Origin: Patescibacteria group bacterium
GTDB taxonomy: Bacteria > Patescibacteriota > Gracilibacteria > UBA1369 > PNNO01
Direction of reading: 5' to 3'
Assembly: GCA_042568575.1 (NCBI GenBank)
Contig: JBHPIO010000011.1
Span: forward strand, 1 to 42,446
Length of the DNA: 42,446 bases
Part shown: positions 1 through 42,446 of the stretch, one piece after another
How the letters are laid out: each line of letters opens with the position of its first letter
Position numbering within the stretch: position 1 is the stretch's first letter
The notes under the pieces: model-generated
Database searches by the model: none
What the model was told of the DNA's origin: nothing
The model's input: the letters and a program-made list of their open reading frames with translations, nothing else
Translations under genes and position numbers: made by a program

Positions 1-2
1 GA

Positions 3-422
3 CATTTAATTGGAGCGGCTCTAGCTACAATAGTGCTTGGTCCGTTTTCCGGAGTTTTAATTATTTCTGCAGTTCTGGTTTTGCAGGCTTTCCTGTTTGG
101 CGACGGAGGGATTATGGCTTTAGGATCAAATATTATCAATATGGCCATAGTGGCGTCCTTTGTGGCTTACTTTGTTTTTGATAAACTTTTCAGTCTTCCC
201 AAGAAAGTCTCGTTGAAATTTTTTGTTGGAATATTTGTTGCAGCATGGCTTTCTGTGATAGCAGCCTCAACTGTGTGTTCGATTGAATTAATTATAAGCG
301 GACATGGAGGCGTCGAAATTCTCACTTCAATGAACCTTGTTCACGCGCTTATCGGAATTGGAGAAGGAATAATCACTATACTCATCATTGCGCTGTTTTT
401 CCCAAGGCTTTTAAGATCGTAA
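3..422 (+). CDS. cbiM: CbiM/NikM family ECF-type cobalt/nickel transporter substrate-binding membrane component (5'-truncated by window edge)
   Basis: The frame is open from position 3 (HLIGAALATIVLGP...). It has the CbiM motifs LQAFLFGDGGIMALGSNIINM and HALIGIGEGIIT and is hydrophobic throughout. Confidence 0.9.
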   Translation, partial: HLIGAALATIVLGPFSGVLIISAVLVLQAFLFGDGGIMALGSNIINMAIVASFVAYFVFDKLFSLPKKVSLKFFVGIFVAAWLSVIAASTVCSIELIISGHGGVEILTSMNLVHALIGIGEGIITILIIALFFPRLLRS

Positions 423-434
423 TTTTTTAGAAAT

Positions 435-719
435 ATGCAGAAAAAGAAACTTATCATACTACTTATTTTATCCGTTTTTATAGGACTTGCGTTATCGTTT
501 TTTGCGTCCCCTTCTCCGGATGGACTTGAGCGCATAGCGGAAAATCACTGTTTTATTGAAAGCGCAATAAGCTTTTGGAATGGACTTATGCCGGATTACA
601 CATTCCTAGGGATAGAAAATGAGTGGCTTGCTGTTGGTCTCGCCGGCTTAATTGGAACCATGGCGACATTTTTAGTTTTGTACGGACTTACGTTTGTATT
701 CGTAAAAGTTCAGAAATAG
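435..719 (+). CDS. PDGLE domain membrane protein (NikN/CbiN-like partner of CbiM)
   Basis: Signature ASPSPDGLE and PDY motif, two TM helices, directly downstream of cbiM. Confidence 0.9.
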   Translation: MQKKKLIILLILSVFIGLALSFFASPSPDGLERIAENHCFIESAISFWNGLMPDYTFLGIENEWLAVGLAGLIGTMATFLVLYGLTFVFVKVQK

Positions 720-734
720 GAAAAAGAATTTCTA

Positions 735-785
735 TTTCGCCAAAAATGCATTTTGAGTATAATGCCTTTAGTTTGTTCATTTACA
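735..785 (+). promoter_or_regulatory. Putative sigma70 promoter and boxA-like leader of the tRNA-Ile gene
   Basis: Perfect TATAAT at 758-763 with a weak -35. TGTTCATTTACAA just upstream of the tRNA resembles a boxA element. Confidence 0.45.
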
Positions 786-831
786 ATCAGGGCCTGTAGC
801 TCAGTTGGTCAGAGCAGTCGGCTTGAAGACC

Positions 832-1197
832 TTAAGCTAAGTTATGCTGTGGATTATGCAGTTCAGTGTGGCAATTGTGGCAAAGAAGAATACACTTTTT
901 AAGTTCTCTTTCTATTGCTGAATATTTTCGATTAGATAAAGATCTTAAATCTAATTTGAATTCTTTCTTTTTTGGATCTTGATGATGGAAAGTTAACGCA
1001 GAAAGATTCTTTTTATAACCACATATACCGCATTTACCTCCTAATTCTTGTACAATCCTCTTCTTTCTTCTTAATCCCCTCTCTTGTTGGGCATCATAAG
1101 ATTGATGAGCCTTATTCTTACAAGAAATAGAACAGAACATTTTCTGTTTGCCAATTAACTCCTTTCCACAAATCGTACAGTTTATGACCTTATTCAT
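832..1197 (-). CDS. HNH-family (zinc-finger/HNH) putative homing endonuclease, antisense within the intron
   Basis: N-terminal CxxC...CxxxC zinc finger, then CGICG, LTFHH.DP and C-terminal LLCHNCHTELH, typical of small HNH nucleases. Confidence 0.8.
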   Translation of the reverse strand: MNKVINCTICGKELIGKQKMFCSISCKNKAHQSYDAQQERGLRRKKRIVQELGGKCGICGYKKNLSALTFHHQDPKKKEFKLDLRSLSNRKYSAIERELKKCILLCHNCHTELHNPQHNLA

Positions 1198-1203
1198 AAC
1201 TGT

Positions 1204-1231
1204 ATAATAACATAATACGCTTAAGCGTCAC
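1204..1231 (-). promoter_or_regulatory. Putative antisense (leaderless) promoter for the intron HNH ORF
   Basis: The minus strand reads GTGACG-16 nt-TATTAT with an extended -10 TGn, 6 nt before the ATG at 1197. The perfect palindrome ACGCTTAAGCGT overlaps the -35/spacer. Confidence 0.5.
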
Positions 1232-1482
1232 AGGGCTGCTTGCGAAGTAATTCGCAAGTGATAACTTATCAAATTCGGGGAAGCCTAAATCTATTAAAGA
1301 TACGGTAATCCCGAGCCAAGCTCACATAAGTGAGAAGGTGTAGAGACTAGACGGTAAGCATCCTAACAGGATGAAGGGATAGTCCAGCTCACAAACCCGA
1401 AAGGGGCCATGAAAATGGTAGCGAGATGCATAACCGATTTGTCGCTGGTTCAAGTCCAGCCAGGCCCACCAAACGCTTTAGT

Positions 1483-1686
1483 ATGCGAAAAACACACTCA
1501 AAAACTCTACATTGTTATTCAAAACCTTCTTTTTTAGGAGGTATGTCTCGTATACTTGATATTGGATGCACCATTCGAAATGGTGCTTTATACGATTCGC
1601 CTATAGAAGCCGATGCAAAAGCGATATACAGTGATTGGAGAGCAGTTGGTGAAGATATATCCTTTAGTATGAAAGAAATCTGTTAA
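1483..1686 (+). CDS. Small hypothetical protein (67 aa)
   Basis: ATG 12 nt after the tRNA CCA. The PSFLGGMSRILDIG...ADAKAIYSDWRAVGED pattern looks like a real small mobile-element-associated protein. The ORF-track start at 1426 lies inside the intron/tRNA. Confidence 0.6.
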   Translation: MRKTHSKTLHCYSKPSFLGGMSRILDIGCTIRNGALYDSPIEADAKAIYSDWRAVGEDISFSMKEIC

Positions 1687-1689
1687 ATA

Positions 1690-1709
1690 GTGGTCGTTGA
1701 GCTCCACCA
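1690..1709 (+). repeat. Degenerate tRNA-3'-end-like repeat, copy 1
   Basis: GTGGTCGTTGAGCTCCACCA, 18/20 identical to the last 20 nt of copy 3. Confidence 0.7.
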
Positions 1710-1856
1710 AAAACACAGCAAAGGTCTATTCTATGTGGAGTTATTGACTTTTATCTTGTTCCAATCCAGCAATATTAGTACCATTCCACAAAATACGGAG
1801 TTCACGAAAATTCTCTGTTTAAAGCACAGATTTATTGATAAAATTGTGGTGTAATT

Positions 1857-2645
1857 ATGATCTGTTTGATGAGAAACAATATATTGTTTAAAATACTTTG
1901 CGTTCTTTTGTTTGTTCTGATTGCACTTGGAATAGCAGATTACTGCATATTGGATAGTTTTTGGCTAACAGATTATATTCGAGGCTCTTTTACTGAGACT
2001 ATAGGGATTCTTATTACGTTAATATTTGTTGAACGAATAGTAGCTTCACAGCGCAATAAGGAAGAAAAAAACGGTGAAAAGAAACAAATAAGAAGACTAA
2101 ACAAAATCCTAAAACCAGAGTTAAAAAGGGTACTTCAATATGCAAGCTTCATGACAACTAAAGATGGAGAACAAAACTATACGATTACAAAGAATTTTCA
2201 ATTTAACCGCTTAGCGAATTTTCATATCCCAGCACTTTCAGTATTTGATGCTCCAGAAAGATCATTTAAGCTAATGTTTCAAAGCATTGAAATAAATCTT
2301 ACAACTATTCGCGAGGCACTTTTAAACCTAGAATTTAAATATTACCCAAATCTAGAGAGATTGCTTTTAGGTTATATAGATTCTATGAGCAAGGGAAACC
2401 CACTGAACTTTTTATCTTGCTTAGAACATAATAAAGGATTCCCTGAGAGTATAAAAAAGATGATCTCCGAAGTACCAGATGATGTAGTGCCTACATATGA
2501 GGAATATAAGCCTGATATTTATGAGGGCAAATCGGCAAATATTATGACCTCAATAATAAGGCTGTATGAAATCATAAACTTTCATATAGAATTTGAGCAT
2601 GAATACTCTGAACAGGTATCTGACCTTTTAATAGAAAAGAGATAA
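1857..2645 (+). CDS. Hypothetical membrane-anchored protein
   Basis: 262-aa ORF with two N-terminal hydrophobic segments followed by a soluble helical region. No family recognised. Confidence 0.7.
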   Translation: MICLMRNNILFKILCVLLFVLIALGIADYCILDSFWLTDYIRGSFTETIGILITLIFVERIVASQRNKEEKNGEKKQIRRLNKILKPELKRVLQYASFMTTKDGEQNYTITKNFQFNRLANFHIPALSVFDAPERSFKLMFQSIEINLTTIREALLNLEFKYYPNLERLLLGYIDSMSKGNPLNFLSCLEHNKGFPESIKKMISEVPDDVVPTYEEYKPDIYEGKSANIMTSIIRLYEIINFHIEFEHEYSEQVSDLLIEKR

Positions 2646-2694
2646 AGCGAACTCATCATAAATAGACGCCTATTATCCGTCGATTAATAATTCA

Positions 2695-3621
2695 CTACTT
2701 CTTCAATACACGAAGCAGGGTTTTTACTACCGCTTTGGGCTTATCGATTTCTGATAAAGATTTGAAAACTTTGGGGGTAATTACTTTTCTAATTTGATCT
2801 TCAGGAACCGGATTCCCTGCTTCCTTAGCTTCCTCTACTACAGCCTCAACGAATGCATCGTATGGACCAGCTTCTTGAGAAACCAATTCTATGTTTACTA
2901 TACACTCATTTGGATCAAGTTCAGACTGAGCCATATCCACTTTGCATTCTTCCAATAGATTATTGAGTAAGCTTAATACAAAGGGGTAGTATGGTTGCTC
3001 ATCAGGATTTCCGTCTGTTCTTTCTAAATCGATATCTTTCCCATATTCTGATGCTGGAAGTTTTGGCCACCTAGCCGGATCTTCTCCAAAGTCCCCAGTT
3101 ATATTCATTAGCCATTTGTAGTCTGTTCTTGATGTTCTATCTGCTTCGTTTCGATATTCACGATCTCTCAGTAATCCAACCTGACCAAAAACTTCTGCAT
3201 TCTTCTTCCCGCGATATCTAAGACTTCCTTTAAAGGACTTTACTAGCAACCATTCTCCATCCTGATAGCCCTCCATTCCAATATGTGGTTGTTTCCTAGG
3301 ATCTCCACCTCTAAAATTCGACTGATAGTACCAAATCCGCTCCAGCTCCTTCTCTTTCTCCTCAGTAGCCTCTTCCGGAGCCATAGTTTTTATATTAGCC
3401 AAAGTAGCAGATACAACTGCATCTATTGAAGCATTTTCAGCTGGAATATCACTCAGCAATGGAGAAATTCCATTTAGCAGAGCTCTTTCTTGTTCGGTTA
3501 GTTCTTCTGAAGCAGCAAGCTTGTCTTTCAATCTCGACAGAACCTGCACCAATTGATCGAGCTGGTGTTCTTGCCCTTCAGGTGGCTGATCTATATGACG
3601 CGAATCGTCATCAACGTCCAT
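2695..3621 (-). CDS. Hypothetical acidic protein
   Basis: Long ORF. The ATG at 3621 is preferred because TTGTCA-18-TATAAT (with extended -10 TGn) at 3676-3647 lies just upstream. Confidence 0.7.
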   Translation of the reverse strand: MDVDDDSRHIDQPPEGQEHQLDQLVQVLSRLKDKLAASEELTEQERALLNGISPLLSDIPAENASIDAVVSATLANIKTMAPEEATEEKEKELERIWYYQSNFRGGDPRKQPHIGMEGYQDGEWLLVKSFKGSLRYRGKKNAEVFGQVGLLRDREYRNEADRTSRTDYKWLMNITGDFGEDPARWPKLPASEYGKDIDLERTDGNPDEQPYYPFVLSLLNNLLEECKVDMAQSELDPNECIVNIELVSQEAGPYDAFVEAVVEEAKEAGNPVPEDQIRKVITPKVFKSLSEIDKPKAVVKTLLRVLKK

Positions 3622-3774
3622 GTTATACAGGATTAAGTACGTCAATATTATAGCATAATTTTACATTTTGTGACAATTTAGGTTGCAAGGGAATTCAGTA
3701 ACTCCTTACATTGTGATAAACTAGTGTTTCCTAAATAACTCTTGATATTCACAATCACTCTCTCAACAAACCCA

Positions 3775-3825
3775 CTCACAACCTTGTTGTCACTCGGTTC
3801 AATCCGTGGTCGTCCAGGCCCACCA
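3775..3825 (+). repeat. Degenerate tRNA-Ile 3'-half copy (repeat copy 2)
   Basis: CTCACAACCTTGTTGTCACTCGGTTCAATCCGTGGTCGTCCAGGCCCACCA aligns with the spliced tRNA from the anticodon loop to CCA. The last 12 nt (CCAGGCCCACCA) are identical. Confidence 0.75.
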
Positions 3826-3862
3826 GACAAGGAATTACTTAGATGTCATTTAAATATATAAA

Positions 3863-4771
3863 ATGGAAAAAAAGGAGCCATGGCTTCCTATCGAAGTAGT
3901 TTCATCATTGGTACGATCATTAGATCAAGGGGTTGATATTCTTACTATCGTCAATGAATATACAACGAATTTTACGAATCTTGATATTCTACGAGCATTA
4001 AGGAGAATGAAAGTTGATTCAGTTATAGAATTTAAAACCATGGATGAATACGTAACCTTTATGTGCACTTTAAATACAATAAATGATCCTCCAATAGATC
4101 CAGAAAATATTAGTATTAGAGATGCTTCGCATGATGATTTGGAAGAAATTGAGGAAATATACAAACTTTCAAGGGCTGACATCCACGATTTACCTGCATT
4201 TAGACGAAAAGGTGGGATTTTTAATCCTTTAAGCGAAGAGGATCTTCAAGGAAATCTAACTCACCCAAATTATAAATTACGTGTTTTAGAAGGTGAAGGA
4301 AAGATAATAGCTGCGACCGATTTTTTATTACCTCCAGGTAATGGTGAACTGGACAACATATACTTTGATTCAGCATTCGATCCTGTTTTTCTTGCAAAAG
4401 TTGAATCACGCTTAAGAGATTTTGTTTTAAAAAATATTGGAAAAATAACATGGATTCATGATTTAATAGTTCATCCAGATTACAAATCTTTGGTGGGAGC
4501 CATTTTTATGCAGAAAACGTTGAGGGCAATGTATGAAGAGTTTGGACTTGAATATGCTATGTCGGAAGTATGGGGCTTTTATCAAGGTGAAAAACCATAT
4601 GGAGAATTGTATTATAATATTCCTTCTACTTCTTTGCTTTTATTCAAAATAGGAGGATGTAGATTTGATGCTGTTGAAGAAAAAGTGCAAATTGATGATG
4701 TGGATTTAAACTTAGAAAGATATCCTTATTTATTTGATATCAAAAGATTAATTTCACAGGGGGGAATATAA
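3863..4771 (+). CDS. Hypothetical protein with a possible GNAT acetyltransferase-like fold
   Basis: SIRDASHDDLEEIEEIY and WIHDLIVHPDYKS.VG resemble GNAT N-terminal and motif A segments. Confidence 0.55.
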   Translation: MEKKEPWLPIEVVSSLVRSLDQGVDILTIVNEYTTNFTNLDILRALRRMKVDSVIEFKTMDEYVTFMCTLNTINDPPIDPENISIRDASHDDLEEIEEIYKLSRADIHDLPAFRRKGGIFNPLSEEDLQGNLTHPNYKLRVLEGEGKIIAATDFLLPPGNGELDNIYFDSAFDPVFLAKVESRLRDFVLKNIGKITWIHDLIVHPDYKSLVGAIFMQKTLRAMYEEFGLEYAMSEVWGFYQGEKPYGELYYNIPSTSLLLFKIGGCRFDAVEEKVQIDDVDLNLERYPYLFDIKRLISQGGI

Positions 4772-4785
4772 ATGTTTATATGTTT

Positions 4786-4814
4786 GTTCTATCCGTGGTC
4801 GTTGAGGCCCACCA
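4786..4814 (+). repeat. Degenerate tRNA-3'-end-like repeat, copy 3
   Basis: GTTCTATCCGTGGTCGTTGAGGCCCACCA, 26/29 identical to 3797-3825. Confidence 0.8.
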
Positions 4815-4926
4815 ATTCAATTAAGCATGCTACGAAGAAGGAGCAAAGCGATGCTTATACATGCGTATGAACGAAGTGAATCGGATGGATAAATACGACG
4901 GAGTGCCTGACTAAGTAGGATGATGA

Positions 4927-6201
4927 TTAATCTCGAAGCCGAAGGCTGAGAGGCCCAGTACTATCCCAATCAGTCCTACTATCTTCATAAGCCGTAATAT
5001 CACTGGAATCTCCAAGTTCACATTCTTGATAATCTGCATCTGTATATTCTGGAAATGGTTGCCAATCTTCTTTGGTACATAATTGAACTTCATCGTCGAC
5101 TATTATGGCTTCTTTAGGCAATATTGACTCAACATCTCCATATTCATACTTAGGATACAGATTCATTATAGTTTCAATTCTCTCAGCAAAATCATCACTT
5201 GGTTCTGGTATTAAAGCTGCACCATTAGTATCAATAACTTCACGAACTTTTTCTGCTACAGCTTGATTTTGTTGTTGGATACTTGGTCTATACGTACGTT
5301 GAGCATGATCACGTGCTTCCCTTGTACGCCTACTTCTCGAAAACATTCCTAAGCGGTCATAATGAAGAGATTGACCAGTTCCGATTTCCAAATCCCTCTC
5401 TAATGAAGCAATAAACAGCATTGTATATAAATCATATTTGTAAGCTTCTGCTTCCACCTCATGAACAATCTGATTCCCGGAACGAATAGAATCATATGTT
5501 CTTTCAGGATCCCCAGGATAAGAACTAGTTATCCTATTTTCCCCAACTACTCTATCAATTCCACCTATCTCTGCAGGTGTTTTTTGAGCCACATAAACTG
5601 CCAAGTCATTCCAAAACTCATTTTTATTCATACTGCCACCTAGCGTTTCCATATTGTGTTTTTCATGTTTTTCGTTTCCAATCCAAAAAGTCATGTCACG
5701 CACCTTTAATTTGCATCGTGATTCTCTTAAGAACTCCATATATGGCTCAAATTCACTGGATCCAGCCTCAATCAAACTTCCAATTATTCTCATTCTTCTT
5801 TCAATAAACTCTAAAGCTCTCGGATAATCGGTATGAATATAACTTTCGTGTTCCTGTGGCATATAAAGACCCTCGGCAATTCGTTGTTTTAATAGAGTAC
5901 CAAAGATTTCACTTCTAAAATCTCCTTCACCATAGAGTAGCTCCCATTGCCATAGTTCTGATGCCGTCTCAACAATTTCTCTAGCCTGATCTGGGCTATC
6001 TACAAGTGCTTCTTTAATTAAATATATATAAGCTTGCTTCAGTTCATCCATTCTAGTCAGATTTTCTTCTCGCTGAGCATTGCTTATTCGATCCCTTCCT
6101 TTTAGCATCTGCTGGGCATGTAATTCACCAAATTCTGCCGAAAGTCGCGTCAACTCTTGCAACTCCGGAAACTCAAATTTTTCACCAGCTTGTTCTGACA
6201 T
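4927..6201 (-). CDS. Hypothetical protein
   Basis: ORF of more than 420 aa. The ATG at 6201 follows TTGACA-17-TATATT (6252-6224). Confidence 0.7.
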   Translation of the reverse strand: MSEQAGEKFEFPELQELTRLSAEFGELHAQQMLKGRDRISNAQREENLTRMDELKQAYIYLIKEALVDSPDQAREIVETASELWQWELLYGEGDFRSEIFGTLLKQRIAEGLYMPQEHESYIHTDYPRALEFIERRMRIIGSLIEAGSSEFEPYMEFLRESRCKLKVRDMTFWIGNEKHEKHNMETLGGSMNKNEFWNDLAVYVAQKTPAEIGGIDRVVGENRITSSYPGDPERTYDSIRSGNQIVHEVEAEAYKYDLYTMLFIASLERDLEIGTGQSLHYDRLGMFSRSRRTREARDHAQRTYRPSIQQQNQAVAEKVREVIDTNGAALIPEPSDDFAERIETIMNLYPKYEYGDVESILPKEAIIVDDEVQLCTKEDWQPFPEYTDADYQECELGDSSDITAYEDSRTDWDSTGPLSLRLRD

Positions 6202-6298
6202 GCTTAACCTTTTAAGAGGCACGAATATAACTGTTTATTTTGTTTTTGTCAAAACAGTCGTAAAACAATCTCCAATATGTTACATTTTTTCTACTCGC

Positions 6299-6375
6299 GG
6301 GGCATTAGCTCAGTTGGCTAGAGCGCTACGCTGGCAGCGTAGAGGCCACCGGTTCAAGCCCGGTATGCTCCACCA
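6299..6375 (+). tRNA. tRNA-Ala (GGC)
   Basis: GGGGCAT/ATGCTCC acceptor stem with G3.U70, CTACG-CTGGCAG-CGTAG anticodon arm, GGTTCAAGCC T-arm and encoded CCA. Confidence 0.96.
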
Positions 6376-6418
6376 TTGTAATATGATATAGTTTTAGAGG
6401 CGCATTAATAGTTTAAAA

Positions 6419-6931
6419 ATGCTCGATCTCATCATCTCTTCTCTCTATTTTATTCTTCCGGCATATGTCGCAAATATGTGTCCGGTGATTTTTGGCAAAC
6501 TTAAATTCCCTTTTGGGAAGCCGATTAGCAAGAAACTTTTTGGTGCGCATAAGACGTATCGTGGCATTTATGTCGCTTATTTTGGCGCGCTTTTAACGTT
6601 ATTCATTCAACAAAAACTCGCGCTAACAGAAATCAGTCTCCTAGATTACGGTACGATTAATCTTTGGCTTTACGCGTTCCTTTTTGGAATTGGAGCAATT
6701 GTCGGCGATCTCGTAAAATCGTATATTAAAAGACGAATAAATATTAAACCTGGTGATCCGTGGATTCCTTTTGATCAACTTGATTTTATTGTTGGAGCAC
6801 TTCTGTTTCTGGCTCCTCTTTATGTTCCTTCATGGGAAGTTATCCTGGTAATAGTTATTGCAACTCCCCTTCTCCATCTTCTAACAAACGTACTTGGATA
6901 CGTTTTGAGGATCAAAAAAGTCTGGTGGTAA
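6419..6931 (+). CDS. carS: CDP-archaeol synthase (CarS/DUF46) family cytidylyltransferase
   Basis: Motifs LPAYVANM.P, FGAHKTYRG and GDLVKSYIKRR.NIKPG.PWIPFDQLDF, multi-TM. Confidence 0.85.
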   Translation: MLDLIISSLYFILPAYVANMCPVIFGKLKFPFGKPISKKLFGAHKTYRGIYVAYFGALLTLFIQQKLALTEISLLDYGTINLWLYAFLFGIGAIVGDLVKSYIKRRINIKPGDPWIPFDQLDFIVGALLFLAPLYVPSWEVILVIVIATPLLHLLTNVLGYVLRIKKVWW

Positions 6932-6961
6932 ATTAGGCGGGAAGCGGGAGAGAGCGAGGGG

Positions 6962-7255
6962 TTAGTAGAAGTGAATGATCAAAGCCACGATTGCGGCGAT
7001 CAGGAAGGCGGCACCAAGTATGAGTTGGAGGATTATAGGCCATATCTTATCGCCCATTCCCCATCTTGCCATACCTTCGATGCCTGAGAACATGTTCATC
7101 TTGCTTTCGGCAGGGGGATATCTCTCGGTTTCTTCGTTGAACTTCCTCGTCCCGAGAATGAAGAAAACGACTGCTAGCACGAATGCTATTCCAGACACAA
7201 CTAATGTCATAGGCATCTCCCTTCTATTCGCTCTGTCCCGCTTATCAAACGACAT
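6962..7255 (-). CDS. Hypothetical two-TM membrane protein
   Basis: 97 aa with two hydrophobic helices and visibly higher GC than its neighbours. Confidence 0.55.
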   Translation of the reverse strand: MSFDKRDRANRREMPMTLVVSGIAFVLAVVFFILGTRKFNEETERYPPAESKMNMFSGIEGMARWGMGDKIWPIILQLILGAAFLIAAIVALIIHFY

Positions 7256-7401
7256 GACGACTCACGTGATGGGGAAAAAATCCCACAACGTTATTGCCAT
7301 CAAGATGGTAACGTTATCACTTTTACTTAGATTGTCAAGGCAGAGCTCTTCTCAATTTAATGAATATCTATAAAATGTTGGAGCGCAACCTACCAAATAT
7401 T

Positions 7402-8661
7402 ATGTGCCTCACAATCCCCGCAAAAGTAGTTGAAGTTAAAGGAGAAAAGGCTGTCATCCAAAAAAATGACAAGCTCCAGGAAATCGATATTCGTACGATC
7501 GAAAACCTTAAAGTAGATGACTGGGTTCTTTATATGTCTGATATTGCTGTGCAAAAAGTTACGCCAGAAGACGCAAAGGAAATTCTTGAGCTACTCGAGC
7601 ACGTACAAAAAACAGATCCTGAAAAACTTGATCCGAAGTTTGTTGAAGTCATTAAACATTCGAAACAGCGAAGGCTTAATAAAGACGAAATCGAGTATCT
7701 TCTTGAAACTGACGGACTTGAAAAAGAGGCTCTTTATAGCGAATCTGAGATGATTCGTCGAACGCACATTAAGGACTTCTTCTGCATTCACGGAATTATT
7801 GAATTTTCTAATTTCTGCCAAAATGACTGCCTCTATTGCGGCCTTCAAAAACAGAATACTGCTATTCGGCGTTATCGAATGCCTATTAATGAAATAGTTG
7901 ATGCAGCTGATGAGGCGGTTAATAAAAAGGGCTATAAGTTGCTAGTTCTTCAGTCTGGCGAAGATCCATATTACACAAAAGAAATGCTTGTTGAACTTAT
8001 TCAAAAAATCAAAGAGAAGTGTAAGGTCTTTATCTTCATGAGTATTGGTGAACGTGATTTTGAAACATACAAGGCAATGAAAGACGCAGGAGCAAGCGGC
8101 GTTCTATTTAGGTTTGAATCGTCTAATCCTGACTTGTTTAAGAAGATTCATCCGGACGGCAAGAGTCTCGAAAAACGTTTTGAGCATTTGAAGTTCATGA
8201 AAGATCTAAAATATTTCATAGCTTCTGGAGGGATTATTGGCATTCCTGGTCAAACTATTTCTGACCTTGCCAATGACATTATTACAATCCGCAATAATGA
8301 TTACGACATGGTTTCGATGGGACCTTTTGTGCCTTGCCCAAATACTCCTTATGCAAATGAAAAGCCCGGCGACATCGAAATGAATCTTAAAATGATTTCT
8401 ACTTTAAGGCTTGAATTAAACAATAAACGAATTCCAGTTGTTACGGCTTTGGAAACTCTCGATCCTGAAAAAGGTCGAAAAAGAGCAATCCAGGCGGGTG
8501 CAAATGCTTTAATGCTCAATGTTACTCCCGAGAAATACGCTCCGCATTACGAGATCTATAAACGAAAACAAGCGCTCGACAATGAGATGTGGGAAAAATA
8601 CGGGTTGTATAATTCTGATGAAAGTTACAAAATGCTTGAAGAAAAATTAACCATCGACTAA
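7402..8661 (+). CDS. HypC/HupF domain fused to a HydE-like radical SAM protein
   Basis: From ATG 7402, MCLTIPAKVVEV...VDDWVLY...AVQKVTPEDAKEILELL is HypC-like with Cys2. It continues in frame into GIIEFSNFCQNDCLYCGL, RYRM, VLQSGED, GIPGQT, MGPFVP.P.TP, GANALM.N.TP and Y.IY..K, which match the HydE family. Confidence 0.88.
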   Translation: MCLTIPAKVVEVKGEKAVIQKNDKLQEIDIRTIENLKVDDWVLYMSDIAVQKVTPEDAKEILELLEHVQKTDPEKLDPKFVEVIKHSKQRRLNKDEIEYLLETDGLEKEALYSESEMIRRTHIKDFFCIHGIIEFSNFCQNDCLYCGLQKQNTAIRRYRMPINEIVDAADEAVNKKGYKLLVLQSGEDPYYTKEMLVELIQKIKEKCKVFIFMSIGERDFETYKAMKDAGASGVLFRFESSNPDLFKKIHPDGKSLEKRFEHLKFMKDLKYFIASGGIIGIPGQTISDLANDIITIRNNDYDMVSMGPFVPCPNTPYANEKPGDIEMNLKMISTLRLELNNKRIPVVTALETLDPEKGRKRAIQAGANALMLNVTPEKYAPHYEIYKRKQALDNEMWEKYGLYNSDESYKMLEEKLTID

Positions 8662-10034
8662 TGTCTAAAACTTCACATATATTTGATGCGGATCAAATCA
8701 CGCATCTGGTAAGCTCAACGAAAAATCCTTCAAAGGATACTATTGAAAAAATTCTCCAAAAAGCCAAAAAAATGAGGGGCATCAATTTAGAAGAAGCCGC
8801 AACTTTAATAAACGCAGACAACCCTCATACAGAGGCAATGTTTAAAACGGCGGGATATATTAAAAACGAAATTTACGGAGAGCGGCTGGTTTTATTCGCT
8901 CCTCTTTATATTTCCAATTACTGCATCAACGACTGTGATTATTGTGGATTTCATGCAAGAAATAAACAAAAACGAATTAAGCTTTCTTTAAAGGAGGTTG
9001 AAGAACAAACACGAATTTTGATCAACATGGGGCATAAAAGATTGCTTCTTGAATTTGGGGAGCATCCGGTTGAAGCACCAATCGATTATATAATTGATGT
9101 TATTAAAACTATTTATAGCGTTAAGGAAGGACGCGGAGAGATTCGTCGTTTGAATGTAAATATTGCTGCGACTACAGTTGAGGACTACAAGAAACTGAAA
9201 GCAGCTGAAATTGGAACGTATCAACTTTTCCAGGAAACATATGATCGGGAAACTTATGAGAGACTTCACAAAGGTCCAAAAGGAGATTTTGAAAGGCAGC
9301 TTTTTGCGCATGATAGAGCGTTTGAAGGCGGAATTGATGATGTGGGGCTTGGGGTGCTTTATGGACTTTACGATTGGAAATTCGATACACTTGCTCTTCT
9401 TTCACATGCGTTTTATTTGGATAAGAAATATGGAGTTGGACCTCATACTTTTTCTGTGCCACGCCTCCAATCTGCACCTACTGTTGATGAAGACTGGCCT
9501 TATGAGGTTACTGAGGATGAACTGCTTAAAATAATAGCTATTTTGCGAATGGCAGTACCTTATACCGGCATGATTATTTCAACGCGTGAAAGGGCTGAAA
9601 TTCGTGAGAAGGCGTTTGAACTTGGCATTTCTCAAACAAGTGCTGCGTCGCAAACATCACCGGGTGGATATGGAAAAGAAGAAGCGCTGAATCAATTTAC
9701 AACGTCTGATGAAAGAAGTGTCGATGAAGTAATTGAGAAAATCCTAGATGATGGATTTATGCCGAGTTTTTGCACGGCCTGTTATCGTTTAGGACGGACT
9801 GGCCAGGACTTTATGGATATTGCAAAACCTGGAGAAATTCATAATTTCTGCAGGCCAAATGCGATTCTTACGTTAAAAGAGTATTTGGAGGATTATGCAT
9901 CTGAGCGCTCAAAAGCAAAAGGACTTAAAATAATCGATAAATATGTGGAAAAGATTCCTTCAAATTCTGTTCGTGAAAAAACTGTAAACAGGCTGAAGTT
10001 AATTGAAAAAGGTGAAAGAGATTTATACTTCTAA
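8661..10034 (+). CDS. hydG: [FeFe]-hydrogenase H-cluster radical SAM maturase HydG
   Basis: FAPLYISNYCINDCDYCGF, IGTYQLFQETY, GPHTFSVPR (dangler-Fe His) and the C-terminal CX2CX22C motif (FCTACYRLGRTG...HNFC), ending GERDLYF. TAATG overlap with the upstream gene. Confidence 0.94.
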   Translation: MSKTSHIFDADQITHLVSSTKNPSKDTIEKILQKAKKMRGINLEEAATLINADNPHTEAMFKTAGYIKNEIYGERLVLFAPLYISNYCINDCDYCGFHARNKQKRIKLSLKEVEEQTRILINMGHKRLLLEFGEHPVEAPIDYIIDVIKTIYSVKEGRGEIRRLNVNIAATTVEDYKKLKAAEIGTYQLFQETYDRETYERLHKGPKGDFERQLFAHDRAFEGGIDDVGLGVLYGLYDWKFDTLALLSHAFYLDKKYGVGPHTFSVPRLQSAPTVDEDWPYEVTEDELLKIIAILRMAVPYTGMIISTRERAEIREKAFELGISQTSAASQTSPGGYGKEEALNQFTTSDERSVDEVIEKILDDGFMPSFCTACYRLGRTGQDFMDIAKPGEIHNFCRPNAILTLKEYLEDYASERSKAKGLKIIDKYVEKIPSNSVREKTVNRLKLIEKGERDLYF

Positions 10035-10035
10035 T

Positions 10036-10064
10036 TTGACAATTTTGAACTTTGTGGCTAAAAT
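10036..10064 (+). promoter_or_regulatory. Sigma70 promoter
   Basis: TTGACA-17 nt-TAAAAT immediately after the hydG stop. Confidence 0.7.
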
Positions 10065-10090
10065 TCGCTCCTTGGAAATTAATATCTAAA

Positions 10091-11272
10091 ATGATTGAAG
10101 AAAGCTTGAAAGACCCTGGGAGCAGGAGTAGTAGTGAAAAAAATGGCCATGACCCTGAGCTGCATGAAATTGCAGAGGAATGTGATAGAAATCCAGTAAA
10201 TATATTTGGAGAAGAAACTGGCAATGAAGCAGGTGAGGTTATACAGGCAATTTATGGAATTCCTAATAGCCACTTTGATCAACCGTTAAACTCGCTTGGT
10301 GTTATTCCAGAAGGAATGTACGCTGCAAGTTGCGATGAAGACAGAAGCCTCCGAGATGATGTCCCTGGTGGACTTGTTGAACATGAAGGTGTGATTTTTT
10401 ATGCAACAACCGATCACGGAGTGCTAAGAAGCTGTGACGAACGAAAACCGCACAATGACGATGCATATTTTGTGATTCCTGAACAAAAAACGATTGGTGC
10501 TGCAGATGGCGTTAGTGGGAACCCAAAAAGAAATGATAAAGGACGTATGGCAGCTTCGGTTGCAACACTTGCAGCACTAATGGAAGCGCACCTTGATCTA
10601 CCGATGAGAAAATTAATAGAAATAATGCATGGAGCCGCTTTAAAACATAGATTATTTATAAGAGATCAATGGAAAAAACAAAAACAAAAAAAGGAAAAAG
10701 AGCCTCCAAAAAACTTAACTACAAGCACCGTAGCTCGCCTTAATAATAACAACGTTATTGAGTGTGCAAGTATAGGAAATACACGAGCGTTAGTTATTAG
10801 AGGGGAAAAAGCTCATCGCCTAACTTATGATCACACGATGCTAAATAGCAAAATGGGACATATGGAAATAACTGAAGAGCAAGCTTTTCGTATATTCGGA
10901 CCTTTCGCAATTCGTATGAAAAACAACCTTGTACAAGCGCTTGGGAGTGATGAAAATTTGCATCCTGGCGAAGATCCTGATTCTAATATAAAGCATGTGA
11001 ATATCAAACCTTTCTATGAAACGTTTCAGGCTCAAGGTGGGGATGTTTTATTAATATGTTCGGATGGAGTTACAGATGTTATGACTGACGACGAAATCGC
11101 TGAGTTTGTTTATGAAAGGAGACAAAAAAACATGTCTCTAGCAGAAATAATTGATGAACTTAAAGAGCATGTAATTTATCTAATGAAATACAGTCGCAAT
11201 GGGGATCATGAATATCCAAATAAACACGATGGCGACAACATTGTGATAGTCGGACTCGTTGTTCCGGAATAA
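10091..11272 (+). CDS. PP2C/PPM-family protein phosphatase-like protein with N-terminal extension
   Basis: Motifs HNDDA, AADGVSG, SIGNTRA (GDSR variant), LTYDH, QALG, ICSDGVTD and DGDNI. Confidence 0.85.
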   Translation: MIEESLKDPGSRSSSEKNGHDPELHEIAEECDRNPVNIFGEETGNEAGEVIQAIYGIPNSHFDQPLNSLGVIPEGMYAASCDEDRSLRDDVPGGLVEHEGVIFYATTDHGVLRSCDERKPHNDDAYFVIPEQKTIGAADGVSGNPKRNDKGRMAASVATLAALMEAHLDLPMRKLIEIMHGAALKHRLFIRDQWKKQKQKKEKEPPKNLTTSTVARLNNNNVIECASIGNTRALVIRGEKAHRLTYDHTMLNSKMGHMEITEEQAFRIFGPFAIRMKNNLVQALGSDENLHPGEDPDSNIKHVNIKPFYETFQAQGGDVLLICSDGVTDVMTDDEIAEFVYERRQKNMSLAEIIDELKEHVIYLMKYSRNGDHEYPNKHDGDNIVIVGLVVPE

Positions 11273-11323
11273 TTATTTCTAAAATGTTGCGAAGGATGTC
11301 TTTTTGATATATCTTATTCATCG

Positions 11324-11854
11324 ATGTCTGAACAACAAAAAAAATTAAAAATAGGCTGGTTTTCCTTTACGTGCTGTGAAGATTCAACAATCATGTTCAC
11401 AGAAATGTTGAACGACCATTTTTTTGCGTGGTCTAAAATTATTGAATTTAGACATGCAAATATCCTCAAAAGTAAAAATGAGATGTCTGATATCGATGTA
11501 GCTTTTGTTGAAGGAGCTATCGCTTCTGATCGCGATAAAGAAAAACTTTTAAAAATCCGAGACGTTTCTAAGTATATTGTTGCAATTGGATCTTGCGCTG
11601 TAACAGGCCTTCCAACAGGACATCGAAACAATTTCAGCGAAGAAATGAAAGAAGAAATTTCGCCTTATCTAAAGCAATTTCATCAAAGTGCACGTGTATA
11701 TGCCCTTCACGAACTTATCCAAGTAGACGATAAAGTAGCAGGCTGCCCAATGATCGAAGCACAATTCGTAGTAGCCATCGACAAATATCTAAAAATGTTC
11801 AAAGTCATCTCCGAAGATGATTCAATAATCAACCACAAAAATGCATCAGATTAA
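11324..11854 (+). CDS. [NiFe]-hydrogenase small subunit (short, proximal-cluster-only; group 3 delta/HoxY-like)
   Basis: WFSFTCCEDS, DVAFVEGA, VAIGSCAVTG and VDDKVAGCP motifs. 176 aa, overlaps the large subunit start. Confidence 0.88.
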   Translation: MSEQQKKLKIGWFSFTCCEDSTIMFTEMLNDHFFAWSKIIEFRHANILKSKNEMSDIDVAFVEGAIASDRDKEKLLKIRDVSKYIVAIGSCAVTGLPTGHRNNFSEEMKEEISPYLKQFHQSARVYALHELIQVDDKVAGCPMIEAQFVVAIDKYLKMFKVISEDDSIINHKNASD

Positions 11855-13154
11855 TATATCGATTGAAGGATTATCTAAAATTGAAGGACATCTGGATATG
11901 GATGTTGTTATTAAGGATAACAAGATTACAGATGTTGAATTTAAGATTATGGAGAATAAGAGATTTTTTGAAAAAGCAATTCTTGGGAAGCCTTTCAATC
12001 AGGTTCCACAGCTGCTTTCACGTATTTGCGGAACGTGCAGTATTGCGCATCTCCTAGGTGCAATTGAAGCTGTTGAAGACGCTCTTGATTACAAGCCATC
12101 CGAACAGACAATGATATTAAGAAAGCTTCTCACATATGGACTGATGATACGCGATCACGCACTTCATCTTTATATCTTCACATTGCCGGATGTTATCGGC
12201 AAGGATTCGATTCTTGATTTTGACGAGAATGACGAGAGAGAACACAAATTGCTCCACGACATGTTTGACGTAAAACGTGCCGGAAACAACTTATCTACAA
12301 TCATAGGAGGACGTGCAGTACATGCGCCTTTCCCAATGCCCGGAGGGTTCGTTAAATATCCAACTCAAGAAGAGCTGGAAGCTTCACGCAAAGAGCTTTT
12401 AGAAATGCGTGAAAAAATTCTCTACCTACTTCAGGTTTTCGATGAATGTGATTTCAGTCTTGAAAGAAAAACTAAATTCGTAGGTCTTAAAACTGAAGAT
12501 TATAGTTTCTTGGATGGTCCTGCATTATGTAGTGAAGGAAATTTTTGTGTTCCAGAAAAGAGTTTTAGAGATCAATTAAAAGAAGTTGTAATCCCCTACT
12601 CAACAGCTAAGGCATACACTTTGCAGGGCGAAGAATACATGGTTGGAGCTCTAGCTCGAATGAATGTAAATCGAGAGGCTCTCCACCCAAATACTCAAAA
12701 AGATGCAAAGAAATATATAGACAGATTTCCTTCAATTGACGTTTATCATAACAACCTTGCACAGGCTATCGAGACTCTTCATTCGATAGATCATGCAGTT
12801 GAGATTCTTGAAACACTAAAGATCACGCCTGTTCCACCGGATAAGCTTACTCCAAAAGCAGGTGAAGGAGTGGGAGTTCTTGAAGCACCTCGTGGAACTT
12901 TGTATCACTATGTTGCTACTGACGCTGAAGGAATTATTACAAAAGCTGAAGTTGTGGTTCCAACTGCGCAAAATCAAATCAATATTGAAAATGATATTCG
13001 CGCACTAGTCCAACTACATCTTGATAAGGATGGAGAGAATATGGATAAAGATCTAGTTCGCTTTGAAATCGAGAAGTTAATTCGCGCATACGACCCATGT
13101 ATGAGTTGTGCAACTCACTTTTTGAAGATTAATTGGCAAATTCATGGAAGTTAA
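11841..13154 (+). CDS. [NiFe]-hydrogenase large subunit (group 3b-related)
   Basis: KIEGH, L1 motif SRICGTCSIAH, HALHLY, EAPRGTLYH, VVPTAQN and L2 motif RAYDPCMSCATH, plus an 11-aa C-terminal extension. Confidence 0.95.
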   Translation: MHQINISIEGLSKIEGHLDMDVVIKDNKITDVEFKIMENKRFFEKAILGKPFNQVPQLLSRICGTCSIAHLLGAIEAVEDALDYKPSEQTMILRKLLTYGLMIRDHALHLYIFTLPDVIGKDSILDFDENDEREHKLLHDMFDVKRAGNNLSTIIGGRAVHAPFPMPGGFVKYPTQEELEASRKELLEMREKILYLLQVFDECDFSLERKTKFVGLKTEDYSFLDGPALCSEGNFCVPEKSFRDQLKEVVIPYSTAKAYTLQGEEYMVGALARMNVNREALHPNTQKDAKKYIDRFPSIDVYHNNLAQAIETLHSIDHAVEILETLKITPVPPDKLTPKAGEGVGVLEAPRGTLYHYVATDAEGIITKAEVVVPTAQNQINIENDIRALVQLHLDKDGENMDKDLVRFEIEKLIRAYDPCMSCATHFLKINWQIHGS

Positions 13155-13620
13155 ATTTCGCACAGCAGGCTTAGGCGATATTAAGGATCTACAAACCCTT
13201 AAGTACGATCTTTGGAAGTATGAAGACGATAATTTTTGCGATATCACAGATCCAAATTATGCAAAAACAGATAAATATGCTGAAGATCTAAAAAAACAAA
13301 TAGAAGACCCTGGTTTTGCAATTATTGTTGCTGAGTATGAAGATGAGATAATTGGTGCCGTTTATGGCGAAGTCTTTGAAGCGACAAAATATAAAAGGAT
13401 CAAAATTGACTCCGAACTGATGAGTCTTTACGTGAAGGAAGAGCATCGAAATAAGAAGATCGGAGCAAAACTTGTTGATGAGTTTACTAAATGGGCAAAA
13501 AGCAAAAACGCAGATCAGATTAAGGTAGAACCTTATTATAATAATGAGGGATCCTTAAGATTCTATGAACGCGAGGGTTTTGAAGGTTATGTTGTTATGT
13601 TGAGGAAGAAGCTGAAATAA
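13144..13620 (+). CDS. GNAT family N-acetyltransferase
   Basis: LYVKEEHRNKKIGAKLV and NNEGSLRFYEREGF motifs. Confidence 0.9.
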   Translation: MEVKFRTAGLGDIKDLQTLKYDLWKYEDDNFCDITDPNYAKTDKYAEDLKKQIEDPGFAIIVAEYEDEIIGAVYGEVFEATKYKRIKIDSELMSLYVKEEHRNKKIGAKLVDEFTKWAKSKNADQIKVEPYYNNEGSLRFYEREGFEGYVVMLRKKLK

Positions 13621-13697
13621 TCTAGGATACACACCTATCTAGATTGGCAAAATCGCCTTTTTGTGCTATTCTATTAAGAATTACTAATCAAGTATTT

Positions 13698-14336
13698 ATG
13701 AATGCTGAACCAGCACATGGTGAGTCTAGTGAATCTCAAGATTCACTTATAAATAAACTCATCGATAGAACATTTGAAGTCCTTGGACAAGCAGATGCTA
13801 ATCAAGAACAGAGAGAAGAATTAGCAAAACAAGTCGTTGAAAAGCTAAGTGAATATGATGAAGAAACTGCACATGAAGCTTTATTAAGAATGACAGACAG
13901 TCTTAATCCCGGCGAAATTGATAACGAAGCACATATGCTTATGTTTCTTGGATGGGAAGCTAATGCAATTCTTGATGAAAAAAAGCCACCTATTGAGCTC
14001 GATGAGGGAGATGAAGTTATTGCTGAACACGCAATCGCAAAACTTAAAGGATTACGAACAGTTAATATAAATGTCTTTTCCGATGTAAGTGAAGCCCTCG
14101 ATACGATAATTAGCACTGAAATATCTCCTGATATAGAAGATAACGAAGCAGTATTCCCAGAAATCGAAGATAGTATGACTTTTGGGGAAGCAAAAGAAAT
14201 CATATCTAAAAATGCGCCACTTTTGGCTATTAGGCCAAATACAACAACTGCAGACATAGATTACAGACTCCTTGGAACGATTCGTGATCGAATGGAGGAT
14301 GAAATTGGACAAGATATTGAACAAAGTAGGAATTAA
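13698..14336 (+). CDS. Hypothetical acidic protein (paralog A)
   Basis: N-terminus DSLINKLIDRT..LGQADA...EALLRM.DSL is shared with the downstream gene. It has its own promoter-like upstream sequence. Confidence 0.7.
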   Translation: MNAEPAHGESSESQDSLINKLIDRTFEVLGQADANQEQREELAKQVVEKLSEYDEETAHEALLRMTDSLNPGEIDNEAHMLMFLGWEANAILDEKKPPIELDEGDEVIAEHAIAKLKGLRTVNINVFSDVSEALDTIISTEISPDIEDNEAVFPEIEDSMTFGEAKEIISKNAPLLAIRPNTTTADIDYRLLGTIRDRMEDEIGQDIEQSRN

Positions 14337-14417
14337 ATAAATTCTTCCGGCGGAACTCTTATGATTTGCAAAATTATCTTTTTGTGCTATATAAGATGAG
14401 ACATTATTCCAGAATTT

Positions 14418-15059
14418 ATGACTGCAGAACTTGCACATTGTGAAAATAACGAATCTAACGAATCTACGGATTCGCTTGTAACTAAATTGGTTGATAGAAC
14501 ATTAGAATCTTTGGGGCAGGCAGACGCTCAAAATAGCCAAAAAGAAGAATTAGGTCTTTTCATAGAAGCAGAATTACATGGTTTCGACGCAGATACCGCA
14601 AGAGATGCGCTTCTAAGAATGAGGCATAGCTTAATGCCAGATTCTCCTAACTTTCAACAAATTGCAAGTGCAAAAATGATGCTTCAATTGCTTAAAAGAG
14701 AAGCTTTAGAACTTAGAGAAGCAAGGCAAACTCCAAATGAACTCCCAAACTTAAATGAATTGAAAATAAATCAAGGACTATCAAGACTCAAAGAATTGCT
14801 TGTAATGGATGAAGAAGCATATAATCGTGTTTATAGCGCGTTAGAGCAATTTACAACAATTCTAATTGAGGACTATCAAGAAAATGACCAACCAATTTTA
14901 GAAGATGTAGGATGGGAAACTTTTGGAGAAGTTAAGCTTACCTTGGAATATCATATGCCATTTCTGTGCATAACTTTCTTAACAAGACCCACTGAAATAA
15001 ATATTGAAATATTGTCAGAAATTCTAGACCGTTTTAATGAAGACGCTGATTTGGCTTAG
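14418..15059 (+). CDS. Hypothetical acidic protein (paralog B)
   Basis: DSLVTKLVDRT..LGQADA...DALLRM.HSL and TFGEVK match paralog A. Confidence 0.7.
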   Translation: MTAELAHCENNESNESTDSLVTKLVDRTLESLGQADAQNSQKEELGLFIEAELHGFDADTARDALLRMRHSLMPDSPNFQQIASAKMMLQLLKREALELREARQTPNELPNLNELKINQGLSRLKELLVMDEEAYNRVYSALEQFTTILIEDYQENDQPILEDVGWETFGEVKLTLEYHMPFLCITFLTRPTEINIEILSEILDRFNEDADLA

Positions 15060-15404
15060 AATATCATTAGTATTTCCTTCCGGCGGCACCCCGATTATTT
15101 TCACCTCGTTAATCATTCTTAGTTTTTTGTACAGTTTAAGTTGCCATCCAAGATCAAAGTCATGCATGGAATATGGCTTTTCTGTAACGAAATCCTCGAC
15201 TTTTGTAAAAACGTGAGGCTTTTTTAAACCCTCAACTGTATCTATTAGAACTAGTTCATCGGTGTCTTCTGGAAGGTTTTCGGTTGGATCAAATTCCCTA
15301 AAATCGATTTCCGGAAAAGCTTCACGCAATTGCGATGCAAGTTTGAGTGGCATTGAATCTTCTTCAACAAGTAGATTCCCAACTAGATATATTATTTGAG
15401 ACAT
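15024..15404 (-). CDS. Divergent hydrogenase maturation protease-like protein (HycI/HybD fold)
   Basis: VGNLLVEEDS (cf. GxGNxLxxDDG), LVLIDTV, SMHDFDL (cf. SxH) and IIGVP motifs. It lies close to a large subunit that has a cleavable tail. Confidence 0.7.
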   Translation of the reverse strand: MSQIIYLVGNLLVEEDSMPLKLASQLREAFPEIDFREFDPTENLPEDTDELVLIDTVEGLKKPHVFTKVEDFVTEKPYSMHDFDLGWQLKLYKKLRMINEVKIIGVPPEGNTNDILSQISVFIKTV

Positions 15405-15492
15405 TTTATGAAATTTTTATATTCCTCCCGGGAGGACATTGACATATTTACTATATTTATTTAATATCGATTCTCGTACTAACACAACTATT

Positions 15493-15723
15493 ATGACTAA
15501 AGAAGTATCAACTTGTCCACAACTTATTACAACAGAACCATTTCAACTACATCCAAAACCTACTATAAAAGCAGATGGTGAGATAGTAAGTGTAAGTAAA
15601 CTACAAACTCCAGAGTGTAGAGCCATGTCCCATTGTAGCGATACAATTAGAATAGATTTTAATCATGCAGTAAAAGTTTGCATGAGTGATGATCATGTAA
15701 ATTGTCCTCAATTCAGAGGCTAG
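15493..15723 (+). CDS. Small hypothetical Cys-containing protein
   Basis: TTGACA at 15439 precedes the ATG at 15493. The stop overlaps that of the convergent gene. Confidence 0.45.
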   Translation: MTKEVSTCPQLITTEPFQLHPKPTIKADGEIVSVSKLQTPECRAMSHCSDTIRIDFNHAVKVCMSDDHVNCPQFRG

Positions 15724-17990
15724 ATCATCGGTTCCTCGAAATCTTCCGGCTGATCACCAGGCGCCAATTCAATTTCACCTGACTCATCCCACTTGGAAAG
15801 CATGTCTTCAACTTTAGCTACTGGAGTTGAGTATTTCTTTCGAGACTGTTCTACAATTTCTTTAGTGTAATCGTCTTTTGGCTTAACCACATCGAGAGTT
15901 CGGCCTGAGAACGGCCTTCGTACTTCTCCTTTTATGGACATCTTTGTGTAGAAATTTCGAACCGCAAGATTGATAATATCACGAACTTTAAATACCGGAG
16001 TGTACTCATTTTCCAAAACTACGGCATCGTCAGCACCTACACGGAATGTGATCATTGAGCCAACATTACCAAATACAGTCTTTACCATCTGATCAGTTAA
16101 TTGCCCCACAAACTGATGGGCAATCGTTAAATTTAATCTATATTTACGTGCCTCAGATAAAATTTCTTCAAAAGTATCTGTAGCAAAGTTCTGGAACTCA
16201 TCCACATAGAAGTAGAAATCAGTTCGATCCTCTTCTCGCATATCAGCACGACTCATTGCTGCCTGATACATTTTCGTAATAATCATAGCTCCGATCAAAT
16301 TCGAGTTTTCTTCTCCAAGTAGACCTTTAGACACCTTCATCAATAGGATCTTCTTTTTATCCATTACTTCTCGAATGTTGAATTTGTTAGTTGGTTGACC
16401 AATAATATTTCTAATCATGTTCGTTGCAACAAACTGACCAACTTTATTCAAAAGAGGTGTAATTGCCTCAGCATCAAATTTTTCACTCCATCCAGCAAAC
16501 TCGTTCACCCAGAAGTTTTTAACGACCGAATCTTTAATTCTGGCTGTGATCGTTTGTCTGTAATTCTTGTCCGAAAGCATCTTTAAGATACTCAAAACAG
16601 TTGTGTTTGGTGAGTCAAGAAGCGCCAGAGTTGTGTATCTTAAAACGTGTTCGAGCCTGTCACTCCAGTTTGAACCGAATAGCTTTTTAAAGATATTAAT
16701 AAACCCGACAGTCATCTGCATCTTGTATGCTTCATCAACCTTCTCCAGTGGATTAAACGCAATCGGGAAGTTTGTATCTCCAGGATCAAAATAAACTACA
16801 TCATTAATACGATCTTCTGGGATCATCTGCATAATATTATCAACAAGATCTCCATGAGGATCCAAAACCGCTACACCTTCACCATTTTTAATATCTTCAC
16901 TAATAAAAAGTTCAAGTAGTTTACTTTTCCCTGTACCACTCTTACCTACTGTATAAAGATGTCTTCTTCTGTCTTCACGTTTTATTCCAAAATCATCAAA
17001 CGAATTATGATAATTTGTTTTACCAAAGAAACTCACATCTTTGCCTCGAGTTTTTGGAAGATCCTGAGGCGGTTCCGCCTTTTTAGATAAGACATGGACG
17101 ATATGCGGCACATGGTCAGAATTTGGAAAATGATATAAAGTCGCCAGTTCCTTTGCGCTTAAGATCTGATCTTCATCCATATTTCTCTTTCGGAATGACT
17201 CCAAAAAGGATTTTGCACGAATTGGTCTGCCTGCGACAAACTCATTGAAGTCAATTTTATTATACTGATAAAACGCCTTCGAAATGGCTTCCAAACGAGC
17301 ATTGGCAAGTTGTTGATCTTTAGCAAAACATGCCAGTCGTACCTGGAACTTGAATGGATGAGTTGCCGTTTTTTCAATAAATGCCTTCTTCTCTTCTTCA
17401 AAGAATTCCTTTCTTCCCTTTAGCCTTGTGTAGTTTTTAAGGCGGAATACCCTTTTGATTCCGTTAAAGAACATGCGAAATCTCCGTTGTAAATGATAAA
17501 GCCAGTTGTCATGTTTAGGTGAAACAAGAATTTGAACCCAAAGTTGTTCATCCTGTCCTATTTTTGAAATAACCGCAAAGGCTCCTGCCAAACTATCTAC
17601 TTCAAAATCTTCATAATCGAGAATTGGATAAATGTCGCTCCTTTTTAATTTAAGCTTTGCTCCAGCAAAAGGAAGTTTTTGAGTTATTGCAAAATTAGTA
17701 TAATCCTTGCTATCAATAATTTCGCAATCCGGAAAAGTACTATATAAAAGCCCTTCAACAAGCGCAAAAAGATCAGCCGGCGCTACAATATAGAAATAAG
17801 AATATTGCCTATATCCAAATACTTCAAGACTAATTGTGCGACCTTTAATGGATTTATAAAGGTTATTCAGAAACTGAAGAAATTTTACTTCCTTTTTAGG
17901 ATCAGCTTCTGTTCCTTGAGGGACTACTACATGTAAATATTTTAGATCCATGTGAGGCTTTAAAAAATGTACCGTTGCATCGTGACACAT
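15720..17990 (-). CDS. VirB4/TrwB/HerA-like (DUF87) P-loop ATPase of the type common in CPR
   Basis: DRRRHLYTVGKSGTGKS (Walker A), LDPHGDL, FNPLE, FYVDEFQNF (Walker B) and ILSEARKYRLNLTIAHQF. Confidence 0.88.
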   Translation of the reverse strand: MCHDATVHFLKPHMDLKYLHVVVPQGTEADPKKEVKFLQFLNNLYKSIKGRTISLEVFGYRQYSYFYIVAPADLFALVEGLLYSTFPDCEIIDSKDYTNFAITQKLPFAGAKLKLKRSDIYPILDYEDFEVDSLAGAFAVISKIGQDEQLWVQILVSPKHDNWLYHLQRRFRMFFNGIKRVFRLKNYTRLKGRKEFFEEEKKAFIEKTATHPFKFQVRLACFAKDQQLANARLEAISKAFYQYNKIDFNEFVAGRPIRAKSFLESFRKRNMDEDQILSAKELATLYHFPNSDHVPHIVHVLSKKAEPPQDLPKTRGKDVSFFGKTNYHNSFDDFGIKREDRRRHLYTVGKSGTGKSKLLELFISEDIKNGEGVAVLDPHGDLVDNIMQMIPEDRINDVVYFDPGDTNFPIAFNPLEKVDEAYKMQMTVGFINIFKKLFGSNWSDRLEHVLRYTTLALLDSPNTTVLSILKMLSDKNYRQTITARIKDSVVKNFWVNEFAGWSEKFDAEAITPLLNKVGQFVATNMIRNIIGQPTNKFNIREVMDKKKILLMKVSKGLLGEENSNLIGAMIITKMYQAAMSRADMREEDRTDFYFYVDEFQNFATDTFEEILSEARKYRLNLTIAHQFVGQLTDQMVKTVFGNVGSMITFRVGADDAVVLENEYTPVFKVRDIINLAVRNFYTKMSIKGEVRRPFSGRTLDVVKPKDDYTKEIVEQSRKKYSTPVAKVEDMLSKWDESGEIELAPGDQPEDFEEPMI

Positions 17991-18097
17991 TTTATTTTAT
18001 AATATTTTTTTGCACAATTTGCAAGCTCAAATTTATTTATTTACAAAATAACACACAAATGCTAAATTTACACCGCAAATAACATATAATTCAATAT

Positions 18098-18430
18098 ATG
18101 AGTACAACTGACGACAACCCCACGTCAGACGACAAGCCTCCCCCTAATTTAGGAATCTCTAGAGATGTGAAAAGAGTAATTCGAAAACTCTCAGATAGTT
18201 ACGAGCTGCGTGACTATGCTTTTCATATTGCGGCATATCATGCACAACATCTAACTGATGAGGCAGCAGGGTTTCGAAATCGCCTTTTGCTACAGGGACT
18301 GGATGAAGAGGACCTCTTTACTATTCATGAGTTTCTGAACATAAAGTTTGATGGCGAACTTATGAAAATGTATGACAAAAATCTCACAGAACAAAGAGCT
18401 GAGATGCTTGGATCATTTATTACTAAGTAG
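18098..18430 (+). CDS. Hypothetical protein
   Basis: 110-aa ORF filling the intergenic space, with an AT-rich promoter-like upstream region. Confidence 0.6.
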   Translation: MSTTDDNPTSDDKPPPNLGISRDVKRVIRKLSDSYELRDYAFHIAAYHAQHLTDEAAGFRNRLLLQGLDEEDLFTIHEFLNIKFDGELMKMYDKNLTEQRAEMLGSFITK

Positions 18431-18432
18431 GC

Positions 18433-18819
18433 TTATTTTTTACCGCATTTACCGCATTTACCGAATGCGTTTATATATGCATCTTCGATATTGAAGTCTT
18501 TTACCCAGCTTAAACAGGAAACACATTTAAAGCTGGCTGGCTTGAAAACATTCTGTATATCACCACATTGGCTGCAAATAAGATGATGATGCGGTCTTTC
18601 TTCTGCTTCATATACAGCTCTTTCTGAAGAAATAACAACTTTTCTTATTTTCCCAGAATGTTCAAGAACCCCAAGATTTCTATAAACTGTTCCAAAACTA
18701 ATCTTTGGAGCTTTCTTCTTTACGATTTTATATATCTCATCAGCAGTAAGGTGAGAATCTGCCTTCTTAAGCTCTTCAAATATAAGCTCCCTCTGATGAG
18801 AATATCGTTGCTGCATCAA
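18433..18819 (-). CDS. Fur/PerR family transcriptional regulator
   Basis: HLTADEIY, ISFGTVYRNL, HHHLICSQCG and C-terminal CGKC. Confidence 0.93.
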   Translation of the reverse strand: MMQQRYSHQRELIFEELKKADSHLTADEIYKIVKKKAPKISFGTVYRNLGVLEHSGKIRKVVISSERAVYEAEERPHHHLICSQCGDIQNVFKPASFKCVSCLSWVKDFNIEDAYINAFGKCGKCGKK

Positions 18820-18917
18820 TAATGATTAATGGTCGTTCCCATTGTAAGGCTAAACACTTGCTTTTTCAATAAAACAAATTATGATTAGACATGAAACATA
18901 TTATAACAATCTAGCTT

Positions 18918-19142
18918 ATGAAAGGCGCTCATGTTGACCCAGTAACTTGTATAGGATGCGGACTTTGCGTTCAACTTTGTCCAGCAGTTTTTGCAATGCA
19001 GGATGATGGGAAATCAAAAGCAGTAAATCCTACAGGAGATGGAAACGACGATTCTCAGCAATGCATTCAGGGATCTATAGACGCATGCCCTGTTACCGCT
19101 ATTAGCTGGACTGAAGAAGAACAAGAAGAAGCTGCTGCATAA
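18918..19142 (+). CDS. Single-cluster [4Fe-4S] ferredoxin
   Basis: CIGCGLCVQLCP...ACPVTAI. Confidence 0.93.
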   Translation: MKGAHVDPVTCIGCGLCVQLCPAVFAMQDDGKSKAVNPTGDGNDDSQQCIQGSIDACPVTAISWTEEEQEEAAA

Positions 19143-19157
19143 CATTAACTGCAAATT

Positions 19158-20051
19158 ATGCCCGAAGAAAGCCAACTCACATGGTATGTTGTCCCTTCAA
19201 TAATTGCGATATCTATCTTTATTGCAGCTATTTTCATCGAATTTGTGGCACGAAAACATGCGGCTATTAAAAAACTCGAGGAAGTTTTAAAAAGTGGCTC
19301 TTTTCTTTCACCAACAATATTATCGATTACAATTGGAGTTCTATTGATTGTTAGCGGAGCTTATCATTTCTTGTTTGCACCCGGACTCGCTCTTGGAGAA
19401 TCAGCTTTTCACGTGATTCTGAGATATGCGGAAATAATTATTGGGATAGGACTGGTTATTGGAATCTTTAGAAGGTTAATGACTGCAGGCATGATTGCAC
19501 TTTTCATTGCTGCATTTTTTGCTTTCCCCTACTTAAAAGTCCTTGATTATTCTATTTACGCAGGCGTTGCTGCTTATCTGTTTCTGGTTCATAGGGATGC
19601 GCTTAGTTTCAGCTTTTTCTTTCACCCAATTGGAAAGAAGGAAATGCTAGATACTCAACGGAAATACGCATTTCCTATTTTAAGATTCATTGCAGGGCTT
19701 AGTCTTGCTTATGCGGCCTTCCATCACAATATTTTGCTCCCAGAAGGTGCGGTAGCATTTGTTGAGCAAAAGCCTTTATTGAATATAATGCAAAGCATTA
19801 TCGGAATGGAGACTTTCAGTCATGGTCTTTTCGTATTCCAAGCAGGTGTGTTTGGAATGATGTTTGGACTTCTTTTAACCTTTGGTCTGCTAGAAAGAAT
19901 CACTTCAACGATTATTATTATTGGCCTGCTTCTTGGTATTGGATTTGTAGGAGTCACTTTCCTTCCAGTTGCAATTCCATATTTTGCAGTGGTTTACATC
20001 GTATTTACAGGCAATCAATTTGAAGATAGAGAGAAGGTTGCTAAAGGCTAA
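19158..20051 (+). CDS. DoxX-like polytopic membrane protein
   Basis: Multiple TM helices with internally repeated DoxX-like segments (EIIIGIGLVIGIFRR / FGLLLTFGLLER). Co-oriented with the ferredoxin. Confidence 0.6.
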   Translation: MPEESQLTWYVVPSIIAISIFIAAIFIEFVARKHAAIKKLEEVLKSGSFLSPTILSITIGVLLIVSGAYHFLFAPGLALGESAFHVILRYAEIIIGIGLVIGIFRRLMTAGMIALFIAAFFAFPYLKVLDYSIYAGVAAYLFLVHRDALSFSFFFHPIGKKEMLDTQRKYAFPILRFIAGLSLAYAAFHHNILLPEGAVAFVEQKPLLNIMQSIIGMETFSHGLFVFQAGVFGMMFGLLLTFGLLERITSTIIIIGLLLGIGFVGVTFLPVAIPYFAVVYIVFTGNQFEDREKVAKG

Positions 20052-20320
20052 AGATCATATAAGTCTTTTAGACGTGGTCCAGAAAGAGGGGTGCAGCCCT
20101 TTCGACCTATTTCCATCTTCTTTCTGCTAAGCCATCTTGTAAATAAGTTGCATAAATCTTCATCACCAACATAAAAACCGACGCCTTTTTGAGTTACAAA
20201 AGACTTCAAAAACATTTTAACAAGTGGACTAAGACCTATGCCAAACTGTGTTTTACATTTATTTTTAGCCATTTGGTAGAGTTCGGAATCCATACGAATT
20301 GTAAGTTGTTGTTGCTTCAT
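20048..20320 (-). CDS. Small hypothetical protein with a ribbon-helix-helix-like N-terminus
   Basis: QLTIRMDSELYQMAKNKC...GIGLSPLVKMFL resembles RHH/RelB-type DNA-binding domains. Confidence 0.55.
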   Translation of the reverse strand: MKQQQLTIRMDSELYQMAKNKCKTQFGIGLSPLVKMFLKSFVTQKGVGFYVGDEDLCNLFTRWLSRKKMEIGRKGCTPLSGPRLKDLYDL

Positions 20321-20414
20321 GGTAGTAGTTGTTAATGGGGCTATCAAAATGTACAGCAAAAAGATAGCAAAATCGATAGCGTTGTTTTGATGCGACTCCT
20401 CACTGCCAGATCGC

Positions 20415-20443
20415 TTGATCGTTGTGTATTTTTATTGTATAAT
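20415..20443 (+). promoter_or_regulatory. Sigma70 promoter of the RuBisCO gene
   Basis: TTGATC-17 nt-TATAAT, about 30 nt upstream of the ATG. Confidence 0.65.
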
Positions 20444-20472
20444 ATACTAATGTAAAACTAACAAAAACAAAT

Positions 20473-21777
20473 ATGAAATACCAAGACTCATTTCACTACA
20501 TAGATGAGAATTATACTCCGAAAGATTCGGATGTGATTTGCTTGTATCGTTTTGTTCCAAAACCAGGAACTAGTGTTGAAGAAGCTGCAGAGCAAATTGC
20601 TGCGGAATCTTCAATTGGTACATGGACAAAGATTTCAACAATGAACGAACACATTGCAAACACCCTTAAACCTCATATTTTTGCTTTAGACAAAGTGAAA
20701 GGATTAGTGAAAATTGCTTATCCAATTGGACTTTTTGAGATTGGAAATATGTCTGGGATCCTTTCTTCAATTTGCGGGAATATCCTGGGAATGAAAATTC
20801 TGGAAGAACTGAGAGTTTGTGACATCAAATTTCCAAAAGACGTTATCGAGAAATTTCCCGGGCCAGCTCTTGGAATCGAAGGAATCAGAAAAACCGTTAA
20901 CGTTTACGACCGTCCTTTTACAGGAACGATTGTGAAGCCAAAAGTTGGACTAACTAGCGAACAGCATGCGGAAGTCGGTTATCAAGCGTGGTCAGGTAAT
21001 GAAGGACAAGGTCTTGATATCGTTAAAGACGATGAGAATCTTACTTCTCAGACTTTCAATAGTTTTGATAAAAGAATGGAGCTTACACTAGCAATGAAGA
21101 AAAAAGTTGAAGAGGAAACAGGGCAAAAGAAATTTTATCTTGCAAACATCACTCACTCGAATTTTGATGAAATGATGCGAAGAAGTGATCTTGTTAAAAG
21201 TCTTGGAGGTCATGTATGTATGCTTGATGTTGTGACTCTTGGATTCGCAGCAGTTGAAAGTTACAGACGAAAAAACACTGGTCAAATTATTCATGCTCAT
21301 AGGGCAATGCATGGAGCTATTACAAGGGAACCTGGATTTACAGTTTCGATGCTTGTTCTTTCTAAGGTTTATAGAATGCTTGGAGTCGATCTACTTCATA
21401 CTGGAACTGCAGGCGCTGGAAAAATGGAAGGTGGAGCTCTTGAGACAATGACAATCGTTGATGCACTTGAGAAAGACTCTGTACCTGAAGATCCAAAAGC
21501 AGAATCTCTCGGACAAGAATGGTACGGAATGAAGCCAGTTTTGGCTGTTGCTTCAGGCGGATTACATCCAGGGAAAATCCCGTTAGTCGTTGAGAAAATG
21601 GGAATTGATATCGTTTGCCAAATGGGTGGAGGTTGTCATGGACATCCGGATGGAACTGCTGTTGGTGCTCAAGGAATTGTTCAAGCTACTGAAGCTGCTG
21701 TAAAAGGAATCCCAATTGAAGAATATGCTCAGGATAAGCCAGCTCTAAAGAAAGCACTAGAAAAATGGGGAGTGTAA
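20473..21777 (+). CDS. rbcL: Ribulose-1,5-bisphosphate carboxylase large chain, form III (archaeal type)
   Basis: AAESSIGTW, GNILGMK, GTIVKPKVG, catalytic DIVKDDENLTSQ, HAHRAMH, GKMEG, VASGGLH and GGGCHGHPDG. Confidence 0.93.
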   Translation: MKYQDSFHYIDENYTPKDSDVICLYRFVPKPGTSVEEAAEQIAAESSIGTWTKISTMNEHIANTLKPHIFALDKVKGLVKIAYPIGLFEIGNMSGILSSICGNILGMKILEELRVCDIKFPKDVIEKFPGPALGIEGIRKTVNVYDRPFTGTIVKPKVGLTSEQHAEVGYQAWSGNEGQGLDIVKDDENLTSQTFNSFDKRMELTLAMKKKVEEETGQKKFYLANITHSNFDEMMRRSDLVKSLGGHVCMLDVVTLGFAAVESYRRKNTGQIIHAHRAMHGAITREPGFTVSMLVLSKVYRMLGVDLLHTGTAGAGKMEGGALETMTIVDALEKDSVPEDPKAESLGQEWYGMKPVLAVASGGLHPGKIPLVVEKMGIDIVCQMGGGCHGHPDGTAVGAQGIVQATEAAVKGIPIEEYAQDKPALKKALEKWGV

Positions 21778-21887
21778 AGTCCTCATAGATAGATACGGCA
21801 ATGTCTAAGAAGCTTACGCAAGCCAAGTTAGTTGCAGAAGTTATTTAAGATTTTATAATGAAGGCCTTTATTTTAAGGCCTCATTTT

Positions 21888-22853
21888 ATGTCCAAGTTCC
21901 AAAAAGAATTCGAAAAAGCGCTTAAACTAATTAAGAAATCAAATGACATCTTGATTGTTTCTCACAAGAATCCCGATGGAGACACCGTTGGATCGAATCT
22001 TTCGTTGCGGCAAGTGCTTATTTCTGACTTTGGCAAAAATGTAACTTCAGCCTGCGTTGATCCCCTGCCAAATTCGTTGCTTTTCTTGGCTGACAGCAAC
22101 ATTTTTGAAAACAAAATCGATCCGAATAAACACGACCTTATCATTACTGTTGATGCAAGTAGCATTGATCAGCTGAAATTTGCGGAAATAGATGAGAGAC
22201 TTCTAAAGTCAGGGAAAGACATAATTAATATCGATCATCATCCTACTAATAAAAAGTTCGGAACTCTGAATATTGTTGATGAAAATGTTTCATGTGCAAC
22301 AGAGATTCTTTATTATTTTTTCGAATTTATAGGAGCGACAATCGCGCCAAATACAGCGACATATCTTCTTGCAGGTCTTTACAATGATACTGGAAGTTTC
22401 ATGCATTCAAATACAAGCCCATCAAGTTACAAGATGGCTTCTAAACTACTTGAAGCTGGTGCAGCTTTGCCTCGCATAGTGAAACACATGTTTAAAACAC
22501 AGTCAGTTGAGCAATTACGTTTATGGGGAAAAGTACTATCTAATGCGCGAATGAATAAGAAAGGAACTCTAGTTTCCAAGGTCACCAACAACGATTTTTA
22601 TGAAACAAATTCCAGTCCAAGGGATTTGATGGGAGTCATTAATTATTTGAATTCTGTTTCGCAAAGCAATTTGAGTGTGCTACTTTCCGAAGATATGAAA
22701 GGGCATGTAAAGGGTTCTATGCGCACAGTCAAAGATGATGTAGATGTAGCTTCTTTATGTGAGAAACTTGGAGGAGGAGGACACAAAAAAGCTGCTGGTT
22801 TTACAATCCCTGGTAAAATCGTAACTGAAGAAGTGTGGAGAATTGAGGAATAA
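21888..22853 (+). CDS. nrnA: DHH/DHHA1 phosphoesterase (bifunctional oligoribonuclease/pAp phosphatase NrnA)
   Basis: SHKNPDGD, NIDHH, DTGSF and GGGGHKKAAG motifs. Confidence 0.88.
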   Translation: MSKFQKEFEKALKLIKKSNDILIVSHKNPDGDTVGSNLSLRQVLISDFGKNVTSACVDPLPNSLLFLADSNIFENKIDPNKHDLIITVDASSIDQLKFAEIDERLLKSGKDIINIDHHPTNKKFGTLNIVDENVSCATEILYYFFEFIGATIAPNTATYLLAGLYNDTGSFMHSNTSPSSYKMASKLLEAGAALPRIVKHMFKTQSVEQLRLWGKVLSNARMNKKGTLVSKVTNNDFYETNSSPRDLMGVINYLNSVSQSNLSVLLSEDMKGHVKGSMRTVKDDVDVASLCEKLGGGGHKKAAGFTIPGKIVTEEVWRIEE

Positions 22854-22891
22854 CATGATATATTTGTCGAGAAGTCTCTTAAACAACTAAA

Positions 22892-23080
22892 ATGAGAAGT
22901 TCTTGCTATTGCAAAGGCATCATTATGATTGTTGCTGGCGTACTGTATTTGCTTGAAAGCTTACAGGTTATTCAGCTTGGCATAATGCCATACTGGCCAG
23001 TACTCTTTATCTTAATGGGTCTATTATGCCTTCTTCCTGATTGCCTGTGTGGAGCAGGTAATGGTCGTAGGAAAGATTAA
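22892..23080 (+). CDS. Small membrane protein (LiaF-TM/DUF5668-like)
   Basis: GIIMIVAGVLYLL...YWPVLFILMGL pattern. Confidence 0.6.
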   Translation: MRSSCYCKGIIMIVAGVLYLLESLQVIQLGIMPYWPVLFILMGLLCLLPDCLCGAGNGRRKD

Positions 23081-23178
23081 CAACCAGGAGCACAATTTTA
23101 TTCCTATCAAACCTTCCACTAAGCAGGTGATGTTGCTATACTTCTAGCAATAAATATTTTTGAGTAACTTTTATTGTT

Positions 23179-24891
23179 ATGGCAGCAAAAAAACGACTGA
23201 ATGGTTCGCAAATATTATTTGAATGCCTTCTTGCTGAAGGTGTGGATACAGTCTTTGGGTATCCTGGCGGCGCCGTCCTCCCAATTTATGACACAATGCC
23301 GCAATACAAAAAAATCAGACACATTTTAGTAAGGCACGAGCAAGGCGCCGCCTTCGCAGCAGAGGGTTACGCCCGTGTCACAGGCAAACCCGGTGTTTGC
23401 TTCGCAACCTCGGGCCCCGGTGCAACAAACCTCGTAACTGGAATCGCAAACGCATACTTGGACTCCATTCCTGTCGTCTACTTCACAGGCCAAGTACCTC
23501 TTAGTGTTATCGGAACAGATGCCTTCCAGGAAATCGACATCGCCGGTATCAGCATCCCAATCACAAAACACAACTACCTCGTTGATGACGTGAAAGACCT
23601 AGCTCGAGTAATTAAAGAGGCATTCCACATTGCAACTCACGGAAGACCCGGCCCGGTTCTTATCGACCTACCTAAAGACGTTCAAGTCCATGAAACCGAA
23701 TTCGAGTATCCTAAAACAGTTAACCTTCCCGGATATAGACCTAAAACCGAGGGCTCCTCTAAACAAGTTAAAAGAGCAATCAGTACTATTGCAAAGGCAA
23801 AAAAGCCACTTATCATTGCTGGCCACGGAGTACTTCTAAGCGATGCATCAAAAGAATTCGTTGAATTCGTTGATAAATATCAAATCCCTGTGGTTAACAC
23901 AATCCTCGGCCTCGGATCAATCCCAGAAGATCATCCGCTGGCACTTGGAATGCTTGGTATGCACGGTCACGCTGTTTGTAACTACGCTACCCATCATGCT
24001 GATCTCATTATCGGCCTCGGAGAACGTTTTGACGACAGAATCACCGGTGATCTCAAAACCTTTGCGAAAGGTGCTGACATCATCCACATCGACATCGATC
24101 CTGCAGAAATCGGCAAGAATACTCACGTTACTGTTCCCATCGTAGGTGACTGCAAAAAAGTACTTAAGTCATTCAATAAAGAAACTACAAAATCATCCAA
24201 AAGCAAATACTCAAAATGGATGAGCGAACTTACTAAATACACTGAAAAAACTGCTGCTTTCCAGGAAAGAAAACTCCGCACAAAAAGTCGAAAGGACTCA
24301 GATATTCCTCGTGTTGGGGAAGTAGTCCAGGCTATCCGCAAAGTTGCAGACAAGGATGCTATTTTCGTAACCGATGTCGGACAGCACCAAATGTTCGCAG
24401 CACAGAATTACCATTTCTCTCATCCAAATACTATTGTTACTTCTGGCGGACTGGGATCAATGGGTTTTGCCCTTCCCGCTGCTATGGGAGCGAAGTTAGC
24501 TAAACCTAACAAAGAAGTCTGGGTTATCTGTGGTGACGGAGGATTCCAAATGAACATTCAGGAACTTCAAACCCTTATTCAGGATAAAATCGATCTCAAA
24601 ATTGTCATTAGCAATAACGGATTCCTTGGCATGGTTCGACAATGGCAGGATCTTTTCTATAAGAAGCAGTATATCGGCACACCAATGACTGTGCCAAACA
24701 TTGAGAAACTCAGCGATGCATACGGTCACAAGTACGTTAAAGCAACTACAAAAGGTGAAATTCTTCCTGCTCTTGAGAAAGCAAAGAAAACTAAAGGAAC
24801 TGTTATTTGTGAATGCATTACTGAATCTGAGGAAAACGTATTCCCAATGGTTCCAAGCGGGAAATCCCTTGAAGACACATTAATCGGCTAA
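23179..24891 (+). CDS. ilvB: Acetolactate synthase large (catalytic) subunit, biosynthetic type
   Basis: FGYPGGAVLP, RHEQGA, TSGPGATN, RFDDRITG, DVGQHQM and the ThDP motif GDGGFQMN...NNGFLGMVRQWQ. Confidence 0.94.
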   Translation: MAAKKRLNGSQILFECLLAEGVDTVFGYPGGAVLPIYDTMPQYKKIRHILVRHEQGAAFAAEGYARVTGKPGVCFATSGPGATNLVTGIANAYLDSIPVVYFTGQVPLSVIGTDAFQEIDIAGISIPITKHNYLVDDVKDLARVIKEAFHIATHGRPGPVLIDLPKDVQVHETEFEYPKTVNLPGYRPKTEGSSKQVKRAISTIAKAKKPLIIAGHGVLLSDASKEFVEFVDKYQIPVVNTILGLGSIPEDHPLALGMLGMHGHAVCNYATHHADLIIGLGERFDDRITGDLKTFAKGADIIHIDIDPAEIGKNTHVTVPIVGDCKKVLKSFNKETTKSSKSKYSKWMSELTKYTEKTAAFQERKLRTKSRKDSDIPRVGEVVQAIRKVADKDAIFVTDVGQHQMFAAQNYHFSHPNTIVTSGGLGSMGFALPAAMGAKLAKPNKEVWVICGDGGFQMNIQELQTLIQDKIDLKIVISNNGFLGMVRQWQDLFYKKQYIGTPMTVPNIEKLSDAYGHKYVKATTKGEILPALEKAKKTKGTVICECITESEENVFPMVPSGKSLEDTLIG

Positions 24892-24902
24892 CATTACTTC
24901 CC

Positions 24903-25397
24903 ATGGCAATAACTGACGAAGACAAAAAATTCCTCGAAATTATTGATAGAGAAGAACCTAATGCAAACTGCCTGCGTGCAAACATAGCAGCAGCAATTGT
25001 TAAAGATGGAGAACTCCTCATAAAGCACTGTAACGACTGGCACCCTGAATATAACTGCAGCGAAATAGGATGCATCCGCAATGAAATGAAAGTTGAATCA
25101 GGTACTCGCCGCGAAATATGCTACGGTATATGTGCAGAACAATGGTGCCTTGCCCTTGCCGCAAAGCAAGGATTAAACGTTGAAGGCTCAACAATGTACT
25201 GCACAAAACATCCATGCCGGGTCTGCTCCAGTTTAATTGCCGAATCAGGCATTAAAAGAGTTGTCTTCCAAGAAGGTTACCCGGAAGTTGTCCCCCGTTT
25301 CAACATCCTTAAAGATCGAGGCATAATAGTCGAACAAGGTCCAAACATTGTTTACCCAGATGACGCACCGCCTGAACGAAAGATCTGGTCGGTTTAA
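24903..25397 (+). CDS. dCMP deaminase/ComEB-like zinc deaminase
   Basis: CLRANIAAAIVKD, CAE (in place of HAE), PCRVC and GIKRVVF..GY. Confidence 0.85.
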   Translation: MAITDEDKKFLEIIDREEPNANCLRANIAAAIVKDGELLIKHCNDWHPEYNCSEIGCIRNEMKVESGTRREICYGICAEQWCLALAAKQGLNVEGSTMYCTKHPCRVCSSLIAESGIKRVVFQEGYPEVVPRFNILKDRGIIVEQGPNIVYPDDAPPERKIWSV

Positions 25398-25410
25398 TAA
25401 TCATGTCCTT

Positions 25411-25860
25411 ATGAAAAGCAAAAGTCTAACACTATATAATGTTATTTTTCCTGTATTTGCAATATGGCTTATAATACCTCAAATATTTATATTAGTACTC
25501 CTCGGGAACTTAATTATTGATGGAGCTGTTATTTCACTTGGACTTTTTTTAAATAAGGCAAAAGTAAAAGTCAAAAAGACACTGGAGTTTATTTTGAAAG
25601 CATGGTTATTTGGACTTTTTGCTGACATTTGTGGAGCTTTACTTTTGTTCTTCATTCCTGTTGAGTCTATTAATATTTGGAATGATAAGCTTTCTCTTTT
25701 TGTACATGTAGGAGTAGTTTTACTTTTTGGATATATAATTTTTCTTTTCAATTATCACATGCTCAAAAAGCACAAACTCGAAGAAGGAATTTGTTTACAC
25801 GTAGCGCTTGGAATGGGAATTATAACCGCTCCTTGGTTTTTTCTTGTACCTTTATATTAA
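25411..25860 (+). CDS. Hypothetical membrane protein
   Basis: Four to five hydrophobic helices, with LYNVIFP...GNLIID...W.FG.FAD...TAPW.FL.P pattern. Confidence 0.7.
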   Translation: MKSKSLTLYNVIFPVFAIWLIIPQIFILVLLGNLIIDGAVISLGLFLNKAKVKVKKTLEFILKAWLFGLFADICGALLLFFIPVESINIWNDKLSLFVHVGVVLLFGYIIFLFNYHMLKKHKLEEGICLHVALGMGIITAPWFFLVPLY

Positions 25861-26588
25861 TAATCGAGAACCAACACATAGTCCCCTTCTTTCACTGAAT
25901 CCCAATCCATATCAAACACCTGACTCCAGTCTTTTTCCTCATAGTTGTTCAAAATTGGATCAATCGGACTTGCAAAATACCAAACGTGCACGCCAACAGG
26001 ATGTCCCGTTATTGAGCGAATAGACGCTGCATCAAGCGATCTAATTTCTGGATACAAATAATCAAAATCAACTAAATCCTCACGCACTTCTGGATTTTGA
26101 AGCTGTGGGATAACGTTGAAACGAAAACATCCAAGCACCTCTTTTGTAGATTTATCAATACTACATCCGTGAACTCTGCAATCATGCGGTCTTGATTCAT
26201 ATACTTCACATAATTTCTCATCATTCAAATAGGGGCAGTCATATTCCATCCCTCGCAAATGTGAGCCAAATTCATGCTGTTTTTTGTAGATCTCCTCTTT
26301 TGTTCCAACAAAAAATCGTTTTCCTTCAGAAAACGGGTTCTTATCTAGTTTATCCTTAATCTTGTTTGCTGCTTTCTGCATCAAACGACGCTGTTGACGA
26401 GACAATTCCTTAAGTCCCATACTCAAATAATGAGCTTCAATGAAAGAAACCGGAAAGAACTGCTCGCAACATTCGCTGCAACTTTCCTTACACGGAAGAA
26501 ACGATAACTTCTCGTATGTTTTGTGACAACGCTCACCAAGCTTAGCAAGTATCGCCTTATACTCCTCAATGTATCTCTCTTCAAGCAT
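25857..26588 (-). CDS. YkgJ-family cysteine cluster (CxxCxxCC) protein
   Basis: CKESCSECC, CPYL...CEVYESRPHDCR. Confidence 0.85.
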   Translation of the reverse strand: MLEERYIEEYKAILAKLGERCHKTYEKLSFLPCKESCSECCEQFFPVSFIEAHYLSMGLKELSRQQRRLMQKAANKIKDKLDKNPFSEGKRFFVGTKEEIYKKQHEFGSHLRGMEYDCPYLNDEKLCEVYESRPHDCRVHGCSIDKSTKEVLGCFRFNVIPQLQNPEVREDLVDFDYLYPEIRSLDAASIRSITGHPVGVHVWYFASPIDPILNNYEEKDWSQVFDMDWDSVKEGDYVLVLDY

Positions 26589-26593
26589 GGAGA

Positions 26594-28084
26594 TTATAAA
26601 TTCTGTAGGTAATTCACTAATAGTCTTACGCCGTATCCTGTTGCCATTGGCTGATCGAATGTTCGTGGTTTTTCAACGTACGCTGTTCCTGCTATGTCAA
26701 GATGCGCCCATTTTGCTTTACCAACAAATTCCTCCAGGAATGCCGCAGCTTTTGAAGTGCCAGCAAGGTAGTTAGATCCATTATCAATATTCCGTAGATC
26801 AGCAAGTTTTCCTTTAATAGTTTTTTTGTAATCTTTATGCAAAGGTAGCTCCCATAAAAGCTCGTCAGTTTCTTTACCGGCATTAATCAAATCATCTTTC
26901 AATTTCTCATCATTCCCCATTACTCCAGCATAATCTGTACCAAGAGCATACAAACAGGCGCCGGTTAACGTAGCTAAATCAATTGTATATTTCGGCTTAT
27001 ACTTCTCAATTCCATATGAAAGAGCGTCTGCAAGAATCATTCTTCCTTCCGCATCAGTATTTCGAACTTCTACAGTTTTGCCCGAATATGTTGTGACAAT
27101 ATCCGAAGGTTTTTGTGCTTTTGAATCAATTAGATTTTCAGTTAAAGGCACCATTCCAACTACTCTTTTCTTAATCCCAAGATCCTTCAAAACTTTAAAC
27201 ACACCAAGCACAACAGCACCACCGGCCATATCCTGCTGCATATCTTCAATATATTTTGTTGGCTTTAAATTATATCCTCCGCTATCAAAAATTACACCTT
27301 TACCAATAATCAAAATTGGTTCATTTGCATCAGACTTCTTTAGCCCTTCTGGATTGTAATCAAGGACAACAAGCTTTGCACTTTGATCTCCAGAACCTTT
27401 ATTTACACTTAAAAAAGATCCCATACCCATCTTTTCAAGAGCGGGTTTTTCAAGAACCGTTACCGAATATTTATTTTGCTTTGCAATCTTTTTAGCTTCT
27501 TTTGCAAAATACTCAACCGTTACAATATTTGGAGGACCATTAACAAGATCTCTCACCATATTGACTGACTCAACCATTTTTGAAACATTTTCAATCTTAT
27601 CTTTAACTGCCTTTGGGAAACTTTTTCCAACAAATTGAAGTCCCGTAAAAAGGTTTTCCTCAGCCTTTTTTGCATCTTTCCCCGTTTTGTATTTTGCTGG
27701 AGTGTAATTAACAAGCATAAGGCCTTCCACGATTTCTTGTACATACTTCTCCAAATCTTCAACAAGATAAAAGGCAACTTTATTATTTAGTTTATTCATA
27801 ATTTTCTTTGTAGCACCTGCAATTCCATCTCGCACATCATTTGATTCCAATTTTGATTTCTTCCCAAGTCCTACAAAATAAATCTTTTTTGGAAGCTTTT
27901 TCGATCCGGTTGTTACTGTTTCTATTTCACCACTTTTCCCGCTAAACAATTTAGCTTCTTTTAAATTCTTAATATATTTACGAAGATTAACATCATATGA
28001 TGAAAGTGTTTTTTGGTCTTCAAGAACCGGACAAATCAGTGCATCTGCCTGAGCATTCAGAGCTGGAGTGTAAGAGATTTTCAT
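26594..28084 (-). CDS. pepA: Leucyl aminopeptidase (M17)
   Basis: GKGVIFDSGGYNLK, DMAGGA, NTDAEGRMILADAL, ATLTGA and WAHLDIAG. Start at 28084 avoids overlap with the upstream gene. Confidence 0.94.
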   Translation of the reverse strand: MKISYTPALNAQADALICPVLEDQKTLSSYDVNLRKYIKNLKEAKLFSGKSGEIETVTTGSKKLPKKIYFVGLGKKSKLESNDVRDGIAGATKKIMNKLNNKVAFYLVEDLEKYVQEIVEGLMLVNYTPAKYKTGKDAKKAEENLFTGLQFVGKSFPKAVKDKIENVSKMVESVNMVRDLVNGPPNIVTVEYFAKEAKKIAKQNKYSVTVLEKPALEKMGMGSFLSVNKGSGDQSAKLVVLDYNPEGLKKSDANEPILIIGKGVIFDSGGYNLKPTKYIEDMQQDMAGGAVVLGVFKVLKDLGIKKRVVGMVPLTENLIDSKAQKPSDIVTTYSGKTVEVRNTDAEGRMILADALSYGIEKYKPKYTIDLATLTGACLYALGTDYAGVMGNDEKLKDDLINAGKETDELLWELPLHKDYKKTIKGKLADLRNIDNGSNYLAGTSKAAAFLEEFVGKAKWAHLDIAGTAYVEKPRTFDQPMATGYGVRLLVNYLQNL

Positions 28085-28136
28085 TTTTGGGATATATTTA
28101 AAAATATTGTGATAAATGTGCTTTACTAGACTAACT

Positions 28137-28559
28137 CTAACGAGCCAAAAATTCAAAGCCTTTTTTTAATATTTCTTTTCCATTCTCGAAAGTCATCTTT
28201 TCGTGTGCCTCTTCATATGAAAGCCACAGGAAATTCTTATGTTCATGAGATAGCGCCACATCTTGATCTGACGCTTCTACAAGGAAATATATGACATCCT
28301 TTGAAATCAATTTTTCTTTATGTTGGAAAAAATAGTGCATTTTTTCACGAAAACCTTCGTGAACTTTTCCATCTTTAATGTCTGTTTCTTCTTCTAACTC
28401 TCTTAAAGCGGTTTCAATTTCTGTCTCATCTTTTTCTACATGACCTTTTGGAAAATCCCAATGTCCTTCAGGATAATGAAGTAGCAAAAATTCATATCCA
28501 TCATCTTTTTTATGATAAACAACAGTTCCGCACGATTTTTCTTTAATAGTGGCAGCCAT
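28137..28559 (-). CDS. NUDIX hydrolase (Ap4A hydrolase-like)
   Basis: WDFPKGHVEKDETEIETALRELEEET Nudix box and LSHEH motif. Confidence 0.9.
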   Translation of the reverse strand: MAATIKEKSCGTVVYHKKDDGYEFLLLHYPEGHWDFPKGHVEKDETEIETALRELEEETDIKDGKVHEGFREKMHYFFQHKEKLISKDVIYFLVEASDQDVALSHEHKNFLWLSYEEAHEKMTFENGKEILKKGFEFLAR

Positions 28560-28570
28560 TCAAATTTTAT

Positions 28571-29272
28571 TTAGAATTTTTCCCAATTAGTTTTTACAAG
28601 TGCATCTCTTGCTGCATCTTCTTCAGCTTTCTGCTTACTTGTTCCCTTTCCTTCTCCGACTTTTCTATCCCCAATGTACGCAGCCATCACAAACTGTTTA
28701 GAGTGATCCGGCCCCGATTCTGTAATCAACCGATACTCAGGGGTTGTATTTGCCTTTTCCTGAGCAAGTTCCTGAAAGTGAGATTTCGCATCAATATGAA
28801 GTCCAGCTTCAAGAATCTCCTCTAATCGCTGAAGGATATGTTCGTCAATAAATTCGTGTGAAACTCTATACCCCTTATCTAAATACAAAGCTCCTATAAT
28901 CGCCTCAAGAGTATTTGCCAGGATGTAATTTTTCTTCCTTCCACCCGACTTTTCTTCTCCCTTACTCAAAAACAGATACTTTCCCAAATCAAGATCAGTA
29001 GCTATCTCAGCTAAATGCTTTCCTTTAACAAGCGCAGAACGCCAGTTTGTAAGATCCCCCTCAGATTTATGAGGATATGTTTTGTATAGGAATTCAGTAA
29101 CTATGAGTTCCAAAACCGCATCTCCAAGAAACTCCAACCTTTCGTTATCTTCTTTTTCTTTTCCTTTATACTCGTTCATGTATGACTTATGAACGAAAGC
29201 CATATCAAGTAATTTCCTGTTTTCAAATGTTATTCCCAGTTTTTTTTCTAATCCTTCATAACGATTTTTCAT
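28571..29272 (-). CDS. rnc: Ribonuclease III
   Basis: NERLEFLGDAVL signature plus C-terminal dsRBD. Confidence 0.97.
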   Translation of the reverse strand: MKNRYEGLEKKLGITFENRKLLDMAFVHKSYMNEYKGKEKEDNERLEFLGDAVLELIVTEFLYKTYPHKSEGDLTNWRSALVKGKHLAEIATDLDLGKYLFLSKGEEKSGGRKKNYILANTLEAIIGALYLDKGYRVSHEFIDEHILQRLEEILEAGLHIDAKSHFQELAQEKANTTPEYRLITESGPDHSKQFVMAAYIGDRKVGEGKGTSKQKAEEDAARDALVKTNWEKF

Positions 29273-29709
29273 GATTTCTTTTTGTTAGTATGATTTGTCA
29301 TTACGGTGCTAAGTACTCCATTAATGAATTTCGGAGAATTAGTATCTCCATATACTTTTGCAATTTCAATCGCTTCGTTAATTGCAACAACAGGCGGGAT
29401 ATCACTTGAAAAAGCTATTTCGCACACACCAATTTCCAGAATTGCACGATCAACTGGAGCAATTTTATCCATTGGCCACTGTGGAGCATATTCCTGAATA
29501 ATCTTAGCAATTTTATCCTTCTTTTCAAGGACACATTTAAGCAAGGCCTCAGGAAAGGTCTTGTCTTCAATCTTTTTAGAAAGTTGGCGAATATTATAGG
29601 CAAGCATAGATGACGGATTCAAATCAGAAATGTCACAATTCTGAAGGAATTCGTATTCAAATATTGTTTGCATTACTGCAATCCTCGCAAGATGACGATA
29701 GCTTGCCAT
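29269..29709 (-). CDS. nusB: Transcription antitermination factor NusB
   Basis: RHLARIAVMQ, DRAILE, VAINEAIEIAK.YG and FINGVL. Confidence 0.96.
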   Translation of the reverse strand: MASYRHLARIAVMQTIFEYEFLQNCDISDLNPSSMLAYNIRQLSKKIEDKTFPEALLKCVLEKKDKIAKIIQEYAPQWPMDKIAPVDRAILEIGVCEIAFSSDIPPVVAINEAIEIAKVYGDTNSPKFINGVLSTVMTNHTNKKKS

Positions 29710-29718
29710 ATTTTCAAG

Positions 29719-29958
29719 TTACGCTTTAACGGTAGTAATTTTTTTGACTTTCTTTTCAAGGTCGAGCACTTGTCTACCTTTGTATTTCCCACATGTTGGG
29801 CAAGCGTGATGTAACATCTTCTGAGCAGAACAATCAGGACATTTAATTAAATGTACACGGTTTTCAAGCTTCTTCCTTACGTTAGCCTGGAATTGACTGT
29901 AACGTCTTTTGGATCTTGCCGGAGATGTTTTCTTTTTAGGAACTGGATGCTTAGCCAT
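29719..29958 (-). CDS. rpmF: 50S ribosomal protein L32
   Basis: PVPKKKTS...CPDC...HHACPTCGKYKGR. Confidence 0.95.
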   Translation of the reverse strand: MAKHPVPKKKTSPARSKRRYSQFQANVRKKLENRVHLIKCPDCSAQKMLHHACPTCGKYKGRQVLDLEKKVKKITTVKA

Positions 29959-29961
29959 TTC

Positions 29962-30498
29962 TTATTTAGGTTTATAAAGATTTTTTAGAGCAGCTAAAGG
30001 TTTTTCTTCGGTTGGATGCTTATCACATGAACAGTTTTCCTCATTCAAATTCGCACCACAAGTTGGACACAAGCCTTTACAGCTCTTAGAGCATACTGGA
30101 ATAGTTTGAAAATGCAAGATTATTTCCTGTCTTAGGAAATCCTCGATATCTACAGTTAATGCTTTCTTATTCACGTAAAAGAGATCAAACATATCTGAAT
30201 CTTCCTTTTCACCCTCGGAGAAATACACCCTTTCTGTGCTTTCCATAGCTATTTTTTGAACAAATCCAGTAGTACATTTACTACATTCAACCTCAAGAGA
30301 AAGTTGCATATTTTCTATAAGCACATGTATCCCCTCCTGAACCTTCATTAAAGTTACATCAGCGGTAATTCTGGATTTTGGCTTTATATTATCTTCAAAT
30401 TTGATTGTATTTTCTTCATCAAATTTAAATTTATATTTCGTACCTTGATTCTCACGAATAAGGCTACCTATATCAAATATATATCCTGTTTGCTTCAT
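29962..30498 (-). CDS. yceD: DUF177/YceD family protein
   Basis: CSKC and CSKSCKGLCPTCGANLN..C.C motifs, directly upstream of rpmF. Confidence 0.9.
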   Translation of the reverse strand: MKQTGYIFDIGSLIRENQGTKYKFKFDEENTIKFEDNIKPKSRITADVTLMKVQEGIHVLIENMQLSLEVECSKCTTGFVQKIAMESTERVYFSEGEKEDSDMFDLFYVNKKALTVDIEDFLRQEIILHFQTIPVCSKSCKGLCPTCGANLNEENCSCDKHPTEEKPLAALKNLYKPK

Positions 30499-31187
30499 GA
30501 TCGTTGACTTAGAATTAATCTTAGAATAAAGATGAACAGATTGAAGATATCAAGGTACAAATGCATCGCTGCTTCGATATATCTGTCCTGTGGAAAACGT
30601 TTAATACGTTGAAAATCATACATTGTGTAGCCAGTAAACAGCAACACTCCAATACCAGCATAAATCATTTCGAAAGTACTTCCCCATGGAATAAAAATCC
30701 CAATCACACCAACAATAATCATCCCAATTAAAGAGACGAACAAAAATCCGCGCATTCCTTCAAGTGACTTTTTCGTTGTATATCCGATTACACCCGCAGC
30801 TGTAAACATCAAGAAAGTTGCAAGAAGTGCTTTGATAACAATTCCAATTCCACCAATAACAGTCGCCATTAACAAAAGTGGCGTAATCGTTATCCCTGTA
30901 AGTAAGGCGAAAAGCGAGAACAGAATATAATTGAGAGGACGGATCGTGCTCCATTTTCTGGATGTAAAAATAAGTGCAAGTTCAGCAATGAACACAACCC
31001 AAATCAAACTCTGATTTGCTATAAAAACCTCAAGGAGATAAGTAAAACCAAACCATACACCAACAGTCGAAACTAAAATTGCCAGTGCAAAACAAAACAT
31101 AACTCTTCCAAAAAAAGTTGGAGTGAATTCTTCGAGCCTTTGAGCGGCAACATCACTTCTTTGTGAAAAAGGATTTTGCTTTAACAT
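30495..31187 (-). CDS. Bax inhibitor-1/YccA family membrane protein
   Basis: Seven TM segments, YDFQRIK and AAMHLYLDIFNLF motifs. Confidence 0.92.
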   Translation of the reverse strand: MLKQNPFSQRSDVAAQRLEEFTPTFFGRVMFCFALAILVSTVGVWFGFTYLLEVFIANQSLIWVVFIAELALIFTSRKWSTIRPLNYILFSLFALLTGITITPLLLMATVIGGIGIVIKALLATFLMFTAAGVIGYTTKKSLEGMRGFLFVSLIGMIIVGVIGIFIPWGSTFEMIYAGIGVLLFTGYTMYDFQRIKRFPQDRYIEAAMHLYLDIFNLFIFILRLILSQRS

Positions 31188-31315
31188 AACTTACGTATTT
31201 TATGATTAAAAATTGTGTTGGTATACTCCACCAAGAGCATCTAGCTTACCTAAACTACCATATTTTGTAAATGGGTGCTATAGTTCCGATAGTTTGTATC
31301 ATTAATGCATGACTT

Positions 31316-32431
31316 ATGTCTAAAAAAATACGTGTAGCAGTCATTTTTGGTGGTAGAAGTGGTGAACATGAAGTGTCAATTATTTCGGCAAAAAATGTTA
31401 TAGAGGCAATGGATCTGGAAAAGTACGATGTTGTCCCTGTTGGCATCACGAAAGAAGGAAAATGGCTCACAGGAGAGAAAGCAATTAAGGCCTTCAAGGA
31501 AAGTGATTATAGTGGACTTAATGAAGTATCTGTAAATACAACCGCAGGAGCAAATGAGCTTATTCATTTCACTGACGGTCATTACGAAAAAATTCATGTT
31601 GATATTTTCATGCCAATCTTGCACGGCCCATATGGTGAAGATGGGACGATTCAGGGACTTTTTGATATGGCTAATGTCCCTTACACAGGATGTGGATGTC
31701 TTGCGTCGTCAGTTGGAATGGACAAATTGATTTCAAAAGCATTATGGGAACAAGCAGGACTTCCTGTTATTCCATACGTTGGAGTTACTAAAAATGCATG
31801 GAAAAGTGATCCTGAAGAAGTAGTTAATAGAGTTGAAAGCGAACTTGGATTCCCTATTTTCGTGAAGCCTTCGAATATGGGATCGTCTGTTGGAATTAGT
31901 AAAGTAAAATCAGCAAAAGAACTTCCTGCGGCAATGGATCTTGCTGCGGAATTTGATCATCGAATATTAATCGAAAAAGGACTTAATATTAGAGAACTTG
32001 AATGTGCGGTTCTTGGGAATGAGAATCCTAAAATAGCTCGTGTCGGAGAAGTTTTAGTTGGTGGGGAATTCTACGATTACAAAGATAAATATGTTGATGG
32101 AATCTCAAAGACACAGGTTCCTGCAGATATTCCTCCTCGTCTTGAAAAAGAAATTCAGGATATGGCTGTAAAAGCATATAGAGTCCTTGATTGTAGCGGA
32201 CTTGCAAGAGTTGATGCATTCTTCGATAAAAAAACTAAGGAAATATATCTTAATGAAATTAATACACTTCCCGGATTCACTGCAATTAGTATGTATCCGA
32301 AGATGTGGGAAGCTTCTGGCCTACCTTATCCAAAGTTGATTGATAGAATTATCGAACTTGGATTTGAGCGATTTAAGGAACAAAACGAGAAAAAAGTTTC
32401 GTTTGAAGATGCTGGAGATTGGTTTAAATAA
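31316..32431 (+). CDS. ddl: D-alanine--D-alanine ligase
   Basis: FGGRSGEHEVS, LHGPYGEDG, GSSVG, FYDY..KY and NEINTLPGFT..SMYP. Confidence 0.96.
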   Translation: MSKKIRVAVIFGGRSGEHEVSIISAKNVIEAMDLEKYDVVPVGITKEGKWLTGEKAIKAFKESDYSGLNEVSVNTTAGANELIHFTDGHYEKIHVDIFMPILHGPYGEDGTIQGLFDMANVPYTGCGCLASSVGMDKLISKALWEQAGLPVIPYVGVTKNAWKSDPEEVVNRVESELGFPIFVKPSNMGSSVGISKVKSAKELPAAMDLAAEFDHRILIEKGLNIRELECAVLGNENPKIARVGEVLVGGEFYDYKDKYVDGISKTQVPADIPPRLEKEIQDMAVKAYRVLDCSGLARVDAFFDKKTKEIYLNEINTLPGFTAISMYPKMWEASGLPYPKLIDRIIELGFERFKEQNEKKVSFEDAGDWFK

Positions 32432-32530
32432 TTTCAATTTTTGTCAAAGAATTGCTATTTTCTTGACCATAGTGAAGGCTTTCTATAAAATGGTTAGGCT
32501 TCACATAGGGCATATTTTCATTCTTCATTA

Positions 32531-33781
32531 ATGGCTATTTTTACACGCAAAACACGGGGTGGTAGAAACATCTACCTTGCACTTGATATCGGGACAGAAG
32601 TTGTTAAAGCTCTTGTTTGCCTTTCTGAAGATACAAAAGGACGTATTTTAGGTGTAGGAAAACACAAGCAAAAACTTGGCGATATGCAAAGTGGAGCTGT
32701 GACAGATATTGGCGGAGTCATTAGAAACTGCCATAAAGCCATTAAAGATGCAGAGCGTATGGCGGGAGTTTCTGCTGATCAGATGATTATGGGGATCGCA
32801 GGTGAACTTGTAAAAGGGGCAACAACAACGCTCTCTTACACTCGCCGCGAACCAAATACAAAAATTGATTTATCAGAACTCAAAAATATCGTCCATAAAA
32901 TTCAGTGGAAAGCTTTTGATAAAGTTAGAAGCGATCTTGCTTTTGAAACAGGATATAACGAGATTGATGTAAAACTTGTGAATGCGGCTATTGTTGACGT
33001 TCAAATTGATAGTTATAAAGTTTCAAATCCAATCGGATTTCAGGGAAAAGATGTTGATATAAGTATTTTCAATGCATTTGCTCCTCTTGTTCATTTTGGA
33101 GCTCTCCAAACAATTGCAGCCGAACTTGATAAGAACCTTTTGGCAGTTACAGCCGAGCCCTATGCCGTTGCAAGATGCCTAGGAAACGAAGATGGAGGCA
33201 ACTTCTCGGGAATTTTTGTTGATATTGGAGGAGGCACAACCGACGTTGCAATCGTTAGAAACGGTGGCGTTGAAGGAACACGAATGTTCACGCTCGGAGG
33301 AAGAACTTTCACAAAAAGACTTGCTCAGAGTTTAAATATTTCTTTCGATGAGGCAGAACAAATCAAGCTTGCATACAGCGGCGATAAATTAGAAAAACAA
33401 TCATATAAAATCGTACGTGAGGCAATGAAAAGTGATTGCGAAGTATGGCTATCTGGAGTAGCTCTAACGCTTGCGGAATTCGAAGGAATTGATGTACTCC
33501 CCTCCCGAATTTTGCTTTGTGGAGGCGGTTCACATCTTCCTGAAATTAAAGAAGTATTAGAAACACGTGAATGGTTCCGAAAGCTTCCTTTCACTCAAAA
33601 ACCGATAATTAGCTTTATCGAACCTAAGATGGTGAGTAATATGATGGATGAAACTAAACAACTCAAAGATCCTCAAGATATTACACCAATGTCACTCGCA
33701 AATCTTGGACTCGAATATATTGGAGAAGAGAAGGTTTTGTCGAAAATCCTAAGAAAAATTGTTCGTTTGATGCAAATTTAA
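32531..33781 (+). CDS. FtsA-like actin-fold ATPase
   Basis: LALDIGTEVVK, VDIGGGTTD and LCGGGSHL. Divergent from canonical FtsA and not next to ftsZ. Confidence 0.8.
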   Translation: MAIFTRKTRGGRNIYLALDIGTEVVKALVCLSEDTKGRILGVGKHKQKLGDMQSGAVTDIGGVIRNCHKAIKDAERMAGVSADQMIMGIAGELVKGATTTLSYTRREPNTKIDLSELKNIVHKIQWKAFDKVRSDLAFETGYNEIDVKLVNAAIVDVQIDSYKVSNPIGFQGKDVDISIFNAFAPLVHFGALQTIAAELDKNLLAVTAEPYAVARCLGNEDGGNFSGIFVDIGGGTTDVAIVRNGGVEGTRMFTLGGRTFTKRLAQSLNISFDEAEQIKLAYSGDKLEKQSYKIVREAMKSDCEVWLSGVALTLAEFEGIDVLPSRILLCGGGSHLPEIKEVLETREWFRKLPFTQKPIISFIEPKMVSNMMDETKQLKDPQDITPMSLANLGLEYIGEEKVLSKILRKIVRLMQI

Positions 33782-33790
33782 CAACCGCTT

Positions 33791-35671
33791 ATGAACCCTA
33801 GAAAAAACACAAGCAAAGATAAAGATGATAAACCTAAGGCAAAGAAGGCATCATCTCCAGTGATGAAAAAAAGAAGTATAACGAAACCGGAAGTTGATCC
33901 TGTTAAAGAGGCACTGCTTAGAGAAAAAATCATATCCAAGAAGAAGGTTCTTTTTAGTGAGATCGACGATGAAATAACATCAATTTATGACAAGCTCAAG
34001 AAATATAAAATGAGAAATATTTATGTTGTTGTTCCAAAACGAGCGATTCTCTTTCAAAGTGTTGTTAACTTGCGAATATTAAAAAGAAAATCAGAAGATT
34101 TAAATAAGAATGTTTATATTATTACGAACGACCATAATGGAATGCAGCTTGCTCAGAGAGCTGGATTCACCGTTTTTGATAAACTTGAAGGAAGTGAGCA
34201 TCCATCACTTGTTTCAGGAAAGCTGAATGATGATCAACTTAAAATCACTCCTCTTGAAGCGAGTATTAATACATTTGAAGATGAAACTCCAACAAGAATG
34301 AAATCTAAGAAGATATCGATTGCGGAATTAATCCGAAGAACAAAAAAGACTCAGGACGTTCCAAAAAAACGGCTTACTGGTGCTGCAGCAGCAAAGAAAG
34401 AAAAACGAACGAAAGAAAAAAACCGTTATGTGCTTGTGTCTCCAAACAGACAAGCTCTTACAATTCTGGTAACAATTACTGTTCTAGTTCTAATCTTAAT
34501 TACGTATATCGCGCTACCAGGAGCAACAGTTTATCTAACACCAAAGTCAGATACCATCTCAATTTCTAAAAATATTACACTGGCCGATGTCACGACAAAT
34601 CAGTCATATCTTGATACGCATCCAACAGACGTAATCGCAAGTTTCCCAGTTGAAATAAACATCCAGAAATCAGTGACTTATTATACGAGCGGACAAAAGT
34701 TTGAAGGCAAAAATGCTACGGGAACATTAACGATCTTTAATTCATCAGGACGAGAATGGCCACTGGTTGAGCAAACACGGTTCCAAACTAATGAAGGGCT
34801 CGTATATCGTATTCAACAAGGAGTAACCGTGCCGTCCGGAGGCCTTAGTGGAGCCGGCACTTTAGATGTATTTGTAGTCGCAGACGAACTTGATGCAAAT
34901 GGACTTATTATTGGTGAAAGGGGCAATATTGGGTCGACAGGATTCTTCCTTCCAGGACTTTCCGAAGATAACAGGCAAAAGCTTTATGCCGAAAGTACTA
35001 CTGGCTTTACTGGAGGAGAAACAATCACTCATAAAATGGTTTCCGTAGAGGATCTTGATGCAGCAAAGGGCAAAATGGAAGCTGAGATTATTAACTCCGC
35101 AGAAGAAGAACTCAAAAAGGAAGTGCTAAAAATGAACGAGGAACAAAACATGGAACTTGTGCTGCTACTGGGTGATGGATCAATGAAACTTGGCGAACCT
35201 TCTGTAACTATCCCAGAAGGACTTGAAGGACAAATGATCGAGCAATTTGATGTATCAGGGACACTTTCTGCTAAAGGAATCGCATATAATCACAACGAAC
35301 TTGTAAATATTCTACGAAATAGATTGAAGCTTTCTAAGAGTCCAGAAAAGAAACTCCTTAAAATTGATACTGAAAGCATTTCATATCGTTTAATTCATAT
35401 TGAAGAAGGCGCAGATCCAACAAGGCAAACGATCACGGCAACCATCAAAGGAATTGAACAATATGAATTAAGTGAAGATCGCGAGAACGGGCGAAGACTT
35501 ATCGAAAATATTAAGAATCACATAGTTGGAAAAAGCATTGAAGAAGCTGAAAATTACATTCAGCAGCTTCCGGCAATCAATAAAGTGGAGATAAACAGCT
35601 GGCCTGCGTGGTCGCCAAACATCCCATCCGTTCCAGATAATATTAAGATTGAGGTTGTGCAGGATTTGTAG
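33791..35671 (+). CDS. Single-TM protein with baseplate-J-like extracytoplasmic region (CPR-type, paired with FtsA-like gene)
   Basis: Basic cytoplasmic N-terminus (DDEITSIYDKL...LFQSVVNLRILK), one TM helix, then ATGTLTIFN...TRFQT..GL.Y, GERGNI and FTGG motifs. Confidence 0.7.
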   Translation: MNPRKNTSKDKDDKPKAKKASSPVMKKRSITKPEVDPVKEALLREKIISKKKVLFSEIDDEITSIYDKLKKYKMRNIYVVVPKRAILFQSVVNLRILKRKSEDLNKNVYIITNDHNGMQLAQRAGFTVFDKLEGSEHPSLVSGKLNDDQLKITPLEASINTFEDETPTRMKSKKISIAELIRRTKKTQDVPKKRLTGAAAAKKEKRTKEKNRYVLVSPNRQALTILVTITVLVLILITYIALPGATVYLTPKSDTISISKNITLADVTTNQSYLDTHPTDVIASFPVEINIQKSVTYYTSGQKFEGKNATGTLTIFNSSGREWPLVEQTRFQTNEGLVYRIQQGVTVPSGGLSGAGTLDVFVVADELDANGLIIGERGNIGSTGFFLPGLSEDNRQKLYAESTTGFTGGETITHKMVSVEDLDAAKGKMEAEIINSAEEELKKEVLKMNEEQNMELVLLLGDGSMKLGEPSVTIPEGLEGQMIEQFDVSGTLSAKGIAYNHNELVNILRNRLKLSKSPEKKLLKIDTESISYRLIHIEEGADPTRQTITATIKGIEQYELSEDRENGRRLIENIKNHIVGKSIEEAENYIQQLPAINKVEINSWPAWSPNIPSVPDNIKIEVVQDL

Positions 35672-35852
35672 AAGCTGCTCCAAATTTGACTAAAATCGCA
35701 AAACCATCTTGATTCTACAATAAAAGATGTGATTTAATTGTGCCTAAAATTGAGATTAAACCTACCCAGAAATCTGGAGTGGGAATTGTTTGGACCTTTG
35801 AAAACCTCAGAACTGCAGAACAGGAATCTACACTGGAAGGGAGAAAGGTAAA

Positions 35853-37634
35853 ATGTCACAAGGAACAGGTTCAGTTAGGGAGGCTCTTGCGCCTTTCAGG
35901 CGTACATTGAGCGGCACCATCATTGGGTTCATCATGGCCCATGTGTTGTGTGTCGTGAACATGTACGTCACGCTCAAGATCGGAGTGATGGAGGAGGGTT
36001 TCGTTTCGGCGGCCCTCATGTACTGCATGATCATGATGCCGTGGTTCATGATCCTCTGGCTCATCGGGAAAATCACCGGCAATATACGAGACGAGGGAAA
36101 GAAGCGCTTCACGTCCGAGAATCTCGTGATGGTGGGAACCATCGGGAGCGCCGGCGGAAGTTTCGCCTTCATGGGGAACTTCTTCGCCGCCTACGAGTTT
36201 ATTGGTCAGCCGCTCACAATCTGGCAAATGGCTGGTTTTTCGTTCCTGGGAAGCGTGCTCGGACTGGCAGTAACGCCCTTCTTCCGAGAACTCTTCCTGG
36301 TGAAGCACAAGCTCCCCTGGCCCATGAGCCAAGCAGCGATCGAGTTCATCAAGACTATCACCGATAGCGGTGAGGAGGCGATGAAACGCGTGAAACTCAT
36401 GGCTGTATTCATGGGACTGACGGTGGCCTTCATCGTGCTCCACACGCTCTTCCCCAAGATCGTGATCGGGGCGTACGTTTACAAGCCCATGGCAGCTCTT
36501 GGAGTCGGTATCGCACTGTCTCCTCTTTTGCTCGGTGCGGGGCTCCTGATCGGACTCCGAACCGGCATGGGCTTCCTCGCTGGCGCTGTCATCATGCTCG
36601 TCTTCACTCAGTACATCCCGCTCTACCCGGTCAAGCCACCCCATGTCTACATGTGGCCTGGCATCGGTTTCCTCATCGCCATCGGCATCACCGATGTGGT
36701 CATGAAGAGGAAAATCCTGTGGGAAGCAGCCCAGGTATCCTTCGGATGGAAGGAGAAAGAAAAGACCGGCGAGCAACAGGAAGACCAAGCCGAATCGCAA
36801 AAGGTTTCCAAATTCGCGATCGGCGCACTAATCCTGGTCATTACCATCTTCGCTCACATCTGGTTCGGTGTAGCCTGGTACGCAATGCTCATCACCATCG
36901 CTCTCGGTGTGACCATCCTGAACCTCATCTGCAACCTCGGAGCCGGGACGACCGGCTTCAATCCGGTTCGCGTAGCTGGAGTCATTCTGGTTGTGATCGC
37001 AGCTGGCATTATGGGAGGGCCTGCACCTGCTATTTCGCTCGCTGCAGCTATTTTGGCAGGAGCAAGCATCGGTGCAAGCGCGCTCCTCCTGCAAGATCAA
37101 GTGATCGGACATGAGTTCAAAGTCACCCCGAAAACCCAGATGATCGCACAAGGGGTGACGTTCCTGTCCGTATCGATCCTCTCGGCGTACGCCTTCAACA
37201 TGATCAAGGACATCATCGGGGTGAACAATCTCTATGCTCCTGTTGCCAAGCTGTGGGCTGGATCAGCCCAAATCGCAACCAAAGGAGGATCACTCCCGCC
37301 TTACACGTACCACGCTCTGGCCATCGGCGCCATGTTCGGCATCATCTTCGGCATCGTCGATCACTACGTTGACCAGAAGATCGGAAAAACCATGGAGGAA
37401 GACAAGACCAAGAAGCTTCCTCTGCTCAACCTGATTCCGCGCGGACTCGGTATCGGCCTGGCCTTGATCCTGCCGATCTTCTACAACACCGCGTTCTTCG
37501 CCGGCGGACTCATCTGTGCTGTCCTGATCCTCACAAGGGTCACCAAGTCGTCGATCTTCATCATCGGCTCGGCGCTCATCGTGGCAGACGGCATCACCAA
37601 CCTGATCATCGGCATCGGGAAACAGTTCATCTAG
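35853..37634 (+). CDS. OPT/YSL family oligopeptide transporter
   Basis: NMYVTLKIG, EN..V.T.GSAG, LPWP...A, LLQD...GH...TPK.Q..AQ and APVA.LW motifs, many TM helices, purine-rich SD, GC-rich codon usage. Confidence 0.85.
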   Translation: MSQGTGSVREALAPFRRTLSGTIIGFIMAHVLCVVNMYVTLKIGVMEEGFVSAALMYCMIMMPWFMILWLIGKITGNIRDEGKKRFTSENLVMVGTIGSAGGSFAFMGNFFAAYEFIGQPLTIWQMAGFSFLGSVLGLAVTPFFRELFLVKHKLPWPMSQAAIEFIKTITDSGEEAMKRVKLMAVFMGLTVAFIVLHTLFPKIVIGAYVYKPMAALGVGIALSPLLLGAGLLIGLRTGMGFLAGAVIMLVFTQYIPLYPVKPPHVYMWPGIGFLIAIGITDVVMKRKILWEAAQVSFGWKEKEKTGEQQEDQAESQKVSKFAIGALILVITIFAHIWFGVAWYAMLITIALGVTILNLICNLGAGTTGFNPVRVAGVILVVIAAGIMGGPAPAISLAAAILAGASIGASALLLQDQVIGHEFKVTPKTQMIAQGVTFLSVSILSAYAFNMIKDIIGVNNLYAPVAKLWAGSAQIATKGGSLPPYTYHALAIGAMFGIIFGIVDHYVDQKIGKTMEEDKTKKLPLLNLIPRGLGIGLALILPIFYNTAFFAGGLICAVLILTRVTKSSIFIIGSALIVADGITNLIIGIGKQFI

Positions 37635-37708
37635 GAGGTCAAACAACAACTCGATTTTCGGTTGGAGTACTTCACCCTGCATTCGCAGAGTCGACTTACT
37701 TCTATTGA

Positions 37709-37741
37709 CGCGGGGGAGATAACATCAAACCCGCGGCTTTT
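37709..37741 (+). terminator. Possible intrinsic terminator after the OPT gene
   Basis: CGCGGG...CCCGCG stem followed by GCTTTT. Confidence 0.4.
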
Positions 37742-37751
37742 ACATACCCTG

Positions 37752-37780
37752 TTGACAAAAACCCGCTTTTCATGCACAAT
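37752..37780 (+). promoter_or_regulatory. Sigma70 promoter
   Basis: TTGACA-17 nt-CACAAT upstream of ATG 37802. Confidence 0.55.
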
Positions 37781-37801
37781 ACTCTCCTCGTAAAAATTAT
37801 T

Positions 37802-38839
37802 ATGAAAAAACACCTCCTAGTCGCGGTTACCATGCTATTTGTTGCCTTCTTCTCTCTTTCGAGTGATGCATTTGCGCAAAGCATGATGCCGATTCCAAAC
37901 GACTACAGTGTTTCTAGATCAACACTTAATGCTGAAAATGAGCTTTATCTTCCACCTAAGGCGATTATTAAAGTGCGAAACAATACAGGAAACAAGGATC
38001 AGCTTTCTGGTACAACAGCTACGACCTTCACATTCAATGGAAACGGCTCTTATGACACGGAAACGTCATCAAGCGATCTTGAAGTTCGTTATGATTTTGA
38101 AAATAACGGGATAGTAGATACGTATTTTTCCCGTAGAAAAATAGCAAAACATATTTATGAAACTCCAGGATGGAAAACAGTTAAAATGGAGGTTCTAGAC
38201 CTGGAAGGAAACGTTTCTGAGGCTACTCAAAAAATATATGTTGTTGAAAACACAAGACCAGAGGCGCATTTCACTATTTCTCCTGAAATTGGAACTCCTG
38301 GAACAAGATTTAATTTAAAGACAAATTTATCTTCAGACGACCAGTATGCAAGTCGTCAGTTATATTATCGATTTGATTTTGATGGAGATGGTGTTTACGA
38401 CACCAAATATAGATCTAAAACTACCTGGGATCATAAATTCGATAAACCAGGATTAAAAAATGTAACTTTGGAAGTTCGTGATCCAGAAGGCGCAACATCT
38501 ACTTATTCACAACTTGTTTTTGTTAAAGAAAATTCTAAACCAAAAGCTGACTTTAAAATCACACCAATAAAACAAGGAGATGATTTTGTTCGATACGAGT
38601 TGGATGCAAGCGAATCATATGATTTGGACGACAAAAAACTGAGTTATAAATGGGATTTTGACTACAATGGCAAAAATGACATTCAGTGGAATACAACTTG
38701 GTATAGATCAAACAAGGCATATGCCACTTTCTACAAATCTGGAAAATACATTGTGCGACTTCTTGTACATGACAAAGATGGCTCAACCGATGAATCCTTT
38801 GCCACGCTCATTGTAAATCTAATTTCAGACAGCAATTAG
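37802..38839 (+). CDS. Secreted protein with three PKD domains
   Basis: Signal peptide (…AFA|Q) and three repeats of P.A.F...S.D...Y.(W/F)DF..DG...H.(Y/F)..PG...V.L.V.D..G. Confidence 0.85.
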   Translation: MKKHLLVAVTMLFVAFFSLSSDAFAQSMMPIPNDYSVSRSTLNAENELYLPPKAIIKVRNNTGNKDQLSGTTATTFTFNGNGSYDTETSSSDLEVRYDFENNGIVDTYFSRRKIAKHIYETPGWKTVKMEVLDLEGNVSEATQKIYVVENTRPEAHFTISPEIGTPGTRFNLKTNLSSDDQYASRQLYYRFDFDGDGVYDTKYRSKTTWDHKFDKPGLKNVTLEVRDPEGATSTYSQLVFVKENSKPKADFKITPIKQGDDFVRYELDASESYDLDDKKLSYKWDFDYNGKNDIQWNTTWYRSNKAYATFYKSGKYIVRLLVHDKDGSTDESFATLIVNLISDSN

Positions 38840-38927
38840 ACCTTTTTAAAGCATTGCCCTCATTGCAAAAAAGTCTTTTTCGTGATAGAATTATATAATC
38901 GAATTTAAATTTTAAACAAATATAAAA

Positions 38928-40019
38928 ATGAAAAAACAATTTTCAGTATCGCCGATAAGTGTACTTTTAGTGATACTAATTTCTGGAGTGTTTTACTCAA
39001 TTGCCTTATCAGCAAGCATACCTGTTCCTGTAAAAATAGACGAGCCACCAAAAATAGTAAATCCAATCGTTTGCGGTGACGGAGAACTCGAAACCGGAGA
39101 ACAGTGTGATGATGGAAACACAAGTAATGTCGATGCATGTTTAAACAGCTGTTTAAATGCATCCTGTGGTGACGGATATGTTAGAACAGGCGTAGAAGAT
39201 TGTGATGATGGTAATACTGCAAATGGAGATGGATGTTCAAGCACATGTGCAGAAGAACAACAGCAACAGAATTTTAACATACAATTTGTATTCGACATTA
39301 TGCCTCTAGTTTCGGACAGATATTCTGTTCTACAGAGTTGGTCACCAGATGCAGAGGTTGGATTTGTTTCCGTACAAGATGAGCCATTAAGCTACATCAC
39401 GGCTCCGGATGATCTCATAGAACTGTGTTTAACACCTCCTTGTGACGATCCCCCAATTTCAAATGTTGTCCCAACATTTTCTGGCTTGAAGCTTGGCGGA
39501 TACATTATTCCTGATGATGATTCTTTTATAGAACCACACACTCTTGCAATTTTAGGAAATATTATCCTTCAAGGAACAAGAACTATTTCTGCAGGACCAG
39601 AAAACAGCTCAGATCCAGTAATTATTGATGATGACCTTGAAGTGACTGACGCAATTAGAGCAGATGAAATTGGTAAATTCTATGATTGGGATTCAAGTCT
39701 TGGAGATCCAAACTATGACACAACGTATGCATTTGCAGATGTTGTTGGAACAAATAAAATTTTCCAAACATTCTGTGACACTGGAGATATCGCGGTACAG
39801 TGTGGAGGATTTATGTGTCCGGATTCAGCGGGAGACAAATATCTAGGGTCATTTACATACGGATCTATGTGCCAAATATTTGTTTATGATGGTGGAGGCT
39901 CAGTTTATGCAACAGACGCCGCAGGGAACAACACAACAATAGGTTGTGGTGATGCTGGAAGCGCACTTGTGGATGTTACTTGCTTCTCTCCTGATGGAGG
40001 ATTTAGCAAGACATTGTAA
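38928..40019 (+). CDS. Secreted protein with Cys-rich repeats (DUF4215/Myxococcus type) and a C-terminal Cys-containing domain
   Basis: N-terminal signal/TM, then [16 protein letters not shown] and [28 protein letters not shown] repeats. Confidence 0.82.
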
Positions 40020-40021
40020 GA

Positions 40022-40423
40022 TTAATTGAGTTGGATAACACCTTTTAAGGCCTGCTCTTTACCTGAGTTAACTTCTAAATAACTTAGGCATTGTTTTTGA
40101 GCAAGTGGTTCTAAAATCTCTAAACAAAGATTTGCATCTAACTCCTCTTTTGCTTTGTTGAAATAAATTTTATCTAAACATTCTTGTTTGGAAATTTCAT
40201 TCGGAAATATTTCACAATCAACAAGATTAAGGCTTTCGGATGTAACCTCTCTTAAAAGCAATGCATCACTCTCTGCTTCTAATGGAACGATCGGCTCCTG
40301 CTCATTTTGGGAATCAACATTCTCTGTTTCCAATTGCTCATCCTGAGCTGTATCACCTCCACATCCAGAAACGACAAAAAGCAAAGCAATAATTGAAGAA
40401 AAGATAAATACGCGTTTTAGCAT
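40022..40423 (-). CDS. Lipoprotein with four-Cys helical repeat region (paralog 1)
   Basis: Lipobox VSGC, acidic linker, C...C...C...C spacing shared with 41150..41602. Confidence 0.75.
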   Translation of the reverse strand: MLKRVFIFSSIIALLFVVSGCGGDTAQDEQLETENVDSQNEQEPIVPLEAESDALLLREVTSESLNLVDCEIFPNEISKQECLDKIYFNKAKEELDANLCLEILEPLAQKQCLSYLEVNSGKEQALKGVIQLN

Positions 40424-40562
40424 TGGAAAGAGGTTAGTTTTATATCGCTGCTTGCTATTATATATTAAAGATTATACAAATACAAAGTGCTGCTCTCTTT
40501 GCAAAAAAGCCCTTTTAGTGGTAGAATTATGTAATGAAATATAACTTTTTAAACAAATAAAC

Positions 40563-41153
40563 ATGAATGACCACAAATTTAAACTACTTACGCTAGCAAT
40601 CGTTGGAGTGATTGGTATTAGCATCGCTCTCGTTGCACCTAATCCATCTATTGCAGCGCCTCCAGGAAATCCGCCAACTGCTAATGTAAGCCCAAATTTT
40701 ACTGACGTAGACCTATCTGGAGATCTTGACGTATTTGGCTCTATAAAAAACACCAAAACTTTAACTGTTCCTGGGCCGCCATGTGGCTGGAGTCCATGGC
40801 CATTTTGGCAATGTACAGGACCTACAAGCACTTGGCATTTCTCCGCATTTGTTAACGACGGTTTAGATGTAAATGGACATTTGCAGGCTAATTCAATTGG
40901 AAAGATAACAGTGCGTTCTGGTTCAGCATCAATTCTAGCTGGGTTACACGGAGGAGCTACTGCATCCTGTTATTCAAGTGAAATACGTCTCAGTTGTGGA
41001 GGTGGTTTTAATGCAGGTTTAAACATGAATCTTAATTACATTCAACCTTTGGCTGGAACAACTACTAGTTGTATTGCATACGCGACCAATAATACTGGTT
41101 CAACTCGAACAATAAATGCATATGCTACATGTTTAGACCCAGACGGGGTTTAA
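40563..41153 (+). CDS. Secreted protein paralogous to the C-terminal part of 38928..40019
   Basis: Signal peptide, with shared motifs NV.P.F, D.L.V...(I/L).A..IGK, C....I...CGG and TC..PDG. Confidence 0.75.
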   Translation: MNDHKFKLLTLAIVGVIGISIALVAPNPSIAAPPGNPPTANVSPNFTDVDLSGDLDVFGSIKNTKTLTVPGPPCGWSPWPFWQCTGPTSTWHFSAFVNDGLDVNGHLQANSIGKITVRSGSASILAGLHGGATASCYSSEIRLSCGGGFNAGLNMNLNYIQPLAGTTTSCIAYATNNTGSTRTINAYATCLDPDGV

Positions 41154-41602
41154 GAAGGTAACTCTTGAGAATCTATAAACTCTTGTTCAACGATTTTACT
41201 TTGAACATAGTTTTTGCAATCTTCTTTTTCTCTTTCAATTGCTATTGGATCACATAAAGATTCATCTAGTTCTGCCGCTGCCTGGTTTAAATATACTTTA
41301 GCTTCACACGTATCACGCATTCTTTGATCAGCAAAGAATTCACATTCTTCAAGTTTCAAATCTTCGTTTTCTGTAATTTGGTCAAATGCTTGTAGTTCAA
41401 CTAATGAATCGTCAGACCCTGCTTCTGCAGGCTCGTCAATTCCTGCTTCTGTATCTGTTTCTTCTGGCTGCATAACTTCAGGTGCTGTATCTTCCACCAT
41501 TGTATCTTGAGGGGTCACTTGTTCTTCCTGCTGTGTATCTCCACATCCGTTTAGTGCAAGGAACATTAATGGCACGATTGCAATGATTGCTAGTTTTTTC
41601 AT
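41150..41602 (-). CDS. Lipoprotein with four-Cys helical repeat region (paralog 2)
   Basis: Lipobox LNGC, acidic linker, CEFF...C..KVYLN.A..ELD..LC..I......C..Y. Confidence 0.75.
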   Translation of the reverse strand: MKKLAIIAIVPLMFLALNGCGDTQQEEQVTPQDTMVEDTAPEVMQPEETDTEAGIDEPAEAGSDDSLVELQAFDQITENEDLKLEECEFFADQRMRDTCEAKVYLNQAAAELDESLCDPIAIEREKEDCKNYVQSKIVEQEFIDSQELPS

Positions 41603-41678
41603 GTGTTTTAGTTAATAATATTCACTCGAAAGTATAAATGTAGTACAGTGTGCAGGCAAGTTTTTTCCCAAGCTTTAT

Positions 41679-42446
41679 ATGAACATTGTTATTAAAACTC
41701 TCGGGTGCAAAGCCAATCGCTATGAATCGGACAAGATTCAGGATAAATTCGGCGATCACTTTAATGTAGTTGATATTCAAACAAACCAGCCTAAACACGC
41801 CGACGTTATTATTGTAAATACTTGCACTGTTACACATGTGGCAGACAGAAAGTCGCGTCAGGCCATTTCCAACCTTAAAAAGCAATATCCAGCAGCAAAA
41901 GTAATAGTCTTTGGATGTGGAGCAAATACTGATCGTGAAGGATATAAAGACCTTCCAAACGTTGATTATGTTATTCAAGAGCCACAAAAGCTTTACGACC
42001 TATTGGAAGAGCTTTCTGGGCAATTTGAAAACACTTGTGAAACTGAAAGTTTTGGTGAAAATCGTACAAGAACACTTATAAAGATCCAAGACGGATGCAA
42101 TAATTTTTGTTCATACTGCATAATCCCCTACGCGCGAGGCCGTGAGAAAAGTCGACCACTAGAAGAAATCATTAAAGAAATAAACGAAAAATGTGAAAAA
42201 GGATACAAAGAGGTTGTACTTACCGGTATTAATATCGGAATGTGGAAAGAAAACGAGAAGGATCTTGCGGATCTTATTAGCGATATTCTTGATAAAACAA
42301 CTATTGCGAGGTTACGATTAAGCTCAATTGAACCTCAGAATTTCTCAAAGAGGTTCCTTGAGTTGTTTAGTAATCCAAGATTCTGCCCTCATCTGCATAT
42401 TTCGCTTCAATCAGGATCCGACACGATTCTTAAGAGCATGAGAAGA
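41679..42446 (+). CDS. mtaB: tRNA methylthiotransferase MtaB (MiaB-like), 3'-truncated by window edge
   Basis: Missing from the ORF track because it has no stop in the window. It reads MNIVIKTLGCKANRYES...VNTCTVTHVADRKSRQ...KIQDGCNNFCSYCIIPYARG...LRLSSIEP...HLHISLQSG. Confidence 0.88.
   Translation, partial: MNIVIKTLGCKANRYESDKIQDKFGDHFNVVDIQTNQPKHADVIIVNTCTVTHVADRKSRQAISNLKKQYPAAKVIVFGCGANTDREGYKDLPNVDYVIQEPQKLYDLLEELSGQFENTCETESFGENRTRTLIKIQDGCNNFCSYCIIPYARGREKSRPLEEIIKEINEKCEKGYKEVVLTGINIGMWKENEKDLADLISDILDKTTIARLRLSSIEPQNFSKRFLELFSNPRFCPHLHISLQSGSDTILKSMRR

Follow-up and report, generated by a model that had tools for sequence, protein, structure and literature searches.

An antisense HNH endonuclease gene within a group I intron of a tRNA-Ile2-like (CAU) gene in a Patescibacteria group bacterium

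Essential features of the interrupted gene

The stretch of DNA analyzed here, called the window (42,446 nucleotides of a Patescibacteria group bacterium; assembly GCA_042568575.1, contig JBHPIO010000011.1), contains an interrupted tRNA gene that is best read as a single tRNA-Ile2(CAU) gene, split between U33 and C34 by a mobile IC3-type group I intron that carries an HNH homing endonuclease gene on the opposite strand. A probability of about 0.8 is assigned to this reading as a whole. It builds on the anatomy of the locus, on conservation with compensatory changes, on the identity of the tRNA as judged by its sequence, on an either/or distribution of interrupted and uninterrupted genes, and on a fixed antisense arrangement of the endonuclease gene. 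The same layout is common among related uncultured bacteria but has been poorly described.

The split gene and its splice junction

As claimed in the preliminary description, the locus consists of two exons of a tRNA(CAU) with a group I intron at U33/C34 (Table 1), a placement that agrees with U at position -1 and the omega G at the intron end. When joined by script, the exons form a regular cloverleaf of 77 nt, in which CAU is the anticodon and CUCAUAA the 7-nt loop. By reading of the sequence, U823 precedes the 5' end of the intron and G1428 is its last base, and no other U/G border pair restores a 7-nt anticodon loop. Alternatives that placed the 5' site at U824, or the last base at G1421, G1423 or G1425, were ruled out by the 8-nt or otherwise irregular loops that they produce, and a UAU anticodon created by other splicing was ruled out by the non-G terminal base that it would require. 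A candidate promoter lies upstream of the tRNA; its TATAAT box is absent from the list of a consensus promoter scan because its -35 element has fewer than 4 of 6 matches.

The expectation that standard finders would overlook this gene was borne out. ARAGORN in its default mode did not detect the split tRNA gene, and the Rfam tRNA model scored the locus at 15.9 bits at best, on the 3' half only. When introns were allowed, ARAGORN recovered the span 790-1471 but called it Ser(UGA) with an intron at 37/38, and it labeled the joined exons tRNA-Met. The same missed-gene problem is reported for 36 genomes in the tRNAscan-SE 2.0 paper (PMC8450103).

Table 1. Features of the interrupted tRNA gene, its intron and the antisense gene (positions in the window)
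Feature	Position	Strand	Remarks
TTCGCC, weak -35-like	736..741	+	16-nt spacer to TATAAT
TATAAT, candidate tRNA promoter -10	758..763	+	27 nt before tRNA 5' end; by sequence reading
tRNA-Ile2(CAU) 5' exon, 34 nt	790..823	+	acceptor 5' strand, D arm, anticodon-stem 5' strand, C32, U33; ends GGCU
P1 5' strand	819..824	+	exon C819-U823 plus intron U824; complementary to 1233-1238
Group I intron, IC3-like, 605 nt	824..1428	+	inserted between U33 and C34
P1 extension 5' strand	828..837	+	pairs with 1219-1229, one bulged C; equivalent helix compensated in homologues (alignment columns 23-27/77-81)
ORF, 121-aa zinc-ribbon plus HNH endonuclease (predicted)	832..1197	-	ATG 1197-1195, TAA 834-832; within P1 loop, antisense to tRNA
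TATTAT, -10-like, TG upstream	1204..1209	-	ends 6 nt before HNH ATG
P1 extension 3' strand	1219..1229	+	sequence reading and fold
GTGACG, -35-like	1226..1231	-	16-nt spacer to -10; 9/12 matches
Internal guide GGGCUG	1233..1238	+	U823.G1234 wobble at 5' splice site
P2 hairpin, 8 bp, GUAA loop	1239..1258	+	compensatory changes in homologues (columns 96-117)
P3 5' strand	1265..1270	+	pairs with 1353-1358; columns 123-128/253-258
P4-P5-P5a domain	1274..1315	+	RF00028 match, homologue alignment, fold
P6 hairpin	1321..1334	+	RF00028 match, homologue alignment, fold
P7 5' strand GACUA	1345..1349	+	pairs with 1380-1384; pseudoknot with P3; sequence reading
P3 3' strand	1353..1358	+	RF00028 match, homologue alignment
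P8 hairpin	1359..1373	+	RF00028 match, homologue alignment, fold
P7 3' strand UAGUC	1380..1384	+	sequence reading
P9.0	1388-1392/1421-1425	+	one A x C mismatch
P9	1396-1405	+	GAAA loop
P9a	1406-1419	+	GAAA loop
Omega G, terminal intron base	1428	+	G in all 25 distinct homologous introns examined
tRNA-Ile2(CAU) 3' exon, 43 nt	1429..1471	+	starts CAUAACC; anticodon CAU, A37, A38, anticodon-stem 3' strand, variable loop, T arm, acceptor 3' strand, A73, encoded CCA

Identity of the tRNA and decoding of AUA

In tRNA-Ile2, C34 is converted to lysidine, so that AUA is read. Sequence comparison favors the Ile2 type that had been proposed for the split gene: the joined tRNA shares 87% identity with an E. 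coli gene that is annotated as tRNA-Ile and has a CAT anticodon, compared with 65% for the elongator Met tRNA and 56% for the initiator Met tRNA of its own genome. In addition, the joined exons are 86-91% identical, without insertions or deletions, to uninterrupted genes in four genomes of the same order. The acceptor stem has G3:C70, C4:G69 and C5:G68, the pairs at 3:70, 4:69 and 5:68 that are used by the B. cenocepacia and E. coli TilS enzymes (PMC11947777); the elongator Met tRNA of the same genome has C3:G70, A4:U69 and A5:U68 instead. The first pair, G1-C72, is intact and the initiator mismatch is therefore absent, while the initiator tRNA of this genome has a C1 x A72 mismatch and a GGG/CCC anticodon stem. 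By these sequence features the joined tRNA is Ile2-like.

The assembly (1.2 Mb, 81.8% complete) contains three CAU tRNAs, the other two of which show initiator and elongator features, and a check for a second Ile2 tRNA found no further CAU or UAU candidate among the 24 tRNAs detected. The split gene is the sole candidate AUA decoder in the assembly, where the frequency of AUA is 16.7 per 1000 codons (4566 of 273,837 codons, counted in frames of at least 300 codons) and 22% of Ile codons are AUA. An alternative genetic code was considered and dropped, as table 11 puts 84% of the genome in frames of at least 200 codons and leaves the HNH ORF open. Neither TIGR02432 nor PF01171 detected a tilS gene in this assembly; because the gene scores above cut-off in 56 of 60 relatives, the same-genus genome included, its absence is read as an assembly gap and not as a true absence.

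The group I intron core

The core is recognized by RF00028 (match at 1219-1409, 64.7 bits against a gathering score of 50, E 2.6e-14, model positions 1-253), and this is the single match of that model in the 1.2-Mb assembly. The 682-nt precursor folds with z = -6.24 relative to 20 shuffles; the tRNA arms, the P1 extension, P2, P4-P6, P8 and P9 are all present in the predicted structure. Compensatory double changes occur at 42 of 76 predicted pairs, in the P1 extension, P2, P3, P5, P6, P8 and P9, in an alignment of 13 ORF-less homologues; the window's intron lies outside this alignment, and its helices were mapped by reading. The P7 pair A1349-U1380 is replaced by G-C in one intron (L105) and by C-G in a cyanobacterial fMet intron (L156).

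P1 shows no covariation because the exon is invariant; its guide GGGCUG stands unchanged in 12 of the 13 ORF-less homologues in the alignment, with GGGCAA in the remaining one, and in 8 of 9 ORF-bearing homologues. The helix comprises five exon pairs (C819-U823 with G1234-G1238), which compete with three pairs of the anticodon stem, and P10 has one or two pairs at best by reading of the sequence. Self-splicing of this RNA is predicted.

The antisense HNH endonuclease gene

The call of a group I intron stands as far as the core is concerned, but the intron is not a bare ribozyme: the HNH gene in its P1 loop, which occupies 366 of the 605 intron bases and is open under table 11, had been overlooked. 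The ORF product matches PF01844 (HNH; 24.4 bits, cut-off 21.4) and the HNH endonuclease family phrog_2255, its best PHROG HNH family (E 7.8e-20), and has 212 relatives at E <= 1e-3, with 57-83% identity among the matches listed. In 35 sequences of 57-82% identity, all eight Cys residues are invariant, including C56, C59, C106 and C109, and so are H71, H72, N89, N108, H110 and H114. A predicted model of the protein has a pLDDT of 89.4. The PDB yielded no sequence match, and the top Foldseek rows (Cap5, T4 endonuclease VII and the Gme HNH nickase) are weak, with E values of 0.09-0.5 and none <= 0.001. Relatives in cultured phages all fall below 60% identity; most of them carry an HNH endonuclease annotation and lie outside tRNA genes.

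Comparison of 25 distinct homologous introns revealed 9 with a full ORF, 1 with a truncated ORF and 15 without one, and the ORF is antisense in all nine full-length cases as well as in the truncated copy. One ORF-less intron (L027) retains 19 bases identical to the 3' end of the window's ORF, a stretch taken as a remnant left by loss of the endonuclease gene. The ORF product is probably a homing endonuclease that spreads the intron, with a predicted activity and a predicted target site. Among 80 loci on viral contigs, the antisense layout in a CAU tRNA was found only in L242. A different arrangement, a sense ORF in a tRNA-Asn intron, was seen at the viral-contig locus L276.

The -10-like box upstream of the HNH gene stands in the same relation to the ATG in all nine related ORF-bearing introns. 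At metagenome loci, 68 of 72 HNH ATGs are preceded at 5-8 nt by a TAnnnT box (exactly 6 nt in 63, with TG in 34), compared with 324 of the 4802 other ATGs in the same loci (6.7%). A promoter scan of the region returned 1 site against a shuffle mean of 3.0, which is no excess, and the argument for a promoter is therefore one of position and conservation only. A putative promoter box that ends 6 nt before the ATG suggests a leaderless mRNA.

Distribution across genomes and metagenomes

When two tables for 205 genomes of the same order were compared, the junction was interrupted in 49, uninterrupted in 72 and present in both states in none, and therefore the working copy appears to be the interrupted gene in genomes that have it. 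Genomes with either state occur side by side within genera, a 97%-complete genome of the same genus has the interrupted gene and no uninterrupted one, and the interrupted junction is also found in 2 Chloroflexota MAGs. At 66 of 80 metagenome loci that encode the HNH family, the ORF lies on the opposite strand inside a CAU tRNA split at CU/CAUAA (the slash marks the insertion site), a count obtained with a looser regex that gave spurious extra labels in 18 loci; in earlier sortings of the same 80 loci a strict regex resolved 40 and a shift test 59, and an ORF-span test was unreliable. A contig pattern scan for the junction found no tRNA context in 62 of the 80 stretches listed, which are chance matches within unrelated genes; it also made a false split call at L085 and showed the 5' half only at L060 and L100. 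In view of these numbers, the pairing of this site with this tRNA, which the preliminary description called unusual, is unusual only against four classical classes.

A second arrangement was found at 6 of the 80 metagenome loci, where a relative of the HNH protein (50-56% identity) is encoded by a free-standing, divergent gene upstream of a tRNA-Ile2 that bears an intron at the Azoarcus position, at a distance of 63-114 nt in the three of six loci read. An IQ-TREE analysis of 32 intron cores, from which the long ORF-bearing rows Asn_L004, Asn_L015, Asn_L020 and ArgCy_L157 were dropped, left 14 of 29 inner branches open and did not recover the Ile2 introns as one clade. In this tree the fMet intron groups with cyanobacterial Leu introns (90/93, unstarred), with no specific sister relation between fMet and Ile2. 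The tree being largely open, neither a donor nor a direction of transfer is claimed.

Proposed mechanism

Transcription of the + strand would yield a precursor in which P1 arises when C819-U823 come away from the anticodon stem and base-pair with the guide, so that the 5' splice site is marked by the U823.G1234 wobble. Exogenous guanosine would then attack after U823, G1428 would occupy the G-site in P7, and the exons would be joined as U823-C1429, with re-formation of the anticodon stem probably aligning them. The spliced tRNA would next undergo end-processing, lysidinylation by TilS and charging by IleRS. The minus strand of the P1 loop would be transcribed separately from the extended -10, yielding a leaderless mRNA for the 121-aa HNH protein. 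This enzyme would cut intron-less tRNA-Ile2 genes around GGCT/CATAACC, and repair would copy the intron into them (homing).

A broader proposal, which is tentative and on balance doubtful, is that one tRNA-Ile2-dedicated HNH family is seen in two stages of becoming intron-borne, that the intron has moved between fMet and Ile2 genes, and that an antisense transcript could throttle the tRNA. In the first stage, the HNH gene would be free-standing and divergent beside ORF-less introns at the Azoarcus position (36/37); in the second, it would occupy the P1 loop of 33/34 introns in reverse orientation, with its own extended -10 and leaderless start, an arrangement that might spare ribozyme folding interference from translation or from ORF RNA. 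Transfer of the 33/34 intron between fMet and Ile2 genes might proceed via their common GGCU/CAUAACC site and the identical guide. As a further step, an antisense transcript that crosses the 5' exon of the tRNA could hold back the maturation of the sole tRNA for AUA.

Alternative explanations

The anticodon CAU, the tRNA-Met label that ARAGORN gives to the joined product, the match of site and guide to the cyanobacterial fMet intron, and the missing tilS could all be accommodated if the split gene were an elongator or initiator Met tRNA and its site that of another known fMet-type intron. This explanation is highly improbable, however, in a genome that already has an initiator and an elongator Met tRNA, each less similar to the joined tRNA than is E. 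coli tRNA-Ile(CAU), and for a product with the TilS acceptor pairs and a paired G1-C72; it would also leave AUA without a decoder in the assembly. It is very unlikely that the intron is a decayed remnant, in a pseudogene or in a gene that depends on a protein cofactor, with the AUA decoder encoded in the unassembled 18% of the genome. Such decay would fit with the incomplete assembly, with the short P1, weak P10 and one P9.0 mismatch, and with a search of sequencing runs with the stretch that found no matching RNA run (DNA runs share at most 8% of its words), but all core helices are intact and are kept by compensatory changes in relatives, none of the 205 genomes has both junction states, and the nearly complete same-genus genome has only the interrupted gene.

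It is unlikely, too, that the antisense ORF is something other than an active homing endonuclease here, be it a passenger that lacks activity, a nuclease aimed at a different target, or a protein that has been domesticated, for instance as a splicing helper or tRNA regulator. Its HNH activity is a prediction, its Foldseek matches are weak, and related HNH genes are found free-standing beside tRNA-Ile2 or, in phages, outside tRNA genes. Nevertheless, the Cys, His and Asn residues for metal binding and catalysis are invariant across the 35 sequences, and the ORF is bound to one genomic site in most of the metagenome loci. Its patchy presence, together with a truncated copy and a 19-base remnant, matches the gain, decay and loss that a homing gene is expected to undergo. 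Moreover, the antisense orientation rules out a maturase encoded by the intron RNA.

Significance

If the locus is an intron-bearing tRNA-Ile2 gene with an antisense homing gene, it has consequences for genome annotation as well as for RNA biology. About one-quarter of the genomes searched in this order (49/205) would score as lacking an AUA-decoding tRNA under standard finders, and such miscalls distort completeness checks, inference of the genetic code and inference of tilS loss. The intron would make an essential single-copy tRNA dependent on RNA self-splicing, and its relatives provide numerous naturally occurring versions of a small IC3 ribozyme, 235-320 nt long when the ORF is not counted, that are rich in covariation. 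The backwards HNH gene, with a box fixed 6 nt from its ATG, would represent a compact bacterial way to express a protein inside a structured, untranslated RNA gene. The link of one enzyme family to both kinds of tRNA-Ile2 intron offers a testable case of the joining of an endonuclease gene and an intron.

Comparison with known systems

The claim that the intron occupies the cyanobacterial fMet position holds: the cyanobacterial tRNA-fMet introns (fMet.2Ug) lie at 33/34 and the Azoarcus-type Ile2.5Ug introns after the anticodon (Williams, 2020; bioRxiv 10.1101/2020.01.27.920355), and the 246-nt cyanobacterial fMet intron L156 recovered here is inserted at CU/CAUAA and has the guide GGGCUG. It is likely that an Ile2 33/34 class is already catalogued among the 21 intron classes of that study (Williams, 2020). 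A literature search for 'Ile2.2Ug' or for group I introns in Peregrinibacteria tRNA found nothing, and a paper on rRNA insertions in CPR bacteria makes no mention of tRNA, antisense or HNH (PMC11270868).

The closest parallel in position is the fMet.2Ug intron of Synechocystis PCC 6803, which encodes I-Ssp6803I. The two introns share the CU/CAUAA site and an IC3-type core, the guide hexamer is common to the window and L156, whose core is 69% identical to that of the window over 183 nt, and GGCT/CATAACC surrounds the site in both target genes. The host tRNA is Ile2 here and fMet there, and the enzyme is an HNH protein with a zinc ribbon here and a PD-(D/E)XK protein there. The Synechocystis ORF has the sense orientation. 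In the account of this intron given by Edgell et al. (2011; PMC3073962), the endonuclease gene lies in P1, as in the window, and overlaps P1/P2 by 61 nt, whereas the window's ORF runs on the opposite strand and has a promoter-like box to itself.

The Azoarcus-type Ile2.5Ug introns of beta-proteobacteria interrupt the same tRNA species and belong to the same small tRNA intron subgroup (Williams, 2020; the tRNAscan-SE 2.0 paper, PMC8450103, on Acidovorax and Burkholderia). The Azoarcus intron, however, follows the anticodon (CUCAU/AA), has the anticodon in P1 and is ORF-less, while the window's intron precedes the anticodon. A different solution is seen in cyanophages, where F-CphI is a free-standing homing endonuclease aimed at the insertion site of a neighboring ORF-less intron. 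The six loci with a free-standing HNH gene are laid out much like this; the window's gene is inside the intron instead.

Judged by titles and abstracts, none of the literature on antisense-strand HNH homing endonucleases in group I introns has the layout of the window, and a backwards endonuclease gene in an intron was found described only for a eukaryotic rDNA intron, that of I-DirII. Both this Didymium iridis nuclear rDNA intron and the window's intron have an opposite-strand endonuclease gene, and I-DirII is expressed from its own promoter (PMC3073962). The eukaryotic gene has an RNA polymerase II promoter, a spliceosomal intron, a poly(A) tail, a His-Cys box enzyme and an rRNA host gene; the window, in contrast, comes from a bacterium and combines a predicted sigma-70-like extended -10, a predicted leaderless mRNA and an HNH enzyme with a tRNA host gene.

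A split tRNA-Ile2 gene and its detection

The window is one complete contig of 42,446 bases. It contains a genuine tRNA-Ile2 gene that is split by a group I intron, as the preliminary description had proposed: the two exons, joined in a script, form a regular cloverleaf of 77 nt whose anticodon is CAU, and the 605-base insert contains a group I core that matches RF00028 at 1219-1409 (64.7 bits, E 2.6e-14; gathering score 50). This was the single match to the model in the 1.2-Mb assembly (31 contigs, 38% G+C, 81.8% complete). The intron is preceded by a U and ends with G1428, and no other U/G choice yields a 7-nt anticodon loop.

The expectation that standard finders would miss this gene was also borne out. 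ARAGORN in default mode did not detect the split gene at 790-1471, the Rfam tRNA model matched just the 3' half, at 15.9 bits, and ARAGORN with introns allowed recovered the span but forced the intron to 37/38 and called the product Ser(UGA). The same failure in 36 genomes is reported in the tRNAscan-SE 2.0 paper (PMC8450103).

The sole tRNA that standard tools detect in the window is tRNA-Ala(GGC) (6299-6375), which lies ~4.8 kb from the split gene and directly adjoins it in a same-genus genome (L011). Elsewhere in the assembly, ARAGORN found a tmRNA whose long tag ends in LAATVA (contig C26:47449-47884, minus strand) and a tRNA-Gly with anticodon ACC, among a total of 24 tRNAs detected in this 82%-complete assembly.

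tRNA identity and the need for AUA decoding

A CAU anticodon is also carried by two other tRNAs in this genome, an initiator (C1 x A72 mismatch, GGG/CCC anticodon stem) and an elongator Met. The joined tRNA is 86-91% identical, with no indels, to uninterrupted genes in four same-order genomes and shows 87% identity to a gene with a CAT anticodon that is annotated in E. coli as tRNA-Ile; within its own genome, it is 73% identical to tRNA-Ile(GAU), 65% to elongator Met and 56% to the initiator. Its acceptor pairs are G3:C70, C4:G69 and C5:G68, those of elongator Met being C3:G70, A4:U69 and A5:U68; the determinants of TilS are given as 3:70 and 4:69 in B. cenocepacia and as 4:69 and 5:68 in E. 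coli in a published study (PMC11947777).

AUA is used at 16.7 per 1000 codons (22% of Ile codons), and no UAU tRNA or further CAU tRNA was present among the 24 detected in the assembly. The tilS gene was not found in the 81.8%-complete assembly; it scored above cut-off in 56 of 60 relatives, including the same-genus genome, and its absence is read as an assembly gap. The split gene is almost certainly functional, with splicing predicted.

Ribozyme architecture

Features of the split gene, its intron and related loci
Feature	Position	Strand	Basis
tRNA 5' exon (acceptor strand, D arm, anticodon-stem strand, C32, U33)	790-823	+	sequence reading
tRNA 3' exon (CAU, A37, A38, stem strand, variable loop, T arm, acceptor strand, A73, encoded CCA)	1429-1471	+	sequence reading
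P1 (exon C819-U823 complementary to G1234-G1238 within GGGCUG, 1233-1238, immediately 5' of P2)	819-823 with 1234-1238	+	sequence reading
P1 extension, closing a 381-nt loop	828-837 with 1219-1229	+	sequence reading, fold
121-aa open frame inside the P1 loop, backwards relative to the tRNA	832-1197	-	
P2, GUAA loop	1239-1258	+	
P3	1265-1270 with 1353-1358	+	
P4-P5-P5a	1274-1315	+	
P6	1321-1334	+	
P7	1345-1349 with 1380-1384	+	
P8	1359-1373	+	
P9.0, P9, P9a	1388-1425	+	
tRNA-Ile2 gene in L230, L236, L238, L239, L240, L241	~770-1140	-	
HNH ORF in L230, L236, L238, L239, L240, L241	~1180-1605	+	

The helices from P2 to P9a were placed by sequence reading, the Rfam match and folding. The minimum-energy fold of the precursor (z = -6.24 against 20 shuffles) recovered the tRNA arms, the P1 extension, P2, P4-P6, P8 and P9. 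RNAalifold analysis of 13 ORF-less homologues gave 76 pairs, 42 of which show compensatory double changes, distributed across the P1 extension, P2, P3, P5, P6, P8 and P9; the P3/P7 pseudoknot lies outside what this method can represent, and the guide was wrongly paired with a P7 strand. Inspection of the sequences shows that the P7 pair corresponding to A1349-U1380 is G-C in a Chloroflexota intron (L105), and a cyanobacterial fMet intron has C-G there. P1 itself lacks variation because the exon is invariant, and its complementarity places U823 opposite G1234 as the canonical wobble. Since P1 takes three anticodon-stem bases, it has to alternate with the stem. P10 would comprise one or two pairs at most, and the exons are probably aligned by the re-formed anticodon stem, as reportedly happens in Anabaena pre-tRNA.

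An antisense gene for a putative HNH endonuclease

The preliminary description, correct about the group I intron, had overlooked an intact antisense HNH ORF within it. The ORF product combines an N-terminal four-cysteine ribbon with an HNH motif, and matches PF01844 (24.4 bits, cut-off 21.4) and phrog_2255, 'HNH endonuclease' (E 7.8e-20). It has 212 relatives at E <= 1e-3 (57-83% identity among the matches listed), which bear CPR names where named, and all eight Cys plus the motif His and Asn are invariant across 35 sequences. The structure model has a pLDDT of 89.4, and its best Foldseek matches are HNH nucleases, at weak E values of 0.09-0.5.

An ORF placed backwards in the P1 loop was also present in nine of nine full-length ORF-bearing homologues recovered and in one truncated copy. 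In three of these homologues (L009, L078 and L016) the frame extends 14 nt into the tRNA 5' exon after leaving the intron, and the final codons of the protein are thus complementary to the anticodon stem. Unlike these ORFs, those of tRNA-Asn introns in two relatives (L004, L015) are in sense orientation. We interpret the window element as a mobile IC3-type intron with a backwards gene for a putative HNH homing endonuclease.

A TATTAT box with a preceding TG ends six bases 5' of the ATG of the window ORF, with GTGACG 16 nt farther upstream. A TAnnnT box lies 6-7 nt 5' of the ATG in nine of nine ORF-bearing homologues and 5-8 nt 5' of it in 68 of 72 metagenome loci (the distance is exactly 6 nt in 63, and TG is present in 34); of the other ATGs in these metagenome loci, 324 of 4802 have such a box. 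There is no space for a Shine-Dalgarno sequence between box and ATG. We infer that the HNH ORF may have its own promoter and a leaderless mRNA.

Six metagenome loci (L230, L236, L238, L239, L240 and L241) contain a free-standing, intact HNH relative (50-56% identity to the window enzyme), located 5' of a tRNA-Ile2 gene and oriented divergently to it; in the three loci read, it encodes 129-137 aa, and 63-114 nt separate its start from the tRNA gene. This tRNA-Ile2 gene has an ORF-less group I intron of 233-258 nt at the Azoarcus position, CUCAU/AA (the slash marks the intron), so the enzyme family tracks the tRNA-Ile2 gene and not one intron. The free-standing gene and intron look like a pair before fusion, and the pattern fits an endonuclease that would target anticodon regions lacking an intron, its gene having settled inside an intron at a later stage. 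Loss may also occur, as the ORF-less intron of a same-family genome (L027, 1458-1718) has 19 bases identical to window 837-855, the 3' end of the HNH coding region, a likely footprint of ORF deletion.

Distribution of the interrupted gene

Matches to RF00028 were found in 24 of 61 related genomes. ARAGORN called 22 intron-split tRNAs at such matches, 15 of which (the window included) are tRNA-Ile2 interrupted at CU/CAUAA by introns of 243-632 nt. The order's other tRNA group I introns (L003, L004, L015, L020, L005, L006, L021) lie in Asn(GUU) (four), Phe(GAA), Asp(GUC) and one unclear tRNA, with splice sites that are unrefined ARAGORN calls.

Across 205 genomes of the order, the interrupted junction (G before CATAACCGATTKGTC) occurred in 49 and the uninterrupted one (T before CATAACCGATTKGTC) in 72, the remaining 84 matching neither exact pattern; comparing the two tables revealed no genome with both states among the 205, and both coexist within single genera. 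Scanning one genome per species for the junction pattern gave 119 stretches, and 15 of the 80 listed contain a split tRNA-Ile2 gene (five being duplicate loci already in the set), under the record titles Candidatus Gracilibacteria, Peregrinibacteria, Peribacteria, 'Patescibacteria group' and two Chloroflexota, including a Candidatus Roseilinea. The Chloroflexota MAG loci L046 (7367-7779, minus strand) and L105 (2284-2518, minus strand) have introns of 413 and 235 nt at the same site, without a full ORF and in tRNA genes without encoded CCA; the element thus occurs across phyla.

A protein search of metagenome contigs gave 551 confirmed relatives, 80 of which were retained for locus analysis. 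The HNH ORF lies on the opposite strand inside a CAU tRNA split at CU/CAUAA in 66 of these 80; the other 14 comprise the six free-standing cases and eight unresolved loci, six of them on contigs of <= 1541 bases. Among viral contigs, one of 80 loci (L242, tRNA on the minus strand, 870-1608) has an antisense HNH in a CAU tRNA. L242 matches metagenome locus L237 across the flanking stretches compared. A cultured phage, Vibrio phage VH1_2019, has a 38%-identical HNH beneath a feature annotated as tRNA-Asn. The split tRNA-Ile2 layout is common in the lineage and systematically missed by annotation.

Comparison with known introns

The classical tRNA intron classes are Leu.3Ug, Arg.5Ug, fMet.2Ug and Ile2.5Ug, a list since extended to 21 (Williams, 2020, bioRxiv 10.1101/2020.01.27.920355). 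The pairing of the 33/34 site with tRNA-Ile2, initially considered unusual, is so only against the four classical classes, given its frequency in the order (49/205), and an Ile2 33/34 class may well be among the 21. Group I introns in CPR tRNAs receive a passing mention in Lui et al. (2021; PMC8172020). No description of a backwards HNH gene in a split tRNA-Ile2 gene was found in the literature searched, and the layout itself is, as far as these searches reach, apparently undescribed. The only described antisense intron endonuclease gene found there is that of eukaryotic I-DirII (PMC3073962).

A cyanobacterial tRNA-fMet intron (L156, 246 nt), like the window intron, has the CU/CAUAA site and a GGGCUG guide hexamer. 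The window core aligns to it with 69% identity over 183 nt (81.5 bits) and to a cyanobacterial Leu intron at 61.7 bits. A maximum-likelihood tree of intron cores, however, was unresolved and grouped fMet with Leu (90/93). The data support no particular direction of transfer; intron movement between fMet and Ile2 genes is plausible because both have GGCT/CATAACC around the site. In addition, the Synechocystis fMet intron, as described in PMC3073962, contains an endonuclease gene in P1, as the window intron does, but the enzyme there belongs to the PD-(D/E)XK family and that of the window to the HNH family.

Follow-up and report, generated by a model that had tools for sequence, protein, structure and literature searches.

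A HypC-HydE fusion and HydG encoded beside a minimal [NiFe] hydrogenase in a Patescibacteria genome suggest a HypDEF-independent maturation module

The window, i.e., the whole 42,446-nucleotide stretch of DNA analysed here, belongs to the genome of a Patescibacteria (CPR) bacterium (G000; 1.2 Mb, 81.8% complete, 31 contigs) and places radical-SAM enzymes of the [FeFe] type next to the structural genes of a [NiFe] hydrogenase. The first gene of interest (7402-8661, +) encodes a 419-aa fusion protein, in which a HypC domain (about residues 1-75; positions 7402-7626) is followed by a linker and a radical-SAM HydE domain (about residues 82-390). Its stop codon has one base in common with the start codon of hydG (8661-10034, +), which encodes a radical-SAM tyrosine lyase for the Fe-CO/CN synthon, and reading of this junction (TAATG) bears out the translational coupling of the two genes proposed earlier from the letters of the sequence. 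The 1.29 kb between hydG and the hydrogenase genes is occupied by a gene for a PP2C-type Ser/Thr phosphatase with an N-terminal extension of about 120 aa (10052-11272, +; PF00481, 54.9 bits). It is followed by the genes for a truncated, 176-aa hydrogenase small subunit (11324-11854, +; PF01058, 65.7 bits) and a 437-aa, group-3b-related large subunit (11841-13154, +; PF00374, 117.1 bits), the end of the latter being overlapped by the start of a GNAT acetyltransferase gene (13144-13620, +; PF00583, 59.1 bits). Further along lie the genes for a putative, divergent maturation endopeptidase of the HycI/HybD type (126 aa; 15024-15404, −; HycI-related in hhalign) and a small [4Fe-4S] ferredoxin (74 aa; 18918-19142, +; PF13370, 58.1 bits). 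Upstream of the operon, CbiM, cut by the window edge, and a PDGLE protein make up a Co/Ni uptake module (3-719, +; PF01891, 104.6 bits; PF13190, 64.8 bits), and a tie between this module and the hydrogenase is only conjecture. All the genes named in the sequence-only reading, including this transporter, were recovered at their positions in the window. A CarS-like gene is also present at 6419-6931, although the host is a CPR bacterium and not an archaeon.

HydG scored 570.7 bits against TIGR03955 (cut-off 312.15), and its residues 15-457 gave a full-length alignment with the HydG structure 4WCX (551 bits). It carries the CX3CX2C motif at residue 88 (CINDCDYC) and a C-terminal CX2CX22C motif at residue 371 (CTAC, 22 residues, C), which we take to be the site of the auxiliary cluster on which the Fe-CO/CN synthon is assembled, a feature presumably missing from ThiH. 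Among 51 HydG sequences, the first motif was found in all 51 and the C-terminal motif in 49. For the fusion protein, the HypC part reached 59.5 bits against PF01455 (cut-off 28.5) and 48.6 bits against TIGR00074 (cut-off 48), and residues 1-70 matched the HypC structure 2Z1C with an E-value of 8e-8. The radical-SAM part scored 74.7 bits against PF04055, 266 bits against TIGR03956, by a narrow margin over the cut-off of 254.6, and 249.6 bits against Thermotoga maritima HydE (7O1O) across residues 82-390, and the CX3CX2C motif is carried by 95 of 97 HydE-like ORFs. The dN/dS ratio was 0.03 for the fusion (against its counterpart in L011), 0.07 for HydG and 0.26 for PP2C. Because of the full-length alignment with 4WCX, the cluster motifs and the dN/dS range of 0.03-0.07, the HydG and HydE enzymes look active.

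The fusion itself is widespread. Out of 1047 homologues, the best 120 all had both Pfam domains, and in a set of 80 metagenome loci, 79 of them with HydE, 63 HydE genes were HypC fusions, with two N-terminal types (MCL and MCY) and, in some loci, HypC-HydE-HydG triple fusions of 886-944 aa. At 419 aa and with its N-terminal HypC domain, the window protein departs from a stand-alone HydE of about 350 aa, and a quick tree placed the HydE domains from fusion proteins in clades (98 and 99) separate from unfused HydE. Its N-terminus reads MCLTIP, with a cysteine directly after the initiator methionine, and M1, C2, L3 and P6 were unchanging in 15 of 15 fusions. In an alignment, the histidine of the DWV(I/L)VH motif of Thermococcus kodakarensis HypC is replaced by methionine in the fused HypC.

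The large subunit has all four Ni-Fe cysteines, as had been noted before, in the motifs RICGTCSIAH and DPCMSCATH, the second of which is followed by an 11-residue C-terminal tail (FLKINWQIHGS); C63, C66, C420 and C423 were unchanging in 16 of 16 sequences. Like a group 3b enzyme (HyhBGSL), the hydrogenase has as its nearest solved relatives T. kodakarensis HyhL (5YXY, 233 bits) and Pyrococcus furiosus SHI alpha for the large subunit, and SHI delta for the small subunit. The small subunit, however, aligns just to the first 150 or so residues of P. furiosus sulfhydrogenase delta, so that the proximal-cluster domain alone is left, and in alignments of the short and long forms CCEDS stands in place of CxxC. 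Scores against the NCBIfam equivalogs of the hydrogenase fell far under their cut-offs (268 vs 700 and 61 vs 500). Group 3b enzymes are heterotetramers with beta and gamma subunits and a three-cluster small subunit, whereas the operon here encodes two subunits and no beta or gamma; a search of the genome gave no beta-like gene, and a gamma-like gene only on another contig. For a hydrogenase without diaphorase subunits, the window ferredoxin may be a candidate redox partner.

The maturation-protease-like gene seen earlier is probably a divergent member of the HycI type. The 126-aa protein gave a hhalign probability of 97.6% (E 4.6e-12) with an alignment built from six bona fide HycI sequences, and nothing else in the genome matched a home-made HycI HMM. 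Pfam HycI (PF01750) was the sole family match for 8 of 8 orthologues, all of them below the cut-off (best E 6e-4; window copy 15.3 bits vs a cut-off of 23). Residues G9, N10, D16, D55 and H81 are unchanging, with D16, D55 and H81 kept in 8 of 8 orthologues and aligned with the HycI blocks GNxxxxDD, D(A/T) and SxH, which presumably hold the metal ligands. Large subunits that occur with this protease all keep a tail of 7-14 residues and those that occur without it end at the histidine; removal of the large subunit's C-terminal extension is the presumed role of the protein.

The canonical maturation genes were not found in this setting. As the sequence-only reading had it, the 42 kb hold no HypD, HypE, HypF, HydF or HydA, and genome-wide searches for the same five found none either in G000 or in a relative that shares the operon and is assembled in one contig (1,374,545 bases); HypA was likewise not found in either genome. 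The apparent lack of hypDEF, hydA and hydF might simply be an artefact of assembly, given that G000 is a metagenome bin of 81.8% completeness in 31 contigs. We give this explanation hardly any credence: the one-contig genome likewise yielded none of these genes, four further genomes with HydG, at 97-100% completeness, gave the same outcome, and a search for HypD had hits in 0 of the order's 151 genomes. The usual partners of HydG, HydF and HydA, were found in none of these six CPR genomes, and a control CPR genome (G184) did have HydG together with HydF and HydA. Canonical HypCDEF also occurs in other CPR genomes, e.g., at locus L143.

A linkage of these maturases with [NiFe] genes, expected from the single locus, was found in many genomes and metagenome contigs. 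Among the 13 genomes of the host family, ten have the large subunit; the fusion is present in all ten and HydG in nine. The tenth genome is 74% complete, and its hydrogenase contig starts with the PP2C gene, which comes after hydG in related genomes. The remaining three genomes have an [FeFe] HydA and neither HydE nor HydG. Across a phylum sample of 261 genomes HydG occurred in six: in five, the large subunit is present and HypD, HydA and HydF are lacking, and the sixth has HydA, HydF and an unfused HydE and no large subunit. For loci of at least 10 kb, the large subunit was present in 17 of 31 fusion loci vs 0 of 10 loci with unfused HydE. The gene order hypC-hydE, hydG, (PP2C), small subunit, large subunit is repeated in L007, L009, L030, L032, L033 and L039. 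In other lineages the same radical-SAM pair sits inside full beta-gamma-delta-alpha operons of group 3b (L042, L044, L054, L080 and L119), in the order beta, gamma, HypC-HydE, HydG, small subunit, large subunit, HypA, and it adjoins genes for Mrp-type membrane hydrogenases in L090, L097 and L102.

This linkage is not universal. No hydrogenase-linked gene was within reach in 12 of the 31 long fusion loci, HydG does not accompany the fusion in two genomes (G215 and G282) and in several loci, and one group of fusions without HydG (L057-L064, L067) adjoins type II secretion/pilus genes. Together with the missing histidine of the fused HypC, the loci without a hydrogenase and those beside secretion genes fit a reading in which HydG and HypC-HydE serve another target, such as a divergent protein of the [FeFe] type or a cryptic iron-carbonyl enzyme. 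On that reading the nearby [NiFe] genes would be a sign of common regulation or a common supply of iron, and the HypC-like domain would act as a small, generic carrier of iron. However, no HydA-type domain was found in any fusion-bearing genome searched, the fusion of the host family tracks the large subunit exactly (10 of 10) and is missing from the three HydA genomes, the genes are embedded among hydrogenase structural genes in several lineages, and the HypC family is, to our knowledge, known only from [NiFe] maturation. We therefore consider a different target unlikely.

The main caveat comes from genomes that have the large subunit without the fusion. In the phylum sample the large subunit was found in 56 of 261 genomes, 13 of which have HypD, seven the fusion and 36 neither. 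Of 15 genomes of this last type, 11 have a standalone HypC at their hydrogenase loci, nine a DUF6390 protein and nine an EamA-like transporter, and these genes often take the place in the operon that elsewhere belongs to HypC-HydE and HydG. G264 and G322, from the genus of the HydG-bearing G305, have a syntenic operon and a 90%-identical large subunit without HydE and HydG, and hold only a standalone HypC at the position of G305's fusion and HydG, so that sister species differ solely in the HypC-HydE/HydG module. G305 itself combines HydE/HydG with DUF6390, and G219 has both modules. Since 36 of the 56 genomes have neither system and sister species with so similar a large subunit do without HydE and HydG, the necessity of the module for [NiFe] maturation is not shown. 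The same observations are what would be expected if Fe(CN)2CO were made by another, still unknown route common to most CPR, with a standalone HypC, DUF6390 and an EamA-type transporter, or else material from a host cell, as its candidates, and with HydG and HypC-HydE as optional helpers, e.g., an extra source of CO or CN, or a repair system. We hold this account to be possible though rather doubtful. DUF6390, standalone HypC and a hydrogenase-linked EamA were all absent from the window's family, its one-contig genome included, which leaves the radical-SAM pair as the sole candidate there, and an exchange of modules at a single place in the operon equally fits two alternative solutions or one dispensable module. 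Moreover, a direct role of HydG and HypC-HydE is favoured by strong purifying selection and by the joining of HydE to HypC in one protein.

The interpretation that we prefer, at a probability of roughly 60%, is a HypDEF-independent [NiFe] maturation module made from [FeFe]-type radical-SAM enzymes, with a tyrosine-derived route to the Fe-CO/CN unit. HydG would split tyrosine and build an Fe-CO/CN-cysteine synthon on its own C-terminal cluster, and the HydE domain would then process this synthon. The resulting Fe(CO)x(CN)y unit may move to Cys2 of the HypC domain at the N-terminus of HydE, after which the HypC domain would dock on the apo large subunit and hand over the iron. Nickel insertion would come next, by a route without a HypA found here, and the 126-aa HycI-like protease would finally cut off the 11-residue tail. 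Every chemical transfer in this scheme, like the final ligand set of the enzyme, is one that we infer. The earlier proposal that HydG and the HydE-like protein replace HypDEF came through both of its genomic checks, since the searches gave no hypDEF, hydA or hydF and the maturases are linked with [NiFe] genes in many genomes; the genomes with neither system and the sister species without HydE and HydG speak against it, and replacement can be put forward as what may happen in this family.

Several observations count against the proposed route. The known product of HydG has two CO and one CN, and the [NiFe] site has one CO and two CN. In a quick tree, a canonical [FeFe]-linked CPR HydG nests among [NiFe]-linked HydGs (97), so that the window HydG belongs to no separate clade, and the fused HypC is without its conserved histidine. 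The fusions without HydG, the long fusion loci without a hydrogenase-linked gene and the HypA not found here weigh on the same side.

With known systems the module shares some parts and not others. Like the HydE/HydF/HydG system of [FeFe] maturation, it has a full-length HydG with both cluster motifs and a HydE domain closest to that of T. maritima; unlike that system, it has no HydF scaffold or HydA target among the genes found in the genome or the one-contig relative, HydE bears an N-terminal HypC and falls in clades of its own, and the genes are in [NiFe] operons. Its resemblance to HypC/D/E/F assembly lies in the HypC-family domain with the essential N-terminal cysteine, the four-cysteine large subunit, the C-terminal extension and the putative HycI-type protease, and its difference in the lack of HypD, HypE, HypF and HypA among the genes found, the fusion of HypC to a radical-SAM enzyme and the change from histidine to methionine. 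Radical-SAM enzymes like HydE and HydG have a precedent outside [FeFe] hydrogenases in HmdB and HmdC (Hcg), which act in the synthesis of the [Fe]-hydrogenase cofactor. The window HydE domain matches HmdB weakly (51 bits); unlike HmdB/HmdC, the window proteins are far closer to HydE and HydG proper, which we know only from [FeFe] hydrogenases, and the linked enzyme is a [NiFe] hydrogenase. Full-text literature searches found no published description of such a route, and the HydG, fusion and minimal hydrogenase of this tiny-genome host, in which the usual assembly genes were not found, point to a mode of [NiFe] active-site assembly that has yet to be described.

The accessory genes of the operon vary among its relatives. 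PP2C is a variable insert, present in L007, L011, L029, L030 and L031 and missing in L009 and L032. The GNAT gene is kept 3' of the large subunit in L007 (two copies), L009 and L029, and in a distant family (L124, L125) a GNAT is also placed between the small and large subunits. Small ORFs resembling the window ferredoxin occur at the matching position in L029 and L031.

The operon opens with the gene for a 419-aa HypC-HydE fusion (7402-8661, forward strand), which scores 59.5 bits for HupF_HypC and 266 bits for the HydE equivalog against a cut-off of 254.6. It continues on the same strand with hydG (8661-10034; 570.7 bits, cut-off 312), a PP2C phosphatase gene (10052-11272), the genes for the small (176 aa; 11324-11854) and large (437 aa; 11841-13154) subunits of a [NiFe] hydrogenase, and a GNAT acetyltransferase gene (13144-13620). 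One base is common to the fusion stop and the hydG start in a TAATG junction, and overlaps are also found between the small and large subunit genes and between the large subunit and GNAT genes. T. kodakarensis HypC aligned with the first 70 residues of the fusion and T. maritima HydE with residues 82-390 (249.6 bits), while HydG aligned over its full length to the solved HydG 4WCX (551 bits), with both cysteine motifs present. The dN/dS values relative to the nearest relative (locus L011) were 0.07 (HydG), 0.03 (HydE part of the fusion) and 0.26 (PP2C phosphatase). The fusion start was placed at 7402 because MC(L/Y) begins every homologue, and a longer ORF starting at 7360 was dropped; a 132-aa ORF (6975-7373) was set aside in favour of the small membrane-protein ORF, judged more plausible, that overlaps it on the opposite strand.

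The large subunit has the motifs RICGTCSIAH and DPCMSCATH, the latter followed by 11 residues, and its nearest solved proteins are the group-3b HyhL and the alpha subunit of the P. furiosus sulfhydrogenase (SHI). Similarity between the window small subunit and SHI delta is confined to the first ~150 residues of the latter; moreover, CCEDS replaces the CxxC of other small subunits, and the medial/distal cluster domain is absent. For the 126-aa protein encoded on the reverse strand (15024-15404), HycI was the sole Pfam family match in all eight orthologues, with every score below the cut-off, a comparison of its profile with one built from six bona fide HycI proteins gave 97.6%, and residues D16, D55 and H81 are invariant. 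Judged on its sequence, this protein is probably a divergent HycI-type endopeptidase. The layout proposed in the sequence-only reading, i.e., a fusion gene, a coupled hydG, a co-oriented [NiFe] small/large pair and a maturation-protease-like gene, was recovered in the window with the motifs intact.

Two hydrogenase types could be distinguished. In the first, the large subunit terminates at DPCxxCxxH and is accompanied by a long small subunit and HypA, without a protease; the type seen in the window combines RICGTCS and a tail of 7-14 residues with the 126-aa protease and a small subunit that is short and of CC type. For either type, some genomes have the radical-SAM pair (HypC-HydE and HydG) and others lack it. 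The minimal [NiFe] type occurs in several CPR families (window 11324-11854; loci L133, L134, L140, L141 and L027), with a small subunit of 159-190 aa that has CCED(S/N) for CxxC and no medial/distal cluster domain, a short large-subunit C-terminal tail and its own ~126-aa protease. In two CPR families that are distant from each other, GNAT genes recur among the hydrogenase genes or immediately behind them (13144-13620 in the window; 9007-9372 in L124, 11135-11467 in L125 and 10575-10904 in L119).

The window is contig 3 of the host genome (G000; 1.2 Mb, 31 contigs, 81.8% complete). In this genome HypD, HypE and the H-cluster domain of HydA had no match, HypF gave weak partial matches only, and HydF gave GTPase-domain matches only (no score above 99 bits, cut-off 325), with a like outcome for these proteins in five related genomes, including a single-contig one with the same operon. 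The one-contig relative (1,374,545 bases) and the host genome were searched whole, using HMMs from CPR proteins and tblastn with verified CPR HypD, HypE, HypF, HydF and HydA. HypA, standalone HypC, DUF6390, the beta subunit, HypD/E/F, HydF and HydA were found in neither genome by HMM or tblastn, and the 126-aa gene was the only HycI-like match. The lack of hydA, hydF, hypD, hypE and hypF, claimed earlier for the window, thus extends genome-wide in the 81.8%-complete host and in the one-contig relative. A tblastn search with the five CPR proteins over 80 metagenome loci, kept from a scan of 543 relatives, detected none of them and matched ferredoxin-like stretches alone. A 'HydA' BLAST match within the window was likewise rejected, being a 74-aa ferredoxin with similarity limited to the ferredoxin domain.

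Across the host's order (151 genomes sampled, the host included), HydG exceeded its cut-off in nine genomes, all of the host's family, with the large subunit in 13, HydA in 10 and HypD in none. Within the family the large subunit is present in 10 of 13 genomes, all ten of which encode the fusion and nine HydG; in the tenth (74% complete), the hydrogenase contig starts at the PP2C gene, which in relatives comes after hydG. The other three family members, G014 (L023/L034), G073 (L022/L035) and G032, are without the [NiFe] operon and have an [FeFe] HydA, which in one case is a remnant interrupted by stop codons; in none of the three was HydG, HydE or HypC found. In a phylum-wide sample HydG was found in 6 of 261 genomes. 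In five of these, from five families (G000, G219, G305, G315 and G401), the large subunit is present and HypD, HydA and HydF are absent. The sixth (G184) is canonical: it has HydA, HydG with a neighbouring HydF, and a HydE that is not fused, and it lacks the large subunit. The co-occurrence expected from the sequence-only reading is therefore seen in CPR genomes, where the radical-SAM maturases track the [NiFe] large subunit in the absence of HypD (10/10 in the family; five of the six HydG genomes).

A protein search returned 1047 homologues of the fusion at E <= 1e-20, and the best 120 of the 1047 all have both the radical-SAM and the HypC Pfam domains. Their sources include Peregrinibacteria, Portnoybacteria and Falkowbacteria, with close relatives in Patescibacteria, Peregrinibacteria and Peribacteria records, and public annotation names them '[FeFe] hydrogenase H-cluster radical SAM maturase HydE' or 'biotin synthase'. 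Judged by their N-terminal motifs, at least 63 of the 79 HydE-bearing metagenome loci encode the fusion (31 of MCL type and 32 other, mostly MCY), a lower bound because the regular expression missed L038 and L065, which are fusions by BLAST; among the rest, 14 were unfused and 2 cut by contig ends. This motif-based count replaced BLAST-only detection of HypC, which gave 45 fusions in 80 loci and missed the MCY type. Recurrent neighbours in the 80 loci were the large subunit (25), small subunit (16), 3b gamma-like (13) and beta-like (10) subunits, HypA (12) and HycI (6). Where loci reached at least 10 kb, the large subunit accompanied the fusion in 17 of 31 and some hydrogenase-linked gene in 19 of 31, as opposed to none of the 10 loci with unfused HydE, a contrast that is descriptive because the loci had been selected for similarity to fusion proteins and related loci are not independent of one another.

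Several architectures were seen. The fusion and HydG genes may be embedded in the order beta, gamma, HypC-HydE, HydG, small subunit, large subunit, HypA, or they may follow Mrp-antiporter-like membrane-hydrogenase subunit genes in the order HypA, HydG, HypC-HydE. Elsewhere the large subunit, HycI and a cNMP-binding protein are followed by a one-protein HypC-HydE-HydG of 917-944 aa (L078, L085 and L089), and an 886-aa triple fusion lies within the 3b operon of L080. One fusion clade (L057-L061, L063, L064 and L067) is without an adjacent HydG and adjoins DJ-1/PfpI, pilin-like and type II secretion genes, not hydrogenase genes.

In quick trees with SH-aLRT support only, the fusion HydE domains formed two starred clades (98*, 99*) separate from unfused HydE, and the three 'unfused' rows within these clades are truncated ORFs. 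No specialised [NiFe]-type HydG clade was recovered, since the canonical HydG of G184 nests (97*) among [NiFe]-linked HydG; the split seen between fused and unfused HydE thus has no counterpart in HydG.

The best explanation, which we put at a probability of about 0.6 from sequence and gene context, is that the radical-SAM pair would act in [NiFe] cofactor assembly. Central to this explanation is that HypC, a [NiFe]-specific chaperone, is fused to HydE. Further support comes from hypC-hydE and hydG being flanked, in several lineages, by the structural genes of the hydrogenase, from the partition of the family into genomes with [NiFe] and fusion and genomes with HydA without maturases, and from HypDEF, HydF and HydA not being found in a closed genome.

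The pair is not a universal requirement, however. Among the 56 of 261 genomes in the phylum sample that have the large subunit, 13 have HypD, 7 the fusion and 36 neither, which poses a second puzzle, as a known Fe(CN)2CO pathway is missing from the majority of CPR genomes that encode a [NiFe] large subunit. The zero overlap between HypD and the fusion was rejected as evidence of mutual exclusivity, because the ~1.6 genomes expected by chance is too small a number. Hydrogenase loci examined from 15 of the 36 neither-pathway genomes (L124-L135 and L139-L141) encoded a standalone HypC in 11, a DUF6390 (PF19927) protein with a HypC-like C-terminus in nine and an EamA-type transporter of ~300 aa in nine, often between gamma and small subunit, the slot held by the radical-SAM pair elsewhere. 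DUF6390 was Pfam-confirmed for three sequences from these loci and one from G219 (L118), and EamA for one homologue, to which the remaining ones were linked by BLAST; L118, L119, L026 and L027 are also relevant to this gene set, which may constitute a third maturation or import module. In one genus, three genomes (G305, G264 and G322) are syntenic at 80-90% identity, with large subunits 90% identical, and G305 alone has the fusion and HydG; G264 and G322 have a standalone HypC in that place, the one of G322 sharing 39% identity with the HypC domain of the fusion. Similarly, in a neighbouring family (f2), two genomes have the window-type hydrogenase and protease, HypC, EamA and a 166-171-aa protein with a terminal HypC-like domain, and neither HydE nor HydG was found in them. 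Accessory modules of at least three alternative kinds thus seem to exist, the radical-SAM pair being one.

Whether the pair amounts to a second complete natural pathway to the [NiFe] site is, in our judgement, evenly balanced. In the chemistry that we infer, HydG would derive CO and CN for the iron unit from tyrosine, and HypC-HydE, or the triple fusion in some lineages, would process and deliver that unit, dispensing with HypD, HypE, HypF and carbamoyl phosphate; the replacement of HypD/E/F by HydG and HydE is what the sequence-only reading had proposed. Such a pathway would extend across several families of CPR as well as other uncultured lineages, and would serve both group-3b-like and membrane-bound group-4-like enzymes. 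The HydG synthon has two CO and one CN, whereas the [NiFe] site has one CO and two CN, and the resulting active site could have either the canonical or an altered ligand set. [NiFe] and [FeFe] hydrogenases are a textbook convergence with separate, non-overlapping maturation machineries, a separation that would be broken by [FeFe]-type radical-SAM enzymes feeding a [NiFe] enzyme. We know of no settled source for the [NiFe] CO ligand outside the aerobic HypX route, and the pathway, if true, would give it a defined anaerobic origin. It would also offer a three-gene maturation kit (hypC-hydE, hydG and protease) with which a two-subunit hydrogenase might be produced in a heterologous host. The component families are known and their wiring is new: in the main texts of openly available full-text papers we found no description of HydG/HydE in [NiFe] maturation or of a HypC-HydE fusion. 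In the accessible part of a survey of archaeal maturases (PMC11216029), HydEFG appear only in an [FeFe] context and the term HypC is absent, and the accessible parts of PMC4736985 and PMC7325909 do not treat a HydG/HydE-[NiFe] link or the fusion.

Other features of the window include a group I intron match (1219-1409, forward strand; 64.7 bits, gathering score 50), adjoined by an HNH-endonuclease ORF (832-1197, reverse strand), with no tRNA or rRNA host gene detected nearby. Upstream of the operon, tRNA-Ala(GGC) (6299-6375) is followed by a CDP-archaeol synthase (CarS)-like gene (6419-6931; PF01864 135 bits, NF003114 149.4 bits with a cut-off of 148), in a host that is bacterial; an archaeal origin, which this gene had at first suggested, was rejected because the close relatives are all Patescibacteria. 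Between the GNAT and protease genes lie two paralogous acidic ORFs (13644-14336 and 14418-15059; 230 and 213 aa) with a common N-terminal ...SL..KL.DRT.E.LGQADA... stretch and no Pfam or NCBIfam match. Beside the protease gene, a 756-aa VirD4/TraG-like coupling ATPase (15720-17990, reverse strand), which has three further paralogues in the host genome, is kept in the relatives' loci L007, L009 and L029-L031 at 73-79% identity. A Fur-family regulator (18433-18819, reverse strand) adjoins the ferredoxin, and a RuBisCO large-subunit homologue is found at 20473-21777. Finally, the stretch with an OPT oligopeptide transporter (35853-37634) has 53% G+C compared with ~37% elsewhere, and may be acquired DNA.

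Follow-up and report, generated by a model that had tools for sequence, protein, structure and literature searches.

A HypC-HydE fusion next to HydG and [NiFe] hydrogenase genes hints at [NiFe] active-site assembly by an undescribed route

The HypC-HydE fusion gene and its neighborhood

The window, i.e., the whole 42,446-nucleotide stretch of DNA analyzed here, contains an operon-like row of genes on the forward strand, which is headed by a gene for a HypC-HydE fusion protein and proceeds with HydG, a PP2C-type phosphatase, a short [NiFe] hydrogenase small subunit, the [NiFe] hydrogenase large subunit, and a GNAT acetyltransferase. The fusion gene (7402..8661, + strand; 419 aa) was assigned from its open frame, HMM matches, structure matches, and predicted fold. 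It encodes a HypC domain in residues 1-65 (7402-7596, + strand) and a HydE-type radical SAM barrel (about 7660-8595, + strand). An initial annotation had proposed that about 65 aa of HypC are joined in frame to a full HydE-type barrel, a claim to be given up if the N terminus failed to match the HypC HMM or if the barrel grouped with PylB or BioB. On both counts the proposal stood. Pfam HupF_HypC (PF01455) matched residues 1-65 over its whole model (1-65/65) with 59.6 bits (cut-off, 28.5; E 3.3e-16), and the TIGR00074 (HypC) match was marginal (48.7; cut-off, 48). NCBIfam TIGR03956 (HydE) scored 266.2 bits (equivalog cut-off, 254.6), and the Radical_SAM domain match covered residues 133-291. 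Solved structures were matched by residues 82-390 (Thermotoga maritima HydE, here TmHydE; E 4e-73) and by residues 1-70 (T. kodakarensis HypC; E 8e-8). Among the HydE, PylB, BioB, and HmdB profiles, only TIGR03956 exceeded its cut-off, and the predicted fold was closest to TmHydE (TM 0.89-0.92, E 4e-33), with PylB and then BioB ranking behind. PylB (156.2; cut-off, 348.2), BioB (92.8; cut-off, 225), and HmdB (51.5; cut-off, 320.9) were rejected as identities, each profile score lying far below the mark. In the annotation of NCBI, the family goes under "[FeFe] hydrogenase H-cluster radical SAM maturase HydE"; if the maturation route proposed below holds, the label "[FeFe] hydrogenase maturase" is likely misleading.

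The translated protein begins with M-C-L-T-I-P. In an alignment of 88 homologues, every position of this N terminus (M1, C2, L3, T4, I5, P6) shows a conservation of 90% or more, and the start is therefore likely at 7402. A longer open reading frame extends from an ATG at 7360; this upstream start was rejected on the same conservation. A GGAG lies 18 bases 5' of the 7402 ATG and is not decisive for the start. Judging from the sequence, Cys2 would become residue 1 once Met is removed, as is the criterion for a HypC, and Met removal itself is inferred.

That an assembly or gene-calling artefact joined two separate genes can be practically dismissed. Both domains were present in 120 of the 120 homologues listed (at least 120, from many sources; about 418-445 aa), the fusion occurs in 13 of 401 sampled Patescibacteria genomes, and its frame is continuous in the 12 other sampled genomes and in a complete chromosome, so that the concern of the initial annotation that relatives might lack it was removed. 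The AlphaFold model was also confident across both domains (pLDDT 88.5, pTM 0.87), and a five-strand barrel plus helix was predicted for the HypC part. The fusion copy of G290 has N bases near its start. A contig search with the fusion protein as the sole query yielded seven fusion relatives. In a tree from which 7 of 150 representatives, each shorter than 300 aa, were omitted, all 32 of 32 HypC-bearing sequences fell within one clade of 36 (SH-like 0.84; IQ-TREE SH-aLRT 81). The IQ-TREE run included 35 sequences from the clade of 36 and 52 from the other 121; because the first tree had served to delimit the group, this run is not an independent test.

The stop of the fusion gene and the start of the HydG gene overlap by one base. 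HydG, a radical SAM tyrosine lyase of 457 aa (8661..10034, + strand; TIGR03955, 570.7 bits; cut-off, 312), retains CX3CX2C and the C-terminal auxiliary-cluster motif CX2CX22C. The PP2C-type Ser/Thr phosphatase gene (10052..11272, + strand) separates HydG from the hydrogenase genes. L008 has it, but it is absent from L010, a complete related chromosome that otherwise shows the gene order of the window, and it is thus probably not a core part of the row. The genes for the small subunit, the large subunit, and the GNAT acetyltransferase overlap successively. With 176 aa (11324..11854, + strand), the small subunit is unusually short, and its four Cys suffice for no more than a single, proximal cluster; this lineage is without beta or gamma subunits. 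The group 3b-like large subunit (11841..13154, + strand; 437 aa) carries all four Cys ligands in R-I-C-G-T-C..H and D-P-C-M-S-C..H as well as an 11-residue C-terminal tail, and both CxxC motifs are present in 27 of 27 large subunits at fusion loci. The GNAT gene (13144..13620, + strand), which overlaps the end of the large-subunit gene, again adjoins it in L008, L010, and G153. A complex prediction for the large subunit and HypC residues 1-75 scored 0.18 (mark, 0.32), without control runs, and speaks neither in favor of binding nor against it.

Retained and replaced residues of the HydE and HypC parts

The fusion resembles TmHydE (PDB 3cix, 7o1o, 8qmk) in sequence, fold, CX3CX2C motif, and catalytic residues, and it likewise has HydG adjacent. 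Unlike TmHydE, it has an N-terminal HypC domain, replacements of R54, T134, and R155, and a new Cys at the position of H52, it lacks the C-terminal Cys cluster, and HydF and an H-cluster protein were not found in its genome. The segment changes read from the sequence in the initial annotation were recovered in the alignment to TmHydE: D-R-Y-L-L-R-H-E-T is aligned to S-G-V-L-F-R-F-E-S and P-A-T-T-A to P-V-V-T-A, with the CX3CX2C, LQSGED, and Y..Y..K motifs retained. No Cys occurs beyond residue 311, and the C-terminal Cys cluster is thus absent, as had been stated.

That annotation had further suggested a changed pocket. This idea was upheld and can be sharpened, as catalytic HydE residues are kept and the product site is altered clade-wide; the chemistry is inferred. 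In TmHydE numbering, the fused clade keeps E58, R159, and E161, as well as M224 (35/36) and M291 (33/36), T269 is also retained in the fusion, and position 309 is Lys in 27 and Arg in 5 of 36 sequences. According to the part of PMC11826987 available to us, E58, M224, M291, and K309 are the residues that TmHydE uses on complex-B, and the polar residues R54, T134, and R155 belong to the product site (S3), where they touch the CN ligands. R54 is replaced by His in 36/36 fused-clade sequences (Arg in 112/121 other HydE proteins), T134 by Phe in 32/36 (Thr in 107/121 others), and R155 by Gly or Ala in 36/36 (Arg in 106/121 others). At the position of H52, an invariant Cys has appeared (36/36). According to PMC10114646, this site is oriented to the exit in the direction of HydF.

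The HypC part resembles the HypC/HybG/HupF chaperones (e.g., T. kodakarensis HypC, PDB 2z1c) in its full-length HMM match, Met-Cys start, and predicted barrel and helix, and in having a [NiFe] large-subunit gene nearby. It differs from them in being joined to a 350-residue enzyme, in the loss of the conserved His, and in that no HypD partner was found. The replacement of this His, already apparent to the initial annotation, was confirmed: the window protein has Met at this position (W-V-L-Y-M-S-D) and a second fusion subtype has Gln. Stand-alone HypC proteins of the CPR mostly retain the His (V-H-A-G-F-A). We take the conserved His of V-H-x-G-F-A to be His51 of Escherichia coli HypC.

Maturation genes in fusion genomes and at fusion loci

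In the genome of the window (81.8% complete), the fusion gene is the sole HypC match, and HypD, HypE, HypF, HypA, HycI, HydF, and HydA/[FeFe] hydrogenase were not found. Searches of the complete related chromosome G401 likewise found no HypD, HypE, HypF, HydA, HydF, or HycI (HypA was outside this search). Across the 401 sampled Patescibacteria genomes, the fusion occurs only where a [NiFe] large subunit is present (13/13) and HypD, HypE, HypF, HydA, and HydF are each undetected (0/13). HydG was detected in nine of the 401 genomes, eight of them carrying the fusion. The ninth, G029, has no [NiFe] enzyme and no HypC; it encodes the only unfused HydE of the sample, alongside HydF, HydG, and HydA. 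The HydA and HydF searches were positive in G029 and in control genomes.

A HydG or ThiH-like gene is absent from five of the 13 fusion genomes (G062, G130, G290, G304, and G325; 91-99% complete). In four of these five, a stand-alone His-bearing HypC is encoded directly upstream of the fusion. All five belong to a single subclade. HydG is present in its remaining members (G163, G312, and the triple fusion P0126), a placement consistent with secondary loss of HydG.

Among 80 genomes with a large subunit, HypC, or HydG, 17 have HypD, 13 the fusion, 30 DUF6390 alone, and 19 none of these. Six of 86 such genomes, none of which carries the fusion, were omitted from this comparison: G089, G111, G232, and G262 have HypC only, and G024 and G208 have weak large-subunit matches. 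Since the absence of HypD and HypF is not confined to fusion genomes, another, unidentified route must exist in the phylum. DUF6390 genes adjoin hydrogenase or HypC genes in 32 of these 80, but never where HypD is present; two fusion genomes, G066 and G153, have them as well.

The second fusion subtype, known from metagenomes and beginning with M-C-Y-A-I-P-G, is also found in [NiFe] operons. At 80 metagenomic loci of this subtype, we detected HydG at 46, the [NiFe] large subunit at 31, HycI at 19, and HypA at 14. HypD and HypF were found at none of the 80 loci by blastp with two CPR reference proteins (E<=1e-8), a search confined to flanks of at most 10 kb; as no whole genomes were covered, HypDEF could be encoded elsewhere in these genomes. 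Three HypC-HydE-HydG triple fusions were encountered, P0126, P0130, and L117:3625-6387, the last of which adjoins genes for hydrogenase gamma, small, and large subunits.

A possible maturation route and its alternatives

The gene set hints that the [NiFe] active site may be assembled by a route not yet described. The initial annotation had regarded the fusion as a Rosetta-stone link between two maturation machineries, and the conserved family, its HydG and [NiFe] neighbors, the co-occurrence, and the triple fusions support such a link. These features, like the domain make-up and the residue switch, are observed. The only candidate cofactor-building genes beside the standard-looking [NiFe] large subunit are HydG and the fusion. 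The reading to which we incline, with modest confidence, is that HydG and the HydE-HypC protein supply an Fe-CO/CN unit to the [NiFe] hydrogenase, replacing HypDEF.

Tyrosine cleavage and formation of a cysteine-bound Fe(CO)x(CN) complex are established HydG chemistry, and in the proposed route HydG would build this complex. The HydE barrel would then adenosylate it and remove the cysteine; the residues for this step are all kept. The Fe species would be neither dimerized nor passed to HydF. It might be held at the remodeled exit site (Cys128-x-His130, Gly233, Phe212) until Cys2 of the fused HypC domain takes it up, and the HypC domain would insert it into the apo large subunit. Each of these chemical steps is inferred without experiment or labeling; so are a shift in the ligand ratio that gives Fe(CN)2(CO) and the transfer to the large subunit. 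Whether the Fe-CO/CN half of the [NiFe] site is tyrosine derived, via HydG and a re-tooled HydE, with the fused HypC replacing HydF as acceptor, is in our judgment evenly balanced.

Green algae have a HydE-HydF fusion, HydEF, which serves an [FeFe] hydrogenase. By analogy, HydEF lends support to the fused HypC as a putative acceptor, because the algal protein joins HydE to the receiver of its product; here, the partner is HypC rather than HydF and the neighbor is a [NiFe] rather than an [FeFe] hydrogenase. The HypCDEF pathway, which leads to Fe(CN)2(CO), obtains CN from carbamoyl phosphate by way of HypF and HypE, with HypD as the scaffold, as far as the accessible part of a 2025 review covers it (PMC12134894). 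If our proposal is true, an iron-carbonyl-cyanide unit on the N-terminal Cys of HypC, passed to the large subunit, would be common to both, with the difference that HypD, HypE, and HypF were not found in the genome of the window. In the same part of that review, six Hyp proteins are required for every [NiFe] cofactor, the anaerobic origin of the CO ligand is unresolved, and HydG, HydE, and radical SAM have no occurrences (PMC12134894). PMC9431212, as far as available, covers nothing beyond the standard Hyp and Hyd sets of clostridia. Our literature search, supplementary files aside, turned up no description of a HypC-HydE fusion or of HydG or HydE in [NiFe] maturation. If true, the proposal would imply that HypD, HypE, and HypF are not universally required and that there is a fourth, hybrid route of hydrogenase maturation, joining two systems previously thought separate. 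It would also trace the CO ligand of the [NiFe] site to a defined anaerobic source, imply that a HydE barrel can be turned from making a dimer to supplying mononuclear iron, and offer a two-gene module for maturation of [NiFe] enzymes in heterologous hosts.

Several points speak against a replacement of HypDEF. The HydE-like enzyme can exist without HydG, because five of the 13 fusion genomes lack a HydG or ThiH-like gene, and the absence of HypD and HypF is not special to fusion genomes. The HydG product carries two CO and one CN, whereas the [NiFe] site has one CO and two CN (PMC10114646 and PMC12134894, in the parts available). HycI was not found in the genome of the window or G401, nor HypA in the former, despite the C-terminal tail of the large subunit. 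Moreover, the fused HypC lacks the His of stand-alone HypCs, and no expression, protein, or spectroscopic data stand behind the proposal. An alternative is a fusion that serves the [NiFe] hydrogenase in one step only, e.g., by furnishing or processing just one ligand, either CO or a sulfur species, on HypC-bound iron from a substrate not provided by HydG, with the rest of the cofactor coming from unknown factors such as DUF6390 proteins. The HydG-less genomes, four with an upstream His-bearing HypC, and the DUF6390 genes, with their position beside hydrogenase or HypC genes, avoidance of HypD, and co-occurrence with the fusion in G066 and G153, are in its favor. We nevertheless consider it unlikely, though worth keeping in mind: the fused clade keeps all TmHydE residues for complex-B, HydG is mostly adjacent or fused (8/13 genomes, 46/80 loci, and the triple fusions), and the subclade of the HydG-less genomes includes HydG bearers.

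The ligand mismatch would find another explanation if the large subunit held a non-standard iron site, e.g., Fe(CO)2(CN) or a sulfide-bearing unit that is adopted without change from the HydG/HydE route, with hybrid [NiFe]/[FeFe] chemistry. The failure to find HypA in the genome of the window, and HycI there or in G401, and the unusually short small subunit without beta or gamma partners would agree with such a site, which appears improbable to us given that the four Cys ligands and flanking motifs are invariant in 27/27 fusion-linked large subunits and that HypA and HycI, which act in nickel insertion and cleavage, respectively, are encoded at loci of the second subtype. Still less credit is due to the view that the fusion does the ordinary job of an [FeFe]-hydrogenase maturase, its H-cluster target having been missed or left unassembled and its proximity to [NiFe] genes being incidental. 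Although the NCBI family name points that way and the HydE score is only just above its cut-off, searches that detect HydA and HydF in G029 and in controls detected neither of them in any of the 13 fusion genomes or in G401, and product-site residues needed for maturation by TmHydE are replaced. In addition, the [NiFe] linkage is seen in two subtypes.

The HypC-HydE fusion family

The fusion gene, 7402-8661(+), is an open frame encoding 419 residues with the N terminus M-C-L-T-I-P. Starting instead from the ATG at 7360 would lengthen the protein by 14 residues; judged from sequence, 7402 is the likely translation start, since an alignment of 88 homologs shows conservation of at least 90% for each of the N-terminal residues M1, C2, L3, T4, I5, and P6. 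The initial annotation held that a HypC domain is joined here to a HydE-like radical SAM enzyme with altered motifs. Pfam placed a complete HupF_HypC domain at residues 1 to 65 (59.6 bits; cutoff, 28.5), bearing out the N-terminal assignment, and a Radical_SAM domain at residues 133 to 291. Against solved structures, residues 1 to 70 matched T. kodakarensis HypC, and residues 82 to 390 matched Thermotoga maritima HydE (TmHydE; E value, 4e-73). The NCBIfam HydE model scored 266.2 bits, slightly above its equivalog cutoff of 254.6; PylB (156.2), BioB (92.8), and HmdB (51.5 bits) remained well under theirs. An AlphaFold model with an 88-row alignment as input was confident (pLDDT, 88.5; pTM, 0.87), its closest solved folds being TmHydE (TM score, 0.89 to 0.92), then PylB, then BioB. 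NCBIfam scores and fold ranking thus support a HydE-like rather than PylB- or BioB-like radical SAM part, and all motif details listed originally were found again in the TmHydE alignment and the fusion protein sequence.

The fusion is a protein family: 1047 proteins matched it at an E value of ≤1e-10, all 120 listed contained both Pfam domains, and the close homologs among the matches listed are named Peregrinibacteria or Patescibacteria by NCBI. In a FastTree phylogeny of 157 HydE-type sequences, built from 272 columns of the radical SAM region, the 32 with a HypC-like N terminus all fell into a single clade of 36 (SH-like support, 0.84), completed by two fragments and by two genuinely unfused proteins sharing the clade signature. 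IQ-TREE recovered this split from 87 rows (SH-aLRT, 81), with the group predefined from the FastTree tree, and supported the window's subtype with 98. Outside the fused clade, the HydE-type proteins P0142, P0145, P0150, P0151, P0155, P0171, and P0187 carry non-HypC N-terminal extensions of about 100 to 150 residues.

Alignment of the fusion to TmHydE, whose numbering is used here, allowed the 36 clade members to be compared with 121 other HydE sequences. E58, V105, L157, R159, E161, and T269 are kept in the fused clade, as are M224 (35/36), M291 (33/36), and K309 (27 Lys and 5 Arg of 36). Four positions are switched: R54 is His in 36/36 (Arg in 112/121 others), T134 is Phe in 32/36 (Thr in 107/121), R155 is Gly in 32 and Ala in 4 (Arg in 106/121), and H52 is Cys in 36/36 (in the others His in 40, Tyr in 19, Phe in 16, and another residue or a gap in 46). 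Positions 52 and 54 are separated by a single residue on the first strand of the barrel; from strand geometry, and not from model coordinates, their side chains are inferred to face in one direction. In published work, E58 and K309 are assigned to the cysteine-cleavage relay, with the Fe(I) species held by M291 and M224 (PMC11826987), and the bottom site S3, with one Thr and two Arg, is important for maturation and faces the exit towards HydF (PMC10114646).

Searching exhaustively with just the radical SAM portion surfaced a second fusion subtype, its HypC domain beginning M-C-Y-A-I-P-G, with members named from Omnitrophota and one Pseudomonadota MAG and likewise labelled HydE. A metagenome scan with this subtype yielded 520 relatives; in the 80 loci retained, ORFs were called, clustered, and labelled by blastp, and cluster examples were annotated with Pfam. 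Because many loci are short, neighbor counts are lower bounds: HydG was within the flank in at least 46, the [NiFe] large subunit in at least 31, the hydrogenase beta subunit in at least 24, HycI in at least 19, and HypA in at least 14 of the 80. Neither HypD nor HypF was found in any of these flanks, which do not represent whole genomes. Typically, HypA precedes the fusion, which is followed by beta, gamma, small, large, and HycI, with HydG nearby thereafter. NCBIfam identified P0126, P0130, and L117:3625-6387 as HypC-HydE-HydG triple fusions; gamma, small, and large subunit genes adjoin the third of these three. Both CxxC motifs are kept in 27/27 large subunits from fusion loci.

Gene neighborhood and distribution

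Downstream of the fusion, genes on the same strand overlap or are separated by short gaps. HydG (8661-10034(+); 570.7 bits; cutoff, 312) is followed by a PP2C phosphatase gene (+), second after the fusion, and by the [NiFe] small (11324-11854(+); 176 residues, only four Cys) and large subunits (11841-13154(+); 437 residues). The large subunit has R-I-C-G-T-C..H near the N terminus and D-P-C-M-S-C..H near the C terminus, followed by an 11-residue tail, and is group 3b-like, given that its best NCBIfam match is the sulfhydrogenase 2 alpha subunit. A GNAT acetyltransferase gene (13144-13620(+)) overlaps its end.

In the window's assembly (31 contigs, 81.8% complete), HypD, HypE, HypA, HycI, and an H-cluster domain were not found, HydF yielded only weak GTPase-like matches and HypF only weak partial ones, and the sole HypC match was the fusion itself. 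Incompleteness may account for one absence but hardly for all seven. The genome size of 1.2 Mb, together with NusB, RNase III, and a RuBisCO large chain, is consistent with a Patescibacteria (CPR) bacterium. The related complete chromosome G401 (1.37 Mb; locus L010) encodes a fusion 70% identical to that of the window in the same row of fusion, HydG, small, large, and GNAT, and HypD, HypE, HypF, HydA, HydF, and HycI were not found on it.

Among 401 evenly drawn Patescibacteria genomes, HypC was present in 75, the [NiFe] large subunit in 81, HydG in 9, and the fusion, recognized as HypC within an open frame of ≥424 aa, in 13; all 13 possess the large subunit and 8 possess HydG. Follow-up searches covered 80 of the 86 genomes with large subunit, HypC, or HydG, none of the six omitted having the fusion. 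HypD and HypF were each detected in 17/80 and HydA in 4/80, none of the three in any fusion genome. At an E value of ≤1e-40, the HydE model identified 15 genomes, namely, the 13 fusion genomes, G029, and G108 (subthreshold); HypE was found in none of these and HydF only in G029. This genome is a natural contrast to the fusion genomes: HydF, a stand-alone HydE bearing the canonical Arg, and HydG are encoded in one row, HydA is also present, and no [NiFe] large subunit or HypC was found in it. The genomes G096, G118, and G242 encode an H-cluster domain protein, with HydG not found at an E value of ≤1e-30. The fusion family is real, conserved, and misnamed, and its function is tied to [NiFe] and not to [FeFe] hydrogenases.

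A putative route to the [NiFe] site

For the parent families it is established that HydG converts tyrosine to a cysteine-bound Fe(CO)2(CN) complex, which HydE adenosylates and strips of cysteine (PMC11826987, PMC10114646); published abstracts describe the HypC N-terminal Cys as carrying Fe(CN)2(CO) to the large subunit. Architecture, linkage, co-occurrence, and residue pattern are observed; by inference, the stripped mononuclear Fe species in the fused clade would not be dimerized for HydF but captured at the Cys-x-His site and handed to Cys2 of the HypC domain tethered to the barrel; HypC might then load the [NiFe] large subunit, rendering HypD, HypE, and HypF dispensable. The algal HydEF fusion is a parallel to fusing HydE with its presumed acceptor.

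We lean only slightly towards replacement of HypDEF by HydG plus HydE-HypC, the best-supported mechanism. Against it, the CO:CN ratio of the HydG product is the inverse of that at the [NiFe] site, and five of the 13 fusion genomes, 91 to 99% complete, lack any detected HydG or ThiH-like gene; four of these five have a stand-alone, His-bearing HypC directly upstream of the fusion. HycI was not found in the window's assembly or G401, nor HypA in the former. Moreover, absence of HypD and HypF is common in the phylum even without the fusion: in 30/80 genomes a DUF6390 gene next to the hydrogenase is all that was found, and in 19/80 none of the factors searched was. Full-text searches, with most subscription journals outside their scope and hence no proof of absence, retrieved no paper on a HypC-HydE fusion or implicating HydG or HydE in the maturation of [NiFe] enzymes, and a review from 2025 on [NiFe] cofactor biosynthesis (PMC12134894) never mentions HydG, HydE, or "radical SAM." The parts come from known families; what is new is how they are combined and the pathway that this implies.

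DUF6390 and other neighboring genes

DUF6390 (PF19927) genes adjoin [NiFe] hydrogenase or HypC genes in 32/80 Patescibacteria genomes and in none of the 17 with HypD; DUF6390 may be another, so far unrecognized maturation factor. The copy in G153 (L053:11044-11718) lies between HydG and the small subunit and has a weakly HypC-like C terminus.

Acetyltransferases are not known to take part in hydrogenase maturation. In each of four related loci (window 13144-13620, L008:7172-8118, L010:14474-14947, and L053:12575-12904), a GNAT gene overlaps or abuts that of the large subunit, the G153 copy (L053) lying between the small- and large-subunit genes. The window, L008, and L010 share a two-gene hydrogenase with a small subunit of 176 to 189 residues and no nearby beta or gamma genes, the four Cys of the window's copy being enough for one cluster; elsewhere among the fusion genomes, the hydrogenase sets are of the four-subunit 3b type. 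The ORFs at 13644-14336(+) and 14418-15059(+), after GNAT, are paralogous (230 and 213 aa, 36% identical) and lack both Pfam matches and counterparts in related loci. A conserved TraG/VirD4-like coupling-protein gene lies immediately downstream of the hydrogenase genes in three related loci (window 15720-17990(-), L008:8571-10802, and L010:16396-18627). The window also contains a full-model Rfam group I intron match (1219-1409(+); 64.7 bits), with no surrounding rRNA or tRNA gene called, and encodes NusB, RNase III, a full-length CDP-archaeol synthase family match (CarS-like; 6419-6931(+); 135 bits) in an otherwise bacterial genome, and, 7 kb downstream of the hydrogenase, a RuBisCO large chain with both Pfam domains (20473-21777(+)).
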